NCBI GenBank assembly: GCA_001830425.1
Contig: MIAA01000026.1
Coordinates: 16,675 to 80,674 of the forward strand
Direction of reading: 5' to 3'
Source of the DNA: Rhodospirillales bacterium RIFCSPLOWO2_02_FULL_58_16
Lineage (GTDB): Bacteria; Pseudomonadota; Alphaproteobacteria; Rhodospirillales; 2-02-FULL-58-16
Length of the DNA: 64,000 nucleotides
Shown here: positions 1-64,000 of the stretch, piece by piece
How positions within the stretch are numbered: position 1 is the first letter of the stretch
Layout: the number at the start of each line of letters is the position of its first letter
The notes under the pieces: model-generated
The model's input: only the letters and a program-made list of their open reading frames with translations
The model's database searches: none
Told to the model about the DNA's origin: nothing
Translations under genes and position numbers: made by a program

Positions 1-632
1 ATGCCGTTAACGGCGTTATGCTGGAGAGAGCGGCCACCGTTCTTGCCTTGCTGATCGTCGTCGTTGCGACCCAACCATTTTTTCTGCCGAGGGTCAGCGT
101 TGAAACCGCCTCATGGGCCGTCAGCGGCATCGCGCTGTTATCAGCGGGGGCGGGGGCGGGGATGGCGGCGCTGATGATGCTGGATCGTTTGCCGTCGTCG
201 CTTCGGCGCTGGCGTCTGGTGCGTGGTCTGGCCACCCTGGCCGCCGATACGCGCACCGTTTTTCTTAATCCATTGCATCTTTTCAAGGTCATAAGCTGGT
301 CGGCCACCGGCCACCTGAACTTGACGTTGGGGGTTTATTTAATGGCGGTGGGGCTGAGTCTGGAGATTAGCTGGCTGGATTGCATCGCCTTGATTCCGCC
401 GGTCATCCTGATCACCATTCTTCCCATCTCTATTGCCGGTTGGGGCGTGCGCGAGGGCGCCATGGTCTATGCTTTCAGTCTTATCGGCGTTCCCGAAGAG
501 GGGGCGCTGGTATTGTCGCTTTTATTCGGACTGGTCAGCATAGTCACCAGTTTGCCGGGCGGCGTCGTTTGGTTGACCGGCGGCGGCATGAACGCAGATC
601 CCATTCCCAAAAATTTCACCGCCAATTCCTGA
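1..632 (+). CDS. flippase-like / UPF0104 family membrane protein, 5' end probably outside the window
   Basis: The frame is open from the window edge. The protein is multi-TM and ends with PISIAGWGVREGAMVYAFSLIGV, the Gly-rich C-terminal motif typical of this family. Confidence 0.55.
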   Translation, partial: AVNGVMLERAATVLALLIVVVATQPFFLPRVSVETASWAVSGIALLSAGAGAGMAALMMLDRLPSSLRRWRLVRGLATLAADTRTVFLNPLHLFKVISWSATGHLNLTLGVYLMAVGLSLEISWLDCIALIPPVILITILPISIAGWGVREGAMVYAFSLIGVPEEGALVLSLLFGLVSIVTSLPGGVVWLTGGGMNADPIPKNFTANS

Positions 633-657
633 CCCACGTCAAATAATGAGGGCTGCC

Positions 658-2181
658 ATGAAGATTACGTTTGCCAAGTCCGCCTTGCCTGCAACCGGCG
701 CCGTCGTTGTCGGCGTCCTTGACGGCGGCAAGCTCACCGCCGGCGCCAAAATGCTGGACAGGCATATGAAGGGCGGATTGGTTCGCGCCATCAAGGCCGG
801 GCGCTTCAACGGCGACAAGGACCAAAGCCTGAACTTGTTGGTTCCGGCGGAAACCAGATTGGACCGCGCTTATGTGATCGGTTTGGGCAAGGCTTCGAAA
901 ATCAACGCCTTGCGTTTGCAGGCGATCGGCGGGCGGCTTTACTCGGCGTTCGCCGTTAAGGGCGCTCCGAACGTATCGGTGATTGTTGATTCATTGAGCG
1001 GCGTCAAACCGGGCGCTGCGGAAATGGCGGCGGAGCTTGCCTACGGGGCGCGCCTCGCCTCGTACCGCTTCGACAAGTACCGCACCAAGGAGAAAAAGGA
1101 GGATAAACCGACGCTCAAGGCGATGAAGTTCCTTTGCGATTCGCCGGAGCGGGCGCAGACCGCCTTCGCCCTGCGCGAGTGCGTTGCCGCCGGCGTATTT
1201 CTCGCCCGCGATCTGGTTTCCGAGCCGGCTAACATTCTCTATCCGGAGACTCTGGCCGGCCGCGCCAAGGAGCTGTCCAGACTGGGGATCAAGGTGGAAG
1301 TGCTGGGCGAAAACAGCATGAAGCGCCTCGGCATGGGGGCGCTGCTCGGCGTCGGCCAGGGATCGGCGCACGAGTCCAAACTGGTGGTCATGCAATGGAA
1401 CGGCGCACATCGCAACCATACCGGCGGCGGCAAGTCCAAGGCCGACGCTCCCATCGTTATCGTCGGCAAAGGAGTGACCTTCGATACCGGCGGCATCTCC
1501 ATCAAGCCGGCGCTCGGCATGGAGGATATGAAATATGACATGGCCGGCTCGGCGGTTGTTATCGGCCTGATGAAGGCGCTGGCCGGGCGCAAGGCCAAGG
1601 TCAATGCCGTCGGCGTTATCGGGTTGGTGGAGAACATGCCGTCGGGCGCCGCCCAACGTCCGGGAGACGTCGTCACCTCAATGTCGGGACAGACCATTGA
1701 AGTCGTCAACACCGATGCCGAAGGCCGTCTGGTGCTGGCCGACGCCCTCTGGTACGCCAAGGAGCGCTTCAAGCCGAGGATGATGATCAATCTGGCTACT
1801 CTTACCGGGGCCATTGTTATCTGCCTCGGCAATGAGAAGGCGGGGCTGTTCTCCAACAACGATTCGCTGGCCGCGCACATCGCCAAGGCCGGTGATCTGG
1901 AAGGCGAAAAACTGTGGAGGATGCCGCTGGATGATGAATACGACAACATGCTTAAATCCAACATCGCCGACATGAAAAACATCAGCGGCGACCGAGGGGC
2001 GGGAAGCATCACCGCCGCCCAATTCCTTCAACGCTTCGTCGGCAAAACGCCGTGGGCGCATCTGGATATCGCCGGGGTGTCCTGGACAAGCAAGGACAAG
2101 GCCATAACGCCCAAGGGCGGAACAGGATACGGCGTGCGTCTGCTCAACCGTCTGATTGCCGACTGCTACGAGGACAAGTGA
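658..2181 (+). CDS. pepA: leucyl aminopeptidase (M17)
   Basis: M17 signatures VGKGVTFDTGG and NTDAEGRLVLADAL are present. I moved the start to ATG 658, which has GAGGG just upstream. Confidence 0.95.
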   Translation: MKITFAKSALPATGAVVVGVLDGGKLTAGAKMLDRHMKGGLVRAIKAGRFNGDKDQSLNLLVPAETRLDRAYVIGLGKASKINALRLQAIGGRLYSAFAVKGAPNVSVIVDSLSGVKPGAAEMAAELAYGARLASYRFDKYRTKEKKEDKPTLKAMKFLCDSPERAQTAFALRECVAAGVFLARDLVSEPANILYPETLAGRAKELSRLGIKVEVLGENSMKRLGMGALLGVGQGSAHESKLVVMQWNGAHRNHTGGGKSKADAPIVIVGKGVTFDTGGISIKPALGMEDMKYDMAGSAVVIGLMKALAGRKAKVNAVGVIGLVENMPSGAAQRPGDVVTSMSGQTIEVVNTDAEGRLVLADALWYAKERFKPRMMINLATLTGAIVICLGNEKAGLFSNNDSLAAHIAKAGDLEGEKLWRMPLDDEYDNMLKSNIADMKNISGDRGAGSITAAQFLQRFVGKTPWAHLDIAGVSWTSKDKAITPKGGTGYGVRLLNRLIADCYEDK

Positions 2182-2200
2182 GCTTTCAGGAGCAGGGGTG

Positions 2201-2668
2201 ATGACCGAGGTCAAATTCTACCATCTGCAAAAATGGCCGTTGGAAAAGGCTCTGCCTAAACTGTTGGAAAAAACCCTTCAGGCGGGGAAGCGGGCCGTTG
2301 TCATTGCCGGCTCGGCGGCGAGGGTGGAAGCGCTGAACGCTCTGCTGTGGACCTATGACCAAAATTCCTGGCTGCCTCACGGCTCCGCCAAAGACGGCGC
2401 CGCCGAAGATCAACCGGTGTGGTTGACCGATAAAGACGAGAACCCCAATCAGGCATCTTTCCTGTTTCTTGCCGACGGCGCGGTATCGGAACGGGTGGGG
2501 GAATTCGAGCGTTGCTTTGAGTTGTTCAACGGCAATGACGAGGCCGCCAAGCAAGCGGCGCGTGAACGCTGGAAAGCGTACGAGGCCGCCGGCCACGAAG
2601 TCACATATCTGCGCCAGACGGATCGGGGCGGATGGGAAGAAGTGGAGAAGAAGGGAACTGTGAGCTGA
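2201..2668 (+). CDS. holC: DNA polymerase III subunit chi
   Basis: The N-terminus is chi-like (MTEVKFYHL...LWTYDQNSWLPHG). AGGAG lies upstream of ATG 2201. The gene sits next to pepA, as is common in proteobacteria. Confidence 0.85.
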   Translation: MTEVKFYHLQKWPLEKALPKLLEKTLQAGKRAVVIAGSAARVEALNALLWTYDQNSWLPHGSAKDGAAEDQPVWLTDKDENPNQASFLFLADGAVSERVGEFERCFELFNGNDEAAKQAARERWKAYEAAGHEVTYLRQTDRGGWEEVEKKGTVS

Positions 2669-2704
2669 GCTAACCCCGGTTTTATGGACAGGCGGCGGTC
2701 GGCA

Positions 2705-4294
2705 TTACAGAAGTTTACCCTGCTTGCTCTTGTTGTGATCTTCCTTGGCCGTCGTCTTGAAGGTGGCGGCGGCGTCGATCAGCGGGATGCGCGGTTTGAT
2801 GCCCTGGAACAGTTCGGCCAGGGTGATGATCTGGATTTTCGGCGTCTTCTCAAACAAGCCTGCGGCGGCGGCCTCCTTTTCCATCGGTCTGGTAGGCAGC
2901 GCCAGCGAGATTAAAATGCCGATGGCGGCCTTTTCGCGTTCGACCACGGCGGTCAGGTCGCGCACCATGCCCACGCCGACATTCTCGCCGCCTTTTACCG
3001 AAACGAGGGCTTTTTCGGTTTTGTTGGCGTCGCCCCTGAAGAACAGGATGCCGTCGATGCCGCCGTCCGCCCCCTTCTTTTTGCCGGCGTACGGTCGGGC
3101 GTCCACCAGCGACACCGCCCACCACTGGAATTGATACTTGTCGCGCCGGGCCAGGTCTTGCGCGCTCGCCAAATCCTTGGGCGTGCCGTGGACATCGAAC
3201 TCGATGCCGGGAAATGCGTCCTTCAGACGCCGCTCGATCAGTGAAATAGCAAGGTGTGTTATGTCGATGCCGATCCAGCTCCTCCCCATTTTCTGCGCGG
3301 CGTGAACCGTGGTGCCGCAGCCGCAGAAAGGGTCAAGGACCACATCGCCTTCGTTCGATGAAGCCCTCAGAATACGTTCCAATAAGGCGACGGGCTTCTG
3401 GGTTGGGTAGCCGAGACGTTCGCTGCTTGTATTGGCAATACGATGCACATCGGTCCACATATCCGAAACGGGTGTCCCTTCTTTTTCATCAAGCCATACT
3501 TTGCGGCCATCAAGGCGAGGCGATCCATCCTTCCGCTTTAGGATCAATCCTGTATTCCATAATTTTTCACGTTCGGCCAAGCTTAAACCCCAGCCCCGTG
3601 GCGTTGTAGGAACGGTTCCTCGCCAAGGCGTTAAATCTCCGCCGATAATCGTCAGGTCTTGTCCGGTGAATAAGCGTCCGGTCTCCGGATCTTCTTCATA
3701 TCGATCAAGCTGCTGTTGTGAAAAAGCCCTAAAGGGTTGGCGATAATAATATCTATCTGATTTTGTGTAATAAAATATAGTATCGTGAACGCGATGAAAC
3801 TGTTTTGATTTGAAATTGTGAGCGTTTGTCCTCTGCCAAATAACTTCATTCCTGAAATTTTCTTTGCCGAACACGGCATCCAGTAGAATTTTCAGGTAAT
3901 GGCCGGCTGTCGGATCGCAATGGAGATAGAGCGAGCCGGTTGATTTCAAGACCCGGCGCAATTCCAGCAAACGCACCGTCATCATGGCGAGATAGGCCAT
4001 CATGTTATTTTCGCCCAGGAACGAGCGCATGGCGCTCAACATCTCGGCGGCCTGGGTGTTGGGCGAGGCCAGTACTTCGGAATAAGCCAGCTCGGCCTCG
4101 TCGCCCCAGGCCCAGGTATCCTTGAAGGCCTCGATCTGGGCGTCGGCGGCTTTGCCGGAATGACTTTTGAATAGAACGTTGTAGTCGGCTTGGCTATTGA
4201 ACGGGGGGTCGAGATAGACCAGATCAATGCTTTCGTCGGCAATCGATTCGCGCAGAACCTTCAGGTTGTCGCCGTAGTAAAGCGCGTTGGTCAT
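2705..4294 (-). CDS. site-specific DNA methyltransferase (beta-class N6A/N4C) with C-terminal Mrr-like nuclease-fold domain
   Basis: Motif IV (DLVYLDPPFNS) lies N-terminal and motif I (VLDPFCGCGTT) lies after a central variable region. The C-terminus reads GADGGIDGILFF...ALVSVKGG, resembling the Mrr catalytic core. The start is at ATG 4294, preceded by GGGGGA. Confidence 0.8.
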   Translation of the reverse strand: MTNALYYGDNLKVLRESIADESIDLVYLDPPFNSQADYNVLFKSHSGKAADAQIEAFKDTWAWGDEAELAYSEVLASPNTQAAEMLSAMRSFLGENNMMAYLAMMTVRLLELRRVLKSTGSLYLHCDPTAGHYLKILLDAVFGKENFRNEVIWQRTNAHNFKSKQFHRVHDTIFYYTKSDRYYYRQPFRAFSQQQLDRYEEDPETGRLFTGQDLTIIGGDLTPWRGTVPTTPRGWGLSLAEREKLWNTGLILKRKDGSPRLDGRKVWLDEKEGTPVSDMWTDVHRIANTSSERLGYPTQKPVALLERILRASSNEGDVVLDPFCGCGTTVHAAQKMGRSWIGIDITHLAISLIERRLKDAFPGIEFDVHGTPKDLASAQDLARRDKYQFQWWAVSLVDARPYAGKKKGADGGIDGILFFRGDANKTEKALVSVKGGENVGVGMVRDLTAVVEREKAAIGILISLALPTRPMEKEAAAAGLFEKTPKIQIITLAELFQGIKPRIPLIDAAATFKTTAKEDHNKSKQGKLL

Positions 4295-4359
4295 GTATCC
4301 CCCATCTGGAGAACATATAGTAGTCTGGTCAAAAAATAGGCACAATAGGTTGTTTTACG

Positions 4360-4860
4360 TTATTTCAGCCGATCCTTGATTTTGTCGATGCCGGCCTGTG
4401 AGCAGGCTTCGTCCAGATGCCCCCCCGGCGCCCCGCCGACGCCGATGCCGCCGATTGCTTCCTCGCCGACCGTTATCGGCAATCCGCCGCCGAGGACCAG
4501 AATCTTGTCGTTCATGTACTTGATCCCTTCGGAGGCCGGGTTCTTGGCGAGCATATCGACAAGAACCGCCGTCGATTTGCGCATGCTCGCCGATGTGTAG
4601 GCCTTATGCGAACTGCTGTCGAGCGTGTGGGGACCGGCGCCGTCCCCCTTGATGTGGACCTTGATCAACCCGCTTTTGTCGGTAACGGCGACGCTGACCC
4701 GGTAACCTTTCGCCTCGCAGTCGGCGAGCGCGGCAAGCGCCGCCTCGTTGGCCAAAGACAACGGCAATATCTTCTCGGAAGGCAGCCCCTGGGCCATTGC
4801 CGTCGTGCCGAACAGAAACGCAAACAGGCCCATGATGTATAATGCGGGATGCTTGGTCAT
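4360..4860 (-). CDS. GlcG/HbpS-like (DUF336) heme-binding family protein, secreted
   Basis: A signal peptide is present (MAQG). The C-terminal motif is [31 protein letters not shown]. The start overlaps the upstream gene's stop by 4 nt. Confidence 0.75.
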
Positions 4861-5807
4861 AGGACTCCTTTGAAGTAGTTGATGGTTTTTTCCAGACCCG
4901 CCTTTAACGGCACCTTCGGTTGCCAGCCCAGTTTGTCCTTGGCTAACGAGATATCGGGACAGCGTTGAGTGGGGTCGTCGGCGGGCAAGGGATAGGTTTC
5001 AATGATCGAAGATGATCCGGTCAGTTTTATAACCGTTTCCGCCAGTTGACGGATGGTGAATTCATCGGGATTGCCGAGGTTCATCGGCCCCGTGATATTG
5101 TCAGGAGCGCCCATCAATCGGATAAAACCGTCAATCAGATCGTTTACATAACAAAATGAGCGGGTTTGTGAGCCGTCGCCGTACAGGGTGATCGCCTCGC
5201 CTTTCAAGGCCTGGACGATAAAGTTGGAGACCACGCGCCCGTCATTGGGGTGCATGCGCGGACCATAGGTGTTAAAAATACGCGCCACCCGGATATTAAG
5301 GTTATGCTGGCGCTTGTAATCAAAAAACAAGGTCTCGGCGCAACGCTTGCCCTCGTCATAACACGCCCTTGGACCGATGACGTTGACGTTACCGCGATAG
5401 TCTTCGGTCTGGGGATGGACCTCCGGGTCGCCATAGACTTCGCTGGTGGAGGCTTGAAAGATTTTTGCCTGCGTCCGTTTGGCCAGTCCGAGCATGTTGA
5501 TGGCGCCGTGTACGCTGGTCTTGGTGGTTTGCACGGGATCGAACTGATAATGGACGGGAGACGCCGGACAAGCCAGATTGTAGATTTCATCCACTTCCAC
5601 ATAGAGCGGAAAGGTGATGTCGTGGCGCATCAATTCGAAATGGGGATCGTCCATAAGATGGATAATGTTGTCTTTGGCGCCGGTGAAGAAATTATCAACG
5701 CACAGGACATCATGGCCGTCGGCAATCAGCCGCTCGCACAAGTGAGAGCCTAAAAAACCGGCTCCGCCGGTTACCAAAATCCTTTTTCTCAACAATCCGC
5801 TCCTCAT
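4857..5807 (-). CDS. UDP-glucuronate decarboxylase (UDP-xylose synthase-like SDR)
   Basis: Extended SDR with a [14 protein letters not shown] Rossmann motif, a YDEGKR catalytic region and the typical length of 316 aa. Confidence 0.85.
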
Positions 5808-5816
5808 CTCATAACG

Positions 5817-6554
5817 CTAAGTTTGCAGAAATCGTCGTTCCTTGCCCTCTAATACCAGACAAGTTAGTATCCCGCTATAGAAGGCTCCGGTATCAATGCC
5901 GATACGGTTGGGCCTGATGTCGGGAAACGGCCTGACGGAATGACCATGCACTACTATTTTGCCGAAAGATTCTCGGCAATTCAGAAACTCCTCACGAATC
6001 CAAAGAAGCGATGACTCCTGCTGATTTTCAAGAGGCGTTCCCGGATTAACGCCGGCGTGGACAAACATGTAGTCTCCCACCGTGTATGATGTTTTCAGGC
6101 TGCGGTAGAAATCAAGGTGACTTGGCGGCAAGAATCGGCGGAATTCGCGCCGTATCGACTGTAAATCTTCCATTTCCGTGAACATGCCGGGAAGTTTAAT
6201 CCCATAGCTCTCGATGGTGGCCGCGCCGCCGTTTAACAGCCAGACATCGCCGTTTGCCCCGTTATCATAAAAACAGAGCAAAAGGTCTTCGTGGTTGCCT
6301 TTTAAATGCACGGTCTCAAAGCCCTCAAGAGGAGCCGTGATCAGCGATTCTACCACGGCGCATGAATGAGGACCGCGATCCACATAATCGCCCAGGTAAA
6401 TCAGTATGTTACGCCCCGGCGAATCCTGTTCGGCGGCGTCGGCGATGCGCCGGCGCAGGTCTTCAAGAAGGTCGATGCGGCCATGGATATCGCCGATGGC
6501 GTAAACGCATACGCCGTCGGGAACGCCGGGGGAAGCGCAGGAGAGATGTTTCAT
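5817..6554 (-). CDS. PPP-family metallophosphoesterase (Ser/Thr phosphatase 1 / ApaH-like)
   Basis: Motifs GDIHGR, GDYVDRG, GNHE and VHGH appear in the canonical order. Confidence 0.85.
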   Translation of the reverse strand: MKHLSCASPGVPDGVCVYAIGDIHGRIDLLEDLRRRIADAAEQDSPGRNILIYLGDYVDRGPHSCAVVESLITAPLEGFETVHLKGNHEDLLLCFYDNGANGDVWLLNGGAATIESYGIKLPGMFTEMEDLQSIRREFRRFLPPSHLDFYRSLKTSYTVGDYMFVHAGVNPGTPLENQQESSLLWIREEFLNCRESFGKIVVHGHSVRPFPDIRPNRIGIDTGAFYSGILTCLVLEGKERRFLQT

Positions 6555-6601
6555 GCGGTTATTAAAATGCCATGTCCGGGGGCTTGCCTATCCGGTCAGC
6601 A

Positions 6602-8047
6602 TCAGAACATCTCAGTTTGCCGGTCGGTTTTTTCGCGAGCGGCGGCATTGAACGTAGCGGCGGAGTCGATTCTGGGAATGCGCGGGCGTTTACCCTGGAA
6701 CAGCTCCGCCAGGGTGATGATCTGGATTCTCGGCACCTTCTCAAACGGCGTCTCAAAGAAACCGGCGGCGGCGGCCTCCTTCTCCATCGGCTTGGTGGGA
6801 AAGGCCAGCGAGATCAACACGCCGACCGCCGCCTTCTCGCGCTCGACCACGGCGATCAGATCGCGGATCATGCCGACGCCGATGTTCTCGCCGCCTTTGA
6901 CCGAGACCAGCGCCTTTTCCGTCTTGTCCTTGCCGCTGCGGAAAAAGAGGATGCCGTCAATGCCGCCGTCGGCCCCCTTCTTCTTGCCGCCATAGGGCCG
7001 CGCCTCCACCAGCGACACCGCCCACCATTGGAACTGATATTTATCGCGCCGGGCGAGATCTTGCGCGCTGGCCAAATCCTGCGGCGTCCCGTAAACGTCA
7101 AAGGCGATGCCGGGAAAGGCGTCCTTCAAGCGCCGCTCGATCAATGAAATGGCAAGGTGGGTGATGTCGATGCCGATCCATTGGCGATTGAGCTTGTGGG
7201 CGGCGTGAACGGTTGTGCCGCAGCCGCAAAACGGATCAAGCACTACATCTCCTTCGTTTGATGAGGCGGAAATGATCCGCTCAAGGAGAGCCAGAGGTTT
7301 TTGAGTCGGGTATCCGAGACGCTCGGCGGCATTTGGATTGATGATCGAAATTTCCCACCAATCCGGCATTGGCGATTGAGCTTTTTCATCCGCCAGACTT
7401 GATGCTTTACGAATGCCGTCTTCCATATCCGCTTGCTGCTTGTGTCCCTTCCATCGCTTCATAGTTCCCTTTGACGGATCAGTGTATAAGACGTTGAATG
7501 TCGCGCCTTTGGGTAATTTAGTGACTAAATGGATGTCATCGTGATTGCGAACAAATTGGCCGGCCGCAACGCTCCACTTTCGATAACACCAGATAATTTC
7601 ATTCTTGTAGTTTCGAGCGCCAAACACCGCGTCCAGCAAAATTTTAAGGTAATGACCCGCCGTCGGATCGCAATGCAGATAGAGCGATCCCGTCGGTTTC
7701 AATACGCGGTGCAGTTCGAGCAGACGCACGGCCATCATGGCGAGATAGGCCATTACATCGTTTTCACCGAGGAACAGGCGTAGCGCCCGGAGCAATTCGG
7801 CGGCCTGGGTGTTGGCTGAACCAAGAACCTCGGAAAAGGCGCTTTCCGCCTCTTCCCCCCAATGCCATGTATCCTTGAAGGCTTCGATCTGGGCATCGGC
7901 GCTGTTGCCCGAGGCGCCCTTGAACAAGACGTTATAGTTGGCCTGACTGTTGAACGGCGGATCGAGGTAAATCAGATCGACGCTCTCGCTCTGAATGCTC
8001 TCTCGCAAAATGGAAAGATTGTCGCCGTAGTACAGTGAGTTTCCCAT
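6602..8047 (-). CDS. site-specific DNA methyltransferase (beta-class) with C-terminal Mrr-like domain; paralog of 2705-4294
   Basis: It carries the same DPPFNS...FCGCGTT...GADGGIDGILFF...VSVKGG architecture. The N- and C-terminal thirds are about 80-85% identical to the other copy, and the middle does not align. The start is at ATG 8047, preceded by GGAGGTGG. Confidence 0.8.
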   Translation of the reverse strand: MGNSLYYGDNLSILRESIQSESVDLIYLDPPFNSQANYNVLFKGASGNSADAQIEAFKDTWHWGEEAESAFSEVLGSANTQAAELLRALRLFLGENDVMAYLAMMAVRLLELHRVLKPTGSLYLHCDPTAGHYLKILLDAVFGARNYKNEIIWCYRKWSVAAGQFVRNHDDIHLVTKLPKGATFNVLYTDPSKGTMKRWKGHKQQADMEDGIRKASSLADEKAQSPMPDWWEISIINPNAAERLGYPTQKPLALLERIISASSNEGDVVLDPFCGCGTTVHAAHKLNRQWIGIDITHLAISLIERRLKDAFPGIAFDVYGTPQDLASAQDLARRDKYQFQWWAVSLVEARPYGGKKKGADGGIDGILFFRSGKDKTEKALVSVKGGENIGVGMIRDLIAVVEREKAAVGVLISLAFPTKPMEKEAAAAGFFETPFEKVPRIQIITLAELFQGKRPRIPRIDSAATFNAAAREKTDRQTEMF

Positions 8048-8197
8048 GAGTCCACCTCCGTCGCCGGGCGAAAGTAACGTCAAAATCATGGGGGTGCAAT
8101 CAAGCAATTATTCCATTAAGCCTGCTGATGTTTATTAACGTTTTGTTTTCATAATCCGGGGCATAATAGCCGAAGGCATAGAGTTTATGGGTTAACG

Positions 8198-9454
8198 ATG
8201 GCCGAGACCGGCGCCGCTGCGACAATTCCCGACTTGGAGAAAACAAGCGAGGAAAGCTTGTTGCTGGATCGTTTGTTCAGCATGGAGGACAGCCGCGTCG
8301 GCGCTTACAGCATTCATCTCCGCTTGTCTGAACTCAGGCCCGGCAACCGCAAGCCCCACTATATCCGCATTGCCAAGCGCTCTTTCGAGCCGGTAATCGC
8401 CGCCTTTAACGCAACTCTTTTCGAGCTTTCCAATTGCGATTTGATCCTGCTTTGCGTGGACGTCGCCATTGATGAAATCGACCCGGCTGTCGCCAAGGTC
8501 AGGGCTTTGTTCAGTGAAGATCCGCTGACCGCCGCCGAGGAAGGCTCGATTGAGGACGTTTTTGCCACCTGGTACGACCTTTCACAGGATGAAGATTATA
8601 ACAACTTTGTTTCGTTGATTACCGATCTGACGGCGGACGCCGAGGAGCGTCTGCGAAAGTTGGCCGAGGAGAAGGCGGTGGAGGGCGCCAGGCAAATGTC
8701 GGGAACGCCGCTGGCCCCCGCCAATCTGGCCGACATCAGCAAAAAAATGAGCGAGACCAGAATCTCCGATCTCATCCAGCAGCAATCAGCAATCAAGATC
8801 GAGGCCAACGGCAAGGGAAAACTGCTGTTCTGCGAGCATTTTATTACCATGTCCGGCCTGCAAAAGAGGGTGGCGCCGGACATTAATCTGTTCGGCAGCA
8901 CATGGCTGTTTCAGTACCTGACCGAAACCCTGGATAAACGTGTATTGGCGGTGATCGGTCGCAGAGATTTTGCGACAATGGATGTGCCGATGAGTCTCAA
9001 CCTTAACCTCAGCACCCTTCTTTCCAAAGAGTTTCAGTTATTTCACCACAACGTCGGCGATAACGCCCACAAGGTGGTTATAGAGATGCAGATGGTGGAT
9101 ATATGCGCGGATATCGGAGCATTCGCCTATGCCCGTAATATGTTGCAGGAACGCGGCTACAGGGTTCTTATTGACGGCGTTAATCCTCTTTCGCTTCAGT
9201 ATTTCGATCCCAGCGTGCTTGAGGCTGATTTCGTTAAAGTCAGTTGGGGAAAGGAATTTTTCAGCGAAGTTCCCGGCGCCCACATGCTCGGCATACAAGA
9301 TATCGTGGACAGAACCGGTAAAAACCGCATCATCCTGGCGCGTATTGATAACGAAAAAGCCGTTGCGTGGGCCTTATCTTTCGGCATTACCCGTTTTCAG
9401 GGGTATTATATAGATACAATCGTGAAAGCCCTGCGGGCCAAGGGGATTATCTAA
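8198..9454 (+). CDS. hypothetical protein with degenerate EAL-like C-terminal domain
   Basis: The C-terminal half aligns by eye with the genuine EAL domain at 62579-63853. The matches are NLNLS/NISARQ, VVIEMQ/EITE, VLIDGVN/ADDFGTG, DFVKVS/DTIKID, ILARIDNE/VAEGVEDNE and FQGYYI/IQGFLF, and most catalytic acids are replaced. Confidence 0.6.
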   Translation: MAETGAAATIPDLEKTSEESLLLDRLFSMEDSRVGAYSIHLRLSELRPGNRKPHYIRIAKRSFEPVIAAFNATLFELSNCDLILLCVDVAIDEIDPAVAKVRALFSEDPLTAAEEGSIEDVFATWYDLSQDEDYNNFVSLITDLTADAEERLRKLAEEKAVEGARQMSGTPLAPANLADISKKMSETRISDLIQQQSAIKIEANGKGKLLFCEHFITMSGLQKRVAPDINLFGSTWLFQYLTETLDKRVLAVIGRRDFATMDVPMSLNLNLSTLLSKEFQLFHHNVGDNAHKVVIEMQMVDICADIGAFAYARNMLQERGYRVLIDGVNPLSLQYFDPSVLEADFVKVSWGKEFFSEVPGAHMLGIQDIVDRTGKNRIILARIDNEKAVAWALSFGITRFQGYYIDTIVKALRAKGII

Positions 9455-9463
9455 AGGATATAA

Positions 9464-10837
9464 ATGACGCCTAATCCGGAAGCTCAAAAGCGACTGCCCA
9501 GTCAGGAAAACCTGTTGCTGGACTATGTCCACCGTCTTGAAACCCACAGAGACGGGCGCAGAGCCGTCCACCTCAAGCTTTCCGCGCTTAAGGCATTTAA
9601 TCGCCGCGATCAGCATATCCGCGCCGCCGCCAACAGTTTTGAGCCTCTGATCAAGGCGCTGCACGGACAACTCTTTACGCTCAAGAACGGCGATCTTTTC
9701 TTTGTCTTCAAGCATGGAGCGCAGGCGCAAACCGAAACCATCGTTCAGCAAGTGCGTTATATGTTCAGCGATGACCCTTTATTCGAAGATGAGAAAAACG
9801 TTAAATCCGGTAAATTTTCCGTCTGGTACGACGCTGAAACCGAGTTCGATAAAATACTTCATGCGGTTCAGCTTTTGGTGGAAACCGAACACCGACGCCA
9901 GTCGGAATCGCGTGACATGCGCCAGAATACGCGCTCATCGCTTAAGGCCAGGCAAGAGATGGGCGATCCTCTTACCCCCGAAATATTGGGTCGGGTCGAG
10001 GCGGCGCTGATTCGCGCCGATCTTTCCAATCTTGTTCGCCGGCAGTTCGTGTGCAGGGTCGACAGGAAGATGGTGCCTGAACAACAATTCAGCGAACTGT
10101 TCATTTCCATAAAAGATCTGCGTGAAACGTTGCTTCCCGGCGTCAATTTGATGGCCAATTCCTGGTTATTTCAGCACCTGACCGAGACTCTGGACAAACG
10201 CATGTTGGCTATGCTTTCCAAGACTGACGCTTTGACAATTTCCGGAGACATCAGTTTCAATATGAATATTTCAACCATGTTGTCGCCCGAATTTCTCGCC
10301 TTTGACGATAACATCACTGCGTCACGTCGCGGCGCCATGATTATTGAACTGCAAAATCAGGATATTTTCGCCGATATCGGCGCTTATCTGTTCGCCCGCG
10401 AATTTGTCCAGGAGAAAGGTTATCGCGTCTGTCTGGACGGACTAACCTACCAGACCCTTGATATGATCGACAGGGAACACCTGGGGGTTGATCTGGTCAA
10501 GCTCATATGGAAACCGGATATAGCCGACAAAGGCGACGACATGCGTAACAAGTTGGTCGCCACCATAAGGAAGGTCGGGGCGGATCGAGTAATTTTGTGC
10601 CGGGTTGATAACCGCGAAGCCGTGGACTTCGGCCATGTTGTGGGGATCAAATTATTTCAGGGACGATATATCGAAAATCTTATCGCCGAGGATAATCGCC
10701 GCCGCGAATTGCTGCGCCTGAAGCGGCGCATGGAGCGGAGCGAAATGGCGGAAGAAGAAGAGGTGGAAGAAAAGAAGGATAAAAAATCGGGGGCTATCTT
10801 GAAAGTAATTCCCAGAATTAATCCTTTCGGGCGCTGA
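9464..10837 (+). CDS. hypothetical protein with degenerate EAL-like C-terminal domain (tandem paralog of 8198-9454)
   Basis: It shares blocks with its neighbour: WLFQHLTETLDKRML, GYRVCLDGL, VDLVKLIW, ILCRVDNREAV and FQGRYIE. It adds a charged C-terminal tail. Confidence 0.6.
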   Translation: MTPNPEAQKRLPSQENLLLDYVHRLETHRDGRRAVHLKLSALKAFNRRDQHIRAAANSFEPLIKALHGQLFTLKNGDLFFVFKHGAQAQTETIVQQVRYMFSDDPLFEDEKNVKSGKFSVWYDAETEFDKILHAVQLLVETEHRRQSESRDMRQNTRSSLKARQEMGDPLTPEILGRVEAALIRADLSNLVRRQFVCRVDRKMVPEQQFSELFISIKDLRETLLPGVNLMANSWLFQHLTETLDKRMLAMLSKTDALTISGDISFNMNISTMLSPEFLAFDDNITASRRGAMIIELQNQDIFADIGAYLFAREFVQEKGYRVCLDGLTYQTLDMIDREHLGVDLVKLIWKPDIADKGDDMRNKLVATIRKVGADRVILCRVDNREAVDFGHVVGIKLFQGRYIENLIAEDNRRRELLRLKRRMERSEMAEEEEVEEKKDKKSGAILKVIPRINPFGR

Positions 10838-11843
10838 CCCCGGCCTCGCTGAAGGTTGCCATGCCGCCATGGCAGGCGGCGGCGGCCTTAAGCAGCTCCA
10901 CCGCCAGCACCGCGCCGGAAGCTTCCCCCAACCGCATATCCAGATTCAATAAAGCCGTCTTGTCGAGGCGCTTGAGAAGGCGGTGGTGACCCGGCTCGGC
11001 TGAGACGTGGCCTACCTGGCAGTGGTCCAGCGCGCCTTGCTTCTGAGCCTCAAGGACAGCAGCCGCCGCCGTGCAGACATAACCGTCGAGCAATACGGGA
11101 ACGCGCTTGAGTCTGGCGGCAAGCACGGCGCCGACAATCGCCGCCAATTCCCTCCCGCCGAGACGACGCAGGATGTCTATGGCGTCGGTGGCGGCGTCAA
11201 GATGCAGGGCAACCGCCATGTCGATGATCGCGGCTTTTTTGGCCAACGCCTCGCCTTCAATGCCGGTGCCGGGGCCGGTCCAATCGAGCGCCGCAGCGCC
11301 GTGGAGGGCATGGCATAACGCGGCGGCGGAAGTAGTGTTGCCGATTCCCATTTCGCCCAGACAAAGCACGTCCATGTCCTTGTTGACCACGCTGAAACCC
11401 AAGGCGACGGCCTCTGCGCACTCGGCTTCGCTCATCGCCGGGGCTTGCGTAAAGTCATGCGTCGGTCGCTCCAGCGTTATTGCCTCGACGCGCAAGCCGA
11501 CGCCGAAAGCCGTGCAAAGCTGATTCACCGCCGCGCCGCCGGCCTCGAAGTTGGCCACCATCTGCGCCGTCACTTCCGGCGGAAACGCCGATACCCCGCG
11601 CCGGGCGACGCCGTGGTTGCCGGCGAAGACGCAAGCGAAAGGATACTGTATGCGCGGCGGGTGACGGCCTTGCCATGCCGACAGCCACTCGCTCAATCGC
11701 TCAAGCCGCCCCAGCGATCCTTGAGGCTTGGTCAGACGCGGTTCACGCTCCCTGGCATGGGATATCGCCGCCTCATCGGGGCTGGGGATATCCTTCAGCA
11801 GACGGCGGACATCATCAAGGGTTTTAGGGGTCAATTCCGGCAA
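10818..11843 (-). CDS. cobT: nicotinate-nucleotide--dimethylbenzimidazole phosphoribosyltransferase
   Basis: The GEMGIGNTTSAAAL motif is present, the length is 341 aa, and the gene is adjacent to cobalamin synthase. Confidence 0.9.
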   Translation of the reverse strand: MPELTPKTLDDVRRLLKDIPSPDEAAISHAREREPRLTKPQGSLGRLERLSEWLSAWQGRHPPRIQYPFACVFAGNHGVARRGVSAFPPEVTAQMVANFEAGGAAVNQLCTAFGVGLRVEAITLERPTHDFTQAPAMSEAECAEAVALGFSVVNKDMDVLCLGEMGIGNTTSAAALCHALHGAAALDWTGPGTGIEGEALAKKAAIIDMAVALHLDAATDAIDILRRLGGRELAAIVGAVLAARLKRVPVLLDGYVCTAAAAVLEAQKQGALDHCQVGHVSAEPGHHRLLKRLDKTALLNLDMRLGEASGAVLAVELLKAAAACHGGMATFSEAGVSARKD

Positions 11844-11931
11844 TAGGCTGTTCCTTTCAAGCCATGGATTTCATTTAAGCTCTTTATCGCCTATAAACTT
11901 GATCGATATCAAACATCAATAAGGCCGGGAT

Positions 11932-12717
11932 ATGCCTTTCAGCGAATCGATAATGATAACGCTCTCGGAGATATGGCTCGACCTTCGGGTTGCCGCCGCT
12001 TTTTTGACGCGCATTCCTGTTAACCTCTCCGCCGTGGAAGCGCAACGGCCCCCGGCCGAGGCGGCGCGAACTTTCCCGCTCGTCGGCGCGGCTGTCGGGG
12101 CGGCGGCGGGCCTGATGTTGTTTTTGGCTTCAAAATCGGGACTGCCCCCGCCAGCCTGCGCTCTGATTGCGTTGGCGGCGGGAGTATTGCTGACCGGAGC
12201 CTTGCATGAAGACGGTCTGGCCGATGTCGCCGACGGCTTCGGCGGCGGCAAGACCCGCGCCGATAAATTAAAGATCATGCGCGACAGCCGCATCGGCGTC
12301 TACGGCATGTTGGCGATTGTGTTCAGCATCGGCCTGCGCGCCTCGGCTCTTTCCGGAATATCGGCGCCGGGGACGGCGGCTTTGGCCCTTATCGCCGCCG
12401 GAGCCGTTTCACGCGCCGTCCTGCCGGTTATGATGGTAATAATGGAATCGGCGCGCAAGGACGGCCTCGGCGTCGGCGTCGGGAAACCCGGAAGCGAGGG
12501 CGTAACCTCCGCCGTTCTGCTCGGCATGGCGCTGGTCTTCGTCTTTCCGCTCGCCGAGGCGTCGGTTTTGGCCTTGGCGATGGCGGTCGTCGTTACGGCG
12601 GCTATGGTGTGGCTGGCCGAAGTTCAGATCGGCGGCTATACCGGCGACGTCCTCGGCGCCGTGCAGCAAGCCGTCGAGATTGTGGTCTTGCTGGTCCTGG
12701 CGGCGGCGGCGGGATGA
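11932..12717 (+). CDS. cobS: adenosylcobinamide-GDP ribazoletransferase (cobalamin synthase)
   Basis: Polytopic membrane protein with HEDGLADVADGFGGG and GGYTGDVLGA motifs. Confidence 0.9.
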   Translation: MPFSESIMITLSEIWLDLRVAAAFLTRIPVNLSAVEAQRPPAEAARTFPLVGAAVGAAAGLMLFLASKSGLPPPACALIALAAGVLLTGALHEDGLADVADGFGGGKTRADKLKIMRDSRIGVYGMLAIVFSIGLRASALSGISAPGTAALALIAAGAVSRAVLPVMMVIMESARKDGLGVGVGKPGSEGVTSAVLLGMALVFVFPLAEASVLALAMAVVVTAAMVWLAEVQIGGYTGDVLGAVQQAVEIVVLLVLAAAAG

Positions 12718-13370
12718 AAGATTCGGCAGTAACCAGATGGTGGTGGGTGCGCCATGCGCCGGTGATCTACAAAGAAGGCGTCATCTACGGCCAACTGGAC
12801 GTTCCTTGCGACACCTCTGATACTGATAGTTTTCGGGCGCTGGCAAGAACACTGCCGAAGGATGCGGTGTGGGTGACCAGCCATCTGTCACGCACCAAGG
12901 AAACTGCGGCCGCCATCGCCGCGCAAGGCCTGAAAACGTCGAAACCTATCGTCGAGCCGGACTTTGCGGAACAAAATATGGGGGACTGGCAATTAAAAAC
13001 CTGGGATGAGCTTAATGTCGAAACGGATCAATTATATCGCGCTTTCTGGCATGATCCGGCACATAACGCCCCACCGGGAGGCGAGAGCTTCGTCGATGTA
13101 ATTAACCGCGTTTCCGCAGTTATCCGACGCTTCAATGCGGATTACGCCGGGGCCGACATCGTTGCCGTGGCTCATGGCGGAACTATCCGCGCCGCCGTCG
13201 CCATGGCTCTTGATCTGACCCCCGAACGCGCTCTTGCCGTCACGACAAGCAATTTGGCGCTGACCAGACTTGATTTTACGGCAGATGAAGGCGAACATGT
13301 TTCTTACGGCATCCGCGTCGGCAAGAATGGCGCTTGGCGAGTCGTCGGAATCAACATGCCGTCTGCCTAA
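12714..13370 (+). CDS. cobC: histidine phosphatase family protein, probable alpha-ribazole phosphatase
   Basis: It has the RHAP catalytic motif (WWWVRHAPV) and a later AHGGTIRA motif. ATG 12714 overlaps the cobS stop (ATGA). The longer ORF from 12609 is an out-of-gene extension. Confidence 0.75.
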   Translation: MKDSAVTRWWWVRHAPVIYKEGVIYGQLDVPCDTSDTDSFRALARTLPKDAVWVTSHLSRTKETAAAIAAQGLKTSKPIVEPDFAEQNMGDWQLKTWDELNVETDQLYRAFWHDPAHNAPPGGESFVDVINRVSAVIRRFNADYAGADIVAVAHGGTIRAAVAMALDLTPERALAVTTSNLALTRLDFTADEGEHVSYGIRVGKNGAWRVVGINMPSA

Positions 13371-13412
13371 GAGGAGTTTATCCTGGTTTCTCTCATCCGC
13401 TATCCGCTGCCG

Positions 13413-13925
13413 TTGATTACCCTGGTGCTGGGCGGCGCCCGTTCCGGCAAAAGCGCCTATGCCGAACGGCTGGTCAATACCGACGAGGCCGGTCTTTACC
13501 TTGCCACCGCCGAGATCAGAGACGACGAAATGGCCGAGCGCGTGCGTCTTCACCGGGGACGGCGCGATCGAACATGGACGACGGTTGAAGAGCCGTTGAA
13601 TTTGGCTCAGGCATTGAAAGAGCATTCCTCGCCCCGGCGGCCTGTACTTGTCGAATGCCTGACGATCTGGCTGAGTAATCTTATGGAGGCGCAACGCAAC
13701 ATAGGCAGTGAGACCGGCGTTCTGGTTGAAACCCTTAGTCTCTTGCAGGGGCCGGTGGTATTTGTTTCCAACGAGGTGGGCCAAGGAATTATTCCCGACA
13801 ACAGGTTGGCCCGTGATTTTGTTGACGCCTCAGGGCGGCTTAATCAATCGATAGCCATGATCGCCGATAGGGTCATTTTTATCAACGCCGGCCTGCCGAC
13901 GGTGCTTAAGGAAGTTAGGGCCTGA
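13413..13925 (+). CDS. cobU: adenosylcobinamide kinase / adenosylcobinamide-phosphate guanylyltransferase
   Basis: The P-loop GGARSGKS is at the N-terminus, the length is 170 aa, the start is TTG, and the context is cobalamin genes. Confidence 0.9.
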   Translation: MITLVLGGARSGKSAYAERLVNTDEAGLYLATAEIRDDEMAERVRLHRGRRDRTWTTVEEPLNLAQALKEHSSPRRPVLVECLTIWLSNLMEAQRNIGSETGVLVETLSLLQGPVVFVSNEVGQGIIPDNRLARDFVDASGRLNQSIAMIADRVIFINAGLPTVLKEVRA

Positions 13926-13928
13926 TTT

Positions 13929-14951
13929 ATGAAAATTCCCGCTACGGTGATCACCGGCTTTCTCGGCGCCGGCAAGACGTCCATGGTTCGTCATCTGCTG
14001 GAAAACGCCGACGGCAGGCGCATCGCATTGATAATCAACGAATTCGGCAATCTCGGCATTGATCGCGAGTTGCTTATGGGATGTCCGGTTAATGGTTGCG
14101 AAGATGACAACGTGGTGGAACTGGCCAACGGCTGCATCTGCTGCGCGGTAGCCGACGAATTTCTGCCGACCATGGAAATGCTGCTGGAGCGTCCTGTCCC
14201 TCCTGATCACATCGTCATCGAGACATCCGGGCTGGCCCTGCCCAAGCCGTTGGTCAAAGCCTTTAACTGGCCGGAGATTCGCTCCCGCGTCACCGTTGAC
14301 GGCGTCATCGCCGTCATCGACGCCCCCGCCGTCGCTTCGGGACGGTTTGCCGACGATCCCGACGCCGTTCGGGCCGAACGCCCCGCCGACGAAAACATCG
14401 ATCATGAATCGCCCCTGGAAGAGGTATTTGAAGATCAAATTCTCTGCGCCGATCTGGTGGCGCTCAACAAGACAGATGTCCTCAGCAAAACGGAAATCGC
14501 CTTCGTGCGCGCCGAAATCGCCAGGATATCCGCCGTCAGGATCGTAGAGAGCGTACATGGCGCCGTGGATGTTCGCGTCATTCTCGGAATAGGCGCCGCC
14601 GCCGAGGATGACCTTGATTCCAGGAAATCGCATCACGACGGCGACGAGGGCCATGATCATGACGACTTTGACAGTTTTATCGTTGATCTTGAGTCAATCA
14701 ATGATCCGCAAGCTCTTGAGGCGCGTATAAGAACGGCGACCGAGGCCCATGATATCCTTCGCGTCAAGGGGTTCATCCATGTGCCGGGCAAGGAAATGCG
14801 TCATGTGGTGCAGGGCGTCGGTTGCCGGATTAATCGTTACTATGATCGCCCCTGGCGCCCGGACGAAGAGCGTCGCAGTCGGCTGGTGGTGATCGGTCAA
14901 AAGGGACTTGACCAAGCCGCCATTCAGGCAACGCTTTGGACTCTAAGTTAA
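13929..14951 (+). CDS. cobW: CobW/G3E-family metallochaperone GTPase
   Basis: It has the GFLGAGKTS P-loop, the CICC metal motif and the His-rich linker HHDGDEGHDHDDFD. It lies directly upstream of cobN. Confidence 0.9.
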   Translation: MKIPATVITGFLGAGKTSMVRHLLENADGRRIALIINEFGNLGIDRELLMGCPVNGCEDDNVVELANGCICCAVADEFLPTMEMLLERPVPPDHIVIETSGLALPKPLVKAFNWPEIRSRVTVDGVIAVIDAPAVASGRFADDPDAVRAERPADENIDHESPLEEVFEDQILCADLVALNKTDVLSKTEIAFVRAEIARISAVRIVESVHGAVDVRVILGIGAAAEDDLDSRKSHHDGDEGHDHDDFDSFIVDLESINDPQALEARIRTATEAHDILRVKGFIHVPGKEMRHVVQGVGCRINRYYDRPWRPDEERRSRLVVIGQKGLDQAAIQATLWTLS

Positions 14952-14964
14952 GGAATAGACGGGC

Positions 14965-17900
14965 ATGCACCTGCTCGCCGCCCAACCCGGCGGGGTATCC
15001 GACGGTTCGCAAGCCGTCGATCTAAGGCAGAGTCCCGGCGACATCGTCGTGCTTTCCGCCGCCGATACGGAGCTGTCATGTCTGGCCGCCGCTTACGGCG
15101 GGTTGAGCGGCAAGGAATTCCCCTCCCTCAGGCTGACCGGTCTGCTGCACCTCGCCCACAATATGTCCGTAGACCTTTATGTAGAGACCGTCATCGCCGC
15201 CGCCCGGCTGGTGGTGGTGCGGCTGTTGGGCGGACGCGGCTATTGGCCCTACGGCCTTGAACAGGTGGCGGCCCAATGCCGGAGACGCTCGATTCCGGCG
15301 GCTTTCCTGCCCGGCGACGATCAGCCGGACGCCGAGCTTTCCGCATTTTCAACGCTGCCCGGCGAGGCCGTTCATCGCCTTTGGCAGTACTGCGTTCACG
15401 GAGGCATCGACAACGCCGGGAACTTTCTCCGTTTCTCCGCCGATCTTATCGGCCATAAATCCGAGTGGGATGAACCGAGACCTCTGCTGCGCGCCGGACT
15501 CTATTGGCCGGACAATGCTCTAACCACCATAAACGCAAATTGGAAAAAGGGACAGGCCGTAGCGGCTGTAGTGTTCTACCGGGCGCTGGTTCAGGCGGGA
15601 AACCTGAAAGCGGTGGACGCGCTTATCAAGGGGTTGGCGGGAGCAGGGGTGAATCCGCTGCCGATATTTGTTTCCAGTCTGCGCGATCCGGTGGCGGCGG
15701 CAACGCTCGAAGAAATTCTGGAGAGAGCCGGTTGTGACGTTGTATTGAACGCTACAGGCTTTGCCGTATCTTCTCCCGGCGGCCGGCGCTCAACGCCTTT
15801 TGATGCTGTCTCAAGCCCGGTGCTTCAGGTGATTTTCGCCGGGAGCAACAAGGAGGACTGGAGCAAAGGCGACCACGGCCTTTCGACCCGCGACATAGCC
15901 ATGAATGTCGCCTTGCCCGAAGTTGACGGCCGGATTATCAGCCGCGCCGTTTCCTTCAAGGGACTGAAGCGACGCGATCTTAATTGCGAGATCGATATTA
16001 TCGACTACGAGCCGGTTGCCGACCGCATTGAATTCGTCTCGGCGCTTGCCGCCAATTGGGCGCGCCTGAGGCGTACGGCAATCTCTGAGCGCCGCGTTGC
16101 CCTGGTGCTTGCCAACTATCCCAACCGTGACGGGCGGATGGGGAACGGCGTCGGCCTGGACACCCCGGCGGCAACGGTAGTCGTGCTGAAAGCGATGATC
16201 GGAGCCGGCTACGATGTAAGGGATGTTCCTGACAATGGCGGCGAGCTTATCGCACGGTTAAGCGCCGGTCCCACCAACAATACGCATGTCCTCGCCGGGC
16301 GAGAAATTACCGAGACCCTGCCGTTGGAAGGCTATCTCGTCTTTTTTGATGCCCTTCCCGCCGCCGTGCGACGTCTGGTCGGAGAGCGTTGGGGCAGTCC
16401 GAAGGATGATCCGTTTTTTGTGGATGGAGCCTTCGCCGTTCCCGCGTTTCGTTGCGGCAACGCCGCCGTTTGTCTGCAACCGGCGCGCGGCTATAACATT
16501 GATCCGGCGTCCGGCTACCACGATCCCGATCTTCCGCCGCCTCACGGATACCTCGCCTTTTATGCGTGGCTGAGGTTTCGTTTCGCGGCGAATGCCGTTG
16601 TTCATATGGGTAAGCACGGCAACCTGGAATGGCTTCCCGGCAAGGGTCTGGCCCTGTCCGCCGATTGCTTTCCCGAGGCGGCGCTGGGGCCGATGCCTAA
16701 TATCTATCCGTTCATCGTCAACGATCCCGGCGAGGGAACCCAGGCCAAGCGGCGCTCACAGGCGGTCATTATCGACCATTTGACGCCGCCGCTGACCAGG
16801 GCCGAGAGCTATGGCCCCTTGAGGAATCTTGAGCAGCTTGTCGATGAGTATTATGAGGCCGCCGGACTGGACCCGCGCCGGCTCAAGGTTTTGCGTAGTC
16901 AAATCCTTGATCTTTGCCGCGTTACCGGCCTCGGCGACGACTGCGGCATGGACGACGGCGATGACGATGACGCGGCATTGAAAAAACTCGATAGCTATTT
17001 ATGCGAGTTGAAGGAAATGCAAATCCGCGACGGCCTGCATATTTTCGGCGAGACGCCGGTCGGACAACAGCTCACCGATCTGCTGGTTGCGCTGGTGCGC
17101 ACCCCACGCGGGTCCGGCGCCGGCGACGCCTCCTTGCCGAGGGCTTTGGCCGGCGATCTCGGCCTTGACTTCGATCCTTTGGACTGCGATATGAGCGCCC
17201 CCTGGAAGGGACCGAAACCGAAAATGCTGAACGGCGACGATCCCTGGCGAACATGCGGAGATACGGTGGAGCGGCTGGAAAAACTGGCCGGCGATCTGGT
17301 TTCCGGAACGCGGTCGCCGGGGGAAAAATGGGCCGCGACCAGGTCCGTGCTTGAGCAACTGGACAAGACCATCCGTCCGGCGGTGGAGGCCTCGGGCCAC
17401 GCCGAGATCAAAGGCCTTCTGAACGCTCTCGATGGAAAGTTCGTCGAGCCGGGACCGTCAGGAGCGCCGACTCGCGGAAGGCCGGACGTGTTGCCGACGG
17501 GACGCAATTTCTACTCGATTGATCCCCGCACGGCGCCGACTCCCGCCGCCTGGATGCTCGGCTGGAAATCAGCGGCTCTTCTGGTGGAGCGTCACATGCA
17601 GGAACACGGCGTTTGGCCCAAAACCATGGCGCTCACCGCTTGGGGAACCAGCAACATGCGCACCGGCGGCGATGATATCGCGCAAGCCTTGGCGCTGATG
17701 GGGGTGCGTCCCATCTGGGATTCGTCCTCGCGGCGGGTTTCCGGGTTTGAAATTATGCCCGCCAGACTGCTTGATCGCCCGCGTGTGGATGTTACGCTCA
17801 GGATATCCGGCTTCTTCCGTGACGCTTTTCCCGGCCTGATCGACCTGTTTGATTCCGCCGTACGCGCCGTCGCCGCCCTTGACGAGTCGGCTCAAACAAA

Positions 17901-18678
17901 TCCTCTGGCGGACGGCGTAAAGCGTCAAGCCGGTGAATTGCGGGCTTCCGGCCTGTCCAAAGAGGAAGCGGAGCGCCGCGCCGCTTTTCGCGTTTTCGGC
18001 TCCAAGCCGGGAGCCTACGGCGCCGGGTTACAGGCTTTGATCGATGAGAAAGGCTGGACAAACGAAGGTGATCTTGCTCGCGCTTACATCGCCTGGGGAG
18101 GCTATGTTTACGGCGCCGCCGCCCATGGCGAGGCCGCTCACGGCCTGTTCGAGGAACGCCTCAGGAATACCGAAGCGGTGGTGCAAAACCAGGACAACCG
18201 CGAACATGATCTGCTCGATTCGGACGACTACTATCAATTTGAAGGAGGCATTGCCTCCGCCGTGCGCCATCTGTCGGGAAATCAGCCCGTTGTCTATCAT
18301 AATGACCATTCCCGCCCGGAAACGCCTAGGATACGCACCTTGGAAGAAGAAGTCGCCCGCGTGGTCCGCGCCCGCGTGGTTAATCCGAAGTGGATCGAGG
18401 GAGTAATGCGTCACGGCTACAAGGGAGCCTTTGAAATGGCGGCGACCGTAGACTACCTGTTTGCCTTTGCCGCCACCGCGCTCTGTGTCAAAGATCATCA
18501 CTTTGACGCCGTCTTTGAGGCTTACCTCAAGGACGATAAAGTTCGTGAGTTCATGGACAACAATAACCCGGCGGCGTTAAAGGAAATAAGCGAACGCCTG
18601 ATCGAGGCGCAGGAAAGAGGCCTGTGGCGGCCCCGGCTGAACAGTACGCGCATGTTGCTGAACGAACTGGTGAAATAA
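14965..18678 (+). CDS. cobN: cobaltochelatase large subunit
   Basis: 1237-aa CobN/Mg-chelatase H family protein in a cobalamin cluster. Confidence 0.9.
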   Translation: MHLLAAQPGGVSDGSQAVDLRQSPGDIVVLSAADTELSCLAAAYGGLSGKEFPSLRLTGLLHLAHNMSVDLYVETVIAAARLVVVRLLGGRGYWPYGLEQVAAQCRRRSIPAAFLPGDDQPDAELSAFSTLPGEAVHRLWQYCVHGGIDNAGNFLRFSADLIGHKSEWDEPRPLLRAGLYWPDNALTTINANWKKGQAVAAVVFYRALVQAGNLKAVDALIKGLAGAGVNPLPIFVSSLRDPVAAATLEEILERAGCDVVLNATGFAVSSPGGRRSTPFDAVSSPVLQVIFAGSNKEDWSKGDHGLSTRDIAMNVALPEVDGRIISRAVSFKGLKRRDLNCEIDIIDYEPVADRIEFVSALAANWARLRRTAISERRVALVLANYPNRDGRMGNGVGLDTPAATVVVLKAMIGAGYDVRDVPDNGGELIARLSAGPTNNTHVLAGREITETLPLEGYLVFFDALPAAVRRLVGERWGSPKDDPFFVDGAFAVPAFRCGNAAVCLQPARGYNIDPASGYHDPDLPPPHGYLAFYAWLRFRFAANAVVHMGKHGNLEWLPGKGLALSADCFPEAALGPMPNIYPFIVNDPGEGTQAKRRSQAVIIDHLTPPLTRAESYGPLRNLEQLVDEYYEAAGLDPRRLKVLRSQILDLCRVTGLGDDCGMDDGDDDDAALKKLDSYLCELKEMQIRDGLHIFGETPVGQQLTDLLVALVRTPRGSGAGDASLPRALAGDLGLDFDPLDCDMSAPWKGPKPKMLNGDDPWRTCGDTVERLEKLAGDLVSGTRSPGEKWAATRSVLEQLDKTIRPAVEASGHAEIKGLLNALDGKFVEPGPSGAPTRGRPDVLPTGRNFYSIDPRTAPTPAAWMLGWKSAALLVERHMQEHGVWPKTMALTAWGTSNMRTGGDDIAQALALMGVRPIWDSSSRRVSGFEIMPARLLDRPRVDVTLRISGFFRDAFPGLIDLFDSAVRAVAALDESAQTNPLADGVKRQAGELRASGLSKEEAERRAAFRVFGSKPGAYGAGLQALIDEKGWTNEGDLARAYIAWGGYVYGAAAHGEAAHGLFEERLRNTEAVVQNQDNREHDLLDSDDYYQFEGGIASAVRHLSGNQPVVYHNDHSRPETPRIRTLEEEVARVVRARVVNPKWIEGVMRHGYKGAFEMAATVDYLFAFAATALCVKDHHFDAVFEAYLKDDKVREFMDNNNPAALKEISERLIEAQERGLWRPRLNSTRMLLNELVK

Positions 18679-18694
18679 AATTGGAGAGAGATAC

Positions 18695-19060
18695 ATGAGC
18701 GGGGAATTTGAAAAACCGGAAGAAGCGCCGGTGCGCATGGACCCGCCTCTGGTCCACAAAAAGTTGCAGGTAGTAGCCGTGGCGGCCTTGCTGGCGGCGC
18801 CCTTCATTTATGACAGCGGCGTCAAACAACTCGGCTGGACGCCGTTCATGGCGGTCGGACTGGCTATTAACGCCGGTTTTGTCTTCGCCGTCTTGTTGCA
18901 CAGCTTCCCGTTAGTGATCGTCGGCATCAGCATGTTCCTGCTGTTGATGGCGAGTTTTGTCGGGGATATCGGTTACTGGCTTTCCGTGATTGCGGTAGTT
19001 GTCTATTTTCTGACGGCTTTCAGGCCGATGAAGAAGGCGGAGCCTGGAGTTCGGCGGTAA
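18695..19060 (+). CDS. small integral membrane protein, unknown function
   Basis: 121 aa with three or four hydrophobic helices. GGAGAGAG lies upstream of the ATG, and the gene is tightly spaced after cobN. Confidence 0.5.
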   Translation: MSGEFEKPEEAPVRMDPPLVHKKLQVVAVAALLAAPFIYDSGVKQLGWTPFMAVGLAINAGFVFAVLLHSFPLVIVGISMFLLLMASFVGDIGYWLSVIAVVVYFLTAFRPMKKAEPGVRR

Positions 19061-19080
19061 TTTTCTATACCCTGGAAGGC

Positions 19081-19812
19081 ATGATGGGAAACGTAGCGGC
19101 GGCGCCCGGCGAGACAGGAGTGATCAATTGTGATTTCGTGCCGATATTTGATCATCGGCATGACAAATTCGACACCCTGTACTGCTTTCCGAAAATGACC
19201 AAGGCGGACGGTTCGCTTGTGGCGGACGATGCGTTGCTGGGAGAAGGCAGCGGCGGCAGGGTCGTCAACGAGAAGCTGTTGATAAAAAATATGGAGGGAA
19301 CGCTTCAGGCCGGGATGCAAAAGGCCAAACAGATAGCGGCTTCCGGCGAGGATATAAAAATCATCATCCCCATCAACGGACTGGCTTTATTGGTTAAGGC
19401 CGTCGCCGTTGAGTTCAGTAATATATGCAGACCCCTAGATGATGCGGTGCGCCAAGCCGTTATTTTTGAGGTGACGAACATAGTTGATGTGAACCGCATG
19501 TCGTTTCTCGATGACATCGCCATCGTGCTTTTCCCGTTCTGTCTTACTTACGGCATGCGGGTGTTGCCGTCGATGCGGGACTTCAGCATCTGCGCCACCT
19601 GCAACTATTCGGGCGTGGCTCTTGATCTTAAAAACAAGCCGTGGCCGGCGAAAGATGTCGGCGCCCATCTCACCAATTTCGCCAAGGCGACGGAGGCTAA
19701 TCGACTGAAGGCGTATGTTCATGGCATCGCCACCCCGGAGCTTATGGCTGCGGCAATCGAGGCCGGCGTTCGCTTTATCGACGGCGCGGCGGTTAAAGGC
19801 CCCGGCCAGTGA
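19081..19812 (+). CDS. hypothetical protein, possibly a highly degenerate EAL-like fold
   Basis: Weak by-eye parallels to EAL blocks: IIIPINGLAL, VIFEVTN, GVALDLK and LKAYVHGIATPELMAAAIEAGVRFIDG. No catalytic residues are retained. Confidence 0.4.
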   Translation: MMGNVAAAPGETGVINCDFVPIFDHRHDKFDTLYCFPKMTKADGSLVADDALLGEGSGGRVVNEKLLIKNMEGTLQAGMQKAKQIAASGEDIKIIIPINGLALLVKAVAVEFSNICRPLDDAVRQAVIFEVTNIVDVNRMSFLDDIAIVLFPFCLTYGMRVLPSMRDFSICATCNYSGVALDLKNKPWPAKDVGAHLTNFAKATEANRLKAYVHGIATPELMAAAIEAGVRFIDGAAVKGPGQ

Positions 19813-19837
19813 TGACGATATACAGTGGAGTTTGTGA

Positions 19838-20332
19838 ATGAAAATTTCCGTCAAAAAAGTTGCCGCCGGCGTGTACTCCTTGAAATTTGATGATGCGGAG
19901 ATCGTTCTTGAAAGCGATGAACTCAAGGAGCTGTTGCTCAATGTAACCAAGGTTCTGATCCCGGTCGGCATCCAGCCTGATAATTACGAGGAAAAAGCCA
20001 GGGAATTCATCAGTCATATCAAACACGCCGACAATGTCGGAATTCAGAAATTTATTATAGTCGCCGGAGAGGATGATATTATCGTTCTCCTCAAGACCGC
20101 CGAAAACGACAAGGAATTGCTGGAGAAATTCTACGGCAATATGAGTGACCGCTCACGCAAGATGATCACCGAAGATTTAAATTATAAATTTGAAAACGGG
20201 GTGCCGTCCGGCACGGTCAAATCGGCCTTTAATCGTCTTATCAAGACGGCTAAAAACCTTGAGAGCGAGGGTTCCATGATTTTTGAAAATATAGCATCAG
20301 GGATCGCCATCCGCGATCTTAAAGAGGGATAA
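19838..20332 (+). CDS. FliG C-terminal-domain-like protein (orphan)
   Basis: Residues 70-150 (IQKFIIVAGEDDIIVLLKTAENDKELLEKFYGNMSDRSRKMITEDL...VKSAFNRLIKTAKNLESEG) follow the FliG_C pattern. GC content is lower than in the flanks, and no flagellar genes are nearby. Confidence 0.6.
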   Translation: MKISVKKVAAGVYSLKFDDAEIVLESDELKELLLNVTKVLIPVGIQPDNYEEKAREFISHIKHADNVGIQKFIIVAGEDDIIVLLKTAENDKELLEKFYGNMSDRSRKMITEDLNYKFENGVPSGTVKSAFNRLIKTAKNLESEGSMIFENIASGIAIRDLKEG

Positions 20333-20345
20333 ACGGCAAGCCGCT

Positions 20346-20717
20346 CTAAGCCGCCCGCGCTGTCCTGGGTTGGCTCTTTTCCCTGCTGCCGGTTATGTAG
20401 GCTCTGGCGCAATGATCGGCGCAATAGGGCTTTTCCTGAAGCGTCGGGCGTCCACAAAAGTTAAATCCATCCGTTCCCGGATCGCCGTCCGGCCAATTGC
20501 ACATGCCGGTCGTAAGGCTTTCCATTCCGATAATGGCGGCTTTCTGGGGTTTTTTCTGAACGGGGGACTTGCGATTCGACAATCCTAACCGGTGAATCTT
20601 GCCGATAACCGCATTTTTCGACACGCCGAGTCGGCGACCGATTTCGCTGGTCGGCAATCCCTCATCCCACAAAGCGATAAGCGCGCTGACGCGCAAAGGT
20701 ATCCATTCAACTGTCAT
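20346..20717 (-). CDS. gcrA: GcrA family cell-cycle regulator
   Basis: The N-terminus reads W..RVSALIALWDEGLPTSEIGRRLGVSKNAVIGKIHRLGL. The C-terminus reads CNWPDGDP...FCG...YCADHCARAY. Confidence 0.9.
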   Translation of the reverse strand: MTVEWIPLRVSALIALWDEGLPTSEIGRRLGVSKNAVIGKIHRLGLSNRKSPVQKKPQKAAIIGMESLTTGMCNWPDGDPGTDGFNFCGRPTLQEKPYCADHCARAYITGSREKSQPRTARAA

Positions 20718-21068
20718 AATAATTTTTAGCGCGCTACCGCCCGTAAAGACCGATTACGCCGACGTTTCGCGAGCAATCCCCCTCTGGTTTTATTACAGGC
20801 CCCAATGAGCATGACCGGATGATTGTCTACTACATCTTCATAATGCGCGCAAGCATTATACCAGATATTGTGTTGATCGTAGGCATGAACAAACAAGTTC
20901 TCCCCTCTTTACCTCGGTTTGCGTATAATTGTCGGCATGACGAAATACCCTCAAAAGCCCCTGTCGGCTTGGGAAGAAGCGGCGGCGCGAAAGCAGGCGC
21001 GTATTGATCGGGGCGAATCCCTCTTCGACCCCTTTCTGACCTCTTGAAGCAAGAGGGAGGAATTTTTT

Positions 21069-21467
21069 CTATTCCCGATCTTCGATGCGCTCCATGTCGT
21101 CGTCGCTGAAGCCGAAGTGGTGGCCGATCTCGTGGATCAGCACATGACGCACGACATGAGCCAGTTCCTCGCCTGTTTCGCACCAGTAATCCAGGATCGG
21201 GCGATAATAAAGAAGGATCATATCGACATCGCCCGGTGTTTCGGCAACGCTCTTGCGATCCAGCGAAACTCCCCTGTAGAGGCCGAGCAGATCGAACGGA
21301 CTGTCCAGCTCCATCTCCCTTTCGGTTTCGTCGTCGGGGAATTCCTCGACGCGGATCACCACGTCCTTGACATGACGGATCAGGTCGTCGGGGATCGTCT
21401 TCAACGCAGCGCGGGCAATCGCCTCGACATCGCCCATGCCGGGCGGCGTAGTGAATCTTTTACTCAT
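21069..21467 (-). CDS. zinicin-like metallopeptidase family protein (DUF1025-like)
   Basis: HEIGHHFG zinc motif in a 132-aa acidic protein. Confidence 0.7.
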   Translation of the reverse strand: MSKRFTTPPGMGDVEAIARAALKTIPDDLIRHVKDVVIRVEEFPDDETEREMELDSPFDLLGLYRGVSLDRKSVAETPGDVDMILLYYRPILDYWCETGEELAHVVRHVLIHEIGHHFGFSDDDMERIEDRE

Positions 21468-22468
21468 CAGAAACTATTGATCAACTCGACGGACTGGGGG
21501 TTGACGGCGCGCTTTCCCTTGCGGATTTCAAAGTGAAGCTGAGGCTTGGCGACCGAGCCGGTAGAGCCGACCCTGGCAATGACCTGGCCCTTGCTGACCT
21601 GCTGGCCCCGCGCCACCAGCAACGTCTCGTTGTGAGCGTAGGCGGTGACCCAATCATCCGCGTGTTTGATCAGCAAAAGAAAGCCGAAGCCCCTGATCTC
21701 ATTGCCGGCGTAGGCGACGACGCCGTTCTCCGCCGCCATGACCGGAGCGCCGCGAGGGGCCGCGATATTGACGCCGTCGTTATGCAGCCCCTTGGCCTTG
21801 GGGCCGAAGTCGGACAACACCGTACCCTTAACCGGCCATAAGAACCTCTTGCCGCTTTTCGGCGGCGGATCCGGAACCGCTTCCGGCTTTGCCAGCGGTT
21901 CAACAACCGGCGCGTTATTTGCCGCCGGGGCTTCTTCCAGCGGGGCGACGGTCACTACGGACGATTTTTCCGGCGGAGTAACTGCCACTACGGACGATTT
22001 TTCCGGCGGAGCGGCCGGCGCCGTTTCCATCTTCCCCCCACCCACCTTGGGTATGTGCAACCATTTTCCGACAATGATGGTGAAAGGAGGCTTGAGGTCA
22101 TTGATGCGGGCCAATTCATACATGCCGATATTGTAGCGGATGGAAATGCCGGAAAGGGTGTCGCCGCGCACTATCAGATGCTTGATCTCGCCGGGCAGGA
22201 TGATTCTCTGACCCGCCGTCAGACGGTAAGGCGGCGTCAGGTTATTGGCGTCGATAATGGCGCGCATGGAAACCCCATGGCGGCGGGATAGAATATAAAC
22301 GGTGTCTTCACTGCCGGCGGTGACGACCAAAGCGCCGGAGTTGCTTGTTTCCATTGCCGGCGGTCGATTGACGTCGCGGGGCCGGTTTCCGGGAGGCGGC
22401 CATTCGGCCCAGCCGCATCCGGCCGGCGCCGCGCACACAAGCAGCAGGAAAAGAAAGCGCGACCTCAT
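21467..22468 (-). CDS. LysM domain / M23 family peptidase (NlpD-like)
   Basis: It has a signal or lipobox-like N-terminus, two LysM repeats (YILSRRHGVSMRAI, DTLSGISIRYNI) and a C-terminal M23 region (HNDGVNIAA...HFEIR). Confidence 0.85.
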   Translation of the reverse strand: MRSRFLFLLLVCAAPAGCGWAEWPPPGNRPRDVNRPPAMETSNSGALVVTAGSEDTVYILSRRHGVSMRAIIDANNLTPPYRLTAGQRIILPGEIKHLIVRGDTLSGISIRYNIGMYELARINDLKPPFTIIVGKWLHIPKVGGGKMETAPAAPPEKSSVVAVTPPEKSSVVTVAPLEEAPAANNAPVVEPLAKPEAVPDPPPKSGKRFLWPVKGTVLSDFGPKAKGLHNDGVNIAAPRGAPVMAAENGVVAYAGNEIRGFGFLLLIKHADDWVTAYAHNETLLVARGQQVSKGQVIARVGSTGSVAKPQLHFEIRKGKRAVNPQSVELINSF

Positions 22469-23103
22469 CTGGTTCCCTCTCCATCGACCAGGGGAACGAA
22501 GCGCACGGCGCCCAGGTCTTCGGTCTCGACGCCGTCATTGGTGCGACGAACCAGCTCAAGGCGTTGGTCATGGTCGCCGTCGCCTATCGGCGCCACCATC
22601 AGCCCGCCCACCGCAAGCTGTTCCAGCAGCAGAGGCGGCACGTCAATGGCGGCGGCGGTGACCATGATGCGGTCAAAGGGCGCCTGTTCCGGCCAGCCGA
22701 GGCTGCCGTCGCCGTGTATGGCCGTGATGTTGGTGAATCTTAGTTCCGTGAAGCGCTTCTCTGCCTCTTCAAGAAGAGGGGCGTGACGCTCGATGGTATA
22801 AAGGCGTCGGCACAGGCGGGCCAGAACCGACGCCTGATAACCTGATCCGGTGCCGATCTCCAGCACCTTCATGCGTTCGCCCACATCCAGGGCTTGGGTC
22901 ATGCGGGCGACCACCATCGGCTGGCTTACCGTCTGATGGTGGCCGATGGGAAGGGCAACATTGTCAAAAGCCTTGGCGCTGAATGGTTCGGAAACGAAAA
23001 GTCGGCGCGGCACGCTTTCCATGGCCGCGAGCACCCGTAAATCGGTAATGCCGCCGCCGCGCAGCTCGGCCATCATGCGGGCCATGCCTGATTTCGCGTT
23101 CAT
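22465..23103 (-). CDS. pcm: protein-L-isoaspartate O-methyltransferase
   Basis: VLEIGTGSGYQASVLA SAM motif, 212 aa, in surE-pcm-nlpD synteny. Confidence 0.9.
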   Translation of the reverse strand: MNAKSGMARMMAELRGGGITDLRVLAAMESVPRRLFVSEPFSAKAFDNVALPIGHHQTVSQPMVVARMTQALDVGERMKVLEIGTGSGYQASVLARLCRRLYTIERHAPLLEEAEKRFTELRFTNITAIHGDGSLGWPEQAPFDRIMVTAAAIDVPPLLLEQLAVGGLMVAPIGDGDHDQRLELVRRTNDGVETEDLGAVRFVPLVDGEGTR

Positions 23104-23876
23104 TGAAACATGGCCTTCAAGGCTTTCAGCGACGGCTTGTGGGTAAGGTCGAGGAACAGCGGGGTCACCGAAATAGCGCCACGGCTCACCGCTTCCAGAT
23201 CGGCGCCGGGCTTATAGTAATTCTCGGAGCGCTGGGCGCCGATCCAGAAATACGGCTGCCCACGCGGGTCGGCCCCCTCGGCGATTTGATCGCCTATTTT
23301 GCGCCGGCCTTGACAGGTGGCCTCGATGCCGGTGACCGACCCGGCGGCAACATCGGGAAAATTAACGTTAATCATCACGTTGCGGGGCCAATCGCCGGCG
23401 TACAGGCGCTTGATCACCGTCGCCGCCCATTCCTCGGCAACGGTCCATCGCGGGCCATGCCGGTCGTCGGTTATCTGACTGAAGGCAATGGAGAGGATGC
23501 CCAGCAAAGTTCCCTCCATGGCCGCCGCCACGGTTCCCGAATAGGTAACATCCTCGCCCAGGTTGGCGCCGCAGTTGATGCCGGAAAGCACCAGATCGGG
23601 ACGGCGCTCACGCATGATTTTATTGATCCCCATCAACACGCAGTCGGTAGGAGTGCCGTCAACGGCGAAACGGCGGGCCGAAACCTTGCGGATGCGCAAC
23701 GGCCGACGCAGGGTCAGCGAGTGACCGGCGCCGCTCTGTTCGCTTTCCGGAGCGACTACCCACACTTCGCCGGCGATAGAGCGGGCGATGCGCTCCAGCA
23801 GTTTCAGTCCGGGCGCGTTGATGCCGTCATCGTTGGTGATCAGAATCCGCGCCTGTTTGAGAGGTTTATCAGCCAC
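23100..23876 (-). CDS. surE: 5'/3'-nucleotidase SurE
   Basis: [14 protein letters not shown]-terminal motif, 258 aa. Confidence 0.9.
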
Positions 23877-25143
23877 CCGATATAACCTCCAAGCCGCCCA
23901 TGTAGGGCCTCAAGACCGCCGGAATCCTGACCGAACCGTCTTCGTTCTGGTAGTTTTCCAGCACGGCGACCAGGGTGCGCCCGACAGCCAGGCCGGAGCC
24001 GTTAAGAGTATGGACGAAGCGTATTTCGCCGCCGCCCTCGGGCCGGAAGCGGGCCTTCATGCGACGGGCCTGGAACTCTCCGCAGTCGGAACAGCTTGAT
24101 ATTTCCCGGTAGCGCCCCGCTCCCGGCAGCCACACCTCGATGTCGTAGGTCTTTTGCGCCGAAAAGCCCATGTCTCCGGCGCACAACGTCATCACCCGGT
24201 AAGGCAATTCCAGGCGTTTCAGCACTTCCTCGGCGCAAGAGGTCATGCGCTCAAGCTCGGATGCCGATCGGTCAGGATGAACGATGCTGACCAGCTCGAC
24301 CTTGGCGAACTGGTGCTGGCGGATCATCCCCCTGGTGTCCTTGCCGGCTTTGCCGGCCTCGGAGCGGAAACATGGCGTCATCGCCGTGAAGCGCTTGGGC
24401 AGCGCCGATTCGGCGATGATGTCTCCGGCGACCAGATTGGTCAGCGACACCTCGGCGGTGGGGATCAGCCAAAGCCCGTCTTCGGTACGAAACAAATCGG
24501 CGGAGAACTTGGGCAATTGCCCGGTTCCGAACAAGGCGCCGTCGCGGACCAGCACCGGCGGGTTGACCTCGACATAGCCGTATTCGCCGGTGTGCAGGTC
24601 CAACATGAAAGAGGCCAGCGCCCTTTCCATGCGGGCCAGAGCGCCCTGTAGCACGACGAAGCGGGCGCCGGATATCTTGGCCGCCGCCTCGAAATCCATC
24701 AGTCCCAACGCCTCGCCGATATCAAAATGTTCCTTGGGCGGGAAAGCGAAGGACGGCGGTTCGCCGACGCGGCGCTCCTCGCGGTTTTGCGTATCATCTT
24801 TGCCGTCGGGGACGTCGGCGGCGGGCAGATTGGGGAAACCGGCGAGCGCCCGCTCCAGTTCCTCGGAGACGACATGCGCCACCCCCTCGGCTTCGGCTTC
24901 CTCGGCCTTGGAGCGCGATACATCGGCGATCAGCGCCGTGGCGTCCTCGCCCTTGGCCTTGGCGACGCCGATGGCCTTGGCCGCCTTGTTGCGCATAGCC
25001 TGAAGTTCCTGGGCGCGGGTCAAGGCGTCGCGCCGCCGTTGATCCAGTTCCAATAGTTCAGAGGAGGCCGCAGGCAGGCCGCGACAGCTAAGTCCTTCAT
25101 CGAAGGCCCTGGGGTTGTCGCGTATCCGTTTGATGTCAAACAT
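23869..25143 (-). CDS. serS: seryl-tRNA synthetase
   Basis: It starts [11 protein letters not shown] at ATG 25143. Class II motifs are present ([24 protein letters not shown]). The longer ORF start at 25227 looks like an extension. Confidence 0.95.
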
Positions 25144-25169
25144 GGTAAATCCAGTTATGCGAACAGGCG

Positions 25170-25958
25170 TTAGGCGGCGTCTTTTTCCTCGTTCTCCTTG
25201 CGGGTGCGCTCGACCATGCGTACGCAATAGATGGAAATTTCGTAGAGGACGATGATCGGAATCGCAAGCCCGATCTGGCTGATGACGTCCGGCGGAGTGA
25301 GAATGGCCGCTACGATAAAGGCTAACACAACGGCGTACTTGCGCTTTTCCTTCATTCCCTTGGACGAGACCATCCCTATCCGGCCCAGCAGCGTCATCAC
25401 CACCGGCAGTTCAAAACACAGGCCGAAGGCGAAAATAAGCTGCATCACCAGGGATAAATACTGATCAACCTTGGCTTCAAGCTGGATGGGCAGGGTTCCT
25501 TCGCCGCCCGGCGATTCAAAACCGAGAAAAAACTTCCAGGCCAGAGGAAAGATAAAGTAGTAGACCAACGCCCCGCCGGTGAAAAAAAGAATCGGCGTCG
25601 CCACCAGAAAAGGAAGAAACGCCTTTTTCTCATTGGCGTAAAGCCCCGGCGCGACGAACATCCACACCTGAATGGAAATGAACGGAAAGGCCACGAATAA
25701 TGCGGCAAAGAAGGACACTTTAAGATAGGTGAAGAACGCTTCGTGCAGGGCGGTAAAGATCAGCCGCCGATTGCCCCCCGTCCCGCTCATGGCGTCGGCC
25801 AGCGGCTGCACCAGAAAGCCGTAGATATCGGTGGCGAAGTAGTAGCAGACAAAAAACAGCAGGATGACGGCAATAACCGAGTTGATAAGCCGGCGACGCA
25901 GTTCAATCAGGTGCTCGATCAACGGCGCCTTTTGTTCGTCTATCGACTCCTCCGCCAT
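25170..25958 (-). CDS. tatC: twin-arginine translocase subunit TatC
   Basis: 262-aa protein with 6 TM helices, [10 protein letters not shown]-terminus, in tatA-tatB-tatC order. Confidence 0.9.
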
Positions 25959-25960
25959 CG

Positions 25961-26299
25961 CTAAACCTCGTTCGCCTTGGGTGCCTGATCCTTCGGCGCG
26001 TTATCGGGCTTGTCTTCAGGAGCAAAAGCGGCCGCGACCTCCTTGCCGGGGTCTATGACCTTCTCTATTTCGTCCTGAAAGTTAAGGGCCGCCGCCCTTT
26101 TCGCATCCTCCTTGATGTCTTCAAGGCCGGCTTCGTTGACGATATCGTTAAGGCCGTTATGAAAATCACTGGCAATCTCCCGCGCCTTTCGCACCCACAG
26201 GAACATGGTGCGCAGGATGTGCGGAAGCTCCTTGGGACCGACGACGACAATGGTCACGGCGGCGATGACGAAGAGTTCCTGCCAACCGATATCAAACAT
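25961..26299 (-). CDS. tatB: twin-arginine translocase subunit TatB
   Basis: The N-terminus reads MFDIGWQELFVIAAVTIVVVGPKELP. Confidence 0.85.
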   Translation of the reverse strand: MFDIGWQELFVIAAVTIVVVGPKELPHILRTMFLWVRKAREIASDFHNGLNDIVNEAGLEDIKEDAKRAAALNFQDEIEKVIDPGKEVAAAFAPEDKPDNAPKDQAPKANEV

Positions 26300-26320
26300 G
26301 AATGCTAAGGTCCAAACCGG

Positions 26321-26572
26321 TCAGCCTTTCGCCGCCCCATCCTTTTCGGCAACCGATTCGGTTTTTGAAGCCGAAGACGATTCCGCTTCCAGGCTTTTGC
26401 GCTCCCGCAGGGGTTCCGTGACGTCTTCCTCATCTTCCTTCATGCCTTTTTTGAAGGACTTAAGGCCTTTTCCGAAATCACCCATGATCCGGGAAATCTT
26501 GCCGCCGCCGCCGAAAAGGACGAGGACGACAACCAGAACAATCACCCAGTGCCAAATGCTGAACGAACCCAT
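26321..26572 (-). CDS. tatA: twin-arginine translocase subunit TatA
   Basis: It begins [36 protein letters not shown] from ATG 26572. The upstream part of ORF 26321-26641 is probably not translated. Confidence 0.85.
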
Positions 26573-26669
26573 TTTATTATTCCACCTGTGTTGACGACGC
26601 CATGCTGCGCGGATAATGGCAGAAAGCCGCTTCATCCGCAACGCTGTGAAAAAGTCACCACTCAGCGCG

Positions 26670-26951
26670 TTATGTCATGTTTCGGAAATGATCGAAAACC
26701 GTCCATGCTCCGATGATTATGAAACCGACGCCGGCGAACAGCTTGACCGGAACCCGCTCCAGATAGTGGCCGGCGGCGCTTCCCACGAATACCGCAATGG
26801 CGGTTGACAGGCACAAGGCGACGGCGGCGGCGATAAACACCATCAGCGGGCCGTGGCTGCGGTCTGCCGCGAACAACATGGTCGCAAGCTGGGTCTTGTC
26901 CCCCAGTTCGGCAAGGAAGACCATCGTAAATACCGTTATAAATTGCGTCAT
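26670..26951 (-). CDS. UPF0016 (GDT1/TMEM165) family half-size membrane protein
   Basis: ELGDKTQ signature motif, 93 aa, three TM helices. Confidence 0.75.
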
Positions 26952-26973
26952 GACGTCCTCATGTAGATTGTTG

Positions 26974-28056
26974 TCACCGATGGCGGGAAAGACATCTGAT
27001 AACGGCTATCCGCTTTTCGATTTTTTCGATGTAGTCAATGAAGTCCCCGCCCTTGAGGGTTACCCCGGCCTTGACGATGTGAGCCTCTTTTCTTTCGACG
27101 AACACATCGACCACCTTGGCCAGATGCTTCTCCCATTTGGCGCCGTAGGCCTTCCAGTCGCCTTTGTACCTGGAGTTCACATAATTGATCGTTTGTTCGT
27201 GGGTATTATTCTCCCACCATAAAACATGCGGAAATGCCGGACAAGCGGCCCCTCGGCGTGGAGCAAATGCAACTTCATCAATCCCCTCTTCGGCGGGAGA
27301 AGACAGCTTATCGGGATCGAAAAGCGGCAACATCCCTTGCGGCAACCGGCTTTCGACCTCCCTGTCCCGCTTCGTGAGCAATCCCGCGACATCGGCTTCA
27401 TCGAATTGGTCCCGCGTCAGCGCCGCCTTTTCGTTTGACACCATATCGGTCTTGTCGTCCGCGACAGGCAGTTCCTCAAGGGCCTCAAGGTCCAGGACGA
27501 TACGATATCCATGTTGCCCGTCGGGCGGCAGGCCGAAGGCCGCCTTTATCCGCACCGCCGTCGCCGTCGGAATGCCGAGGTGGCCGACGCCCCCCTTGCC
27601 CCAATCAAAAAAATAGCCCTGAACCACCCCCAGGTTATGCCGGGAATAGCGGGTCGTTTGCCAATTCACCTGCGGAAGGTTGACTATGACCATCGTGCCT
27701 GATCGGTTGATGCTGTACGAGAAATCAAACTTACCGCTTACATCAAGAACAATCCGGGTCTTGTCGGGGTATGCGCCGATGCTGATATTGGAAATGACCG
27801 GCCTGCCGGCGCGGGAAAACTCCTCCGGCTGAACGCCGGAAGCGTATGAAATCCCCGGCGGACACACAGCCTCCCTCGCCCGTCCCCGCGAAGGCGTCCC
27901 TTCCGCAAAAGACGGCGCCGGGAGTGTTGCCGCCACCAGACATCCGGCGGCCAAAAGTAGCGGCAAGCGCGCAGTCAGCACCATCCGCAATCCCATATCT
28001 ATGTATTCAGAATTATATCTAACACAATATCTTGTGCCGGATACAAAATTTTTCAT
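26974..28056 (-). CDS. secreted hypothetical protein with AMIN-like N-terminal domain
   Basis: A signal peptide is present ([19 protein letters not shown]). The segment [28 protein letters not shown]...[11 protein letters not shown] resembles an AMIN domain. The true start may be an internal Met at 27996 or 27984. Confidence 0.5.
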
Positions 28057-28107
28057 TCATTACTTGGATGCTGGGCAAACGCGGGAAAACCCGTTAAACA
28101 TACGGCT

Positions 28108-29625
28108 ATGGCTTACTCTTCATTGCGTGATTTTATCGACTGTCTGGAGCGCGACGGTCGGCTGGTGCGCGTAACCGAGCCGGTTTCCCCCGTTCTTGAG
28201 ATGACCGAGATTCAAACCCGCCTGTTGGCCGAAGGCGGCCCGGCAGTGCTTTTTGAAAACGTGGTGCGCGAAGACGGCGGCGCTTACGGCATGCCTGTTC
28301 TGGTCAACCTGTTCGGAACCGTCGAGCGGGTGGCCTGGGGAATGAACCGGGAAGTGGGCCAACTACGCGAGGTAGGCGAGATGCTGGCCTTCCTCCGGCA
28401 ACCGGAGCCGCCCGGCGGCTGGCGCGAGGCCCTGGATATGCTGCCTTTGTTCAAACAGGTAATGGCGATGAAGCCCAAGACCGTCGCCACGGCGCCATGC
28501 CAGGAGATTGTATTGAGCGGCGACGACATCGACCTTGGGCGCCTGCCCGTTCAGACATGTTGGCCGGGGGAGCCGGCGCCGCTGATCACCTGGCCGCTGG
28601 TGGTGACCAGAGGACCGGATGCCGACAAGGAGGGCGGCGACAAGCGTGACGGCTATAACCTCGGCGTCTACCGCATGCAGGTAACCGGTCCGAACACCGT
28701 CCTTGTTCGTTGGCTCAGACACCGGGGAGGCGCCCAACAATTCGAGCGCTGGAAGAAGGCGCGCAACGAACCAATGCCTATCGCTATCGTCATCGGCGCT
28801 GATCCTGGCGTCATTCTGGCCGCCGTCACGCCGGTGCCGGATACTTTTTCCGAATACCAGTTCGCCGGCTTGCTGCGCGGCAGGAAGGTCGAACTGGCGG
28901 ATTGCAAAACAGTGCCGTTAAAGGTTCCCGCTGAAGCGGAAATCGTCATCGAAGGCCATGTCTCGCTGGAAGAAACCGCCGACGAAGGCCCCTACGGCGA
29001 TCACACCGGGTATTATAACGCGGTGGAGCCTTTCCCGGTGGTCACCATCAGCGCCGTCACCATGCGCAAGAACCCCATCTATCTGTCCACCTTCACCGGC
29101 CGTCCTCCCGATGAGCCGTCGGTGCTGGCGGAGGCGCTGAACGAAGTATTCATCCCCCTGCTCGTCCAGCAGTTCCCCGAGATCGTTGATTTCTGGCTGC
29201 CGCCGGAGGGATGCTCCTACCGCATCGCCGTGGTCTCCATAAAGAAAGCCTATCCGGGCCATGCCAAGCGGGTGATGATGGGAGTATGGTCGTATCTTCG
29301 CCAGTTTATTTATACGAAATTCGTTATCGTCGTCGATGACGACATCAACGCCAGGGACTGGAAAGATGTCATGTGGGCGATTTCAACCAATATTGATCCG
29401 GCGCGGGACATGACGGTTATCGAGAACACGCCCATCGACTACCTTGATTTCGCCTCGCCGGAATGCGGACTGGGCAGCAAGCTCGGCCTTGACGCCACCG
29501 CCAAGATGCCCCCTGAGACCAAACGCCGGTGGGGAAGGAAAATCCGCATGAGCGATGACGTCATCAATGAAGTTACCCGCAAATGGCCGAGCCTGGGCTT
29601 GCCGGGCAGCGGCAAACCCGTCTGA
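28108..29625 (+). CDS. ubiD: 4-hydroxy-3-polyprenylbenzoate decarboxylase (UbiD family)
   Basis: 505-aa UbiD-family protein with N-terminus [17 protein letters not shown] and the motif [10 protein letters not shown]. Confidence 0.9.
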
Positions 29626-29659
29626 AATCAATGGCCGTAAAGAATGACTCTAAAAAATT

Positions 29660-29681
29660 CTCTCCCTTTGAGAAGGGAGAG
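29660..29681. terminator. GC-rich hairpin between ubiD (+) and the DUF1178 gene (-)
   Basis: CTCTCCCTT-tgag-AAGGGAGAG forms a perfect 9-bp stem. A6 on the left gives a U-tract for minus-strand transcripts, and a weaker TT lies on the right. Confidence 0.5.
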
Positions 29682-29688
29682 TTATCAG

Positions 29689-29846
29689 TCTGTGTGCTTT
29701 GAACACAGAGGCATAGAGGCGCAGAGAAGATTAAGCGAAGTTTTCTTCCTGCTTTTTCTTTATTTTCTCTATCCTCCTCTGTGTCTCTGAGCCTCTGTGT
29801 TTCATAAAACAGTGCTTCTTCCGGTCAACACGCCGGGCGTTAGGGG
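29689..29846. repeat. family-A intergenic palindromic repeat, copy 1 (approximate ends)
   Basis: About 90% identical to 34793-34950. The core is CACAGAGGC(G/A)(C/T)AGAGGCGCAGAGAAGATTAAG...CCTCCTCTGTGTCTCTG(A/T)GCCTCTGTG, whose two arms are imperfect inverted repeats. Confidence 0.8.
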
Positions 29847-29932
29847 TATCGGCAACAATCTCCCCTGATCCCTCCTTGGTAAGGAGGGGAAAGCGCGGGG
29901 GCCACCATGGGTCGATGATTGAGGCCGATGCT

Positions 29933-30361
29933 CTAATCGTTTTTGCGCGGCGCGGAGGGAAGGCGGAAATATTCGATGCCTTCTTCATCCAGCTCGGAAG
30001 TTTCGTCGCCGGTCGCCTCGCCGAAAATACTGCGCTTATCCGCTTCGCCGTAATGAATGCGGCGCGCTTCCTCGGCAAATTGGTCGCCGACATAATCGCT
30101 GTTTTTCTCGACGCTTACGCGAAGCCTGTCAACGGCTTTCAGTATCTGCTGCGCCACCTCTCTGGCCCGCGCCTCGGTCGATCTTTCTTCTCCGAGGCTC
30201 TTGCCCAGATAGGGAGCCATCGGCGCCTTGCTTATATGCTGGTCGCCGCATTGCGGACATTCGATGCAGCCTGACTCGCACTGCTCGCCATAGGTTTCGC
30301 TGTTTTTGAACCAGGCTTCAAACCGGTGGCCTCCGGCGCAACTGAGTTGATAAAGAATCAT
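29933..30361 (-). CDS. DUF1178 family protein
   Basis: The N-terminus reads MILYQLSCAGGHRFEAWFKNS...CPQCG, a zinc-ribbon-like pattern typical of this alphaproteobacterial family. Confidence 0.7.
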   Translation of the reverse strand: MILYQLSCAGGHRFEAWFKNSETYGEQCESGCIECPQCGDQHISKAPMAPYLGKSLGEERSTEARAREVAQQILKAVDRLRVSVEKNSDYVGDQFAEEARRIHYGEADKRSIFGEATGDETSELDEEGIEYFRLPSAPRKND

Positions 30362-30466
30362 GGCGAAAGACCGTTATTCCGATTGTCCCAGGTTATCATA
30401 ATTCGCTTTCTCAATATGTTAACTGTAACGCAAAATCATTAAAAAATGAACAACAATACGGAGCGA

Positions 30467-31285
30467 TTAACTAAACGGTCGATCATGAGTTAGGGATGGT
30501 ATTTTTCGCTTGGCTTCTCCCGCCAGTTCCGGATTGATATCGGCGATGATAAAACCGACCTCGGCGCCGCCGTCGGCCAGCACGGCGCCCCAAGGATCGA
30601 CAATCAGCGAATGGCCGAAGGTCTTTCGCCCCCCGGCATGTTCGCCGCATTGGGCGGGGGCGAAAACGAAACAGCCGGTCTCAATCGCCCGCGCTCTTAA
30701 CAGGACATGCCAGTGGGCCTCGCCGCTGGTGCGGGTAAAAGCGGCGGGAACGGACAGAAAATCAGCCCCGCTCTTGGCCAATGTCCGGTACAGGTGGGGG
30801 AAGCGCAGATCATAACAGATGGACATCCCAAGCTTGCCCCAGGGGGTGTCGGCGACAACGGCGCGGGCGCCGGGAATGCGTTCATCGGACTCCCGGTAGA
30901 CCTCGCCGCCGCCCAGATCGACATCGAACAGGTGAATCTTGTCGTAGTAATCAGCAATGTCTCCATGGCCGTCGATAAGGAACGAGCGATTGGCTATCCT
31001 GTCGCCGGACAGCTTGACGGGAAGCGAACCGATCAAAATCCAGGCGCCTGTTTCGCCGGCCAGACGGCGAAAGGCCTTCAGCGCGGCATCCTCGTCCTGG
31101 GGCATCGCCTTTGCCGACAGCAGCCGCCGGTCAGGCTCCATCATCGAGGCGTTCTCGGGAAGAAGAATCAGGGACGCGCCCTCGGCGTGAGCCGCCCGCG
31201 CCATACCGACGGCGATCTCGACGTTGGGAGCAACCTCACGCGCCGCATTGGTCTGGATGCAGGCAACCTTGAAAGACGCCGCCAT
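30467..31285 (-). CDS. carbon-nitrogen hydrolase family protein (Nit/omega-amidase-like)
   Basis: The E-K-C triad context is present (LILLPE; KIHLFD; GMSICYDLRFP). Length 272 aa. Confidence 0.85.
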   Translation of the reverse strand: MAASFKVACIQTNAAREVAPNVEIAVGMARAAHAEGASLILLPENASMMEPDRRLLSAKAMPQDEDAALKAFRRLAGETGAWILIGSLPVKLSGDRIANRSFLIDGHGDIADYYDKIHLFDVDLGGGEVYRESDERIPGARAVVADTPWGKLGMSICYDLRFPHLYRTLAKSGADFLSVPAAFTRTSGEAHWHVLLRARAIETGCFVFAPAQCGEHAGGRKTFGHSLIVDPWGAVLADGGAEVGFIIADINPELAGEAKRKIPSLTHDRPFS

Positions 31286-31294
31286 GATGATCTT

Positions 31295-31558
31295 TCAGCC
31301 CTTGCCGTCGAGCATGGCATCCAGCTCGCCGCCCAGATTCAGTTCGATAAGATCGTCACATCCTCCCACATGCCTGTCATCGATAAAAATCTGGGGAAGC
31401 GTTTTGGCGCCGTCGGCCCTCTCGGTCATCTTTCGGCGGATGTCGGGCTTTTCCGCCACGTCGATCTCGGTATATTGCACGCCCCTCTTGTCCAGTATTT
31501 CTTTGGCTATATGGCAATACGGGCAATGGGGCAGAGTGTATATTTCAACATGGGCCAT
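31295..31558 (-). CDS. grxC: glutaredoxin 3
   Basis: CPYC active site, 87 aa, with TLPQIFI and GGCDD motifs. Confidence 0.9.
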   Translation of the reverse strand: MAHVEIYTLPHCPYCHIAKEILDKRGVQYTEIDVAEKPDIRRKMTERADGAKTLPQIFIDDRHVGGCDDLIELNLGGELDAMLDGKG

Positions 31559-31576
31559 TTTTTGTTCTCCGGTTTA

Positions 31577-32356
31577 TTAATACCTTGGACGCATGACCAT
31601 AGCCAGCGTCAGCACGTCAACTGCGGCGGCGCCGGCGTCAAGAAGCGTTCGGGCGCATGCCGAGACGGTGGCTCCCGTCGTCATCACGTCGTCAATAAGC
31701 AGAATATTCCGGCCCCTGATTGCGTCAACCATGGAGGGCCGCACCGCAAAAGCGCCTTTCATGTTCCGCCGCCGATCCTCCGGCCCGAGGCCTCCCTGGG
31801 AGCGCGTTCTTTTACGCCGCACAAGCAGGTCGGGACTGACGGCGATTCCGGTTTGCCGCCCGACCGCCAAGGCCAGCATGGCCGCCTGATTATAGCGCCG
31901 GGCAAAAAGCCGCGTCCAATGAAGCGGCACCGGCGCCGCCAGATCGGCGTCAAGGATCAAGTCCGCTCCGGCGCGAACCAGCCACCGGCTGAATGCGGGG
32001 ACGGCCTCGACGCCGTCGCCGTGCTTGAATGCGATAATCAGCTTGCGGCTGATTTCACCGTAGGCCATCACCGTTCGGGCGCGCCGGTAAACCGGACGCT
32101 CGCGGGCGCACGCCCCGCACAAGCCGCCCTCTCCGGGATCAAATTCAAAGGACAGGCCGCAGACGGCGCAATGGGGCGGAGTGACGAAATCGGCCTTGTC
32201 CCAGCACGGCGGACACAGGGCGCCCGCTCCATCGACGATGACGCCGCAGCCCATGCATTGAGGCGGCAGCAGGGTATTTAACGCCAGCCTGAAAAAACCG
32301 GCGACGGCGGACGGTTCAGTCAATCGGCCGTTTATTGACGAATCAGTCTGTGGCAT
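31577..32356 (-). CDS. ComF family protein (phosphoribosyltransferase-like)
   Basis: It has an N-terminal Cys4 zinc finger (CMGCG...CPPCW) and the PRTase motif ILLIDDVMTTGAT. I chose ATG 32356 as the start. Confidence 0.8.
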   Translation of the reverse strand: MPQTDSSINGRLTEPSAVAGFFRLALNTLLPPQCMGCGVIVDGAGALCPPCWDKADFVTPPHCAVCGLSFEFDPGEGGLCGACARERPVYRRARTVMAYGEISRKLIIAFKHGDGVEAVPAFSRWLVRAGADLILDADLAAPVPLHWTRLFARRYNQAAMLALAVGRQTGIAVSPDLLVRRKRTRSQGGLGPEDRRRNMKGAFAVRPSMVDAIRGRNILLIDDVMTTGATVSACARTLLDAGAAAVDVLTLAMVMRPRY

Positions 32357-32365
32357 ACAGTAACC

Positions 32366-33196
32366 ATGTCTGATTCCATGTCCGTCTTCAACCGCTCCGT
32401 GGTGCGCCTTCACAGAAATCGCGCGGCGGCGACCATTAATGACTGCGATTTCCTTTTAAACGAAGCCGGCGACCGCCTCGCCGACAGGCTTGACGACATC
32501 AGGCGGCGGTTTCCGAAGGCTCTTGACCTCGGATGCCACGACGGCCGGCTGGGGCGTTGTTTGCGGGGACGGGGCGGCATAGAAACCCTGGTCCACTGCG
32601 ACCTGTCCCCGGAAATGGCGCGTTTGGCCGCTCCACCTTGCCTCGCCGCCGATGAGGAGTTCCTGCCCTTTGCCGAGGGAACATTCGATCTGATCATGAG
32701 TTGCCTCAGCCTGCATTGGGTCAACGACCTGCCCGGCGCCCTCATTCAGACGCGGCGCATACTCAAGCCGGACGGCCTGTTCCTGGCCTCCATGCTCGGC
32801 GGGAGAACATTGAAGGAGTTGCGCCAGGCTCTGGCCGAGGCCGAGATTTATGTAGAGGGGGGATTAAGTCCGCGCATTTCCCCGTTTGCCGAGGTGAAAG
32901 ACGCCGGCGACCTTCTGCGCCGCGCCGGCTTCGCCCTGCCGGTGGCGGATTCGGACGCCGTCACAGTTTACTATTCAGACCCCTTGAAGCTGATGGCCGA
33001 CCTTCGCGCCATGGGCGAAGGCAATGCGGTTATCGAGCGCCGCAAGACCTTGTCCAGGCGCGCAACCCTGATCGAGGCGGCGAAGCGCTACCGCGAGATG
33101 TTCGGCGACAGGGACGGGCGCGTCCCGGCCACCTTCGAGATCATCACCCTCACCGCCTGGGCGCCGACCCCGTCACAGCAAAAATTGAACCGTTAG
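32366..33196 (+). CDS. class I SAM-dependent methyltransferase (type 11 / BioC-like)
   Basis: ALDLGCHDG SAM motif and FDLIMSCLSLHWVNDL. Confidence 0.75.
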   Translation: MSDSMSVFNRSVVRLHRNRAAATINDCDFLLNEAGDRLADRLDDIRRRFPKALDLGCHDGRLGRCLRGRGGIETLVHCDLSPEMARLAAPPCLAADEEFLPFAEGTFDLIMSCLSLHWVNDLPGALIQTRRILKPDGLFLASMLGGRTLKELRQALAEAEIYVEGGLSPRISPFAEVKDAGDLLRRAGFALPVADSDAVTVYYSDPLKLMADLRAMGEGNAVIERRKTLSRRATLIEAAKRYREMFGDRDGRVPATFEIITLTAWAPTPSQQKLNR

Positions 33197-33219
33197 CAAA
33201 TAATCGCTATTATCCGCCG

Positions 33220-34041
33220 ATGAATGACATGAGCGCCGATCACATAACCGCTGAAGAGCGGCATATCGCCATCCACACTCCCGAAAACTTCGAGGGCATG
33301 CGCAGGGCCGGAAGGCTGGCCGCCGAAACCCTGGACTACCTTATCCCTTATGTAACGCCGGGGGTTAAGACGGAAGAACTTGACCGTCTCGCTCATGATT
33401 TTATCGTTTCCCATAATGCGGTCCCGGCCCCCTTGAACTACCGGGGATTCCCGAAATCCATCTGCACCTCGATCAACCATGTTGTCTGTCACGGCATCCC
33501 CGGCGCCCGGACGCTGAGAAACGGCGACATCGTCAACATCGACGTCACGACGATTCTTGACGGTTGGCACGGCGATACCAGCCGCATGTTCTTCGTCGGC
33601 AAAGTCGGGGTTAAGGCGCGGCGACTGGTGGATGTCACCTTTGAGGCTATGTGGGAGGGCATCAGGGCGGTCAGGCCGGGCGCCGCCGTCGGCGATATCG
33701 GACACGCCATACAAAGCCATGTCGAACCCCGCCGTTTCTCGGTGGTGCGGGATTTCTGCGGCCACGGCCTGGGGCGCGTTTTCCACGAGCCTCCCAACAT
33801 CATGCATTACGGCAATCCCGGTAAAGGCGTCATCCTGCGCGAGGGCATGTTCTTCACTATCGAGCCGATGATCAACCTGGGGCGATACGAGGTGAAATTG
33901 CTGAACGACGGCTGGACGGCGGTAACCAAGGACCGTTCGCTTTCGGCGCAGTTCGAACACTCCATCGGCGTCACCGCCGACGGCTGCGAAGTTTTTACGC
34001 TTTCTCCGGCGAACCTCCACCAACCTCCATACGGCGCTTGA
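33220..34041 (+). CDS. map: type I methionine aminopeptidase
   Basis: Motifs VCHGIP, DIVNIDV, GHGLG and FTIEPM are present. ATG 33220 is the real start, and the ORF from 32701 is a high-GC extension overlapping the previous gene. Confidence 0.95.
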   Translation: MNDMSADHITAEERHIAIHTPENFEGMRRAGRLAAETLDYLIPYVTPGVKTEELDRLAHDFIVSHNAVPAPLNYRGFPKSICTSINHVVCHGIPGARTLRNGDIVNIDVTTILDGWHGDTSRMFFVGKVGVKARRLVDVTFEAMWEGIRAVRPGAAVGDIGHAIQSHVEPRRFSVVRDFCGHGLGRVFHEPPNIMHYGNPGKGVILREGMFFTIEPMINLGRYEVKLLNDGWTAVTKDRSLSAQFEHSIGVTADGCEVFTLSPANLHQPPYGA

Positions 34042-34045
34042 GGCG

Positions 34046-34735
34046 ATGGACGACGACCCCGGCAAGTCTCATTATGCCGGCCATCGTGAACGCCTGCGTG
34101 AACGATTCATCAAGGGCGGGGCCGAGGCGCTGCCCGATTACGAGTTGCTTGAACTTCTGCTTTTTTCAGCCATACCCCGCCGCGACGTGAAGCCGCTGGC
34201 CAAGGCCCTGATCGACAAATTCGGAACCTTCGCCGGCGTCATCAACGCCGAACCGGCGGCGTTGGCGAAAGTGGACGGCATGGGAGAGGTCGCCGTCATC
34301 GCCCTCAAAACGGTTCGCGCCGCCGCCTTGCGCCTGATGCGTCGTGAATCGGCGCAAAAGCCGGTGTTAAGCAACTGGCAGGCCCTGATGGACTACTGCT
34401 ACGCCAATCTGGCCCACAACAAAACCGAACAATTCCAGATTCTTTATCTTAACGCCAGGAACATGATCATCGCCGATGAGGTTCAACAGGAAGGAACCGT
34501 CGATCACACTCCCGTCTATCCCCGCGAGGTGGTAAAGCGGGCGCTTGAGTTGGGGGCCGTCGCCCTGATCATGATTCACAACCATCCCAGCGGCGATCCG
34601 ATCCCCTCCAAGGCCGACATCGAGATGACCAAAAAGGTCAAGGAAGCCGGCGAAAAGCTGGGAATCACCCTGCACGACCACGTCATCATCGCCAAAGGCG
34701 GCGCTTACTCGTTCAAGAGCAAGGGCCTGCTTTAG
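34046..34735 (+). CDS. radC: RadC family (JAMM-like) protein
   Basis: HNHPSGDPIPSKADIEMT JAMM motif, 229 aa. Confidence 0.9.
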   Translation: MDDDPGKSHYAGHRERLRERFIKGGAEALPDYELLELLLFSAIPRRDVKPLAKALIDKFGTFAGVINAEPAALAKVDGMGEVAVIALKTVRAAALRLMRRESAQKPVLSNWQALMDYCYANLAHNKTEQFQILYLNARNMIIADEVQQEGTVDHTPVYPREVVKRALELGAVALIMIHNHPSGDPIPSKADIEMTKKVKEAGEKLGITLHDHVIIAKGGAYSFKSKGLL

Positions 34736-34792
34736 GACATGCGTCCTTTATATTGGGTCGGTCTTGCCTTTTTAATGAAACCACATATGAAC

Positions 34793-34950
34793 CCCTGTGT
34801 TTTGACCACCACAGAGGCGCAGAGGCGCAGAGAAGATTAAGTGAAGTTTTCTTCCTGCTTTTTCTTTTTTCTCTCTACCCTCCTCTGTGTCTCTGTGCCT
34901 CTGTGGTCCAAAAAACAGTGCTTCCTTCAGTAAACGCGCCGGGCGTTAAC
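34793..34950. repeat. family-A intergenic palindromic repeat, copy 2
   Basis: Near-identical to copy 1. Its right end abuts or overlaps the rpsD stop codon (34946-34948). Confidence 0.8.
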
Positions 34951-35560
34951 GCGAATAGTATTCGGTAACCAGATTCGGTTCCATGACCACCGGGTACGGC
35001 ACTTCCGCCAGCGTCGGAACGCGCACGAACGTGCCCTGTCTTTTCTTGACATCCACGCTCACATAATCCGGGATGTCGCGTTCAGCCGACTCAACGGCGT
35101 CAAGCACCAGGGGAATTTCGCGGGACTTCTCCTTGACCTCGATGACATCGCCCACCTGAATCAGATAGGACGCAATGTTGATCTTCTTGCCGTTGACCTT
35201 GATATGACCGTGATTTACGAACTGGCGCGCCGCAAAAACGGTGGGGACGAACTTCATGCGATATATGACTGCGTCAAGACGACGCTCAAGAATGCCGATG
35301 AGGTTCTCCGACGTGTCGCCGCGACGGCGGACGGCCTCGGCGTAATAGCGGCGAAACTGCTTCTCGCTGATATTTCCGTAATAGCCCTTGAGCTTCTGCT
35401 TGGCCGACATCTGCAATCCGTAATCGGATTCCTTGCGGCGGCGTTGGCCGTGTTCGCCGGGGCGGTAGTCACGGACGTTGACCGGACTTTTGGGACGGCC
35501 CCAGAGATTTTCTCCGAGGCGGCGGTTTATCTTGTACTTGGACGCTATGCGTTTTGACAT
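34946..35560 (-). CDS. rpsD: 30S ribosomal protein S4
   Basis: It begins [25 protein letters not shown] and has a C-terminal S4 RNA-binding domain. Confidence 0.97.
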
Positions 35561-35655
35561 GTCTTCATCTCTTTTTTTATCTGTTTATTTTTTGTCCCGA
35601 TAGGCCCTTGACGGACGGGGCGGTTAAACCCACTTTCTCGGGAATAAGGCGGGGG

Positions 35656-35683
35656 AGTATACGCATCAACGGCGTGAAGTCAA
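35656..35683 (-). promoter_or_regulatory. candidate sigma-70 promoter of rpsD
   Basis: The minus strand reads TTGACT (35683-35678), 16 nt, TATACT (35661-35656), about 95 nt upstream of the rpsD ATG. Confidence 0.55.
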
Positions 35684-35702
35684 ACCTTCATCCGCCGCAC
35701 AA

Positions 35703-36299
35703 TCAGGGAGATTCCAGTTCCGCATCCCAGTACAGGAAATCGCGCCAGCTATGGTGCAGGTGATTGGGAGGAAAAGAGCGTCCGTTTTCCCGTAGTTCAA
35801 AATTAGTCGGCATCCGGGGACTGCGGAAGGGAAACAGCCCGGCATCCCCCGGCATCCGGTTGCTCTTTCGCAGATTACACGGCGAGCAGGCGGCGACCAC
35901 GTTATCCCACGCCGTATTACCGCCCCGCGAGCGGGGGACCACATGATCAAAGGTCAAGTGCTCCGATGGAAAGGCCCGGCGGCAGTACTGACAGGAAAAG
36001 TTATCGCGCAGGAAAACGTTAAACCGGGTAAAGGCCGGGCTTTGCGCCATGTGAACATATTCTTTAAGGGCGATGACGCTGGGCAGCCGCATCTCATGAC
36101 TAGGCGAACGCACCTTGTGGTCGTACTCGGTCACCACGCTGACGCGGCTGAGAAAAACCGCCTTGATCGTTTCCTGCCACGACCACAATGACAAAGGGAA
36201 GTAGCTCAACGGCCTGAAGTCGGCGTTGAGAACCAGAGCCGGAAAATTGGAACACGCCATCGACATCGGCTTCTTCCTCCTCCCACTGACGCAGAGCAT
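35703..36299 (-). CDS. HNH endonuclease family protein
   Basis: It carries CQYCRRAF...LTFDHVVPRSRGGNTAWDNVVAACSPCNLRK, an HNH/Cys4 motif. The start could be an internal Met at 36266 or 36260. Confidence 0.8.
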   Translation of the reverse strand: MLCVSGRRKKPMSMACSNFPALVLNADFRPLSYFPLSLWSWQETIKAVFLSRVSVVTEYDHKVRSPSHEMRLPSVIALKEYVHMAQSPAFTRFNVFLRDNFSCQYCRRAFPSEHLTFDHVVPRSRGGNTAWDNVVAACSPCNLRKSNRMPGDAGLFPFRSPRMPTNFELRENGRSFPPNHLHHSWRDFLYWDAELESP

Positions 36300-36372
36300 A
36301 CAGCAAGCCGGATATTTTTTTCAAACATCTATCTTGCCCGTCATTCCATGCTTGATCCGGAGCGCCGGTTTA

Positions 36373-36404
36373 TATATATTGACTGACCGGTCAGTCAATA
36401 TATA
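36373..36404. promoter_or_regulatory. perfect 32-bp palindrome, probable TetR operator
   Basis: TATATATTGACTGACC|GGTCAGTCAATATATA lies 10 bp upstream of the tetR ATG (36414). Confidence 0.7.
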
Positions 36405-36413
36405 GGTGAGGCC

Positions 36414-37055
36414 ATGGCATCATCCGCAACAACGCCCCCCTCGCGGCGGCGGCGCAAGGAGGCGCGGTCGGACGAGGTTATCGAAGCGGCGTTGTCGGTA
36501 TTCTTCGAGAAGGGGTTTGCCGCCGCCCGTCTGGACGACATTGCGGCGCGGGCCGGAGTGTCGAAGGGCGCCATCTACCTCTACTTTCAATCCAAGGAAG
36601 ACCTGTTCAAGGAAGTGGTGCGTCGGACAATGGCGCCTAACCTCGACCGCTTCGAACGCATGGCGGCGGACCATCAGGGCGACAATCTGGAACTTCTGCG
36701 CCGTTTGATCCGCACGGCGGCGGCGGTGATGGGCGGCACCCGCGTCGGCATGGTGCCGAAGATGGTGATCGCCGAGGCGACTAACTTTCCCGACCTTGCG
36801 CAATTCTATGTCACCGAGGTGGTGGACCGCGCCGCCGGCTTGATGTTGCGGGTGCTTGAGCAAGCGGCGGCGGCGGGCGAAATCGCTCCGACCCCCAGGG
36901 CCGAGGCCGCCAAGGTGCTGCTGGCCCCGATATTGATGCTGGCGCTATGGAACAACACCCTGGGCGCGGCGGTGGGCCGTCGTCTCGACCCGGAGACCTT
37001 CGCCGAGGAAGCAATCCGGGTGATGATCGACGGCATCGGGGGAAAAGCGCCATGA
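36414..37055 (+). CDS. TetR/AcrR family transcriptional regulator
   Basis: N-terminal HTH: VIEAALSVFFEKGFAAARLDDIAARAGVSKGAIYLYFQSKEDLF. Confidence 0.9.
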   Translation: MASSATTPPSRRRRKEARSDEVIEAALSVFFEKGFAAARLDDIAARAGVSKGAIYLYFQSKEDLFKEVVRRTMAPNLDRFERMAADHQGDNLELLRRLIRTAAAVMGGTRVGMVPKMVIAEATNFPDLAQFYVTEVVDRAAGLMLRVLEQAAAAGEIAPTPRAEAAKVLLAPILMLALWNNTLGAAVGRRLDPETFAEEAIRVMIDGIGGKAP

Positions 37056-38011
37056 TGCGGCTGTTGCCGCTGCTTGCGCTTGTCCCGCTTCTCGCCGGTT
37101 GCGGCGATGACGATGCTTCCGTGCAAGGTTATGTCGAGGGCGAATACCTCATGATCGGCTTGCCGGCGCCGGGTCGCGTGGTCTCGGTAGCGGTAGAGCG
37201 CGGCGCCGAGGTGCAGCCGGGACAGGTGTTGTTCTCCCTTGACGCCGTCGCCGAAGAGGCGGCGCTGGCCGAGGCCCGCGCCCGTCTGGAACAGGCTCGT
37301 CACCAGCGCGACGATCTCCTCACCGGCAAGCGTGTCGAAGAAATCAGCGCCATCGAGGCGCGGATCGCCCAGGCCGAGGCCGGTCTACGGCTGTCCGCAG
37401 CGCAGCTTAAAAGACAGCAGAACCTTGTCGGGTCAGCCGCTTCCGCCGAGGCTCGTCTTGACGAATCCCGCGCCGCCGTCGAGCGCGACCGCAGCCGGGT
37501 GACCGAACTTACCGCCGAACTCGCCCTTGCCCGCCGAGCCGCCCGCAGCAGCGCCGTCGCCGCCGCCGAAGCCGCCGTCGATGCCGCCCGCGCCGCCGTC
37601 GCACAATTCGAATGGCGGCTGGCCGAACGCACCGCCCGCGCTCCCGGCGCCGCCCGCGTCGAGGACGTGCTGTTTCGTCCGGGCGAGGAAACAGCGGCCG
37701 GCCGGCCCGTGGTGAGCCTGTTGCCGCGTGAGAACGTGTTTTTGCGTTTTTACCTCTCGCCGCCGCTGGTGGCGCGGGTCGCTCCCGGCGTTCGACTGGC
37801 GGTCGCCTGCGCCGGGTGTGCGGACGGTCTTGCGGCGACGGTCTCGTATGTTTCGCCGGAAGCCGTGTTCGCGCCGCCGGTCCTCTATTCGCGGGAGGCC
37901 AAGGACAAGCTGGTGTTTCTGGTCGAGGCCAAACCGCAAGCCGACGCCGCCCTGCTGCGCCCCGGCCAGCCGGTGACGCTGACTCTGCCGAAGGCGGCAA
38001 CAAATCCATGA
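37052..38011 (+). CDS. HlyD-family periplasmic adaptor (lipoprotein)
   Basis: It has a lipobox (LLAGCG), a coiled-coil Ala/Arg-rich middle and a barrel-sandwich N-terminus. ATG 37052 overlaps the tetR stop. Confidence 0.8.
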   Translation: MMRLLPLLALVPLLAGCGDDDASVQGYVEGEYLMIGLPAPGRVVSVAVERGAEVQPGQVLFSLDAVAEEAALAEARARLEQARHQRDDLLTGKRVEEISAIEARIAQAEAGLRLSAAQLKRQQNLVGSAASAEARLDESRAAVERDRSRVTELTAELALARRAARSSAVAAAEAAVDAARAAVAQFEWRLAERTARAPGAARVEDVLFRPGEETAAGRPVVSLLPRENVFLRFYLSPPLVARVAPGVRLAVACAGCADGLAATVSYVSPEAVFAPPVLYSREAKDKLVFLVEAKPQADAALLRPGQPVTLTLPKAATNP

Positions 38012-38961
38012 ACGGGGGAACGGCCATCGCCGTCGAAAGCCTTACCAAGTCTTTTGACGGGACCAAAGTCGTGGACGCGCTTACCCTGACTATCCCCTCG
38101 GGGAAAATCATGGGGTTTCTGGGGCCGAACGGATCGGGCAAGACCACCACCCTCCGCATGTTGTGCGGACTGTTGACTCCCGACTCCGGACATGGAACCT
38201 GCCTCGGCCTCGACATCGTCGCCGACGCCCACGCCATCAAGCGCCAGGTCGGCTACATGACGCAGCGGTTTTCTCTTTACGAGGACCTTTCGATTGCCGA
38301 GAACCTCGATTTCATCGCCCGCGTTTACGGCCTCAGCGACCGTCGGCATAAAGTGGCGGCGGCTATCGAACGGCTGGGCCTCGGCGACCGGCAGCGGCAA
38401 CTCGCCGGCCATCTGTCGGGGGGGTGGAAACAAAGACTGGCGCTTGCCGCCTGCATCCTGCACGAACCCAGACTGCTTCTGCTTGATGAACCCACCGCCG
38501 GCGTCGATCCCAAGGCCCGCCGCGAGTTCTGGGAGCAAATTCATACCCTCGCCGCCGACGGCATGACTGTATTGGTTTCCACCCACTACATGGATGAGGC
38601 CGAGCGTTGCCACGCCATCGCCTATATCGCTTACGGCAACCTGCTCGCCGTCGGATCGGTCCGCGAGGTGATCGAAGGCTCCGGCCTGTTCACCTTCACC
38701 GCCTTGCCGGCAAAGCCCTCGTCCGACGCCCGCGCCCTGGCCGGACGGCTGGCCGGAATCGCCGGCATTGATCTGGTGGCGGCGTTCGGCGCGGCGCTCC
38801 ATGTCGGCGGCGCCGACCGGGAGGCGCTTCTTGCCGCTCTCTCTCCTTTCCGGGAACAGGGCGACTTCGCCTGGAGCGAGGACCATCCCACCCTTGAAGA
38901 CGCCTTCATCTATCTGATGGCGCGCTCACGCGATAATTTTCAGTTCACGGAGGCGTCATGA
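38008..38961 (+). CDS. ABC transporter ATP-binding protein
   Basis: Walker A GPNGSGKTT, signature LSGGWKQRL and Walker B LLLLDEPT are present. ATG 38008 overlaps the hlyD stop. Confidence 0.9.
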   Translation: MNGGTAIAVESLTKSFDGTKVVDALTLTIPSGKIMGFLGPNGSGKTTTLRMLCGLLTPDSGHGTCLGLDIVADAHAIKRQVGYMTQRFSLYEDLSIAENLDFIARVYGLSDRRHKVAAAIERLGLGDRQRQLAGHLSGGWKQRLALAACILHEPRLLLLDEPTAGVDPKARREFWEQIHTLAADGMTVLVSTHYMDEAERCHAIAYIAYGNLLAVGSVREVIEGSGLFTFTALPAKPSSDARALAGRLAGIAGIDLVAAFGAALHVGGADREALLAALSPFREQGDFAWSEDHPTLEDAFIYLMARSRDNFQFTEAS

Positions 38962-40112
38962 GCAGGAACAAGCACCCCTATCCCCGCCTGTCGTTCGGAC
39001 GCCTGATGGCGATGATAATCAAAGAGTTCATCCAGGTGCGCCGCGACCGCATGACCTTCGCCATGATGATGGGCATCCCGCTGATGCAGTTGGTGCTGTT
39101 CGGCTTCGCCATCAATGCCGATCCGAAAGGACTGCCGACGGCGGTGCTGGCGGCCGATCACGGTCAGTTCGACCGCTCGCTGATCGCCGCCATGCAGGCT
39201 TCGAGCTATTTCCGCATAGTCGATACCGCCGACAGCGAGGCTGAGGCCGAGCGCATGCTGGCCATGGGTATGGTGCAGTTTGTGGTCAGCGTGCCGTCCG
39301 GCTTCTCCCGCGATGTCGCCCGTGGCGACCGCCCGCCGCTGCTGGTGGAAGCCGACGCCACCGATCCGGCGGCCACCTCGAATGCGCTTGCCGCCTTGCA
39401 GATGCTGGCGCACAACGCGCTCGACCGCGACCTCAAGGGCGCTCTCGCCGACCTCAAGTCCGGGCCGCCGCCGTTCGAACTGAGAGTGCATCGCCGCTAC
39501 AACCAGGAAGGCGTCTCGCAGTTCAACATCGTCCCCGGCCTGATGGGGGTCGTGCTCACCATGACCATGACGGTGATGACCTCGATCGCCGTGACGCGGG
39601 AACGTGAGCGCGGCACCATGGAGAACCTGCTGGTCATGCCGCTTCGCCCCATCGAGGTGATGATAGGCAAGATTGTACCCTACATCGTCATCGGCTATGT
39701 CCAGGTAGCCTTGATCCTGCTCGCCGCCAAGGTCATTTTCGGCGTGCCGATGGTGGGAAGCCTGTTCCTGCTGACGATGTGCATCGTCGTCTTCATCGCC
39801 GCCAATCTGGCGTTCGGGTTCACCTTCTCGACCATCGCCGGGAACCAGCTTCAAGCCATGCAGATGAGTTTCTTCTATTTCCTGCCCAGCATCCTTCTTT
39901 CCGGGTTCATGTTTCCCTATCGCGGCATGCCGGGCTGGGCGCAGACATTGGGCGAGGTCTTGCCGCTTACCCACTTCCTGCGCATCGTTCGCGGCATCAT
40001 GCTCAAGGGCAACGGCGTCGCCGAAGTCGCCCCGGAAGTCGGCGCCTTGTTCATCATCCTGGCGGCGGCGGGAGTGCTGGCGATGAAGCGCTACCGCGAG
40101 ACTCTGGATTAG
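38958..40112 (+). CDS. ABC-2 type transporter permease
   Basis: 384 aa. It has an N-terminal TM helix, a large periplasmic loop and five C-terminal TM helices. The start overlaps the ATPase stop. Confidence 0.85.
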   Translation: MSRNKHPYPRLSFGRLMAMIIKEFIQVRRDRMTFAMMMGIPLMQLVLFGFAINADPKGLPTAVLAADHGQFDRSLIAAMQASSYFRIVDTADSEAEAERMLAMGMVQFVVSVPSGFSRDVARGDRPPLLVEADATDPAATSNALAALQMLAHNALDRDLKGALADLKSGPPPFELRVHRRYNQEGVSQFNIVPGLMGVVLTMTMTVMTSIAVTRERERGTMENLLVMPLRPIEVMIGKIVPYIVIGYVQVALILLAAKVIFGVPMVGSLFLLTMCIVVFIAANLAFGFTFSTIAGNQLQAMQMSFFYFLPSILLSGFMFPYRGMPGWAQTLGEVLPLTHFLRIVRGIMLKGNGVAEVAPEVGALFIILAAAGVLAMKRYRETLD

Positions 40113-40777
40113 AGGGCGATGTCGAAGATTTCGGCGATGAATTCCATGCCCAGGCGCAGGCCTTCGTCGTCGATGCCGTGGCCCAGGCCGCGACAGACAT
40201 GAGACGCCGCCTTTATCCCGACGGCGGCAAGACCGTCCACCGCCTCCGCCAACGCCTGAACGGGGATAATCTGGTCTCTGTCGCCGTGAACAAGCAGAAC
40301 CGGAGGCCGGGACTTGATCTCGTTCTCCGGCGATTCTCCGCCCACCAGCAGCCCGGAATAGCCGAGGATGCCGGCCAACCGCTTGGCGCGGCGCAAGCCG
40401 ACGTAAAGGGACATGGTTGTCCCCTGGGAAAAGCCGATCAGCGCCAACTTGTCCTCGCTTAAATTATATTTTTTAAGCTGGGCGTCGATAAAAGCGTCGA
40501 GAATGGGGGCTGATGACCGGGTTCCCTTGAGGCGGTTTTCAGGACCGAAGTCGTTGAGCGAAAACCACTGATAGCCGGTCGGCGCCATGTCGAAGGAATA
40601 GGGGGCGTTAGGAGAGATAAACAGGGCGTCGGGCAAAATCTTCTGAAAGTAAGGAGCCAGTCCGATCAGATCGTTGCCGTCGGCGCCGAGGCCGTGGACG
40701 AAGATCACCAGCTTGCCGGGCGCCCCGCCGCCGACCGGCCCCAGGCCGGGGCCGTCCAAAACGGGCAGTTTGGTCAT
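40109..40777 (-). CDS. alpha/beta hydrolase (phospholipase/carboxylesterase family)
   Basis: GFSQGT nucleophile elbow, VLLVHGDRD and GLGHGI motifs, 222 aa. Confidence 0.8.
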   Translation of the reverse strand: MTKLPVLDGPGLGPVGGGAPGKLVIFVHGLGADGNDLIGLAPYFQKILPDALFISPNAPYSFDMAPTGYQWFSLNDFGPENRLKGTRSSAPILDAFIDAQLKKYNLSEDKLALIGFSQGTTMSLYVGLRRAKRLAGILGYSGLLVGGESPENEIKSRPPVLLVHGDRDQIIPVQALAEAVDGLAAVGIKAASHVCRGLGHGIDDEGLRLGMEFIAEIFDIAL

Positions 40778-40978
40778 TGAGATGCTCCTGCTTGAGGTCT
40801 TTTGCTGAATTCCATGGTATGATCACGCCGCGCCAAAGCCAACCGCCGTTTACGCTCACTGTCGTCCATTGAACTATTTTCGGCTGGTTCCTGACAGATT
40901 TATGTGATATGCTGCGACATGGGTGAAAATGCGCCGCACGCCGTGGTTGATCGTTCAAGCCTACAAGGGTCGAAAGCG

Positions 40979-41293
40979 ATGACTGAAAAAAAACTGAACA
41001 AGACGGAAGCAAGCATCTTGCGCGGCATTCAGGACGCCTTGGCTTATGTGCGCGGCGATGCCGGTCGCGGCATTGCTCATGTGGTAAAAGTACCGAAGGT
41101 GGACGTTAAGTCGGCGCGCAGGAAGCTGGGCATGACCCAGAAAGACTTTGCCCGCAATTTCGGCGTCAGCCTTGATACCGTCCGCAACTGGGAACAAGGC
41201 CGGCGGCAACCGGAAGGAGCTGCGCGGGTGCTGCTGGCGGTGATCGAGCGCAATCCCGTTGCGGTGCTTGAAGTTGTGCGTAATGCGGCCTGA
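40979..41293 (+). CDS. XRE-type HTH protein resembling type II antitoxins (no cognate toxin seen)
   Basis: ARRKLGMTQKDFARNFGVSLDTVRNWEQGRRQPEGAARVLL is the HTH pattern of HigA/NadS-like antitoxins. I chose the start MTEKK at ATG 40979. Confidence 0.6.
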   Translation: MTEKKLNKTEASILRGIQDALAYVRGDAGRGIAHVVKVPKVDVKSARRKLGMTQKDFARNFGVSLDTVRNWEQGRRQPEGAARVLLAVIERNPVAVLEVVRNAA

Positions 41294-41296
41294 CAG

Positions 41297-41488
41297 CGTG
41301 TCAGGATTGATCAGGATCACCTGCGTTACAAATTACCGTCATTGCGACCGCGAGCGTCAGCGACGCGGGAAGCAATCCATATGGCGGCGACGCGGGGACT
41401 GGATTGCTTCGTCGGCTTCGCCTCCTCGCAATGACGGTGAGGCGCGGCCCAACGTGGCTTTGAGTGATTCTCATCAATCCTGACGCGC
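41297..41488 (+). mobile_element. family-B MITE-like element, copy 1 (about 190 bp, terminal inverted repeats)
   Basis: The ends are GCGTGTCAGGATTGATCAGGATCAC ... GTGATTCTCATCAATCCTGACGCGC. An internal long hairpin is present (CATTGCGACCGCGAGCGTCAGCGACGCGGGAAGCAATCCA / TGGATTGCTTCGTCGGCTTCGCCTCCTCGCAATG). A second copy lies at 61858-62064. Confidence 0.7.
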
Positions 41489-41605
41489 TTAACAGCATGT
41501 CCGGCAAGGTAAATCCGCGCCGAACTTGACGGAAACGTTGTATTTGTGTCAGCGTAAACTCACAGTGGAAGGCAATTACGACATACCAGTCATAGGGGGC
41601 GACCA

Positions 41606-42987
41606 ATGCGTAGCGCTTTGAGAGTCGGACTGATAGGCATGGTTCTGGCCGTGGGCGGTGCGGCGACAAGTGCGGCGGGGCCTTTTGAGGATGGGGTTGC
41701 CGCATACGGTAGGCAGGATTTATGAAACACGATAGGCAGGATTATGAAATAGCGCTTCGCCTGATCGCCGAGCAGGGCGATGCCGCCGCTCAGTTCGACC
41801 TCGGGGATATGTACACCGAGGGCCGGGGCGTGACGCAGGACTACAAGGAAGCGGTGAAGTGGTATCGCTTGGCCGCCGACCAGGGCGACACCTCGGCCCA
41901 GTTCATCCTTAGGGATATATACGCCGAGGGCCGAGGCGTGACGCAGGACCACAAGGAAGCGGAGAAGTGGTACCGCTTGGCCGCCGACCAGGGTAACGCC
42001 TATGCCCAGTTCGACCTCGGGCGTATGTACGCCGAGGGCCGGGACGTGACGCAGGACTACAAGGAAGCGATGAAGTGGTTTCGCTTGGCCGCCGACCAGG
42101 GTAACGCCTATGCCCAGTTCGACCTCGGGGTCATGTACGCCGAGGGCCGGGACGTGACGCAGGACTACAAGGAAGCGATGAAGTGGTTTCGCTTGGCCGC
42201 CGACCAGGGCGACGCCGCCGCCCAGCTCATGCTCGGGGATATGTACACCGAGGGCCGGGGCGTAACGCAGGACCACAAGGAAGCGGCGAAGTGGTTTCGC
42301 TTGATCACCGACCAGGGCGATGCCGCCGCCGCCCAGTTCGACCTCGGGGATATGTACGCCGAGGGCCGGTGCGTGACGCAGGACTACAAGGAAGCGGTGA
42401 AGTGGTTTCGCTTGGCCGCCGACTAGGGTAACGCCTCCGCCCAGAAGACCCTCGGGCGTATGTATGCCGAGGGCCGGGGCGTGGCGCGGGACCACAAGGA
42501 AGCGATGAAGTGGTTTCGCCTGATCACCGATCAGAGCGACACCTACGACCAGTTCGACCTCGGGTGTATGTACGACAAGGGCCGAGGCGTGACGCAGGAC
42601 CACAAGGAAGCGGCGAAGTGGTTTCGCTTGGCCGCCGACCAGGGCGACGCCTTCGCCCAGATCACCCTCGGGGATATGTACACCGAGGGCCGAGGCGTGA
42701 CGCGGGACCACAAGGAAGCTGTGAAGTGGTATAGCTTGGCCGCCGACCAGGGCGACGCCTTCGCCCAGATCACCCTCGGGGATATGTACAATGAGGGCCG
42801 GGGCGTAACGCAGGATTATATCATGGCCCATATGTGGTTCAACCTTGCGGCTACTCAGGGGAATGAAGTTGCCGTCGAAAACCGCGATAAGGTCGCCGAA
42901 CTCATGACCCCGGCCCAGATAGCCGAGGCGCAAAAGCTGGCGCGGGAGTGGGAGGCGAAGCCTTATAGTTCAACGCCTGGACCGTGA
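41606..42987 (+). pseudogene. Sel1-repeat (TPR-like) secreted protein, disrupted by a frameshifting 23-bp duplication and an in-frame TAG
   Basis: The signal-peptide ORF (ATG 41606, MRSALRVGLIGMVLAVGGAATSAAGP) stops at 41723-41725. The repeat body runs in another frame from 41722, is interrupted by TAG at 42424-42426, and continues in frame to 42987. Confidence 0.75.
41760..42830 (+). repeat. about 10 tandem 108-bp coding repeats (36-aa Sel1 units)
   Basis: The recurrent unit is AQFDLGxMYAEGRGVTQDYKEAxKWFRLAADQGxA at a 108-nt period. Confidence 0.85.
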
Positions 42988-42999
42988 ATAGATCGGATT

Positions 43000-43128
43000 G
43001 ACCGCAGAGACACAGAGGCGCAGAGAAGATCAGGAGAAGTTTTTCTTCTGCTTTTTCTTTTTTCTTCTCTATCTTCCTCTGTGCCTCTGTGGTTAATAAA
43101 ACGGCATTTCCGTCAGTCAATGCGTTGG
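43000..43128. repeat. family-A intergenic palindromic repeat, copy 3 (left end truncated)
   Basis: CACAGAGGCGCAGAGAAGATCAGGAGAAGTTTTTCTTCTGCTTTTTCTTTTTTCTTCTCTATCTTCCTCTGTGCCTCTGTGG matches the core of copies 1 and 2. Confidence 0.75.
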
Positions 43129-43223
43129 AAATTCGGGAGCCGTTTTACAATCTAAAGCGTAGAGAACTACCCATTGGGAAATTTGTGGCTCAATATCCGC
43201 GCCGACGCCGGAGAATGACTTAG

Positions 43224-44408
43224 ATGACCTCGGTTGCGCCTTTCTCATGGGACGATCCGTTCCTGCTGGAGACCCAGTTGCGGGAAGAGGAACGGCTGGT
43301 GCGCGACGCCGCCCGCAACTACGCCCGCTCCAGGCTGATGCCGCGCATCGTTCAGGATAACCGCGACGAGCGTTTTGATCGGGCGATCATGACCGAGATG
43401 GGCGGGCTGGGACTTCTCGGCGCGACCCTGCCCGAAAAATACGGCGGCGCCGGGGTCAATCATGTGTGCTACGGGCTGGCGGCGCGTGAGATCGAGGCCG
43501 TCGATTCCAGCTATCGCTCGGCGATGAGCGTCCAGTCGTCGCTGGTCATGCATCCGATCTATGCCTACGGAACCGAGGAACAACGCCTGAAATATCTGCC
43601 CAGGCTGGCCGCCGGTGAATGGGTGGGCTGCTTCGGCCTGACCGAGCCGGACCACGGCTCAGACCCCGGATCAATGATCTGCAAGGTAGAAAAGACCGCC
43701 GGCGGCTACCGCCTCAACGGCGCCAAGATGTGGATCACCAACGCCCCCATCGCCGACGTGATGATAATCTGGGCCAAACTTGACGGCGTCATTCGCGGCT
43801 TCATTCTGGAGAGCGGCATGAAGGGGCTGACCACCCCCACGATCAAAGGCAAGTTTTCGCTGCGCGCCTCGATCACCGGCGAGATCGTCATGAACGATGT
43901 CTTCGCGCCCGATGACCATATCCTGCCCGGCGCCGAGGGCTTGGCCGGACCTTTCGGCTGTCTCAACAAGGCCCGCTACGGCATCGCCTGGGGAGCGCTG
44001 GGAGCCGCCGAGTCGTGCTGGCTCGCCGCCCGCAACTACACCATGGAGCGCAAACAATTCGGCCGACCGCTGGCCGCCAACCAGTTGATCCAGAAGAAAC
44101 TGGCCGACATGCAGACGGAAATCGCCATCGGCCTGCAAGCCTGTCTGAGGGTGGGCCGGATGCTGGATGACGGCGTATGCGCCCCCGAGGCCGTTTCACT
44201 GATCAAGCGCAATTCCTGCGGCAAGGCGCTCGACATCGCCCGCATGAGCCGCGATATGCACGGCGCCAACGGCATCGCCGACCACTTCCACGTCATCCGC
44301 CATCTGATGAACCTGGAAAGCGTCAACACCTACGAGGGCACTCACGACATCCACGCCTTGATCCTCGGCCGCGCCCAGACCGGGATTCAGGCCTTCACGG
44401 CGGACTAG
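43224..44408 (+). CDS. gcdH: glutaryl-CoA dehydrogenase (acyl-CoA dehydrogenase family)
   Basis: 394 aa with [23 protein letters not shown] and a C-terminal [14 protein letters not shown] motif typical of GCDH. Confidence 0.85.
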
Positions 44409-44725
44409 AGAGCAGCGCCGCCGACGGGCCGCACCGGCAGTTGCTCCCAGTTCTCGCCGGACAGCAAAAGACAACTGACGCCGTCGGGCCGCGTTATGAT
44501 GATTGAAAAGGTTCCGGTATCCGATTTGAACACTTCAATCACCTCGCCGCCGGAAGACAACCCCATGGACACAGGTTCCTCGGCAAACCTATTCTTCAGT
44601 TCCGCTATGCCCTTGTTGCGGTCGCCGCAATCCATCAACACCTGAACTTGCGCCGACGCAACCGTCGGCAACGCCGACAGCACGAGGGTCAGAACGGACA
44701 GAAATTCTTTCTTATACCGAGTCAT
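44405..44725 (-). CDS. small secreted hypothetical protein
   Basis: It has a signal peptide ([14 protein letters not shown]) and is 106 aa. It is convergent with gcdH and overlaps it by 4 nt. Confidence 0.5.
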
Positions 44726-44863
44726 GACATCCTCCTTTCATCGATAAATAAACACTCCGTACGATTAATATGGGAACTCGCCGCCTGAAATAAAAGTAGC
44801 CGAGGAACTCAACGCCGCATTGCAGCGCGGGGGACTTTATTTTTTTTGTGTTAAGAGGTAAGT

Positions 44864-45373
44864 ATGAAGGCCGATTCAAAACCAAAGGAAGCCGCCATGA
44901 AAATAACATCAATGTTGATAGCTGTTTTTGCTATTTTCTTTTCCTTTCAAGGAATTGCCGCTGCATACCCGTCGAATCAACAGGAAGCGCGACAAGATAC
45001 CCATGATAATCGACTGCAATTAGCGCAAAAACGTCCTGAGGGCCGCAAAGACAACGTCAAAGGGCGTGCGGGCAACCGCCAAGATAAGGCCGAAGGGCGT
45101 GCGGGCAACCGCCAAGATAAAATCGAACAGCGCCGGGAAAACGTCCAAGAGCGCATGGGTGATCGTCGAGACAAGATCGAACAACGCCGGGAAAACGTCC
45201 AAGAGCGCATGGGCGACCGCCAAGACAAGATCGAACAGCGCCGGGAAAACGTCCAAGAGCGCATGGACGACCGCCGGGACAAGATCGAACAGCGCCGGGA
45301 AAACACCCAAGAACGCATGGAAGACCGCCGGGACAAGATCGAACAGCGCCGGGAAAATATCAAAGAAAAGTGA
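44864..45373 (+). CDS. secreted charged tandem-repeat protein
   Basis: A signal peptide is present ([23 protein letters not shown]). About four copies of the 20-aa unit [18 protein letters not shown] follow. AAGAGG lies upstream of ATG 44864, and ATG 44897 is an alternative start. Confidence 0.65.
45062..45358 (+). repeat. tandem repeats inside the CDS: 2 x 33 bp then about 4 x 60 bp
   Basis: GGGCGTGCGGGCAACCGCCAAGATAA occurs twice. The unit ATCGAACAGCGCCGGGAAAACGTCCAAGAGCGCATGG...GACAAG then repeats at a 60-nt period. Confidence 0.9.
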
Positions 45374-45380
45374 GCGCCTG

Positions 45381-47234
45381 ATGCCGGAATATCGCTCCAG
45401 AACATCCACCCACGGGCGCAACATGGCCGGCGCACGCAGCCTGTGGCGGGCCACCGGCATGAAGGACAGTGATTTCGGCAGGCCGATTATCGCCGTCGTC
45501 AATTCCTTTACCCAGTTCGTGCCGGGGCATGTGCATCTCAAGGACATGGGGCAACTGGTGGCCGAGGCCATTACTTTCGCCGGCGGCGTCGCCAAGGAGT
45601 TCAACACCATCGCCATCGACGACGGCATCGCCATGGGCCACGGCGGCATGTTGTATTCGTTGCCGTCCCGCGACCTGATCGCCGATTCGGTGGAATACAT
45701 GGTCAACGGCCATTGCGCCGACGCCATGGTTTGCATCACCAATTGCGACAAGATCACGCCTGGCATGTTGATGGCGGCGATGCGCCTCAATATTCCGACG
45801 GTGATGGTCTCGGGCGGTCCCATGGAGGCCGGCAAGATAACCATAAACGGCAAGGAAACCCCGATTGACCTGATCGACGCCATGGTCCGGGGCGCCGACC
45901 CTGACGCCGACGATAAATCGGCGCTGGAGTATGAACGCTCCGCCTGTCCCACCTGCGGATCATGCTCCGGCATGTTCACCGCCAACTCGATGAACTGTCT
46001 GGCCGAAGCCATCGGCATGGCCTTGCCCGGCAACGGCACCCTGCTGGCCACCCATGCCGACCGGCGCGAACTGTTTGTCAAGGCCGGCCATACCGTCGTT
46101 GACATCGCCAGACGCTACTATGACGGCGGCGATGACTCGGCGCTGCCGCGCTCCGTCGCCTCGTTCAAGGCCTTCGAGAACGCCATGACCGTCGATATCG
46201 CCATGGGCGGCTCCACCAACACGGTGCTGCACCTGCTGGCCATCGCCAATGAGGGGAATGTCGATTTCACCATGGCCGACATGGATCGCCTGTCGAGGAA
46301 GACGCCCAATCTGTGCAAGGTGGCCCCCAGTTCCCACTACCATCTGGAGGACGTGCATCGCGCCGGCGGCATCATGGCTATCCTCGGCGAGTTGGACCGG
46401 GCCGGCCTGATCCACCGCGACGTTCCCACCGTTTACGCGCCGACCATCGCCGAGGCTCTAAACGCCTGGGACGTGGGCCGCTGCCGGGAAGAAAGCGTAC
46501 GTCGATTTTACCGCGCCGCCGCCGGCGGCAAGCCGACCCAACAAGCCTTCAGCCAGGAAAAACGTTATCCCGACCTCGACCTTGACCGGGAACAAGGGTG
46601 TATCCGCAATGTCGGCCACGCCTACAGCGTCGACGGCGGCCTCGCCGTGCTTTACGGCAACATCGCCGAGGACGGCTGCATCGTCAAAACGGCGGGGGTG
46701 GACGCCGGCAACCTCAAGTTCTCCGGCCCCGCCGTCATCTGCGAAAGTCAGGAACAAGCGGTCAGCATGATACTCGGCGGCGGCGTCAAAAAAGGCGACG
46801 TGGTCATCGTTCGCTACGAAGGCCCCAAGGGCGGTCCCGGCATGCAGGAGATGCTTTATCCGACCAGCTATCTGAAATCCATGGGCCTCGGCAAAGTCTG
46901 CGCCCTGGTTACCGACGGCCGTTTTTCGGGAGGCACTTCCGGCCTGGCCGTCGGCCATGTATCGCCGGAAGCCGCCGCCGGAGGCGCCATCGGCCTGATC
47001 GAAACCGGCGACAGGATAGAGATCGACATTCCGGGCCGTTCGATCAACGTCGCCCTCGCTCAAGCCGAGCTGGACAGGCGCCGCCGGGAAATGGAGAACA
47101 AGGGAATCTCCGCCTGGAAAGCAGAGGGCCGCAACCGTCAGGTCTCATCGGCGCTACGCGCCTACGCCGCCATGACCACCAGCGCCGACAAGGGCGCCGT
47201 CAGGGACGTCTCGCAAATCGAGACGGCGCGATAA
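45381..47234 (+). CDS. ilvD: dihydroxy-acid dehydratase
   Basis: It starts [27 protein letters not shown] at ATG 45381 and has the [12 protein letters not shown] motif. The 722-aa ORF from 45066 is a spurious upstream extension through the repeat gene. Confidence 0.97.
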
Positions 47235-47265
47235 ACCTCCCCCGGCCCCTCCTTACGGGGGAGGT
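47235..47265. terminator. hairpin between convergent ilvD and acs
   Basis: CCTCCCCCG-(11 nt)-CGGGGGAGG forms a perfect 9-bp stem in the 42-bp gap between the two stop codons. Confidence 0.5.
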
Positions 47266-47276
47266 GGCCCTTGATT

Positions 47277-49217
<1,941 letters not shown>

Positions 49218-49249
49218 TTTCCCTCCTGAGGCTTGTTGCAAACAGTTGT

Positions 49250-51202
49250 TTATAACCCGATGTCCTCGCCCAAGGCTTCGACCTTCTTCCGGGGCATGGT
49301 TGACATTTCCATTTTGTAGGCCAGAAACCACATCATTCCCACTCCCAGAATCCAGAATACAATCTGCCAGGCCCAGATCGACGGCATGCCGAAAGTCCAC
49401 GCCTTGACGGCGCCGGCGTTCGGCGATCCGAAGATATCGTTGCCGATGACGGCGCCGGGGCCGACGCCGAAGAACAACCATCCGAGGGTGATGATCCAGG
49501 CAATGGGCTTCAGGCCATGCTTCTCGGCGGGAAGACCGGCATTTTCGGCCAGGAAGTTATGGAACTTCATGCGGTGAGCGCGCTCGCTGTTATTTTGGGT
49601 CATCGCCGAGACGGGCAGACAGACGGCCAGATTCATGATTATGCCCCAAACCGCCGAATGAACGGTCCATGGCCAACGGCCCCAGGCCAAATCGACGCCG
49701 AAAAAGCCGGCAATCGAAACGCCGAGCGATTCGGTAAAGATAACGCCGAGGATGCCGGCAATCAGGCCCAGCGTCACCCCCTGCCGGGTGAGCTGCGGGA
49801 AATAGGTCGCCGCCGCCAGTGACGGCCACATCTGCAAGCCGAAAGCCGCCGCCATGCCGCCGAGAAAAACCGGATTGTCGGTAAAACAGGCCGCCGTCGT
49901 CAGCGCCGATGCCGCGATAAGGATAACGCTGATGCGCCCGAACAGCTTTTGGGCTTTATGTGAAGCGGTCGGGCTGAGGTAGCGTTTGTACAGATCGCGG
50001 GTCAATATGCCGCCGGTCGTTGACATATGGGAGGCGCTCGCCGCCTGGAGGGCCGCCAGGGCGCAGACCGCCAGCAGGCCGACCAGCCACAGGGAACTTT
50101 TACCGACGGAGTTGATGTAATGAGCGACCAGAGCGCCATGCTTGTCGGCGGTCAGGTCAGGCAGTGCGTTGCCGAGGGCAAGGCCGGCTTCCGTCACGGC
50201 GGCGTCGGCGCCCAGAAGATGCGCCCCTATGCCCTGGACGGCGGCGAACAGGAACAGGATAAAGCCGATGCCGAAGGAAGACGCCCATACCTGCTGAGGA
50301 GCGAACGGCTTGGGATTGTTGCCGGAGAAGGCCCACATGGTGAACGCCGGGGACGACTGGACGCCCATCAGCGCGAACAGGAAGGTCAAGCCCATGACGC
50401 CCGTCCACAGGCCGCCTGTCGGCGTCTCCTTGCCCAGTCCGGCGGTGAACTGGATCACGCCGGGCATGGCGAAGTAGGCGTTATAGTCGCCGCCGCCGAG
50501 GCCCTTGGTCGCGCCCCATTTGCCGAGATCGGACGCGGCGAGTCCGGCAAGGCCGTTCTGCAGGGCGTTCCATCCTCCGATATGGTCAAGGGCGATCATG
50601 CCGATGATTATGACGCCGAGGCCGAGCAGGACGCATTGCAAAGCGCCCACATAGGTTACGGCTCTTAGTCCCCCCAGGACCACATAGATTATAACGGAAA
50701 CCGAAAGCGCCCACATGCCGACGTTGGCGCTGATGAGACCGTCGGTAAGCACGTTGAACAGCAGGCCGGACGCCCGCAACAACACGCCGAGACAGGGGAT
50801 TGAAAACAACAGGGCCACGCCTACCGTCAGGATGCGGACGGCATCGCCCCGGAAATAGTCCGCCAGCATCTCGCCCGGCGTCACATAGCCGAAGCGTTTG
50901 CCCAGCATCCATTGGCGCTTAAAGAAAAGGACGCCGGTAAACGGGATGGCTATGGCGCAGAACGAGGCGTAGGCATAGGGGAACCCGTCGCGGTAAATCA
51001 TCCCCGGATGATCTATAAAGACCCATCCTGAGAACGATATGGCGGTGGCCGCGAGGACGAATGCCCACGTCGGGGTTTGACGGCCCGAAATGAAGTAATC
51101 GGCAGCCGTCTTGGCCGTCCGGGCGCACTTGATGCCCCAGAAGACGCAGTAGGCCCAATAAAGCGCCACGAACACGAAAAGCCAGGTTGCTTTTGCCGAC
51201 AT
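49250..51202 (-). CDS. sodium:solute symporter family transporter (possible monocarboxylate/acetate permease)
   Basis: 650-aa polytopic protein with about 14 TM helices, immediately upstream of acs on the same strand. The substrate is inferred from context only. Confidence 0.7.
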
Positions 51203-51294
51203 GGCCTTAAGAATAAGGGATTCCCTGAATGCCGCAAGACGATTAGCGGTTTGTGACCGGATTCAATCGCCTGCGGCATTCCCAGAACTATTGG

Positions 51295-51477
51295 TTACAT
51301 TTTCCCGGCCCTTTCCGCCTTCCCGGCCCAAAAGGCCAGGAGCATAAACAGAGCCGCGCCCGAACCCCAGGCCAACGCGCCGCCCGGCATATTCAGCATG
51401 GGAACCAGGGCATAGGCCAGAGCCAATAACAGCCAGACGACCGCTACCAGCACCAACAGCTTGATATCGTTACTCAT
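51295..51477 (-). CDS. small 2-TM membrane protein (accessory subunit of either the oxidase-like complex or the symporter)
   Basis: 60 aa with two hydrophobic helices. GAGGAGG lies 7 nt upstream of the ATG, and only 13 nt separate it from the stop of the oxidase-like gene. Confidence 0.5.
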   Translation of the reverse strand: MSNDIKLLVLVAVVWLLLALAYALVPMLNMPGGALAWGSGAALFMLLAFWAGKAERAGKM

Positions 51478-51490
51478 ACCTTGGTCCTCC

Positions 51491-53158
51491 TCAATGACCG
51501 GCGGCGCCGCCGGCGATCACCGGCAGCGACGTCATCAGCGTAAACGCCGCCCAGGTGGCGGCTCCCATCAGGAAAAGAAGAAACGCCACCGAGGTCGAGC
51601 CGCCCCATGCCGCTTGCCGGAGCGCCAGAGGCTCAGGCGCCGGAGCAAGCGCCGTTTTCGCCCTTATGGCTTTGCGGCCCAGGCCCACAAGCGGCAGCGC
51701 CGCCCCGAGAGTCAGAAGCACAAGGCCGACGGCCATTACCGCCGCTCCCGCGCCGATGATCTGGGACAGCATCGTCCAGGCAACGGGCGCGGCGCCTTCA
51801 TAGCCGGCATCGAGCACCCGCCTGGGCATACCCTGCGCCCCCGCCGCCGCGCCGGCGAGTCCGAACAGCAGCAGGCCCGCCGTGATCAGCCAGGGCAGGC
51901 GGGAAAGCAACTTCGGCGCCGGGGCGTTCTGACCCGTCAGATGCGGAAGCAGGCGCAGCATGACCGCCAGCAGCGTCATCGTCACCACCCCCAGAGTAAT
52001 AAAGTGGAAAGCGCCGGGGACGAAGAAGGTGTCCGACAGCAGGCCGGCCAGTTTCTCCTGGATCAGGACGAAGGCCAGAATGCCGCCCAGGGCGAGGTTC
52101 ACCACCGCCGCTCCCAGCGCGTTCGTGGCCGGATCGCTCCAGTCGAGGCTGCGTATCCAGCCGAACCATCCTTTTGCTCCCTTGGCCCGCGCATGCGCCT
52201 CCAGCGATGCCGTCGTCACCAGAAAGGCGGCGATGGTGGGAACGCCTATGAACAGCGACAGGAGCGATCCCAGCACCAGCACCAGAGGATCAAGACCCGG
52301 CTCCAGGAACATGTGATAGAGCGAGGTCGGCGGCACGAAGACCAGATAGAGCGTGAAGACGATCTTCGAGAAATTGCTGCCGAACACCGAACGCGCCCCC
52401 GAAATCTCGGGCAACAGCAGGGTCCAGGCGAGCATGGCGCCCAGCAGCGGCAGATAGTGCATGTTGTGAAACAGCACATGCCACAGCGTGACATGATCGG
52501 CGGGGAACTCTTCCCATCCCGCCGCCCACAGCGCCGCCGGCAGAAAGGCGTTGGCGAGCGTTGCCGCGCTTACCAGCACCAGTCCGCCCCAGAGTACGGC
52601 TCCGAACCCCGGACCCGACCACTCCCCGCCCCGGCTTCGTTTCGCCGCCATCAGGGTGGCGATGGCGGGCATGGTCAGCGCCGCCAGTCCGAGCGCCTGC
52701 ACCAGATAACCGAGATAGAAGAGAAAGGCGCCCAAGCGTTCCTCGCCCGCCAATTCCGGGGAGCCGTCATAAAGCAGCGGCGTTCCCGACAGCGTTCCCG
52801 TCGCCTGAAGGGCAAAGGCGATCAGCATCAAAGCCCCCCCGGCCCAGCCCAGTCCGTTAAGCGCCAGCGGCGCCCGGCGTTCTTTGGCCGCCAGCACCAG
52901 AAGCAGCGCTCCCTGCGCCAGCGACAGCCAGTGAAAGAACACCGCCACCCCGTGCATGGTCAGCACCCGATAGCCGGTTTCGGGGAGTTCGGGCCGGGCA
53001 ATGCCGTTGCGCGCCATGGCTGCCCATAGTCCCATGAACAGGCCTAAAAACAAGGCGGCCAGAGACAGCGTGAACAGGGCACGGATCAAATGCCGGTCAC
53101 GCGGGGCGATCGCTTCCATCGCCTCGCCGAGGGAGATGTCTTGATGTTTGATTGTCAT
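51491..53158 (-). CDS. heme-copper oxidase subunit I-like protein, divergent
   Basis: 555-aa polytopic protein starting at ATG 53158 (GGGAGG upstream). It has LTMHG (helix II), FHNMHY (His-x3-Tyr), SLYHMF and GAFHF motifs at ba3-like positions. Confidence 0.7.
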   Translation of the reverse strand: MTIKHQDISLGEAMEAIAPRDRHLIRALFTLSLAALFLGLFMGLWAAMARNGIARPELPETGYRVLTMHGVAVFFHWLSLAQGALLLVLAAKERRAPLALNGLGWAGGALMLIAFALQATGTLSGTPLLYDGSPELAGEERLGAFLFYLGYLVQALGLAALTMPAIATLMAAKRSRGGEWSGPGFGAVLWGGLVLVSAATLANAFLPAALWAAGWEEFPADHVTLWHVLFHNMHYLPLLGAMLAWTLLLPEISGARSVFGSNFSKIVFTLYLVFVPPTSLYHMFLEPGLDPLVLVLGSLLSLFIGVPTIAAFLVTTASLEAHARAKGAKGWFGWIRSLDWSDPATNALGAAVVNLALGGILAFVLIQEKLAGLLSDTFFVPGAFHFITLGVVTMTLLAVMLRLLPHLTGQNAPAPKLLSRLPWLITAGLLLFGLAGAAAGAQGMPRRVLDAGYEGAAPVAWTMLSQIIGAGAAVMAVGLVLLTLGAALPLVGLGRKAIRAKTALAPAPEPLALRQAAWGGSTSVAFLLFLMGAATWAAFTLMTSLPVIAGGAAGH

Positions 53159-53169
53159 TGTCGCCTCCC

Positions 53170-53889
53170 TCAAACCACGTCGATGCGGGCGGTCATGGTG
53201 CGGTCGTGGTAAGCGCCGCAATAGACCGTGCAATAGACAAGATGCGAACCTCTTTCGGTGAAGGTTATGTCGCGCTCCGCCACTGCGCCCGGACGCAGAC
53301 GGTTGATCAGACTGCCTTTTCCTACTTGAATCGAGGCGCCGTGGCTGACGTCGAGCGCCATCATGCTGAAACGGTAGCTTTTCCCCATTTCCAGCTTCAG
53401 CCACGCGGGATCGAATCCCCATTGATAGGCCATCAGGTAGACCTTGGCCCCGTCATCGGCCTCAGCGACCGCGCCGTGCATATCGTGCGTCGTCTGGCCT
53501 TGCGGCATGGAAGGCATGTTATGCGTTGCCGACATGCCGTGTCCGGCGTGGGGGTCGAGGACGGCTGGTTCGGGTGAAAAGCCGGGGAACACGCTGCCGT
53601 CCGCCTGTTTCCAGCGTTCGGCATGGGTCTTTACAAGTCGGCGGAATTCGTCAGGCGTCGGTCCCTGGACCGGCGCCCCGTGGCCGCCATGACCGTTCAT
53701 GGCTTCCGGTTGGGCTTCCGGTTGGGGCGCCCCGTGGCCGCCATGCTCATCCGGATTCGTTTTTGTTTTGCTTTTCGTCGCTCCCAGGGCCGTCCAGACG
53801 CCGTAAAGGCCCAGTATTCCAAGGCTTGCCGCCACTACGAAGCCCCGTCGCGTGGACAGGTTTCGGGCGTGATCATGCTCACGTGTCAT
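53170..53889 (-). CDS. cupredoxin (oxidase subunit II-like) protein with His/Met-rich region
   Basis: It has a Tat-like N-terminus (STRRGFVVAASLGILG), two HGGHGAP repeats and the stretch HAGHGMSATHNMPSMPQGQTTHDMHG. The C-terminus reads DVSHG...YCTVYCGAYHDRTM, a CuA-like motif. Confidence 0.7.
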   Translation of the reverse strand: MTREHDHARNLSTRRGFVVAASLGILGLYGVWTALGATKSKTKTNPDEHGGHGAPQPEAQPEAMNGHGGHGAPVQGPTPDEFRRLVKTHAERWKQADGSVFPGFSPEPAVLDPHAGHGMSATHNMPSMPQGQTTHDMHGAVAEADDGAKVYLMAYQWGFDPAWLKLEMGKSYRFSMMALDVSHGASIQVGKGSLINRLRPGAVAERDITFTERGSHLVYCTVYCGAYHDRTMTARIDVV

Positions 53890-53962
53890 CGCTTTTGCTC
53901 CAATATCGTCGTTGATGAATAAGACTCCCCGGGACGAATAGGCCTCCCGAGGGGTAAGGAAT

Positions 53963-54319
53963 TCAGACGATGATTCGGGGCGGAGCGGGATCGGGGATAA
54001 GGGTGCGGCCCGAAAGCGGGCGGGACTCGCCCGGCATAAGGCGCAGCGGGGGGTGAGTCTTGACGCTCGCCGCCGGCGTCGCCCCGTCCGGTAATGGAGC
54101 GGGGCAACAGACCAGGGCGTAGCCGGATGACGAAATTGTCCCGTCGGGGGCCTGAGTGTTCAGGGGGGCGTGCTGTTCATGATGCCGGTCAACGGGAATG
54201 ATATCAGCCGCGCCGCTCAAGTGGCGGGCATGCGCGCTCCCCGCTCCGGCCAGGGCGGCGATTACCAACATCGCCGTCAAGGCGTATGCGCACCGGCGAA
54301 GACTTAATCGAAACACCAT
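53963..54319 (-). CDS. secreted hypothetical protein
   Basis: 118 aa with a signal peptide (AMLVIAALAGAGSAHA), first gene of the minus-strand cluster. Confidence 0.45.
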   Translation of the reverse strand: MVFRLSLRRCAYALTAMLVIAALAGAGSAHARHLSGAADIIPVDRHHEQHAPLNTQAPDGTISSSGYALVCCPAPLPDGATPAASVKTHPPLRLMPGESRPLSGRTLIPDPAPPRIIV

Positions 54320-54439
54320 GGCCGGAACCTTAGTCGGAGCGGACGAGGCCTGTCAATTGCTCATAGATTGATTGTCCCGTAATTCTGTCGCAATTTTTTA
54401 CATTTCCGGGTATGATTCGGCTTACGCGACGATGATTGA

Positions 54440-54691
54440 ATGGTCTTTAAGATATGGAGGCCCGGCGTGGTCGGTTGCTCTCATGACGCTCCTTTCTGGC
54501 GTTCCAGGACCGGCGTCGCTCTGCTGGCGTTCCTCGCTTTTGCCGGCGTATTGCTGGTTTTTGAGCACTGGGCGCATCTGGCGGGAGCGTTGCCGCTGTT
54601 GTTGCCGTTGTTGATTTGCATCGGCATGCATTTCTTCATGCATGGCGGTCACGGCCACGGCGGCCACGGCTCTGCCGACAAGAAGGAGTGA
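54440..54691 (+). CDS. DUF2933-like small membrane protein with His-rich tail
   Basis: It has two TM helices and a C-terminal CIGMHFFMHGGHGHGGHGS. The alternative start GTG 54468 has GGAGG 6 nt upstream. Confidence 0.6.
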   Translation: MVFKIWRPGVVGCSHDAPFWRSRTGVALLAFLAFAGVLLVFEHWAHLAGALPLLLPLLICIGMHFFMHGGHGHGGHGSADKKE

Positions 54692-54696
54692 CGGCG

Positions 54697-55338
54697 ATGA
54701 CCGACGCCGCTCCCGCCTACGGTTTGTGGCTGCTCGTTATCGTTAACTCGGCTGTGTTCATTCTGTTCGCCGCCAGCTTCAGCCGCCCGAAGGATGTCCG
54801 CGACTGGCGTTCGCTCGGCGCCTTTTCAGCCTTCGTGGTGGCCCTCTTCGCCGAGATGTACGGTTTTCCGCTGACTATATACCTGCTGTCGGGTTGGCTG
54901 GGCGACCGTTATCCGGCGCTCGATCCCTTCGGCCATGACGCCGGCCATTTGTGGTCAACCCTGTTCGGGCTTGAGGGTGACCCTCACTTCAGCCCGCTGC
55001 ACATCCTCAGCAACCTGCTTATCGTCGCCGGATTCATCATCATTGCCAGGGCGTGGCATGTGCTGCATGCCGCCCAAGCCGGGGGTGAGCCGGCGGTCAC
55101 AGGCCCTTACGCCGTGATCCGTCATCCCCAGTATATGGGGTTCATCGCCGTGCTGCTGGGCTTCCTGTTGCAATGGCCGACCCTGCTGACGCTGCTGATG
55201 TTCCCTGTGCTGGTCGTCATGTATGTCCGTCTGGCAAGAACCGAGGAGCGCGAAGCCCGAGACCGCTTCCCCGTGCGTTACGCCGATTACGTCGCTCAAG
55301 TCCCCGCCTTCATCCCCCATATCGGGGGAATGAAATGA
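54697..55338 (+). CDS. isoprenylcysteine carboxyl methyltransferase (ICMT/PEMT) family membrane protein
   Basis: The motif GPYAVIRHPQYMGFIAVLLGFLLQWPT...EEREARDRF is present. I chose ATG 54697 as the start. Confidence 0.75.
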   Translation: MTDAAPAYGLWLLVIVNSAVFILFAASFSRPKDVRDWRSLGAFSAFVVALFAEMYGFPLTIYLLSGWLGDRYPALDPFGHDAGHLWSTLFGLEGDPHFSPLHILSNLLIVAGFIIIARAWHVLHAAQAGGEPAVTGPYAVIRHPQYMGFIAVLLGFLLQWPTLLTLLMFPVLVVMYVRLARTEEREARDRFPVRYADYVAQVPAFIPHIGGMK

Positions 55339-55374
55339 TGCCTTCGCCTGCAACCATTTATCAAGGAGTTTCCC

Positions 55375-56460
55375 ATGCCTGTGGACCCGGTTTGCAAGAT
55401 GCAAGTGACTCCGGCGGCGGCGGCGGCCGGCATTGAGTTCGAGGGAGAGCAGATTTATTTCTGCTCCTTGGGCTGTCGTGACCGTTTTCTGGCCGATCCG
55501 GCCTACTTTCGTGCGGCCGGCGGCGCATCCGGCCTGAAATCCGAGGGACATTCGTGTTGCGACAAGCGGATATCGGCGTCCGGGCAATTCACATGGATGT
55601 CGTTCGGGGCGGCGGCGGGCGTCGGTTTATCGGGAACAGCCGCGCTGCTGATCCTTTATTTCGGTCTGTTGACCCTGGTCTCGGGATGGTCGTTCACCCT
55701 TGACCAGTTCCGCGATTTTGGGCCGTTCATCGTCGCGCTTGCGGTGGGGTTCGGCATCCAGGTAGGTCTGTACGTCTATCTTCGCCGCGCCCTGCATGCC
55801 GCCCATTCGGGGAAAGTGGTTGCCGTCACCGGCGCCACCTCCGGCGCGGCCATGGTGTCTTGCTGTACGCACTATCTGGTCAATCTGCTGCCGGCGCTCG
55901 GCGCCGCCGGGCTGGTTTCGCTGGTCAGTCAGTACCAGATCGAACTGTTCTGGTTCGGTCTGGCCGCCAATCTTGCCGGAATTGTCTATATTGCACGCCA
56001 ACTGGCGGCTTTTATTCATGCCGACTTCGGCAATCCGCAGATGGCGGCGGGTTTGCTGCTGACGGCATTCATCGGCGCGGCATCCTTAAGCTTGCCCGCT
56101 TCCGTCATGGCGCAAAACGCGATGCTGACGCCCCTGGAGAATAGGGAAGGGCGGGTAACGGTCAAGGTAACGCCGCAGATGCTGTCCGCATCGGCGAAAC
56201 TTTGGCAGTTCCAAGTGGTCCTCGATACGCATTCAGTCGCATTGGATCAGGATATGTTGGCCGTCGCCGTGCTGGTTGACTCTGCCGGGGGCGAGCACAA
56301 GCCGGCGGCCTGGGATGGCGACCCGCCCGGCGGCCACCACCGCCAAGGGCTTCTGACATTCAAGCCGACGGCTCCCGTTCCCTCCACGGTGTTGCTGAAA
56401 ATTCGCACCGTGGGCGGCGTTGTCGAGCGCTCGTTCACATGGAAACTTGGTTCTCCTTAA
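55375..56460 (+). CDS. YHS/TRASH-domain membrane protein
   Basis: The N-terminus reads MPVDPVCKMQV...YFCSLGCRDRF, a YHS/TRASH metal-binding motif. Five or six TM helices and a soluble C-terminal domain follow. Confidence 0.7.
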   Translation: MPVDPVCKMQVTPAAAAAGIEFEGEQIYFCSLGCRDRFLADPAYFRAAGGASGLKSEGHSCCDKRISASGQFTWMSFGAAAGVGLSGTAALLILYFGLLTLVSGWSFTLDQFRDFGPFIVALAVGFGIQVGLYVYLRRALHAAHSGKVVAVTGATSGAAMVSCCTHYLVNLLPALGAAGLVSLVSQYQIELFWFGLAANLAGIVYIARQLAAFIHADFGNPQMAAGLLLTAFIGAASLSLPASVMAQNAMLTPLENREGRVTVKVTPQMLSASAKLWQFQVVLDTHSVALDQDMLAVAVLVDSAGGEHKPAAWDGDPPGGHHRQGLLTFKPTAPVPSTVLLKIRTVGGVVERSFTWKLGSP

Positions 56461-56462
56461 GC

Positions 56463-56491
56463 TTGACCGTAATGCGGCGAGAGGTTATTCA
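56463..56491 (+). promoter_or_regulatory. candidate sigma-70 promoter for the peptide/rSAM pair
   Basis: TTGACC (56463-56468), 17 nt, TATTCA (56486-56491), immediately after the YHS-gene stop. The -10 element is weak. Confidence 0.3.
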
Positions 56492-56542
56492 TTCAGGCGC
56501 GGAGACCTGACGGGGCAATTGAACGACCGGCAATCCGACGGT

Positions 56543-56586
56543 AAAGGGTTGCGGTGAGTCGTTACGGCTCACCGAGGCCCTTTTTT
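56543..56586 (+). terminator. terminator-like hairpin with T6 (ends the YHS operon and/or attenuates the peptide/rSAM leader)
   Basis: AAAGGG-ttgc-GGTGAG-tcgttacgg-CTCACC-gagg-CCCTTTTTT. The T-run ends 20 nt before the peptide ATG. Confidence 0.55.
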
Positions 56587-56606
56587 AATGTGCAGGGAGA
56601 AAACTG

Positions 56607-56759
56607 ATGACCAAAGCGAATAAAGCGACCGCCAACGGCAAAACCGACAAGTCCCCGAAAGATATTATCGCCTATCGCAAGAGCTGTGACGCCGAAGGCA
56701 CCGGCCTGTCTCATTACATCCTGATGGATAAAAAGCCGACCGCCGGCAAGTCTGAATGA
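56607..56759 (+). CDS. 50-aa putative RiPP precursor peptide (not in the supplied ORF track)
   Basis: ATG 56607 has GGGAGA 6 nt upstream. The product is MTKANKATANGKTDKSPKDIIAYRKSCDAEGTGLSHYILMDKKPTAGKSE. TGA 56757-56759 overlaps the ATG of the rSAM gene (ATGA). Confidence 0.6.
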   Translation: MTKANKATANGKTDKSPKDIIAYRKSCDAEGTGLSHYILMDKKPTAGKSE

Positions 56760-58165
56760 CTCAAGCCGATCTCGCCCCGCGTTCTGCGGAGGCGTCGCCG
56801 TCGGGCCGCTATTTCAACAGCGGCGCCGGTCCCGCCCTACAGTGCATCGACATCGGTCACGAGACCTATATCGGCGTCGTCGATCCGGACACGGCGTTCT
56901 GGTCATTAGTGCCCAAAGATCGGCTGGCCGAGACTCTGGCCGGCGGTCCGCTGCTTGACGAGTACCGTAAAAAATCAGCCGGTTTCGCCGATGAGATGGA
57001 GATGCTGCGCTTTAACCTGAAGCCGTCGGCGGTTTATTTTAATCCGACGGAGCGCTGCAATCTGGACTGCACCTACTGCTACATTCCCGGCGACATGCGC
57101 AAGCACGGTCGCCACATGACCGGCGACGAAGTGATGGCGGCCCTGGAAAAGCTCAAGGCCTACTTCAAGAAGACGGTGCCTGAAGGCCGCTTGCCCCAGG
57201 TTATCTTTCACGGGGCCGAGCCTATGCTCAACCGCGAGGCGGTTTTCGCCGGCATCGAGGCCTTCGCCGATACCTTTCGCTTCGGCGTGCAGACCAACGC
57301 CACCTTGCTGGACGGCGAGTCCATTGATTTCCTGACCGGCCACGGTTGCGGCATCGGCCTGTCGCTGGACGGTCACGAGGCATCCATCGCCGACAGGACG
57401 CGCTCGACCTGGGGCGGCGCCGGAACCTTCGACGCGGTGGTCAAGGCCATTGAACGCCTGCGCGGCTATGACGGCTTTAACGTCATCTGCACCATTACCC
57501 GGGAGAACGTCAAGAACCTGGTCAAGATGGTCGATTTCCTGCACGGCCACGAGGTTCCCGCCTGTATGCTGAACGTCATCCGCTGCACCTTGCCGAGGGC
57601 GCGGGGCATCAAGGCCGGGGACGCCGAAACGGCAGAACACTTCATCGCCGCCGTCGAGCGCAGCCATCAGCTTTACCGGCAAACCGGGCGCAAGATGATA
57701 GTCGCCAACTTCGCCAATATCCTGATCTCGATCATCGCCCCGACGGCGCGCCGCTTGATGTGCGACATCTCGCCCTGCGGCGGCGGACGCAGTTTCTTCG
57801 CCCTGGCCCCCGACGGCGGCATGTTCCCGTGCAGCGAGTTCATCGGCTTGCCCGCCTTCAACGGCGGCAACCTGTTCACCGATCCGGTTGAAAAAATCCT
57901 GGAAAGCCCGCAGTTCAAACATGTAACCGGGCGCAAGGTGGAAGATATATCGCCATGTAATCGCTGCGCCATCCGTCACTTTTGCGGCTCTCCGTGTCCC
58001 GCCGAAGCCCACGAAATGAACGGCGGCATGGATAAAATCGGCGCTTATTGCGAATTCTACGAAGAACAGGCCCGCTATGCCTTCCGCCTGATCGCCGACG
58101 GCAAGGAAAATGATTTTTTGTGGGAAGGCTGGGATAACGGCACGGAAACGGTGTTCGGACTTTAG
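56756..58165 (+). CDS. radical SAM / SPASM-domain peptide-modifying enzyme (putative RiPP maturase)
   Basis: The radical-SAM motif is CNLDCTYC (Cx3Cx2C). The SPASM signature is CGGGRSFFALAPDGGMFPC, then CNRCAIRHFCGSPC, then a final YC. An N-terminal extension of about 95 aa precedes the rSAM core. Confidence 0.85.
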   Translation: MTQADLAPRSAEASPSGRYFNSGAGPALQCIDIGHETYIGVVDPDTAFWSLVPKDRLAETLAGGPLLDEYRKKSAGFADEMEMLRFNLKPSAVYFNPTERCNLDCTYCYIPGDMRKHGRHMTGDEVMAALEKLKAYFKKTVPEGRLPQVIFHGAEPMLNREAVFAGIEAFADTFRFGVQTNATLLDGESIDFLTGHGCGIGLSLDGHEASIADRTRSTWGGAGTFDAVVKAIERLRGYDGFNVICTITRENVKNLVKMVDFLHGHEVPACMLNVIRCTLPRARGIKAGDAETAEHFIAAVERSHQLYRQTGRKMIVANFANILISIIAPTARRLMCDISPCGGGRSFFALAPDGGMFPCSEFIGLPAFNGGNLFTDPVEKILESPQFKHVTGRKVEDISPCNRCAIRHFCGSPCPAEAHEMNGGMDKIGAYCEFYEEQARYAFRLIADGKENDFLWEGWDNGTETVFGL

Positions 58166-58434
58166 TCCGCTTCGTCCGGCGTTAATGTCTTCATGGCCAG
58201 GGCGTGAAGTCCGGCGGCGAACTCATCAGCGAGGGCGGCATAGACCATCCGCTGACGCTCGATGCGGGATTTTCCGGCGAAGGCTGAAGAAACGATCTTC
58301 AGGCTGAAATGACTCTCGCCGGCGGCCCTTGAGCCGGCATGTCCGGCATGACGGATTGAATCATCATTGACCTCGATGCTCAACGGCGACAAGGCCTTAT
58401 CCAGTTTCTCCTTGATGGCGGCGGCAACGCTCAT
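58162..58434 (-). CDS. bolA: BolA family protein
   Basis: It reads MSVAAAIKEKLDKALSPLSIEVNDDSIRHAGHAGS...HALAMKTLTPDE. ATG 58434 is the start, and the 162-aa ORF is an upstream extension. Confidence 0.85.
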   Translation of the reverse strand: MSVAAAIKEKLDKALSPLSIEVNDDSIRHAGHAGSRAAGESHFSLKIVSSAFAGKSRIERQRMVYAALADEFAAGLHALAMKTLTPDEAD

Positions 58435-58491
58435 TGTATTCAATGCTCCTTCGGCTTGAAAAACGTCTCTTAACAGACCATAGTTGACGTC

Positions 58492-59064
58492 ATGGCGAAC
58501 AGTAAATCCAATTATAACATCAAGCGCGCCGAAACGCCGGATAACGAACCCTGCCGCTGCGCCTGGCCGGCTTGCCGGGAAGCGGGCGAGTTCCGGGCGC
58601 CGCGCTCCCGCGAGGAACTGAGAAGTTACCACTGGTTCTGCATGGAACATATCCGCGCCTACAACAAGTCATGGAACTACTACGACGGCATGACCGATGA
58701 AGAAGTCGAGGCCGATATTCGCAAAGACACCGTCGGTCGAAGGCCGACATGGCCGATGGGCGCCGCCAGGCTTATCTACGCTTTCGACCCACAGGCCGCG
58801 TTTAATGATTTCGGCTCCGGCGACGGATCAGGGAACAGGCGCGGCAAAACTCAAGAGGCGGATGCGCCGGAGAGAAAGGCGATGGCGGTTCTTGATCTGC
58901 TGCCGCCGATCACTCCCGGCGCAGTCAAGGCCCGCTACAAGCAACTGGTCAAGCGCCACCACCCCGACGCCAACGGCGGCGATAAGGCGTCCGAGGAAAA
59001 ATTCAAACAGATCAGCCAGGCCTACAAGACGGTCATGGCCCATCTTAGAGTGCATCAGGAATAA
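58492..59064 (+). CDS. J-domain (DnaJ-like) protein
   Basis: The C-terminal J domain reads [20 protein letters not shown]...[11 protein letters not shown], with the HPD motif. The N-terminus is Cys-rich (CRCAWPAC...WFCMEH). Confidence 0.85.
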
Positions 59065-59066
59065 TC

Positions 59067-60068
59067 ATGCAAGGCGTCGCCGAAACAACTTCACCGGGGT
59101 TTCCCCTGCAAGTCCCCGATATTGCCGTCTCCGTGCGTCAAACGTTCGGCATCGACAGCGATATGCGGGCTCCGGCCTTCAGCAGGGCCGAGGAGCATGT
59201 GCCGGAGATCGACGGCGCCTATCAGTTCGATCATGACACGACGCTGGCCGTCCTCGCCGGGTTTGCCCATAACCGCCGGGTCATGATCCAGGGCTATCAC
59301 GGCAGCGGCAAGTCAACTCATATCGAGCAGGTGGCGGCGCGGCTGAACTGGCCGTGCGTCCGCCTTAACCTGGACAGTCATATCAGCCGCATCGACCTTA
59401 TCGGCAGGGACGCCATTGTTATTCGCGACGGCGAGCAGGTTACCGAGTTCAAGGAGGGGATGCTGCCCTGGGCGCTACAAAACCCGGTCGCCCTGGTTTT
59501 TGACGAATACGACGCCGGAAGGCCGGACGTGATGTTCGTCATCCAGCGCATCCTTGAGGCTAACGGCAAGCTGACCCTGCTTGACCAGAACAAGGTGATG
59601 ACTCCTCATCCTTCATTTCGCCTGTTTTCAACCACCAATACGGTCGGGCTGGGCGACGCCACAGGTCTTTATCACGGCGTTCAGCAGATCAACCAGGGCC
59701 AGATGGATCGCTGGAATGTGGTCGCCACCCTCAATTACCTGCCGCCCGAGGACGAGATCAGGATCGTGCTGGCCAAGGCGCCGTCCTACGATAACAAGGA
59801 AGGCCGCAGGACGGTAGCCGCCATGGTGGAAATGGCGGGCATGACCCGCACCGGCTTTATGAACGGCGATATATCAACCGTGATGTCGCCGCGCACCATA
59901 ATCACCTGGGCCGAAAACGGCGAAATCTTCGGCGACCTGGAATTCGCCTTCCGCCTGACCTTCCTCAACAAGTGCGACGAGCTGGAGCGTTCGGTGATCG
60001 CCGAATACTACCAACGCTGCTTCGGCGCCGATTTGCCGGAATCGGTGGCCAAGGCGCCGCTGCTTTAG
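59067..60068 (+). CDS. cobS: cobaltochelatase subunit CobS (AAA+/MoxR-like ATPase)
   Basis: Walker [10 protein letters not shown] and Walker B ALVFDEYD are present. Length 333 aa. The gene is followed by cobT. Confidence 0.9.
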
Positions 60069-60079
60069 GGTCCAAACTC

Positions 60080-61846
60080 ATGCCACAGGCGGAGCCTCCC
60101 TCGGAACTGCTCAAGCGCGTCACCGCCGCCGCGTTGGTCGGCGTCGCCGGAGCGCCCAGGGCGCCGGATCGAATATTCGGCGGCAACGCCGCGCTTTTGC
60201 CCGAGCCGCCGCGCCGCGCCATCGTTAAAGATGACGTAACCAGACTGCGGGGCGCCGCCGACGCCGTGGCCGTGCGCTTTCGCCATCATGACGAAGATGC
60301 GCATCATCGCCTCATGCCTTCCGGCGTCGAAGCCCGTCAGGTTTACGAGGCCGCAGAGCAGGCGCGTCTTGAAGCCTTGGGCGGTCGCCGTCTGTCGGGA
60401 GTCGCCGATAATCTGGGGGCGCGTCTTGAGGAGCATTGCCGGGATTTCTCCGGTATCGCCGACCGCGAGGCGACGCCCATCGCCGACGCCGTAGCCCTGC
60501 TGGTGCGCGAAGTTCTCACCGGATTGCCGCCGCCGGCCTCGGCCGGCGCCATGATGGAGGCGTGGCGTCCCTGGCTGGCCGAGCGGATGGGCAAGGGGCT
60601 TGGCCGACTGGCCGATTATATTGACGACCAGGACGCTTTCGCCGGAACCATGACCGAGATGATCTCCCGTCTGGAGCTTTCCGATGCGGATCAGGCCCCG
60701 GATTCGGATCACGGCGAAAGCGAACAAGACGCCGGTTGTGATGACGAGGATCATCAGCCGGACGCCGCCACCGCCGATCAGGAGTCTGTTGACGGCGGCC
60801 TGGGCGGGACGGACGTAGACAAAGCAAAAGCGCCGCCCATGCCCGGCGAAGACATGCCCGCCGATCCCGGCCATGCCCGCCGTCCCGATAATGCCGCTTC
60901 GGCGCAAGTTGTTTACCGCGCCTACACCACCGCTTTTGATCAAGTGATCAACGCCGACAAAATATGCGACTGCCGGGAGCTTACCAGACTGCGCGCCCAG
61001 CTTGACCAACAGCTTTCCCATCTGTCGGGAATGGTAAGACAGCTTGCCAACCGTCTTCAGCGCCGCCTGCTGGCCAAGCAAACCAGATCATGGAATTTCG
61101 GCCTTGATGAGGGCTTGCTGGATTCGGCGAGGCTGGCGCGGGTGATCGTCGATCCGGTTCATCCTCTTTCTTTCAAGCAGGAGGCCGAGACCGACTTTCG
61201 TGACACTGTGGTCGGCCTGCTGATAGATAACTCCGGCTCGATGCGCGGACGTCCGATAACGGTGGCCGCCATGTGCGCCGATATTCTGGCGAGAACCCTG
61301 GAGCGTTGCGGCGTCAAGGTGGAAATTCTCGGCTTCACCACCCAGGCCTGGAAGGGCGGTCATGCGCGTGAAAAGTGGGTGGCCGACGGCAAGCCGGACC
61401 ATCCCGGACGCCTCAACGATCTCTATCATATCATTTACAAGAGCGCCGACGCCCCCTGGCGGCGGACGCGGCGTAACCTGGGGCTGATGCTGCGCGAAGG
61501 CCTGCTTAAGGAAAACATCGACGGCGAGGCCCTGTTGTGGGCGCACTCCCGCCTGCTGGCGCGGCGCGAACAGCGGCGCATCCTGATGGTTATCTCCGAC
61601 GGCGCTCCGGTCGATGACGCCACCCTGTCGGCCAATGCCGGCGTCTATCTGGAGGCCCACCTGCGTCAGGCCATATCATGGATCGAGACCCGCTCCGAGG
61701 TCGAACTCACCGCTATCGGCATCGGCCATGACGTTAAACGTTATTACCGACGGGCCGTCACCATCTCCGGCGCCGAAGACCTGGGCGGCGCCATGATGCA
61801 GGAACTGACCGAACTGTTTGATGAGAAATCCTCCCCCTTGCTTTAA
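60080..61846 (+). CDS. cobT: cobaltochelatase subunit CobT (vWA domain)
   Basis: It has an acidic middle region and a C-terminal vWA domain with the MIDAS motif [12 protein letters not shown] chose ATG 60080 ([13 protein letters not shown]) as the start. Confidence 0.9.
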
Positions 61847-61853
61847 GGGGGAG
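61831..61853 (+). terminator. hairpin overlapping the cobT stop codon
   Basis: CTCCCCCTT-gcttt-AAGGGGGAG forms a perfect 9-bp stem followed by TTT. It belongs to the same hairpin style as 29660 and 47235. Confidence 0.45.
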
Positions 61854-61857
61854 TTTA

Positions 61858-62064
61858 GCGCGTCAGGATTGATTGGAACACTCAAGGCCGCTGTGGGCCA
61901 TGCCTAACCGTCTTTGCGAGGATTGCGAGAAGCGGAGCGACGAAGCAAGACGAAGCAATCCAGAGAGCGCCACCGGCCACTGGATTGCTTCCCGTGTCGC
62001 TGACGCTCTCACGGTCGCAATGACGACAATGCGCAACGCAGGTGATCCTGATCAATCCTGACGT
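61858..62064 (-). mobile_element. family-B MITE-like element, copy 2 (inverted relative to copy 1)
   Basis: The ends are GCGCGTCAGGATTGATTGGAACAC ... GGTGATCCTGATCAATCCTGACGT. The internal motifs GACGAAGCAATCCA / TGGATTGCTTCCCG and GTCGCAATGACG match copy 1 in reverse orientation. Confidence 0.7.
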
Positions 62065-62582
62065 ACACTGGGGGAGGTTTTTGCTTCCGCCAACAAGTCG
62101 CAGATTTCGCGGACGGCGCCGCCGCCGCCGCCTTTTTCGGTAACAAAGTCGGCCAGATTTTTCACCGCTTCCACGGCGTCGGCGACGGTCAGCGCGCAGC
62201 CGACGGCTTCCAGCGCCGGGATATCGTTCAGGTCATCGCCCATATGCGCGGCGTGGGCGAGGGCTATTCCCAGCTCGGCGCATATCTCTTTCAACTTGGC
62301 CAGCTTGTCCTCGGCGCCGATATGAACATTGCGGATGCCGAGGTCTTTGCCGCGCTTGAGGATGCACGGCGCATCGCCGGCGGAAATGATGGCGACCTCG
62401 ACGCCGACGCTCATCGCCAGTTTCATGCCCATGCCGTCCTTGACGTTGAACTTGCGCAACTGCCTGCCGTCCTCGGCGTAATACAGTCCGCCGTCGGTAA
62501 GCACCCCGTCCACGTCCAGGGAAAGAAGCTTGATCCCGCGCAGACGCGCAAGCAATTCAGGGCGGGAAAGTTTTTTTGTCAT
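62052..62582 (-). CDS. kdsC: KDO 8-phosphate phosphatase (HAD-IIIA)
   Basis: It has the LLSLDVDGVLTDG motif and the later GDDLNDIP motif, and is 176 aa. The last codons and the stop lie inside the family-B element's terminal repeat. Confidence 0.8.
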   Translation of the reverse strand: MTKKLSRPELLARLRGIKLLSLDVDGVLTDGGLYYAEDGRQLRKFNVKDGMGMKLAMSVGVEVAIISAGDAPCILKRGKDLGIRNVHIGAEDKLAKLKEICAELGIALAHAAHMGDDLNDIPALEAVGCALTVADAVEAVKNLADFVTEKGGGGGAVREICDLLAEAKTSPSVRQD

Positions 62583-64000
62583 ATCCGTCGGCCTTCTTTC
62601 AACAAAGGCAATATATCGTCGCCCGGCACAGGACGGCTGAAAAGGAAACCCTGGATTTCATCGCACCACTGCTGGCGCAGGAAAGTCAATTGCTCGTTAT
62701 CCTCAACTCCCTCGGCTACTACCTTCAAGCCGAGGCTCTGGCCGATGGCGACGACGGCTGCGGCCAGCGTCGCTCCGCCGCCGCCGCCGCTGATGTCGGC
62801 AACGAACGTGCTGTCGATCTTGATGGTGTCCAGCGGAAAACTCCTGAGATAATTCAGCGATGAATAACCGGTGCCGAAATCATCGGCGGAAAGGCGGATG
62901 CCGATCTCGCGGATTCGGCGAAGGATGGCGATGGCGTCCCTGGTGTTTTTCATCAGCGCCGTTTCGGTAATTTCCATTTCCAGTAAACCGGGAGGCAGCC
63001 CGGTCTCTTCCAGAATCCGGGAAATATCATCGATGAAACCGGACTTCGACAGTTGGCGGGCGGAAATATTGACGGCCATCGTCAAGGGCGGCGCATCGGC
63101 GCCATGCCAGAGTCTGGCCTGGGCGCAAGCAGTCTTCATCACCCATTCGCCGAGGGGAATGATAAAACCTGTTTCCTCGGCCAAAGGAATAAACGTGGAC
63201 GGAAGCGCCAGCCCCTCCTTGTCAGGCCTCGCCCACCGCACCAGCGCCTCGACGCCGGTAATTTTACCATGACGCAGATCGACCTTGGGCTGGTAGTGAA
63301 GCACAAACTCGCCTCGATCCAGGGAACTGCGCAACATATTCTCCACGCTCAGGCTTTCCACGGCCCTGGCGTTCATTTCCTCGGTGAAATACTGGTAGGT
63401 GTTGCGGCCCTGTTCCTTGGCGTGGAAGGACGCGGTATCGGCGTTGCGAATGAGTTCTCCGGCGGTCTTTCCGTCGTCGGGATAGAAAGCTACTCCGATG
63501 CCGGCGGTGAGTACGGTGTCGTCCTCCTGACCCTTTAAACGTATCGGCTGCGAAATCGCCGCCTGGAGACGGTGAACGACCATGGCGGCTTCCTCGGCGG
63601 AATGAACCATCGGCAGGACCACCAGGAATTCGTCGCCGCCGAAACGGCCTGCGGTATCGTGATCCCTGAGGCAGGACTTGATCCTTTTCCCCATTTCGAC
63701 CAGCAGGGCATCGCCGACGCCATGGCCGAGACTGTCGTTGATTATCTTGAAGTTATCCAGGTCCAGGTAAAGAACTCCCGCCTGATGACCGGCGGCGGCA
63801 GCCTGCTTCAGCGCCTGATGAACCCGGTCATGGAGGAGGCGCTGGTTGGGCAAGCCGGTCAGCGCGTCATAGTTTTCCTGATAGCTGATGCGTTCTTCAT
63901 CGCGCCTGTGCTTGGAGGTGTCGCTGAACAGGGCGAGATAGCTTTCAACAGAGCCGTCTTCGTTCTTGTTGGCGGCGACGATCAGCCATTCGGGATAAAT
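62579..64000 (-). CDS. GGDEF-EAL (diguanylate cyclase/phosphodiesterase) signalling protein, N-terminus outside window
   Basis: The frame stays open upstream of Met 63853 to the window edge (...NYDALTGLPNQRLL). The GGDEF motif is intact (RFGGDEFLV). The EAL motifs are intact (EALVRW, EITE, DDFGTGYSSL, KID, AEGVE, QGFLF). Confidence 0.9.
   Translation of the reverse strand: MYPEWLIVAANKNEDGSVESYLALFSDTSKHRRDEERISYQENYDALTGLPNQRLLHDRVHQALKQAAAAGHQAGVLYLDLDNFKIINDSLGHGVGDALLVEMGKRIKSCLRDHDTAGRFGGDEFLVVLPMVHSAEEAAMVVHRLQAAISQPIRLKGQEDDTVLTAGIGVAFYPDDGKTAGELIRNADTASFHAKEQGRNTYQYFTEEMNARAVESLSVENMLRSSLDRGEFVLHYQPKVDLRHGKITGVEALVRWARPDKEGLALPSTFIPLAEETGFIIPLGEWVMKTACAQARLWHGADAPPLTMAVNISARQLSKSGFIDDISRILEETGLPPGLLEMEITETALMKNTRDAIAILRRIREIGIRLSADDFGTGYSSLNYLRSFPLDTIKIDSTFVADISGGGGGATLAAAVVAIGQSLGLKVVAEGVEDNEQLTFLRQQWCDEIQGFLFSRPVPGDDILPLLKEGRRI

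Follow-up and report, generated by a model that had tools for sequence, protein, structure and literature searches.

Two similar genes, each encoding a DNA methyltransferase joined to a nuclease-like domain, flank three other genes in a contig of Rhodospirillales bacterium RIFCSPLOWO2_02_FULL_58_16 (MIAA01000026.1, positions 16,675 to 80,674; this stretch of 64,000 nucleotides is referred to as the window, and coordinates are positions within it). The arrangement raises two questions: whether the pair arose by a recent local duplication and brackets the genes between them as direct repeats, as a sequence-only reading of the locus had proposed, and what enzymes of this build do in the cell.

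Gene layout

The two minus-strand ORFs of that reading, MT1 (2705..4294, 529 aa) and MT2 (6602..8047, 481 aa), were confirmed; they begin with ATG at 4294 and 8047, and each is preceded by a GGAGG-type ribosome-binding site. They belong to one family and share the beta-class architecture, including, as had been assumed, a target-recognition domain (TRD) between motifs IV-VIII and motif I; Pfam N6_N4_Mtase matches MT1 with E 7.5e-48 and MT2 with E 2e-45, both proteins have DPPF at aa 29-32, FCGCGTT is at aa 323-329 in MT1 and aa 273-279 in MT2, and DGGID...SVK is found in each. MT1 is a 100% match to P0001, a protein of Rhodospirillales bacterium RIFCSPLOWO2_12_FULL_58_28 that is annotated 'DNA methylase', and MT2 is the same as P0121. 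The five genes are indeed tightly spaced on one strand, with successive gaps of 47, 9, -4 and 65 nt. A sigma-70-like promoter match upstream of MT2 (8107..8134, minus strand; 9/12 consensus with TG extension) is a weak candidate for the start of a five-gene transcript, because promoter matches in the region are no more numerous than the shuffled expectation. No terminator-like site was found on the minus strand within 2400-8400.

Origin of the pair and of the genes between

MT1 and MT2 are 64% identical overall (BLASTP). In codon alignments the N-terminal block of 152 codons shows 78% amino acid and 73.5% nucleotide identity, and the C-terminal block of 234 codons 82.5% and 77%, so that the first estimate of 80-85% and about 80%, respectively, was essentially right if slightly high; counted over MAFFT columns, identity is 79% in the N block and 86% in the C block (residues 292-505). 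Nucleotide homology is limited to 3836-4288 versus 7589-8041 (74%) and 2757-3422 versus 6648-7325 (78%), ending within the coding regions and not reaching the flanks. Between the two genes dS is 1.06-1.89 and omega ~0.1. The similarity is far beyond chance and reflects constraint at the protein level rather than repeated DNA. As the longest perfect runs are only 21 and 23 nt, recombination between the two genes is unlikely. Identity of ~80% between frames, the conserved parts on either side of the TRD, is the normal level within the family; the frames of MT1 and MT2 rank only 13th to 44th among each other's relatives, and each is nearer to proteins of other organisms than to the other. MT1 and MT2 are thus old, independently acquired members of the family.

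The three genes between them form an ordinary native operon on the minus strand, not a mobile cassette. They encode a calcineurin-like metallophosphoesterase (5817..6554; Pfam Metallophos E 3.4e-13), an NAD-dependent sugar-nucleotide epimerase/dehydratase resembling UDP-glucuronate decarboxylase (UXS, 4857..5807; Pfam GDP_Man_Dehyd and Epimerase) and an HbpS/GlcG-like protein (4360..4860; Pfam HbpS-like E 1.9e-30), with a 4-nt overlap between its gene and the UXS stop codon. Among the metagenome loci longer than 6 kb, 8 have UXS, at 75-80% identity, next to the phosphatase gene. Two loci (L096, L154) have the order cobT-EAL2-EAL1|MPP-UXS, where MPP is the phosphatase, which directly adjoins the divergent EAL1 with only 160 or 76 nt at the MT2 site and no methyltransferase between. 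In a third, from a close relative (L172; UXS 91% and HbpS 82% identical), UXS and HbpS overlap in the same way and are followed by asnB, not MT1. Since relatives have this cobT-EAL2-EAL1-phosphatase-UXS order without a methyltransferase, MT2 is an insertion into the conserved EAL1|phosphatase junction upstream of the operon; on the downstream side, MT1 sits where synteny is broken. The methyltransferase is absent from all 80 phosphatase-anchored loci, and the three-gene set from all 80 methyltransferase loci.

A recent local duplication, with the TRD swapped in place and 0.5-0.7 kb direct repeats able to delete or mobilise the cassette or to form chimeras, is therefore very improbable. It would account for the common orientation, the tight spacing and the shared frames, at another locus (L068) two members also lie on one strand, 3.7 kb apart and separated by unrelated genes, and TRD exchange through conserved frames does occur in the family. 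However, it is at odds with the divergence of the two genes, with their closer kinship to foreign proteins, with homology that stops inside the ORFs, with the lack of terminal repeats or target duplications at the locus, and with a cassette that is syntenic in relatives without the methyltransferases. Moreover, a second family copy within 10 kb occurs in only 1 of 80 related loci, and all MT1-bearing contigs that were read, from several samples, share one arrangement wherever they are long enough.

Exchange of the target-recognition cassette

The variable central regions, TRD cassettes included, span 3423..3835 in MT1 (minus strand, aa ~154-291) and 7326..7588 in MT2 (minus strand), and have no nucleotide homology to each other. 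BLAST of the central parts returns a single 12-residue match, DEKxxxPxxDxW, and profile-profile alignment of the TRDs (hhalign, probability 88%) adds ~24 homologous residues just after motif VIII, in its first 24 columns, with no homology past them. The non-aligning centre noted earlier therefore stands as to the TRD cores, and its 130-180 residues were too long an estimate: the truly unrelated core is ~85 aa in MT1 (~aa 200-283) and ~35 aa in MT2. The AT-rich centre of the first copy was also correctly seen, as GC is 0.42 at 3601-3900 compared to 0.59 for the window, with a dip in the MT2 centre as well; GC3 is 0.27-0.5 in the MT1 centre against 0.7-0.9 in the frames, 0.40-0.60 in the MT2 centre and, family-wide, 0.55 in TRDs against 0.74 in frames.

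The MT1 TRD is long and of the Type III Mod kind, and the AF2 model of MT1 (pLDDT 78) has EcoP15I Mod and H. pylori Mod (4zcf, 6k0w) as top PDB folds. The MT2 TRD is short and aligns contiguously (phmmer) to those of M.BceJIV and M.RsrI. As the two TRDs fall into unrelated classes, MT1 and MT2 likely recognise different sequences, as first supposed.

Exchange of TRD cassettes is real and family-wide, which bears out the proposed TRD replacement. Family TRDs fall into two superclasses that are unrelated to each other, and into 26 clusters when grouped at 50% identity; in 23 of 182 cases the nearest-frame neighbour has the other TRD class, and P0110 and P0125 differ in class at 95% frame identity. 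The ancestry of MT1 and MT2 is itself mosaic. The frame nearest to that of MT1 is P0006 (92% in the C block), and the MT1 TRD is 76% identical to that of P0005 and only 28-29% to those of the nearest-frame relatives P0006 and P0011. MT2 and its nearest allele, P0015 (L007), show 85-86% nucleotide identity on both sides (nt 6-459 and 724-1434; 86% for the frames) and are unalignable between sharp breakpoints at nt 459 and 724. Such diversification is typical of restriction-modification specificity genes, not of fixed-specificity regulators.

The Mrr-type domain

The C-terminal module had been recognised as Mrr-type with Ser replacing the usual Gln/Glu, and Pfam Mrr_cat indeed exceeds its gathering score in MT1 (2780..3178, minus strand, aa ~373-505; E 3.2e-9) and in MT2 (6671..7081, minus strand; E 9.4e-9), with S-V-K in both. 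In MT1 the residues are F389-Q390 in the motif I helix, D410-G-G-I-D414 in motif II, S432-V-K434 in motif III and D446 in the following helix; in MT2 they are F339-Q340, D360-G-G-I-D364, S382-V-K384 and D396. Across 66 sequences drawn from many phyla and covering both active-site variants, D-x-G-x-D of motif II and the Lys of motif III never vary. The replacements seen in MT1 and MT2, Gln for the motif I Glu (F-Q) and Ser for the motif III Gln, recur in 32 of 66 relatives, and the canonical F-E and Q-x-K persist in about a third of the family. At K+12, a position in the helix that follows motif III, 39 of 43 Ser-type members have an acidic residue, versus 12 of 23 of the Gln/Glu type (Fisher p = 0.001, uncorrected for phylogeny). 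Purifying selection on the domain is strong, with omega at 0.12 and sequences from different organisms 85-95% identical.

LlaGI loses cleavage when D, D or K of its Mrr-type domain is changed to alanine, and Q92A and E38A only slow it (PMC2790908); the two positions that vary in the methyltransferase family are those of Q92 and E38. The K+12 residue of Ser-type members would correspond to the relocated carboxylate of Cfr10I, NgoMIV and Bse634I, and to the proposed E231 of Mrr (PMC2790908). In MspJI, by contrast, Q355A abolishes activity (PMC2938202). The model of the domain (pLDDT 85) gives weak matches to restriction-endonuclease folds (RPB5-N, EcoT38I, BspD6I, AF1548), the closest solved fold being the non-catalytic RPB5 N-domain, and Pfam NA-iREase1 ('inactive restriction endonuclease') scores nearly as high as Mrr_cat.

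Spread and company of the family

MT1 and MT2 have over 8000 homologues that align along the full length at 60-75% identity. In species-representative genomes there are at least 596 matches, distributed over Alphaproteobacteria, Acidobacteriota, Chloroflexota, Planctomycetota, Desulfobacterota and one archaeon. Members lie beside integrase or repressor genes in temperate phages (Dori gp42, Ejemplo gp47, MPV1_55) and also on rhizobial plasmids. Most are annotated 'DNA methyltransferase', and our literature searches turned up no characterised one. The claim that no restriction gene is adjacent could be extended from the locus itself to 69 relatives: among 125 immediate neighbours at 69 family loci no nuclease or helicase recurs, and the commonest neighbour family was seen only 4 times. 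Two loci (L006, L009) keep a purB-MT-ychJ housekeeping synteny. On the same contig as MT1 and MT2 (L001), DUF4145 and HNH_2 genes lie ~9 kb past pepA.

Discussion

Based on our data we tentatively propose, at a confidence just short of probable, that MT1 and MT2 are both compact restriction-modification enzymes made of a single chain, and that they differ in specificity. Each gene would encode an enzyme that is complete in itself and needs no partner, as a member of one very widespread family; the protein is built of an N-terminal beta-class SAM-dependent methyltransferase (DPPF, exchangeable central TRD, FCGCGTT) and a C-terminal Mrr-family PD-(D/E)xK domain. The methylated base is probably N6-adenine.

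Among the closest known designs is that of BtgZI, compared here by description, an active Type IIC enzyme whose single polypeptide begins with a methyltransferase and ends with a PD-(D/E)xK variant of the PD-QxK Mrr-like kind (PMC4081073). Its Q-x-K is found in about a third of the MT1/MT2 family; BtgZI is an alpha-class methyltransferase, however, whereas MT1 and MT2 are beta-class (motif IV before motif I) and have S-x-K, and cleavage by their family is only predicted. Type III Mod subunits (EcoP15I, H. pylori) are likewise beta-class N6-adenine methyltransferases with a central TRD within highly conserved frames and with TRD cassettes exchanged between alleles; unlike them, MT1 and MT2 have no res gene beside them or their relatives, no phase-variable repeat tract was seen in either, and the nuclease-fold domain is fused to the methyltransferase, with no ATPase. 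MT2 aligns without a break, TRD included, to M.BceJIV (9c3u, 8urk) and M.RsrI, and CcrM likewise has an additional C-terminal domain; identity to these small enzymes is so low (~20%) that specificity is not transferable, and they lack an Mrr-type domain; CcrM, in addition, has fixed specificity and conserved synteny. [quoted passage not shown] As their tail is attached to a methyltransferase instead of a methyl-DNA reader or helicase, unmodified DNA is a more likely target for it than modified DNA. The likeness to Cfr10I, NgoMIV and Bse634I, a Ser at the motif III acidic position with a conserved carboxylate in the next helix that may reach the active site, is one of active-site pattern, with no sequence homology claimed.

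It is also quite possible, though we rate it below probable, that both proteins are orphan methyltransferases whose Mrr-fold tail has lost the ability to cut and acts as a conserved module for DNA binding, clamping or dimerisation, in a role like that of the non-catalytic CcrM C-terminal domain; the two would then add two methylation motifs, for epigenetic marking or for protection from foreign restriction enzymes. The two weakened positions, motif I Gln and motif III Ser, may together be inactivating, and the MspJI mutant, the NA-iREase1 match and the RPB5 fold also speak for this reading. The genes stand alone among housekeeping genes, the purB-MT-ychJ synteny also fits a solitary methyltransferase, lone protective methyltransferases are common in phages, the prevailing annotation agrees, and MT1 and MT2 are much smaller than known Type IIC/IIG enzymes. 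On the other hand, a non-catalytic tail would be expected to lose its Asp-Asp-Lys triad, yet this is invariant across phyla, Ser-type members included; the positions that vary are those non-essential in LlaGI, a third of the family retains the canonical motifs, and ongoing turnover of TRD cassettes is hard to square with a fixed regulator. We consider it improbable that MT1 and MT2 are the modification or recognition half of a split system with its partner encoded elsewhere, such as a Type III Mod whose Res is unlinked, or part of a larger defence system. The Mod-like fold and TRD of MT1, matches to PADLOC Type III methyltransferase models (E 1e-27 to 1e-40) and the DUF4145 and HNH_2 genes beyond pepA speak for it; but the best PADLOC matches are Type II methyltransferase models, no helicase, Res or other partner recurs beside the 69 relatives, the fused nuclease-fold domain leaves a separate nuclease unnecessary, and family members travel alone in phages.

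If MT1 and MT2 are single-chain restriction-modification enzymes, they would methylate two different sequences, and the Mrr-type domain of each would function as a metal-dependent nuclease, directed to its sites by the TRD of its own methyltransferase. Each protein would then act in a Type IIC-like manner with no ATPase, its methylation protecting its own sites while unmodified DNA is cut, and may serve in defence; new specificities would arise as the TRD cassette is replaced by recombination within highly conserved frames.

Results

In this groundwater Rhodospirillales MAG, ORF and Pfam analysis places five genes on the minus strand in the order MT2 (8047-6602, 481 aa), calcineurin-like metallophosphoesterase (6554-5817), NAD-dependent sugar-nucleotide epimerase/dehydratase of the UDP-glucuronate decarboxylase kind (UXS, 5807-4857), HbpS/GlcG-like gene (4860-4360) and MT1 (4294-2705, 529 aa). 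The successive intergenic distances are 47, 9, -4 and 65 nt, in agreement with the tight one-strand array described in the sequence-only reading of this DNA. A record from Rhodospirillales bacterium RIFCSPLOWO2_12_FULL_58_28 has the same protein sequence as MT1, and MT1-carrying contigs read from several samples show a constant arrangement wherever they are long enough. A promoter and terminator scan of the locus gave no matches above shuffled expectation, and the window contains no family copies besides MT1 and MT2.

Both proteins match Pfam N6_N4_Mtase (PF01555; MT1, E 7.5e-48, 163.8 bits; MT2, E 2e-45, 155.8 bits; cutoff 26.7) and, at the C-terminus, Mrr_cat (PF04471; MT1, E 3e-9, 37.3 bits; MT2, E 9e-9, 35.8 bits; cutoff 21), with NA-iREase1 scoring nearly as high as Mrr_cat (35.1 bits for MT1 and 31.9 for MT2; cutoff 27). 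Their motifs stand in beta-class order, motif IV (DPPF, residues 29-32), the central target-recognition domain (TRD) and motif I (FCGCGTT, residues 323-329 in MT1 and 273-279 in MT2), and Foldseek (E 7e-18 to 1e-12 against EcoP15I Mod, CcrM, M.BceJIV, RsrI and MboIIA) as well as phmmer matches identify a beta-class methyltransferase fold. As motif IV reads DPPF and not SPPY/F, the methylated base is presumably N6-adenine. NCBIfam offers no family-specific model, all CcrM/PRK11524 matches being sub-threshold, and PADLOC returned generic Type II/III methyltransferase models only for MT1 and MT2 and nothing for the three genes between them.

MT1 and MT2 are 64% identical overall by BLASTP. Codon alignment gives 78% amino-acid and 73.5% nucleotide identity for the N-terminal 152 codons and 82.5% and 77%, respectively, over the 234 C-terminal codons; we refer to these conserved N and C blocks as frames. 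Nucleotide homology is confined to 3836-4288 versus 7589-8041 and 2757-3422 versus 6648-7325 and does not reach the flanks. Since dS between the two genes is near saturation (1.89 and 1.06) and omega is low (0.08 and 0.12), their ~80% identity represents the family baseline under strong purifying selection. In the C block MT1 is 92% identical to its relative P0006, MT2 reaches 94-95% identity with P0015 and P0049, and MT1 and MT2 are 86% identical to each other; in a ranking of relatives by frames, each of the two comes only 13th to 44th for the other. In the frames, both genes have closer relatives than one another. The dS values, these ranks and the lack of flank homology speak against a local paralog pair, and on these grounds a recent duplication in situ was rejected.

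Between the frames, a 12-residue boundary motif is the sole BLAST similarity of MT1 and MT2, and profile-profile comparison of 130 long with 50 short central segments aligns the first 24 columns (88% probability) and nothing more. As these columns are homologous, the unrelated core measures ~85 aa in MT1 and ~35 aa in MT2, so that the reported unalignable centre of 130-180 residues holds for a smaller core. The AT-rich patch described in MT1 was confirmed (GC 0.42 at 3601-3900) and is a synonymous-site signal, GC3 being 0.27-0.5 there versus 0.7-0.9 in the frames; the MT2 centre shows a milder dip (0.40-0.60). MT2 also contains a perfect 17-nt direct repeat (7179-7195 and 7367-7383, coding strand AAGCTCAATCGCCAATG) with copies 188 nt apart and in different frames, one encoding KLNRQW just past motif I and the other, where the TRD cassette ends on its 3' side, encoding part of EKAQSPMP. 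We estimate the chance expectation in a gene of such size at ~1e-4, and the repeat may be the scar of a recombination event or a site of slippage or deletion.

A metagenome scan anchored on the phosphatase gene yielded 80 related loci, none of which (0/80) carries a family methyltransferase, and the three-gene set is likewise found near none (0/80) of the family methyltransferase loci. In the related loci L096 and L154, cobT and two EAL-like genes, EAL2 and EAL1, occupy one strand and are followed by the phosphatase and UXS genes on the other, with an EAL1-phosphatase gap of 160 nt and 76 nt, respectively; the same gap in the window contains MT2. The close relative L172 (UXS 91% and HbpS 82% identical, with the identical 4-nt UXS/HbpS overlap) has a convergent asparagine synthase gene directly after HbpS, L154 has the same gene after UXS, and both are devoid of MT1 and holC, which places MT1 at a synteny break. 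By gene order, the middle genes are evidently native and the methyltransferases newcomers. A mobile three-gene cassette was rejected on the synteny of L096, L154 and L172 together with the absence of co-occurrence in both sets of loci. Transposon-like ends were also rejected, as neither terminal inverted or direct repeats nor target duplications were found at the MT1 and MT2 borders.

Of the 80 family loci, L068 alone has another family member within 10 kb of the first. Its two same-strand members (4550-6238 and 9965-11635; 57% identical, both with a Q-V-K motif III) enclose thioesterase, ParA-like and MFS genes, all unrelated, producing a bracketed look without a common cassette. The window genes that correspond to the EAL-like pair (8198-9454 and 9464-10837, plus strand) are tandem paralogs (35% identity, E 2e-79) whose EAL matches (22.5 and 25.6 bits) stay below the 31.3-bit cutoff and which may be degenerate proteins of the c-di-GMP phosphodiesterase kind, and the pair is kept beside cobT and the phosphatase gene in L096 and L154.

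Across the family, 130 long and 50 short central segments make up two superclasses with no relation to each other, and clustering at 50% identity divides the segments into 26 groups; 23 of 182 proteins differ in TRD class from their nearest relative by frame. The relatives P0110 and P0125 share 95% frame identity and differ in TRD class, the TRD of MT1 is 76% identical to that of P0005 but only 28-29% to the TRDs of P0006 and P0011, the closest to MT1 by frame, and nucleotide comparison of MT2 with the P0015 gene gives 85-86% identity at nt 6-459 and 724-1434 and no alignment between. The upstream breakpoint at nt 459 is common to the MT2/P0015 and MT1/MT2 comparisons, and the downstream ones fall within ~25 codons. 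TRD replacement, proposed earlier for the two window genes, is thus borne out as family-wide exchange by the class switches and the sharp MT2/P0015 breakpoints. Mean GC3 in 79 family genes (L001-L091) is 0.55 in the TRD versus 0.74 in the frames, and in 33 of the 79 it is lower by more than 0.2. This dip fits TRDs that may move horizontally more often than frames and suggests either a lower-GC pool as the source of the circulating cassettes or a turnover too fast for amelioration to keep pace.

The MT1 model (pLDDT 78) is closest in fold to EcoP15I Mod and H. pylori Mod, both Type III subunits, and the alignment of MT2 to M.BceJIV and M.RsrI runs unbroken through the TRD. As the TRD classes resemble different known enzymes and the best PADLOC models differ between the two proteins, their target sequences are likely to differ; identity to characterised enzymes is too low for predicting the motif of either.

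Alignment of 66 diverse tails, the C-terminal Mrr-type domains, shows G43, D45, G47, D49, G50, K69 and G71 to be invariant, comprising the D-x-G-x-D motif and the motif III lysine. The Mrr motifs were defined in LlaGI by Smith et al. (PMC2790908), motif II combining the catalytic Asp with an Mrr-specific second Asp four residues upstream (PMC2790908). Motif II is complete in MT1 (D410-G-G-I-D414) and MT2 (D360-G-G-I-D364), with both Asp invariant in the 66 relatives, and along with the above-cutoff Mrr_cat matches this sustains the C-terminal PD-(D/E)xK similarity noticed previously. The canonical Q-x-K of motif III is absent from both; as had been observed, Ser takes the place of the usual Gln/Glu, giving S-V-K with an invariant Lys (family: S 43, Q 22, E 1). 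Motif I F-E is not matched either, the Phe being invariant and the Glu replaced by Gln (family: Q 45, E 20). The two positions co-vary, F-Q with S and F-E with Q, MT1 and MT2 both being of the F-Q/S-V-K type. In LlaGI the substitutions D74A, D78A and K94A abolish cleavage, whereas E38A (motif I) and Q92A (motif III) merely slow it more than 10-fold (PMC2790908); the residues essential in LlaGI are invariant in the family, and the two varying positions are the auxiliary ones.

An acidic residue at K+12, in the helix following the motif III lysine, is present in 39 of 43 Ser-type tails versus 12 of 23 Gln/Glu-type tails (p = 0.001, uncorrected for phylogeny). In Cfr10I, NgoMIV and Bse634I (and, by model, at Mrr E231) a relocated carboxylate occupies a K+12-like helix location, comparable to that of the acidic residue in Ser-type family members (PMC2790908). 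The tail model (pLDDT 85) finds its best solved fold in the non-catalytic RPB5 N-domain, other matches (EcoT38I, BspD6I, PaqCI, AF1548) are all weak, and the tail profile retrieved only spurious PDB sequences, e.g. Vps33 and S1.

More than 8000 homologues were found for each protein, the best of them sharing its three Pfam domains and 60-75% identity from end to end. Species-representative genomes hold at least 596 relatives; the best 80 of these come from Alphaproteobacteria, Acidobacteriota, Chloroflexota, Planctomycetota, Desulfobacterota and a Thermoplasmatales MAG, with 46-63% identity in the best aligned segment, and, a single truncated match aside, they all include the tail. Full-length members are also carried by rhizobial plasmids. 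A tail-only profile matched 2503 cluster representatives of a representative library at E <=1e-10, a count that gives family size only, many top matches being assembly fragments or frameshifted tails. P0217 (165 aa) resembles a stand-alone nuclease-fold tail that begins at the domain boundary, and in P0183 the tail follows a Sel1-repeat N-terminus; the remaining short matches are mostly fragments or frameshifted assemblies. On the complete Methylocapsa polymorpha RX1 chromosome (L073, 10001-11113) the match spans residues 3-371 only, the tail being apparently missing or disrupted, and this gene may be a methyltransferase-only derivative.

Temperate phages also encode full-length members, namely Mycobacterium phage Dori (gp42; L174, 1873-3510), Streptomyces phage Ejemplo (gp47; L175, 1843-3498) and Marinitoga MPV1 (MPV1_55; L176, 1936-3492). 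These genes adjoin, or lie within ~1.2 kb of, an integrase or CI-like repressor gene, a position typical of prophage-expressed genes; Dori and Ejemplo combine F-E with S-V-K, and MPV1 combines F-Q with Q-V-K.

The 69 family loci have 125 immediate neighbours, among which we found no conserved or partner gene and no Pfam family seen more than 4 times. The neighbours are housekeeping genes, e.g. D-Ala-D-Ala ligase, UvrA and IF-1, in contexts as varied as purB-MT-ychJ, yidD/VTT-MT-rlmI and imuB-MT-dnaE2. A short-TRD member, P0122 (73% identical to MT2), has an imuB-like Y-family polymerase gene on one side and dnaE2 on the other (L004, 7650-14757, and L005), which places it inside the imuA-imuB-dnaE2 mutagenesis cassette of another organism. 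A res gene (Type III helicase-nuclease) is absent from the first 14 kb of the window, contigs L001 and L002 and the flanks of the 69 relatives, and the earlier remark that no restriction gene is adjacent extends from this locus to all 69. With no recurring partner, the protein would act alone or with unlinked factors. On the window's own contig, ~6.5 kb past its left end and ~9 kb from MT1, adjacent DUF4145 and HNH_2 genes were seen (L001 20742-21590), a pairing frequent in restriction-type defence loci.

Discussion

We propose that MT1 and MT2 are compact single-chain restriction-modification enzymes, a reading that, from sequence and predicted structure, has close to an even prospect. It fits best because the catalytic triad is invariant, the tail is constrained, the TRDs turn over, no partner recurs and members are carried in prophage lysogeny modules. 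In such an enzyme a beta-class methyltransferase and a C-terminal Mrr-type nuclease would share one ATP-independent chain, one recognition module, the TRD, would serve both the methylating and the cutting domain, and specificity would be re-programmed by cassette swaps between the conserved frames. At the level of domain architecture, nuclease, methyltransferase and common specificity module are indeed combined in one polypeptide, as defines Type IIC/IIG enzymes. The broader proposition is that the family constitutes an unrecognised, very widespread class of ~500-aa ATP-independent enzymes of this kind, with TRDs swapped between ultra-conserved frames and, in the Ser-type majority to which both window genes belong, an active site rebuilt on a relocated Asp at K+12, the window then holding two specificities inserted independently on either side of a native operon; we consider it less likely than not.

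It is quite possible that these are solitary methyltransferases whose nuclease-fold tail merely binds DNA, an explanation that stays close because both window copies carry the double substitution (F-Q, S-V-K). MspJI is inactive with Q355A (PMC2938202), the NA-iREase1 'inactive' model matches the tails and the best fold match, RPB5, is non-catalytic; the invariant triad and the continuing TRD turnover nevertheless speak against a mere binding role. A split system with an unlinked partner is improbable, as no partner recurs at the 69 loci and no res gene is nearby.

Still less credible is the model of the sequence-only reading, in which the two genes are direct repeats able to delete the intervening cassette or to generate chimeras. 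The longest perfect MT1-MT2 matches are 21 and 23 nt within 74-78% identical DNA, and given RecA requirements and mismatch-repair anti-recombination such runs are a poor substrate for recombination; the middle genes, moreover, are native. A composite transposon is marked by near-identical repeats that are DNA units, whereas here the similarity is restricted to coding frames with dS above 1, and by enclosed genes that travel with their flanks, which was seen in neither set of 80 loci.

Beta-class methyltransferases with exchangeable TRDs, methyltransferase-nuclease fusions and Mrr-type domains in single-chain restriction-modification enzymes are already known, and the combination of beta-class methyltransferase and C-terminal Mrr domain is abundant in databases; in the literature we found no characterised fusion of this kind. 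The nearest characterised layout is that of BtgZI, an N-terminal methyltransferase with a C-terminal PD-QxK domain, which differs in being alpha-class (PMC4081073). The typical Type IIC/IIG layout is unlike the beta-class, C-terminal nuclease-fold arrangement of MT1 and MT2, only the atypical BtgZI being similar (PMC4081073). Type III systems pair Mod with Res, and the Mod-like fold of MT1 occurs without a res gene in the first 14 kb of the window. Relative to the Mrr family, MT1 and MT2 retain D-x-G-x-D and the Lys, but the canonical Q-x-K and F-E are replaced.

What the window itself yields is mostly corrective, namely two ordinary family members and a native operon instead of a recombining repeat. 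If the tail cuts, thousands of genes annotated 'DNA methyltransferase', in soil and water bacteria, on rhizobial plasmids and in temperate actinophages, would be complete one-gene restriction-modification systems, relevant to predicting gene-transfer barriers, and such compact enzymes with plug-in recognition cassettes would be attractive as programmable tools. If it does not cut, the family would be a clean case of a restriction-nuclease fold kept by strong selection for a non-catalytic job.

Follow-up and report, generated by a model that had tools for sequence, protein, structure and literature searches.

A family of haem-copper oxidase relatives with a rebuilt catalytic site, encoded with a CuA subunit and often located near copper-homeostasis genes

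The window, by which we mean the whole stretch of 64,000 nucleotides that was analysed, contains a genuine operon, and the membrane enzyme that it encodes is a relative of the respiratory oxygen reductases. The catalytic site of its subunit I has been rebuilt under selection across a whole family: a tyrosine stands in the place of one CuB histidine, there is an extra histidine (H234), and the position of the proximal haem ligand holds a tyrosine in most members and an alanine in this protein. The two missing histidines are a family trait and not decay. The best explanation as a whole, in which we have moderate confidence, is that the genes specify a membrane redox complex of three subunits together with an upstream Cys-pair accessory protein, that the subunit I family descends from the B-family (ba3-like) haem-copper oxidases, and that the complex is linked to copper stress, probably as an electron sink for the oxidation of periplasmic Cu(I), the presumed substrate.

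The four-gene unit

All four genes of the unit lie on the minus strand. The first is an open reading frame for a small secreted or anchored protein of 118 aa (53963..54319), followed by the CuA subunit II of 239 aa (53170..53889, identified by phmmer, Foldseek and an AF2 model), the 555-aa subunit I (51491..53158, identified by Pfam COX1, the alignment to ba3 oxidase and an AF2 model) and a small membrane protein of 60 aa with two helices (51295..51477), recognised by its homologues downstream of subunit I. The preliminary description had listed subunit I and the cupredoxin, and both are present, but the third small membrane subunit and the upstream Cys-pair protein were missing from it. Compared with a 90% identical relative all four genes are under purifying selection, with dN/dS of 0.32 for the Cys-pair protein, 0.21 for subunit II, 0.20 for subunit I and 0.12 for the two-helix protein, and strong ribosome-binding sites precede the genes for subunit I and the 60-aa protein, which together indicate that the four genes are functional. 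The start of subunit I at 53158 is preceded by GGGAGG. A longer version from the ATG at 53422 was rejected, it would overlap the upstream gene and the N-terminus of the family gives it no support.

The module of cupredoxin, oxidase homologue and small protein was recovered in all 82 related loci, always with the subunit II gene directly 5' of the subunit I gene, and the family occurs in the genomes of at least 235 species, among them the cultivable Azospirillum, Paracoccus and Hydrogenophaga. The 60-aa protein begins 13 nt past the subunit I stop codon, behind a GAGGAGG ribosome-binding site. A homologue is found immediately 3' of subunit I in 75 of the 82 loci, and W15, Y22, P26, M30, W37, G38, G40 and F44 are kept within its family; it is probably the third subunit. 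In the 118-aa protein a hydrophobic segment at the N-terminus is accompanied by a His-rich stretch, a CC motif (YALVCCPAP) and, at the C-terminus, a P-A-P-P-R tail; no Pfam family matched the protein. One related locus (L087) has a copy with 74% identity, and comparable upstream proteins with a Cys pair and an (R/P)PP(K/I/R) tail are present in about 31 of the 82 loci.

Subunit I and its catalytic site

Subunit I has about 13 transmembrane helices and belongs to the haem-copper oxidoreductase superfamily (Pfam COX1, PF00115, E = 2e-40, 139 bits with a cutoff of 34.8). Its best solved relative is the ba3 oxidase of Thermus thermophilus (phmmer E ~1e-27), and the AF2 model (pLDDT 91, pTM 0.92) matches ba3 subunit I with a Foldseek TM of 0.77–0.79. 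In the phmmer alignment H69 corresponds to ba3 H72, H231 and Y235 to H233 and Y237, Y281-H282 to H282-H283, A383-F-H385 to H384-F-H386, and R446 and R447 to R449 and R450; the HMMER posterior support is high around all four motifs. The register against ba3 that had earlier been made by eye was reproduced by the HMMER alignment, and the strings LTMHG (H69), FHNMHY (H231 to Y235), SLYHMF (Y281-H282) and GAFHF (A383, H385) are found at the residues given for them.

Six histidines in subunit I are taken to be the hallmark of the superfamily: two ligands of the low-spin haem (ba3 H72 and H386), the proximal ligand of the high-spin haem (H384), and three ligands of CuB or FeB (H233, H282 and H283). 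The low-spin pair is present as H69, the first axial ligand position (codon at 52952..52954, on the minus strand as are all the motifs below), and H385. The latter is part of Ala383-Phe-His385 (52004..52012), where the alanine takes the position of the proximal histidine. In Tyr281-His282 (52313..52318) the tyrosine is at the first CuB histidine of helix VII, the middle one of the three, and the second is kept. The segment H231-N-M-H234-Y235 (52454..52468) covers the CuB ligand position and the cross-link tyrosine position; thus the helix-VI His-Tyr pair of the B family, putatively capable of forming the cross-link, is there and invariant, and H234 is an additional invariant histidine at ba3 V236. 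The haem-propionate arginine pair is Arg446-Arg447 (51818..51823).

H69, H231, H234, Y235, Y281, H282, H385, R446 and R447 do not vary among 120 homologues, so the motifs are not a product of chance. H231, H234 and Y235 stay invariant even among members at 24% identity, Y281 and H282 throughout the wider clade, and the arginine pair across the wide clade as well. That the low-spin haem ligands and the His-Tyr pair are retained, and that the first helix-VII histidine is a tyrosine, had been proposed in the preliminary description, and both are borne out by the ba3 alignment and the invariance in 120/120. It had also described the proximal histidine of the catalytic haem as apparently absent. 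This holds for Ala383 here, but the alanine is specific to the lineage (this protein and one close relative) and most of the family has a tyrosine: position 383 is Tyr in 111 of the 120 homologues, Thr in five, Ala in two, and Val and Asn in one each, and it is Tyr in all 15 other clade representatives. The tyrosine has been lost independently at least three times, to Ala, Val and Thr/Asn, with no compensating histidine. Tyr383 may not be an essential ligand; this protein itself lacks it.

The K-channel of ba3 is made up of Y237, Y244, Y248, S261, S309, T312 and T315. Subunit I of the family keeps Y235, T308 (for S309) and Y246, the last in 118 of 120 members with a threonine here, and has V/M for Y244, G for S261, V/A for T312 and V/I for T315, hence the single K-type channel of the B family is not intact. 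Given the roles of the K-path residues and of D372/H376 in ba3, proton pumping of the ba3 kind seems unlikely, because neither the D372/H376 pair nor most of the K-path has been conserved. The residues lining the O2 channel in ba3 are bulkier here (A120 to F/L, T231 to L, G232 to F, V236 to H).

Members with as little as 24% identity still have the motifs, and the clade they form is monophyletic and adjoins the B-family oxidases. The clade has F-H-x-x-H-Y, P-P-T-x-x-Y-H and V-P-[GA]-Y-x-H, as opposed to G-H-P-x-V-Y, H-H and G-H-F-H. This agrees with the early suggestion of an offshoot of the haem-copper oxidases with a remodelled active site; the profile alignment and tree named at the time as the way to check it did not recover six histidine ligands and placed the protein outside the ordinary B- and C-family clades. 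An ordinary B-family oxidase, whose histidines were lost only by misalignment, could be argued from ba3 being the best solved relative by both sequence and fold and from the PGAP 'cbb3-type' name, but we find it scarcely credible: tyrosine and alanine occupy the histidine positions with high posterior support, there is no alternative histidine nearby, and canonical relatives in the same alignment run show HH and GHFH. The full label that PGAP gives to the relatives is 'cbb3-type cytochrome c oxidase subunit I'.

In our literature search no paper was found that describes this tyrosine-substituted family. A survey of the superfamily from 2024 names gNOR as the first family in which so much as one active-site histidine is replaced (PMC11214002). 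Here a deep, selected clade swaps two of them, including the proximal ligand of the catalytic haem, for tyrosine and keeps the rest of the electron-transfer chain. The two replacements imply that the haem-copper scaffold may support a wider chemistry.

The CuA subunit and the neighbouring genes

Subunit II consists of a twin-arginine motif, one transmembrane helix, disordered linkers rich in His and in His and Met, one conserved helix, and a C-terminal cupredoxin domain of the CuA type. Its similarity to the CuA domain of ba3 subunit II is significant (phmmer E = 4e-7), and the best Foldseek matches are CuA domains (rmsd ~2 Å over 96 residues). The Tat-like motif S-T-R-R-G-F-V (aa 12–18, 53836..53856, minus strand as is the rest of the subunit) has R14, R15 and F17 invariant or nearly so in 121 homologues. 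It stands before the membrane helix, aa 14–34 in the AF2 model, and resembles the S/T-R-R-x-F-L-K type that precedes a hydrophobic segment, with the arginine pair invariant, so it is a putative Tat signal. The His-rich linker (aa 49–72, 53674..53745) has two HGGHGAP repeats, and the second, G-H67-G-G-H70-G, is invariant in the family; a GGH motif behind the membrane helix is seen in distant clade members too. The segment HAGHGMSATHNMPSMPQGQTTHDMHG (aa 114–139, 53473..53550) is predicted to be disordered and differs in length and Met content among relatives, with H117 nearly invariant. There is a weak match to the Met-rich stretch of CueO, a multicopper oxidase (6evg; phmmer E = 5e-4).

The CuA domain (aa 148–239, 53173..53448, pLDDT ~90–96) has its ligand positions at H183, C220, C224, H228 and M232, and all five are invariant or nearly so among the 121 sequences. 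The strings read in the preliminary description, TRRGF, the two HGGHGAP, HAGHGMSATHNMPSMPQGQTTHDMHG and DVSHG...CTVYCGAYHDRTM, are all where it placed them, and its observation that the methionine of the CuA-like C-terminus is shifted by one residue is correct for this protein. The shift is however a lineage-specific feature; the extra residue, T231 in H-D-R-T-M, is found only here and in the two closest relatives, and 118 of the 121 sequences have the canonical C-x3-C-x3-H-x2-M. Apart from this insertion the subunit has what characterises a ba3-type CuA subunit II.

Copper-homeostasis genes are located within 6 kb of the module in 47 of the 82 related loci, often on the same strand, which gives weight to the metal-handling role that had been put forward as an alternative. 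Within this distance we counted the CopA ATPase in 27 loci, DUF2933 in 17, ICMT in 15, LTXXQ in 13, CusA, CusB and CueR in 10 each, CopG and DUF305 in nine each, multicopper oxidases in seven and CusF in six. The remaining 35 loci have no copper gene within 6 kb, and many of those contigs are short. In Paracoccaceae there is a same-strand run of copA, cueR, the Cys-pair protein, cupredoxin, oxidase homologue and small protein, and in Hydrogenophaga one of multicopper oxidase, CusF, CopG, the three module genes, a Met-rich protein, DUF2933, ICMT and CopA. A member with 24% identity has a multicopper oxidase, CopC-CopD and SCO1 on its flanks. This placement in copper-resistance clusters suggests an unrecognised component of the bacterial copper defence.

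In the window itself the unit is divergent from a gene for a DUF2933 protein that ends in HGGHGHGGHG (54440..54691, plus strand; Pfam PF11666, E = 8e-16). It is followed, also on the plus strand, by an ICMT/PEMT-like membrane methyltransferase, which usually accompanies DUF2933 (54697..55338; Pfam PEMT and ICMT), and by a 361-aa membrane protein with an N-terminal YHS domain (Pfam YHS, E = 3e-9) and a transmembrane S-C-C-T-H-Y motif (55375..56460), whose transmembrane domain is free-standing in six related loci. Genes for CopA, CueR, Cus proteins or a multicopper oxidase were not found in the 64 kb, nor was a CueR-type operator upstream of the unit. In Alteromonas, DUF2933 and ICMT are part of Cu-induced merR-copA-cupredoxin-DUF2933-ICMT clusters (PMC8478169); only DUF2933 and ICMT of this set are in the window, and relatives have the full set beside the module.

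A haem O synthase gene, called when the score was above the TIGR01473 cutoff, is beside or near the operon in four of five distant clade members, which suggests that the catalytic haem is probably retained in the family; the invariant R446/R447 point the same way. In two of these members a cytochrome c gene is nearby as well, and in one a cupredoxin gene; one distant member is divergent to AhpC/TSA and thioredoxin genes.

Possible functions and known relatives

In our preferred reading the complex belongs to the copper-stress response, and would do in the membrane what the multicopper cuprous oxidases do. Its CuA subunit, probably exported by the Tat route, would bind periplasmic copper with the His-rich and His/Met-rich linkers, possibly aided by CopG or the Cys-pair protein, and electrons would pass from Cu(I) to CuA, the low-spin haem, the remodelled haem/copper site and a terminal acceptor, for which O2 at low tension is the simplest candidate. 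Such a complex may explain Cu(I) oxidation where multicopper oxidases are limiting. A bolder version, possible but doubtful, is a 'respiratory cuprous oxidase' as a new catalytic type in the superfamily, in which a CuA subunit with His/Met-rich Cu(I)-capturing arms, with CopG or the Cys-pair protein as its helper, would serve a tyrosinate-ligated haem O facing a copper on His231, His234 and His282 with Tyr281, and would deliver electrons to O2 or peroxide. If true, it would be the first haem-copper family with tyrosine for both the proximal haem histidine and a CuB histidine, and would link copper detoxification to the respiratory membrane. Against an electron sink for Cu(I) it can be said that substrate and acceptor are guesses, and that the Fe(III)/Fe(II) potential of a tyrosinate-ligated haem of the catalase type is normally very low, which argues against binding of O2 to the ferrous haem. 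Further points against this sink are the bulkier residues at the O2-channel positions, the repeated loss of Tyr383 with no replacement histidine, the 35 loci with no copper gene within 6 kb, the window lacking CopA, CueR, Cus and multicopper oxidase genes, and the CueR-type operator that was not found.

The same observations can be read in other ways. A copper-tolerant back-up terminal oxidase would respire O2 from ordinary donors, the ligand changes making its assembly or activity robust at high periplasmic copper, with copper as the inducer and not the substrate. It would suit the complete electron-transfer set (CuA, low-spin haem, Arg pair, His-Tyr pair), the partial K-path (Y235, T308 and, in most members, Y246), and the haem O synthase, cytochrome c and cupredoxin genes of distant members. 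We consider it rather unlikely, as loss of two ligands has no precedent in O2 reductases (PMC11214002), the O2-channel positions are bulkier, and the invariant His-rich motifs of subunit II are left unexplained. The copper-stress context and the divergent AhpC/TSA and thioredoxin genes would also fit a membrane-bound peroxidase-like enzyme, using a Tyr-ligated haem and H2O2, with intermediates reduced via CuA and the low-spin haem, that limits copper-driven Fenton chemistry. Tyr-ligated haems, as in catalase, favour the ferric state and peroxide chemistry, and tyrosine dominates the proximal position. This is unlikely too: several lineages, among them that of this protein, do without Tyr383, the channels leading to the buried site in known relatives are hydrophobic, and the AhpC/thioredoxin pair could equally be a TlpA/Sco-type system for CuA assembly. 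A non-catalytic relic, where the oxidase scaffold is reused to bind, sequester, sense or chaperone copper with no turnover at the old site, might be supposed from the variable proximal position, the loss of ba3 D372, H376 and most of the K-path, and the wealth of His, Met and Cys motifs that subunit II and the accessory proteins carry. The invariance over a deep clade of H231, H234, Y235, Y281, H282, the low-spin haem ligands, the Arg pair and the CuA ligands is however the signature of a working redox chain, and with the linked haem O synthase it makes a relic improbable.

A divergent reductase of NO, or of another N-oxide, receiving electrons via CuA, would resemble the near-B-family offshoots eNOR, bNOR, sNOR, nNOR and gNOR, whose catalytic sites are remodelled and most of which have CuA subunits (Murali et al. 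2024, PMC11214002). NO reduction has been proposed or demonstrated for these families and is supported by several designs of the active site, a CuB histidine is replaced in gNOR too, and our clade adjoins B-like sequences. Even so we find this quite unlikely. Loss of the active-site tyrosine defines those families (PMC11214002), yet Y235 is invariant here; the proximal haem histidine is kept in them and replaced in no described NOR family; and gNOR has Asp for the CuB histidine and a cupredoxin without CuA ligands, compared to Tyr and full CuA ligands here. Their context is denitrification and not copper homeostasis, and nir, nor and nos genes are absent from the identified neighbour clusters, which are copper genes; the clusters examined were those common to at least six loci, and the unnamed ones looked like antisense artefacts.

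The ba3 oxidase (subunits I, II and IIa) shares with our preferred complex, the electron sink for Cu(I), about 13 helices, a subunit II that has CuA and a single membrane helix, an additional small membrane subunit, the low-spin haem His pair, the H-x3-Y pair, the second helix-VII His and the Arg pair. It differs in that H282 and H384 are tyrosine in this family (the latter Ala here), V236 and W229 are His, D372 and H376 are Ala and Ser here, and most K-path residues are changed; subunit II here adds the twin-arginine motif and long linkers rich in His and Met, there are two helices in the small subunit, and the genomic context of the family is copper resistance and not respiration. In Acidithiobacillus ferrooxidans the rus-operon aa3 oxidase, with AcoP and rusticyanin, receives electrons from a metal ion via cupredoxins, a precedent for a haem-copper oxidase as terminal sink of such electrons, although it oxidises Fe(II), is a canonical A-family enzyme with six His, and the process has been shown experimentally.

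The periplasmic cuprous oxidases CueO, PcoA and CopA have Met-rich substrate-capturing segments and Tat-type export signals, and removal of electrons from periplasmic Cu(I) is the proposed common job. Multicopper oxidases have three cupredoxin domains and a trinuclear copper centre, unlike the CuA and haems in a membrane protein with a hypothetical activity here, but they are frequent neighbours of the module (at most 6 kb away in seven loci). CopI of Rubrivivax gelatinosus has a single type-1-like copper site, whereas subunit II is membrane-anchored, has a two-Cys CuA motif and in every case has an oxidase subunit I homologue as its partner. CopI is a periplasmic cupredoxin-like protein that binds copper through His-rich and His/Met-rich segments (PMC13308877), and those of subunit II, also on a cupredoxin, parallel them. 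Like CopI and the cupredoxin of the merR-copA-cupredoxin-DUF2933-ICMT clusters, subunit II is encoded in copper-resistance clusters (PMC13308877, PMC8478169).

The operon and the residue register of subunit I

The ORF calls place four tightly packed genes on the minus strand of the window. They encode a 118-aa protein with a hydrophobic N-terminal segment, His residues, a CC motif and a proline-rich tail (53963..54319), a 239-aa cupredoxin, subunit II (53170..53889), a 555-aa polytopic protein, subunit I (51491..53158), and a 60-aa two-helix protein (51295..51477). Subunit I starts at 53158 with the N-terminus MTIKHQ, 11 nt past the cupredoxin stop, and is preceded by a GGGAGG ribosome-binding site. 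The 60-aa gene has its own, GAGGAGG, upstream and follows 13 nt past the subunit I stop. The public protein with 100% identity is a 'hypothetical protein' of the groundwater MAG Rhodospirillales bacterium RIFCSPLOWO2_12_FULL_58_28. Neither the 60-aa protein nor the family of the 118-aa protein, here called the Cys-pair protein, gave a Pfam match at E <= 1. A scan of 51100..54500 found no sigma-70 promoter-like sites and a single terminator-like site, which lies within subunit I and is below the shuffle expectation.

Subunit I matches Pfam COX1 with E = 2e-40, no NCBIfam model reaches its cutoff, and PGAP labels the relatives generically as 'cbb3-type cytochrome c oxidase subunit I'. The best solved relatives found by HMMER are the many entries for subunit I of the Thermus thermophilus ba3 oxidase (E about 1e-27), and we recalculated the alignment positions to the native ba3 numbering. 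H69 then corresponds to ba3 H72, H231 and Y235 to H233 and Y237, Y281-H282 to H282-H283, A383-F-H385 to H384-F-H386, and R446/R447 to R449/R450. Retained in the protein are both ligands of the low-spin haem, a CuB ligand from each of helices VI and VII, the position of the cross-link Tyr and the propionate arginines. Tyr stands in for one CuB His, and Ala takes the place of the catalytic haem's proximal His. The motif strings quoted in the preliminary description are all found at the residue numbers given there, and the alignment agrees with its by-eye register, in which the low-spin ligands and the His-Tyr pair were kept and the first helix-VII His was read as Tyr. It was also right that the proximal His is absent, but the Ala is peculiar to the window protein and one close relative, and the others mostly carry Tyr (111 of the best 120). 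An AlphaFold2 model with 114 homologues as input, a check that the same description had proposed, was confident (pLDDT 91, pTM 0.92), and its best superposition was on ba3 subunit I (TM 0.77-0.79). All spatial statements made here are drawn from homology to ba3, which is one of the main caveats.

A family with tyrosine in place of histidine

A search of 5.8 billion proteins gave 688 homologues of subunit I, and conservation was read from an alignment of the best 120, which are all about 555 aa long, with identities of 49-100%. Invariant among these are H69, W226-H227, F230-H231-N232 and H234-Y235-L236 (position 233 is Leu or Met), P276-P-T-S-L-Y281-H282-M-F-L, S375-D376, F384-H385 and R446-R447. 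At position 383, 111 of the 120 have Tyr, 5 have Thr, 2 Ala, 1 Val and 1 Asn, the two Ala carriers being the window protein and a relative with 90% identity. Exhaustive scanning of 1.84 billion cluster representatives with HMMER gave 281 matches, 33 of them with E <= 1e-30. Among the full-length representatives, down to 24-36% identity, Y-H at 281/282 is always accompanied by Y-x-H at 383/385 and H-x-x-H-Y at 231-235; the canonical motifs G-H-P-x-V-Y, H-H and G-H-F-H are confined to sequences with <=30% identity. The alignment to ba3, together with these motifs of the canonical relatives, rules out that subunit I is an ordinary oxidase read in the wrong register.

In a neighbour-joining tree, the 16 Tyr-type sequences group together in a single clade. 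The sister group of this clade keeps the full set of six His and shows a G-H-T-x-Q-Y motif, and the canonical B-like sequences branch outside the two. The tree is crude and has no labelled references, so that it backs the monophyly of the clade and not its exact branch point. The representatives of the sister group (P0280, P0292, P0296, P0307 and P0338) carry G-H-[TSM]-x-Q-[YQ]-V-N-V in place of G-H-P-x-V-Y-F-W. The idea of a haem-copper offshoot with a remodelled site is thereby strengthened and made more precise, and, judging from these sequences, the Tyr substitution is a family trait and not an accident. At the place where relatives hold the haem-copper centre, the complex has a non-canonical site that is strictly conserved and consists of H231, H234, Y235, Y281, H282 and usually Y383.

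The window lineage deviates from its family. The protein shares Y383A and Y246T with its 90% relative; Y246 corresponds to Y248 of the ba3 K-path and is Tyr in 118 of the best 120 homologues. Such changes, together with an extra Thr in the CuA loop of subunit II, could be taken as signs of a decaying pseudogene, a reading ruled out by intact frames and a dN/dS of 0.2. Measured against the locus of the 90% relative (L087), subunit I gives a ratio of 0.20, subunit II 0.21, the small protein 0.12 and the Cys-pair protein 0.32, and with values this low the four genes can be regarded as working, not decaying. Tyr383 has also been lost independently elsewhere, to Val in the homologue P0023 and to Thr or Asn in a different sub-clade, and in neither case is there a new His close to the site. 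These losses, with that in the window lineage, weaken the case for Tyr383 as an indispensable haem ligand, and its absence from the window protein is one of the main caveats on the conclusions drawn here.

Five distant representatives, 24-36% identical, were traced to their contigs (L088-L094). Subunit II lies directly upstream in all five. In distant clade members this protein, too, has a GGH motif just past the membrane helix, along with the same conserved helix as in the window and canonical CuA motifs. A small ORF is found directly 3' of subunit I in L088, L090, L092 and L094, and none in the gene table of L089. A haem O synthase gene above the TIGR01473 cutoff lies beside or near the operon in four of the five, just downstream in three. 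This dedicated gene for a farnesylated-haem synthase and the invariant Arg pair argue that a haem still fills the catalytic site in the Tyr clade. A cytochrome c gene is near the operon in two distant members, in one of these along with a cupredoxin, and L090 has a multicopper oxidase, a CopC-CopD fusion and SCO1 as flanking genes. It was also possible to observe GAF-HisKA_3/GerE two-component genes upstream in two distant members, and AhpC/TSA and thioredoxin genes divergent from the operon in one.

Subunit II and the copper neighbourhood

Subunit II has an invariant twin-arginine motif, T-R-R-G-F, and a single membrane helix. It continues with a disordered His-rich linker holding the invariant element G-H67-G-G-H70-G, a conserved and confidently predicted helix (E-F-R...D-G-S-V), and a second disordered stretch, rich in His and Met and variable in length, in which H117 is nearly invariant. 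This stretch matches the Met-rich region of the multicopper oxidase CueO weakly. The C-terminus is a beta-sandwich similar to the ba3 CuA domain in sequence (E = 4e-7) and fold (rmsd about 2 A), and H183, C220, C224, H228 and M232 are invariant or nearly so. The Met had been described as one residue further out than usual, which is correct for the window protein with its extra Thr between CuA His and Met, a feature shared by the 90% relative, but holds for only 3 of 121 sequences.

Relatives are encoded in 235 stretches among 185,579 species genomes, and the organism names listed for these are all Alpha-, Beta- or Gammaproteobacteria. Plasmid matches by tblastn were confined to three Azospirillum chromids, all unannotated. 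The scan yielded 80 loci, and with further contigs the counts below refer to 82 loci; all ORFs within 6 kb were clustered across the loci and representatives identified by Pfam. The cupredoxin is directly upstream of subunit I in all 82 and the small two-helix protein directly downstream in 75. A small Cys-pair protein with an (R/P)PP(K/I/R) tail is found upstream in about 31, and betaproteobacterial loci (Rhodoferax, Polaromonas, Hydrogenophaga) have CopG/DUF411 in its slot. Cys-pair proteins (window 53963..54319, minus strand; L036 8742..9095; L042 8739..9140) belong to no Pfam family and have in common only the Cys pair in a hydrophobic stretch and the C-terminal tail.

The recurrent neighbours are a CopA-type P-type ATPase (27 loci), DUF2933 (17), an ICMT-like methyltransferase (15), a Met-rich LTXXQ protein (13), CusA, CusB and MerR/CueR (10 each), CopG and DUF305 (9 each), multicopper oxidase (7) and CusF (6). 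At least one of them is present in 47 of the 82 loci, many of the remainder being short contigs. This context supports the metal-handling role suggested earlier. By our own estimate, assuming one to three copA per genome, copA would be expected in well under 1% of such 12-kb neighbourhoods, as compared to 33% observed. The arrangements are often co-directional, as in Paracoccaceae (copA-cueR-Cys-pair protein-cupredoxin-HCO-small, HCO being subunit I) and Hydrogenophaga pseudoflava (MCO-CusF-CopG-cupredoxin-HCO-small-MetRich-DUF2933-ICMT-CopA). The window and Azospirillum share a divergent DUF2933-ICMT arm, reaching Cus genes in the latter, and this pair is a documented part of copper-induced merR-copA clusters (PMC8478169). 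The complex is genomically tied to copper homeostasis. Upstream of the module, MerR/CueR-type long-spacer promoters with dyad symmetry gave just two weak matches among the 82 loci. In L001/L007, loci of a 66%-identical relative, the module is followed immediately by one SCP2-domain gene and two genes for peptidases of family U32 (L001 9892..12472). These resemble UbiT/UbiU/UbiV of O2-independent ubiquinone synthesis, a hint of a low-oxygen lifestyle.

Possible function and window surroundings

Every sequence element for electron transfer from a periplasmic CuA to the low-spin haem is retained. The most likely reading is that the complex belongs to the copper-stress response. The His and His/Met arms of subunit II would bind copper in the periplasm, in the way described for the analogous arms of CopI (PMC13308877). 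Electrons from Cu(I), direct or by way of CopG or the Cys-pair protein, would then be handed on, at the remodelled site, to a terminal acceptor. Judged by the roles of the residues in ba3, proton pumping of the ba3 type would be unlikely, because D372, H376 and most of the K-path residues are lost. The positions of the ba3 O2 channel have bulkier residues (A120->F/L, T231->L, G232->F, V236->H), and, given also the Tyr ligand where present, it is doubtful that O2 is reduced fast by the classical mechanism. The acceptor is thus the least secure part of this scheme; it could be O2 at low tension, H2O2 or NO.

What defines the B-derived NOR families of Murali et al. is that they have lost the active-site Tyr, a residue that in contrast is invariant in the Tyr clade, and gNOR, with His changed to Asp, is given as the first family with an active-site histidine replaced (PMC11214002). 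A full-text literature search found no paper describing a haem-copper family with such Tyr substitutions, or an oxidase homologue located in cop clusters. These proteins form a deep and apparently undescribed branch of the haem-copper superfamily, with Tyr substitutions and a link to copper defence.

The copper-related block of the window spans 51295..56460, and the whole 64 kb contains no copA, cueR, cus or multicopper oxidase genes. At one end of the block is a 361-aa membrane protein (55375..56460, plus strand) with an N-terminal YHS domain and a transmembrane domain with S-C-C-T-H-Y; the latter also occurs on its own close to the module in 6 other loci. The block is flanked on one side by cbpA-cbpB-cobS-cobT. 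CbpA, a precursor peptide (56607..56759, TIGR04164, 64 bits), and CbpB, a radical-SAM maturase (56756..58165, TIGR04163, 709 bits), are a RiPP pair adjoining cobalamin-pathway genes, with the cobaltochelatase CobS and CobT region directly downstream (59067..60068 and about 59972..61846, all plus strand). On the other side, immediately following the module, a gene of the sodium:solute symporter family (Pfam SSF, 650 aa) and acs, encoding acetate--CoA ligase AcsA (47277..51202, minus strand), belong to ordinary metabolism and mark the edge of the block. Further out, the ORF at 44864..45373 (plus strand) encodes a 169-aa protein without NCBIfam match, with an N-terminal hydrophobic segment and 18-aa units encoded by a 54-bp tandem repeat (45108..45357, 4.6 copies, 90% matches).

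What the first reader, a model, noticed from the sequence alone, without database searches (positions are those of the whole stretch)
56607..58165. Unannotated 50-codon ORF translationally coupled to a radical-SAM/SPASM enzyme: a minimal RiPP-like precursor+maturase cassette
Seen in sequence: an ORF too short for the supplied track runs from ATG 56607 (GGGAGA 6 nt upstream) to TGA 56757-56759. It encodes MTKANKATANGKTDKSPKDIIAYRKSCDAEGTGLSHYILMDKKPTAGKSE. Its stop overlaps the ATG (56756) of the 469-aa ORF in an ATGA junction. That protein has the radical-SAM motif CNLDCTYC about 100 residues in. It also has a complete SPASM signature: CGGGRSFFALAPDGGMFPC (Cx12Gx4C), then CNRCAIRHFCGSPC (Cx2Cx5Cx3C), then a final Cys. 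These are the ligands for two auxiliary 4Fe-4S clusters. Established knowledge: an rSAM/SPASM enzyme with an N-terminal extension of about 90-100 aa (often an RRE/PqqD-like peptide-binding domain) and an adjacent tiny ORF is the hallmark of RiPP maturases. Examples are PqqE, AlbA, MftC, and the SCIFF/ranthipeptide, streptide and triceptide enzymes. Inference: the Lys-rich peptide is the substrate for a thioether or C-C crosslink. Its candidate core is YRKSCDAEGTGLSHY, with a single Cys (C27) and Tyr/His residues. No protease, exporter or immunity gene is attached, and there is no GG-type leader. It therefore does not look like a bacteriocin locus and may be an intracellular redox- or metal-related modified peptide. 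I cannot tell from sequence alone whether this rSAM subfamily is already catalogued.
Basis: partly seen in the sequence, partly recalled or inferred. Interest (0 to 1): 0.85.

Follow-up and report, generated by a model that had tools for sequence, protein, structure and literature searches.

The report
Known CbpA/CbpB peptide-maturase cassette
The small ORF and the radical-SAM enzyme are real and belong together, but they are a member of the already catalogued CbpA/CbpB family, a peptide-plus-maturase pair of unknown chemistry that most bacteria keep under a vitamin-B12 riboswitch, of which this copy retains only a remnant.

Summary
A 50-codon ORF (56607-56759) has a GGGAGA Shine-Dalgarno and overlaps, in an ATGA junction, a 469-aa radical-SAM/SPASM gene (56756-58165).

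The pair is already catalogued. The peptide matches NCBIfam TIGR04164 "modified peptide precursor CbpA" (64 bits, cutoff 35). The enzyme matches TIGR04163 "peptide-modifying radical SAM enzyme CbpB" (709 bits, cutoff 375). Anaerobic sulfatase maturase scores only 116 against a cutoff of 349.

In 88 related loci from many phyla, a peptide with the core [VI]IAxRKxCxAxG[TV]GLSHY[IV]LMD[KR]K lies directly upstream. Stop and start overlap in 71 of 88 loci.

At least 70 of 76 informative related loci have a cobalamin riboswitch just before cbpA. The only recurrent operon partners are the lower-ligand attachment genes cobT, cobS, cobC and cobU.

In this window the riboswitch is cut at its 5' end. Only the end of the B12 box and the terminator hairpin remain (56497-56591). 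An 85%-identical relative still has the whole riboswitch.

I found no experimental paper. The chemistry (thioether, formylglycine or C-C link) and the role in cobamide metabolism are inferred, not shown.

Verdict: a new member of a known family, of moderate interest.

The parts
56497..56542 (+). 3' remnant of a cobalamin riboswitch: the end of the B12 box (GAGACCTG) and the linker with the conserved AATCCGAyGG. The 5' ~130 nt of the aptamer are missing.
   Evidence: An nhmmer profile of the B12-box-to-RBS region from 7 proteobacterial relatives (window excluded) gives a single hit in the 64-kb window, at 56502-56591, E 1.8e-7. Alignments A1 and A4 agree. Rfam finds no riboswitch here even at E<=10.
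56543..56586 (+). Intrinsic-terminator hairpin (17 pairs with one mismatch) plus a U6 tract. It is the retained expression platform of the riboswitch and ends 20 nt before the cbpA start codon.
   Evidence: Predicted energy -26.8 kcal/mol, z -5.07, 0 of 200 shuffles fold as well. It is homologous to the -31.1 kcal/mol hairpin of the 85% relative L081, with different stem sequences but pairing kept.
56595..56600 (+). Shine-Dalgarno GGGAGA, 6 nt before the cbpA ATG.
   Evidence: Read directly from the sequence.
56607..56759 (+). cbpA, a 50-aa precursor peptide with a Lys-rich variable N-terminus.
   Evidence: TIGR04164 64.2 bits against a cutoff of 35, E 5.2e-18. Homologues lie upstream of cbpB in 85 of 85 sources. 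98 representative clusters were found, nearly all 30-134 aa with the motif at the C-terminus.
56667..56735 (+). Conserved module of CbpA, residues I21-K43 (IAYRKSCDAEGTGLSHYILMDKK). Invariant residues are R24, C27, G31, G33, L34, S35 and H36.
   Evidence: Column counts over 85 sequences; synonymous-codon diversity at the invariant residues; tandem two-module precursors P0122 and P0123.
56756..58165 (+). cbpB, a 469-aa radical-SAM/SPASM peptide maturase whose ATG overlaps the cbpA stop (ATGA).
   Evidence: TIGR04163 708.9 bits against a cutoff of 375, E 2e-213. It is 59-68% identical to relatives across phyla. It deviates at 3 of 199 highly conserved columns, within the family range of 1-10.
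56831..57019 (+). N-terminal domain of CbpB (residues ~26-88) with a beta-beta-beta-alpha-alpha topology, RRE-like.
   Evidence: AF2 model with pLDDT 85 and pTM 0.87; strands at 29-31, 38-43 and 48-53, helices at 54-61 and 65-86. The Foldseek alignment to CteB covers 454-468 columns, so it includes the N-terminal domain. No Pfam PqqD hit.
57041..57541 (+). Radical-SAM core (residues 96-262) with C101-x3-C105-x2-C108.
   Evidence: Pfam PF04055 E 2.5e-19; the cysteines are invariant in alignments A3 and A5.
57761..58051 (+). SPASM region (residues 336-432) with eight invariant Cys (336, 341, 359, 401, 404, 410, 414, 432), enough for two auxiliary [4Fe-4S] clusters.
   Evidence: Pfam PF13186; invariant columns; alignment to anSME and CteB.

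Best explanation
The locus is a cbpA-cbpB cassette. CbpA is a ribosomal precursor peptide. CbpB is its dedicated radical-SAM/SPASM maturase. The two are translated as a coupled pair.

Shown here:
- Both genes are members of the curated families.
- The peptide module [VI]IAxRKxCxAxG[TV]GLSHY[IV]LMD[KR]K is conserved under protein-level selection in every related locus.
- The pair behaves as a self-contained bicistron that in most bacteria sits directly behind a cobalamin riboswitch, so it is switched off when B12 is plentiful.
- When it has conserved operon partners, they are the lower-ligand activation and nucleotide-loop genes cobT, cobS, cobC and cobU.

Inferred mechanism:
- The N-terminal RRE-like domain of CbpB binds the VIAxRK part of the module.
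- The rSAM cluster cleaves SAM, and the 5'-deoxyadenosyl radical abstracts a hydrogen within the invariant C27...G-x-G-L-S-H-Y stretch. The two auxiliary clusters take up the electron.
- My best guess for the product is an intramolecular thioether from Cys27 to a residue of the GxGLSHY segment (about 0.4). The alternatives are anSME-like oxidation of Cys27 to formylglycine (about 0.2) and a C-C or C-N link at His36/Tyr37 (about 0.25).
- The product stays inside the cell and serves cobamide metabolism when B12 is scarce, most likely at the lower-ligand or nucleotide-loop stage.

Specific to this window: a rearrangement placed a YHS-domain membrane-protein gene 40 nt upstream and removed the 5' two-thirds of the riboswitch aptamer. 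The terminator and RBS were left in place. B12 sensing is therefore lost, and expression depends on read-through of a strong terminator.
For: - Family membership: (CbpA 64.2 bits vs 35; CbpB 708.9 vs 375; next best PapB 133.5, DynA 132.7, anSME 116.4, all far below their cutoffs). NCBI names on homologues agree.
- Peptide conservation. Selection at protein level. Coupling: 71 of 88 overlaps.
- Riboswitch: Rfam RF00174 at 62-87 bits on the + strand upstream of cbpA in 21 of 22 loci; own HMM finds it in 70 of 80 loci, and 4 of the 10 negatives lack enough upstream sequence. It is also present in L081-L084.
- Cobamide context: ORF clustering with NCBIfam; cobT is the only recurrent same-strand downstream gene, in 7 loci; CobT-DMB lies within the flanks of 16 of 88 loci and CobU of 11; the L012 operon is riboswitch-cbpA-cbpB-cobT-cobS-cobC-cobU; L088 lies beside cbiD, cbiG and cbiJ.
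- Architecture: AF2 model; Foldseek top hit CteB over its full length (E 2e-20), then anSME (3e-17); PDB profile search.
- Truncation. The 85% relative has an intact riboswitch at 85.9 bits.
- No decay of CbpB.
Against: - No member of the family has a demonstrated modification. I found no paper, so substrate, chemistry and role all rest on association.
- The N-terminal domain has no sequence match to PqqD/RRE models.
- In most genomes cbpAB stands alone in unrelated context. The link to lower-ligand genes therefore holds for only about 18% of loci, although these come from several phyla (Planctomycetota, Dehalococcoidales, Syntrophales/Smithella).
- A B12 riboswitch also fits a role in uptake, scavenging or a B12-independent substitute.
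- The eight fully conserved SPASM Cys and E361 aligned with anSME Asp277 fit formylglycine chemistry at least as well as a thioether.
- In this window the strong terminator without an aptamer may mean the cassette is hardly expressed.
Confidence: 0.85

Rival explanations
1. The 469-aa protein is an anaerobic sulfatase-maturating enzyme (some databases name homologues that way) and the small ORF is a chance reading frame.
For: Some homologues carry the names 'anaerobic sulfatase-maturating enzyme' or 'putative arylsulfatase regulator'. The core fold is close to anSME (Foldseek E 3e-17, rmsd 3.2 A).
Against: TIGR03942 scores 116.4 bits against a cutoff of 349, whereas CbpB scores 708.9. anSME lacks the N-terminal domain (390 aligned columns against 454-468 for CteB). 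The peptide is present in 85 of 85 loci under protein-level selection. No sulfatase gene was seen among the recurrent neighbours.
Confidence: 0.02
2. The cassette makes a secreted antimicrobial or signalling RiPP.
For: It has the general rSAM/SPASM plus short peptide architecture. Tandem two-core precursors exist (P0122, P0123), a feature common in secreted RiPPs.
Against: The core is nearly invariant across phyla, unlike hypervariable bacteriocin cores. No conserved protease, exporter or immunity gene is present in the window or in 88 loci. Control by a B12 riboswitch points to a metabolic role.
Confidence: 0.05
3. CbpAB belongs to the B12 regulon but does not work in biosynthesis. Its product might scavenge cobalt or corrinoids (a methanobactin-like metallophore or a corrinoid-binding peptide), or it might substitute for a B12-dependent function when B12 is absent.
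For: B12 riboswitches also control transporters and B12-independent isozymes (established knowledge). The invariant Cys, His, Tyr, Met and Asp are typical metal ligands. Most loci stand alone, away from cob genes.
Against: There is no conserved exporter or receptor. The only recurrent operon partners are cobT, cobS, cobC and cobU. The peptide has no signal sequence.
Confidence: 0.3
4. In this particular genome the cassette is a silenced relic. The rearrangement that removed the aptamer left a constitutive terminator, so cbpAB is no longer expressed.
For: A hairpin of -26.8 kcal/mol with a U6 tract ends 20 nt before the start codon, with no aptamer or obvious antiterminator. No consensus promoter was found between the YHS gene and cbpA.
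Against: Both ORFs are intact. CbpA keeps every invariant residue. CbpB deviates at only 3 of 199 conserved columns, mid-range for the family. Read-through from the upstream gene or a weak TTGACC-N17-GTTATT promoter at 56463 is possible. The event could simply be too recent for decay to show.
Confidence: 0.3

Closest known systems
CbpA/CbpB (NCBIfam TIGR04164 'modified peptide precursor CbpA' and TIGR04163 'peptide-modifying radical SAM enzyme CbpB')
   Same: Both genes pass the curated cutoffs. The gene order, the stop/start overlap, the invariant peptide residues and all the cluster cysteines match the family.
   Different: The aptamer of the cobalamin riboswitch that precedes cbpA in about 92% of informative loci is missing here. 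The C-terminal tail after LMDKK is 7 residues, against the usual 2-3. It lies next to bolA, a J-domain gene and the chelatase genes cobS and cobT, an adjacency seen in none of 88 other loci.
CteB/SCIFF and PapB (thioether-forming rSAM/SPASM maturases of ranthipeptides)
   Same: Best solved-structure match over the full length, including an N-terminal peptide-binding-type domain. PapB is the best-scoring characterised HMM (133.5 bits). The substrate has an invariant Cys.
   Different: Only 19-20% identity. Scores are far below the cutoffs (PapB 133.5 vs 340; SCIFF maturase 95 vs 425). CbpA has one Cys, not several. No thioether has been demonstrated.
Anaerobic sulfatase-maturating enzyme (anSME)
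   Same: The core fold is very close (rmsd 3.2 A). The eight SPASM Cys have the same spacing pattern, and E361 aligns with the proposed base Asp277 (alignment; residue roles are from my memory of the anSME literature). CbpA's C-x-[A/P]-x-G recalls the sulfatase C-x-[P/A]-x-R.
   Different: 116 bits against a cutoff of 349. anSME has no N-terminal domain. The substrate here is a dedicated 50-aa peptide, Gly replaces the motif Arg, and no sulfatase is nearby.
PqqA/PqqE and MftA/MftC (cofactor-forming peptide plus rSAM/SPASM systems)
   Same: A short, highly conserved peptide next to an rSAM/SPASM enzyme, intracellular, with no exporter or immunity gene. Conservation is of the kind seen in cofactor precursors rather than antibiotics.
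   Different: No accompanying tailoring genes or peptidase are conserved. The match to PqqE is weak (Foldseek E 1.1e-7). The product is unknown. Regulation by a B12 riboswitch is specific to CbpAB.

Membership tests
CbpB (TIGR04163) | Whole-protein score above the curated cutoff of 375 bits | tested here: met
   708.9 bits, E 2e-213, model positions 1-428 of 428
CbpB (TIGR04163) | Radical-SAM CxxxCxxC motif and a SPASM domain with a full set of cluster cysteines | tested here: met
   C101/C105/C108 and C336, C341, C359, C401, C404, C410, C414, C432 are invariant in 41- and 56-sequence alignments. Pfam PF04055 and PF13186 both match.
CbpB (TIGR04163) | Encoded directly downstream of a CbpA peptide gene | tested here: met
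   ATGA overlap at 56756-59. The same arrangement is seen in 71 of 88 loci as an overlap and in 82 of 88 within 20 nt.
CbpA (TIGR04164) | Score above the curated cutoff of 35 bits, with the conserved core | tested here: met
   64.2 bits; residues 21-44 cover model positions 2-25 of 25. All invariant residues (R24, C27, G31, G33, L34, S35, H36) are present.
CbpAB module as found in most genomes | A cobalamin riboswitch immediately upstream of cbpA. This is typical of the family but not part of the HMM definitions. | tested here: not met
   No Rfam match in the window at gathering score or at E<=10, and no nhmmer aptamer hit. Only a 3' remnant remains, E 1.8e-7. The riboswitch is present in 70 of 80 loci and in L081-L084.
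RRE-dependent RiPP maturases | An N-terminal RiPP recognition element (PqqD-like winged helix) | tested here: inconclusive
   The predicted beta-beta-beta-alpha-alpha topology and the full-length structural alignment to RRE-bearing CteB support it. No PqqD or other Pfam match was found in 10 N-terminal domains at E<=10.
RiPP in general | Demonstrated post-translational modification of the precursor by the adjacent enzyme | not testable with these tools
   No experimental paper was found. Co-expression and MS are needed.
Anaerobic sulfatase maturase (TIGR03942) | Score above the cutoff of 349 bits, and a sulfatase substrate with C/S-x-P/A-x-R | tested here: not met
   116.4 bits. The peptide motif is C-x-A-x-G with an invariant Gly.
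PapB ranthipeptide maturase (NF047865) and SCIFF maturase (TIGR03974) | Score above the cutoffs (340 and 425 bits) | tested here: not met
   133.5 and 95.3 bits

The most novel reading that the evidence does not exclude
The CbpA-derived product is a so far unrecognised peptide-derived component of cobamide metabolism, acting at the lower-ligand or nucleotide-loop stage. It could be a precursor of, or carrier for, a lower ligand, or a small corrinoid- or cobalt-handling peptide. Its conserved His/Tyr/Met/Asp face would be locked in place by a CbpB-made crosslink. That would explain why a riboswitch-cbpA-cbpB module is kept in many phyla with both early and late cobalt-insertion routes, and why it heads the cobT-cobS-cobC-cobU operon in a Dehalococcoidales MAG.
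Probability: 0.35. Interest if true: 0.8.

Novelty: new member of a known kind. Interest (0 to 1): 0.4.

Why it matters
For this window the result is mostly a correct annotation: cbpA and cbpB, plus a broken riboswitch that marks a recent rearrangement.

The family itself is a good open problem.
- It is large. Every one of the top 120 homologue clusters scores 727 bits or more.
- It is spread over many phyla.
- Its peptide is conserved as tightly as a cofactor precursor.
- It is almost always under B12 control.
- I could find no published chemistry or phenotype.

If its product takes part in cobamide assembly or lower-ligand supply, it would fill a gap in a pathway thought to be nearly complete. 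It would also matter for predicting which uncultured anaerobes, such as Dehalococcoidales, Syntrophales and anammox Planctomycetota, can make or remodel B12.

Tried and rejected
- Riboswitch in the window: Rfam on the whole window at gathering score, and on 56000-56800 at E<=10, gave nothing. I first took this as an absence. The alignment and a platform HMM then showed a truncated remnant.
- Adjacency to the chelatase genes cobS/cobT as functional evidence: rejected. None of 88 related loci has CobS, CobT, BolA, the J-domain protein, YHS, CobN or CobW nearby.
- Literature: eight full-text searches (CbpA/CbpB, TIGR accessions, motif strings, riboswitch plus RiPP terms) found nothing relevant. 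One further search call failed on a malformed term. The Haft and Basu 2011 paper is not in the held library under the PMC id I recalled from memory.
- Pfam on the N-terminal 95 residues of ten members, looking for PqqD/RRE: only noise.
- A third conserved gene downstream of cbpB: an all-against-all comparison of 71 same-strand downstream ORFs found only cobT to be recurrent. The aggregated NCBIfam scan agreed.
- Synteny with the 85% relative to map the insertion: the gene upstream of L081's riboswitch has a 43% homologue at window 44405-44725, but the orientation and neighbours differ, so this is not conclusive.
- Two large proteins hit by the peptide search (P0155, P0160) are repeat adhesin-like proteins and the matches are chance.
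- Signs of decay in the window's CbpB: none.
Full report
**1. Observation**

- The ORF starts at ATG 56607, with GGGAGA at 56595-56600 six nucleotides upstream, and stops at TGA 56757-56759.
- It encodes 50 codons: MTKANKATANGKTDKSPKDIIAYRKSCDAEGTGLSHYILMDKKPTAGKSE.
- Its stop overlaps the ATG (56756) of a 469-aa ORF that ends at 58165.
- That protein has CNLDCTYC (C101/C105/C108).
- It also has the SPASM cysteines C341-x12-G-x4-C359, C401-x2-C404-x5-C410-x3-C414 and C432.
- Pfam finds Radical_SAM (residues 96-262) and SPASM (341-404).

A 50-codon ORF means little by itself in this GC-rich DNA. There are 126 ORFs of 30 aa or more in 12 kb, one of them antisense to this very ORF. The case for a gene rests on conservation.

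**2. Identity**

NCBIfam assigns both genes to curated families.
- The peptide is TIGR04164 "modified peptide precursor CbpA" (64.2 bits, cutoff 35, E 5e-18; residues 21-44 cover the whole 25-position model).
- The enzyme is TIGR04163 "peptide-modifying radical SAM enzyme CbpB" (708.9 bits, cutoff 375, E 2e-213).
- The next best models are all far below their cutoffs: PapB 133.5, DynA 132.7, anaerobic sulfatase maturase 116.4 and QhpD 96.

Public gene calls and NCBI names agree: P0121 is a 100%-identical 50-aa protein, and many homologues are named CbpB.

**3. Conservation of the pair**

A scan of one genome per species found 155 relatives, and I kept 80 loci (59-68% identity). They come from Planctomycetota, Verrucomicrobiota, Dehalococcoidales, Nitrospinota, Syntrophales/Smithella, Anaeromyxobacteraceae, Alphaproteobacteria (Blastochloris, Rhodoblastus, Magnetovibrio) and Aromatoleum/Azoarcus.

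- A CbpA-like peptide lies just upstream on the same strand in 78 of 80 loci by tblastn, and in 85 of 85 sources by motif search.
- The N-terminus is variable and Lys-rich.
- The module [VI]IAxRKxCxAxG[TV]GLSHY[IV]LMD[KR]K is nearly fixed. R24, C27, G31, G33, L34, S35 and H36 are invariant. Tyr37 is Phe in 2 of 85.
- The peptide usually ends 2-3 residues after the module. The window's tail, PTAGKSE, is unusually long.
- Invariant residues are written with all their synonymous codons, so selection acts on the protein.
- The stop and start codons overlap in 71 of 88 loci and lie within 20 nt in 82.
- Some precursors carry two tandem modules (P0122, P0123). The roughly 24-residue module is therefore the functional unit.

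**4. The enzyme**

- CbpB is highly conserved, with 199 columns at 90% identity or more in 56 sequences. The window's copy deviates at 3 of them, mid-range for the family (1-10), so there is no sign of decay.
- A profile search of the PDB finds CteB (E 6e-32) and anSME (3e-27), both matching only from residue ~91 onwards.
- An AlphaFold model (pLDDT 85, pTM 0.87) shows an N-terminal domain with three strands and two helices.
- Foldseek aligns the whole protein, N-terminal domain included, with RRE-bearing CteB (E 2e-20, 454-468 columns). anSME, which lacks that domain, aligns over ~390 columns at rmsd 3.2 A.
- No PqqD-type sequence match was found. The RRE assignment is therefore plausible but not proven.
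- The eight invariant SPASM cysteines have the anSME spacing, and E361 aligns with anSME Asp277. The catalytic role of that Asp is from my memory of the anSME literature.

**5.

- Rfam finds a cobalamin riboswitch (RF00174, 62-87 bits) on the same strand, 100-450 nt upstream of cbpA, in 21 of 22 loci scanned.
- An HMM built from these aptamers finds one in 70 of 80 loci. Four of the ten negatives have too little upstream sequence.
- Several Planctomycetota loci carry a second, divergent riboswitch driving cobC and cobU.
- Clustering all neighbouring ORFs shows that the only recurrent neighbours are cobamide genes: DMB phosphoribosyltransferase CobT, ribazole phosphatase CobC, ribazoletransferase CobS, CobU, and occasionally CbiA, CbiG, CbiF and CobD.
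- By tblastn, CobT lies within the flanks of 16 of 88 loci and CobU of 11.
- CobT is the only recurrent same-strand downstream gene, in 7 loci.
- In one Dehalococcoidales MAG the operon is riboswitch-cbpA-cbpB-cobT-cobS-cobC-cobU.
- In many genomes, including Blastochloris viridis, the riboswitch-cbpA-cbpB unit stands alone in unrelated context.

The conserved module is thus riboswitch plus two genes. It is a member of the B12 regulon, and its occasional operon partners point to the lower-ligand and nucleotide-loop stage.

**6. This window's peculiarity**

The window has no riboswitch by Rfam, either at gathering score or at E<=10, and none by my aptamer HMM. Yet aligning the cbpA leader with proteobacterial relatives shows clear homology from about 56497 onwards. 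The homologous part comprises the end of the B12 box (GAGACCTG), the AATCCGAyGG linker, a terminator hairpin and the RBS.

- A profile of that region built without the window hits the 64-kb window once, at 56502-56591, E 1.8e-7.
- The hairpin (56543-56586; -26.8 kcal/mol, z -5.1) corresponds to that of the 85%-identical relative L081 (-31.1 kcal/mol). The stem sequences differ but the pairing is kept.
- L081 still has the complete riboswitch at 85.9 bits.
- In the window a YHS-domain membrane-protein gene ends at 56460, 40 nt before the remnant. It belongs to a COX1-like/DUF2933/ICMT-like/YHS cluster.

The 5' two-thirds of the aptamer were therefore lost in a recent, lineage-specific rearrangement. 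B12 sensing must be gone. Whether the remaining terminator silences the cassette cannot be told from sequence.

The neighbouring bolA, J-domain gene and chelatase cobS/cobT are not found near cbpAB in any other locus. That adjacency is best treated as coincidence. The organism's other cob genes (cobT, cobS, cobC, cobU, cobW, cobN) lie at 10.8-18.7 kb.

**7. Mechanism**

Shown here:
- family membership;
- coupling;
- the conserved peptide module;
- the cluster ligands;
- riboswitch control in relatives.

Inferred:
- CbpB binds the VIAxRK part of the module through its N-terminal domain.
- It abstracts a hydrogen within the C27...GxGLSHY stretch and forms either a Cys27 thioether, formylglycine at Cys27, or a crosslink at His36/Tyr37.
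- The thioether is suggested by the nearest HMMs and nearest structure.
- Formylglycine is suggested by the C-x-A/P-x-G motif, E361 aligned with Asp277, and the anSME-like set of eight Cys.
- A His36/Tyr37 crosslink is suggested by the similarity to DynA and to cyclophane-forming enzymes.

I rank these at about 0.4, 0.2 and 0.25.

The near-invariance of the module, the tandem-module precursors and the absence of any export or immunity gene make a cofactor-like or ligand-like intracellular product more likely than an antibiotic.

**8. Novelty and verdict**

No paper on CbpA/CbpB was found in the held library. The family is catalogued but, as far as I can tell, uncharacterised.

The window's locus is a new member of a known kind with a broken regulator. 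Interest is moderate (0.4). The finding itself is ordinary annotation. The family-level question, what a B12-repressed peptide maturase does, is a real and testable one.

Noticed in passing
window 56461-56606: The cbpA leader is a 5'-truncated cobalamin riboswitch. The end of the B12 box, the linker and the terminator survive, and the aptamer is gone. The breakpoint lies at about 56461-56500, right after the stop of the YHS-domain gene. A weak TTGACC-N17-GTTATT promoter-like site sits at 56463.
   Followed up: yes
window 10818-18678: A cobamide gene cluster: cobT (DMB-PRTase, minus strand), cobS/cobV ribazoletransferase, cobC, cobU, cobW and cobN (late cobalt-insertion route). No cobalamin riboswitch or any other Rfam family was detected anywhere in the 64-kb window at gathering score.
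   Followed up: partly
window 58162-61846: A block of bolA (minus strand), a J-domain protein, and chelatase cobS and cobT. The bolA ORF is over-extended (the BolA domain covers residues 83-160 only). Its stop overlaps the cbpB stop convergently by a few bases, with no terminator between them. The listed chelatase CobT ORF starts at GTG 59972, overlapping cobS, but the model match begins at residue 69. It scores 757.6 bits, just under its cutoff of 759.05.
   Followed up: partly
window 51491-56460: A possibly metal-related cluster upstream of cbpA: a divergent COX1-like protein (643 aa), a 239-aa and a 118-aa protein without family hits, DUF2933, an ICMT/PEMT-like methyltransferase, and a 361-aa membrane protein with an N-terminal YHS domain. 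None of these occurs next to cbpAB elsewhere.
   Followed up: partly
window 44405-44725 (minus strand): A small secreted protein (106 aa), 43% identical to the gene that sits directly upstream of the intact riboswitch in the 85% relative L081. This could mean that about 12 kb (44.7-56.5 kb) was inserted in this lineage, but the orientation and neighbours differ.
   Followed up: partly
window 44864-45373: A secreted 169-aa protein made of highly charged tandem repeats (…[17 protein letters not shown]…). Its function is unknown.
   Followed up: no
P0122, P0123: CbpA homologues with two tandem copies of the whole conserved module in one 75-76-aa precursor. This suggests that each ~24-residue module is processed as an independent unit.
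   Followed up: partly
L001, L005, L007, L009, L014, L030, L033, L044 (about 5200-5550, minus strand): In Planctomycetota a second cobalamin riboswitch points the other way, back to back with the cbpA riboswitch. It drives a divergent operon that includes cobC, cobU and cobT homologues.
   Followed up: partly
window 56975-58012 (minus) and 51461-53029 (plus): Long antisense ORFs (345 and 522 aa) opposite cbpB and the COX1-like gene. These are shadow frames typical of high-GC DNA, not genes.
   Followed up: no
A2 alignment members: Two related loci have a ThiH/HydG-like tyrosine-lyase-type radical SAM gene among the same-strand genes downstream of cbpB. I did not identify which loci or examine them further.
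   Followed up: no
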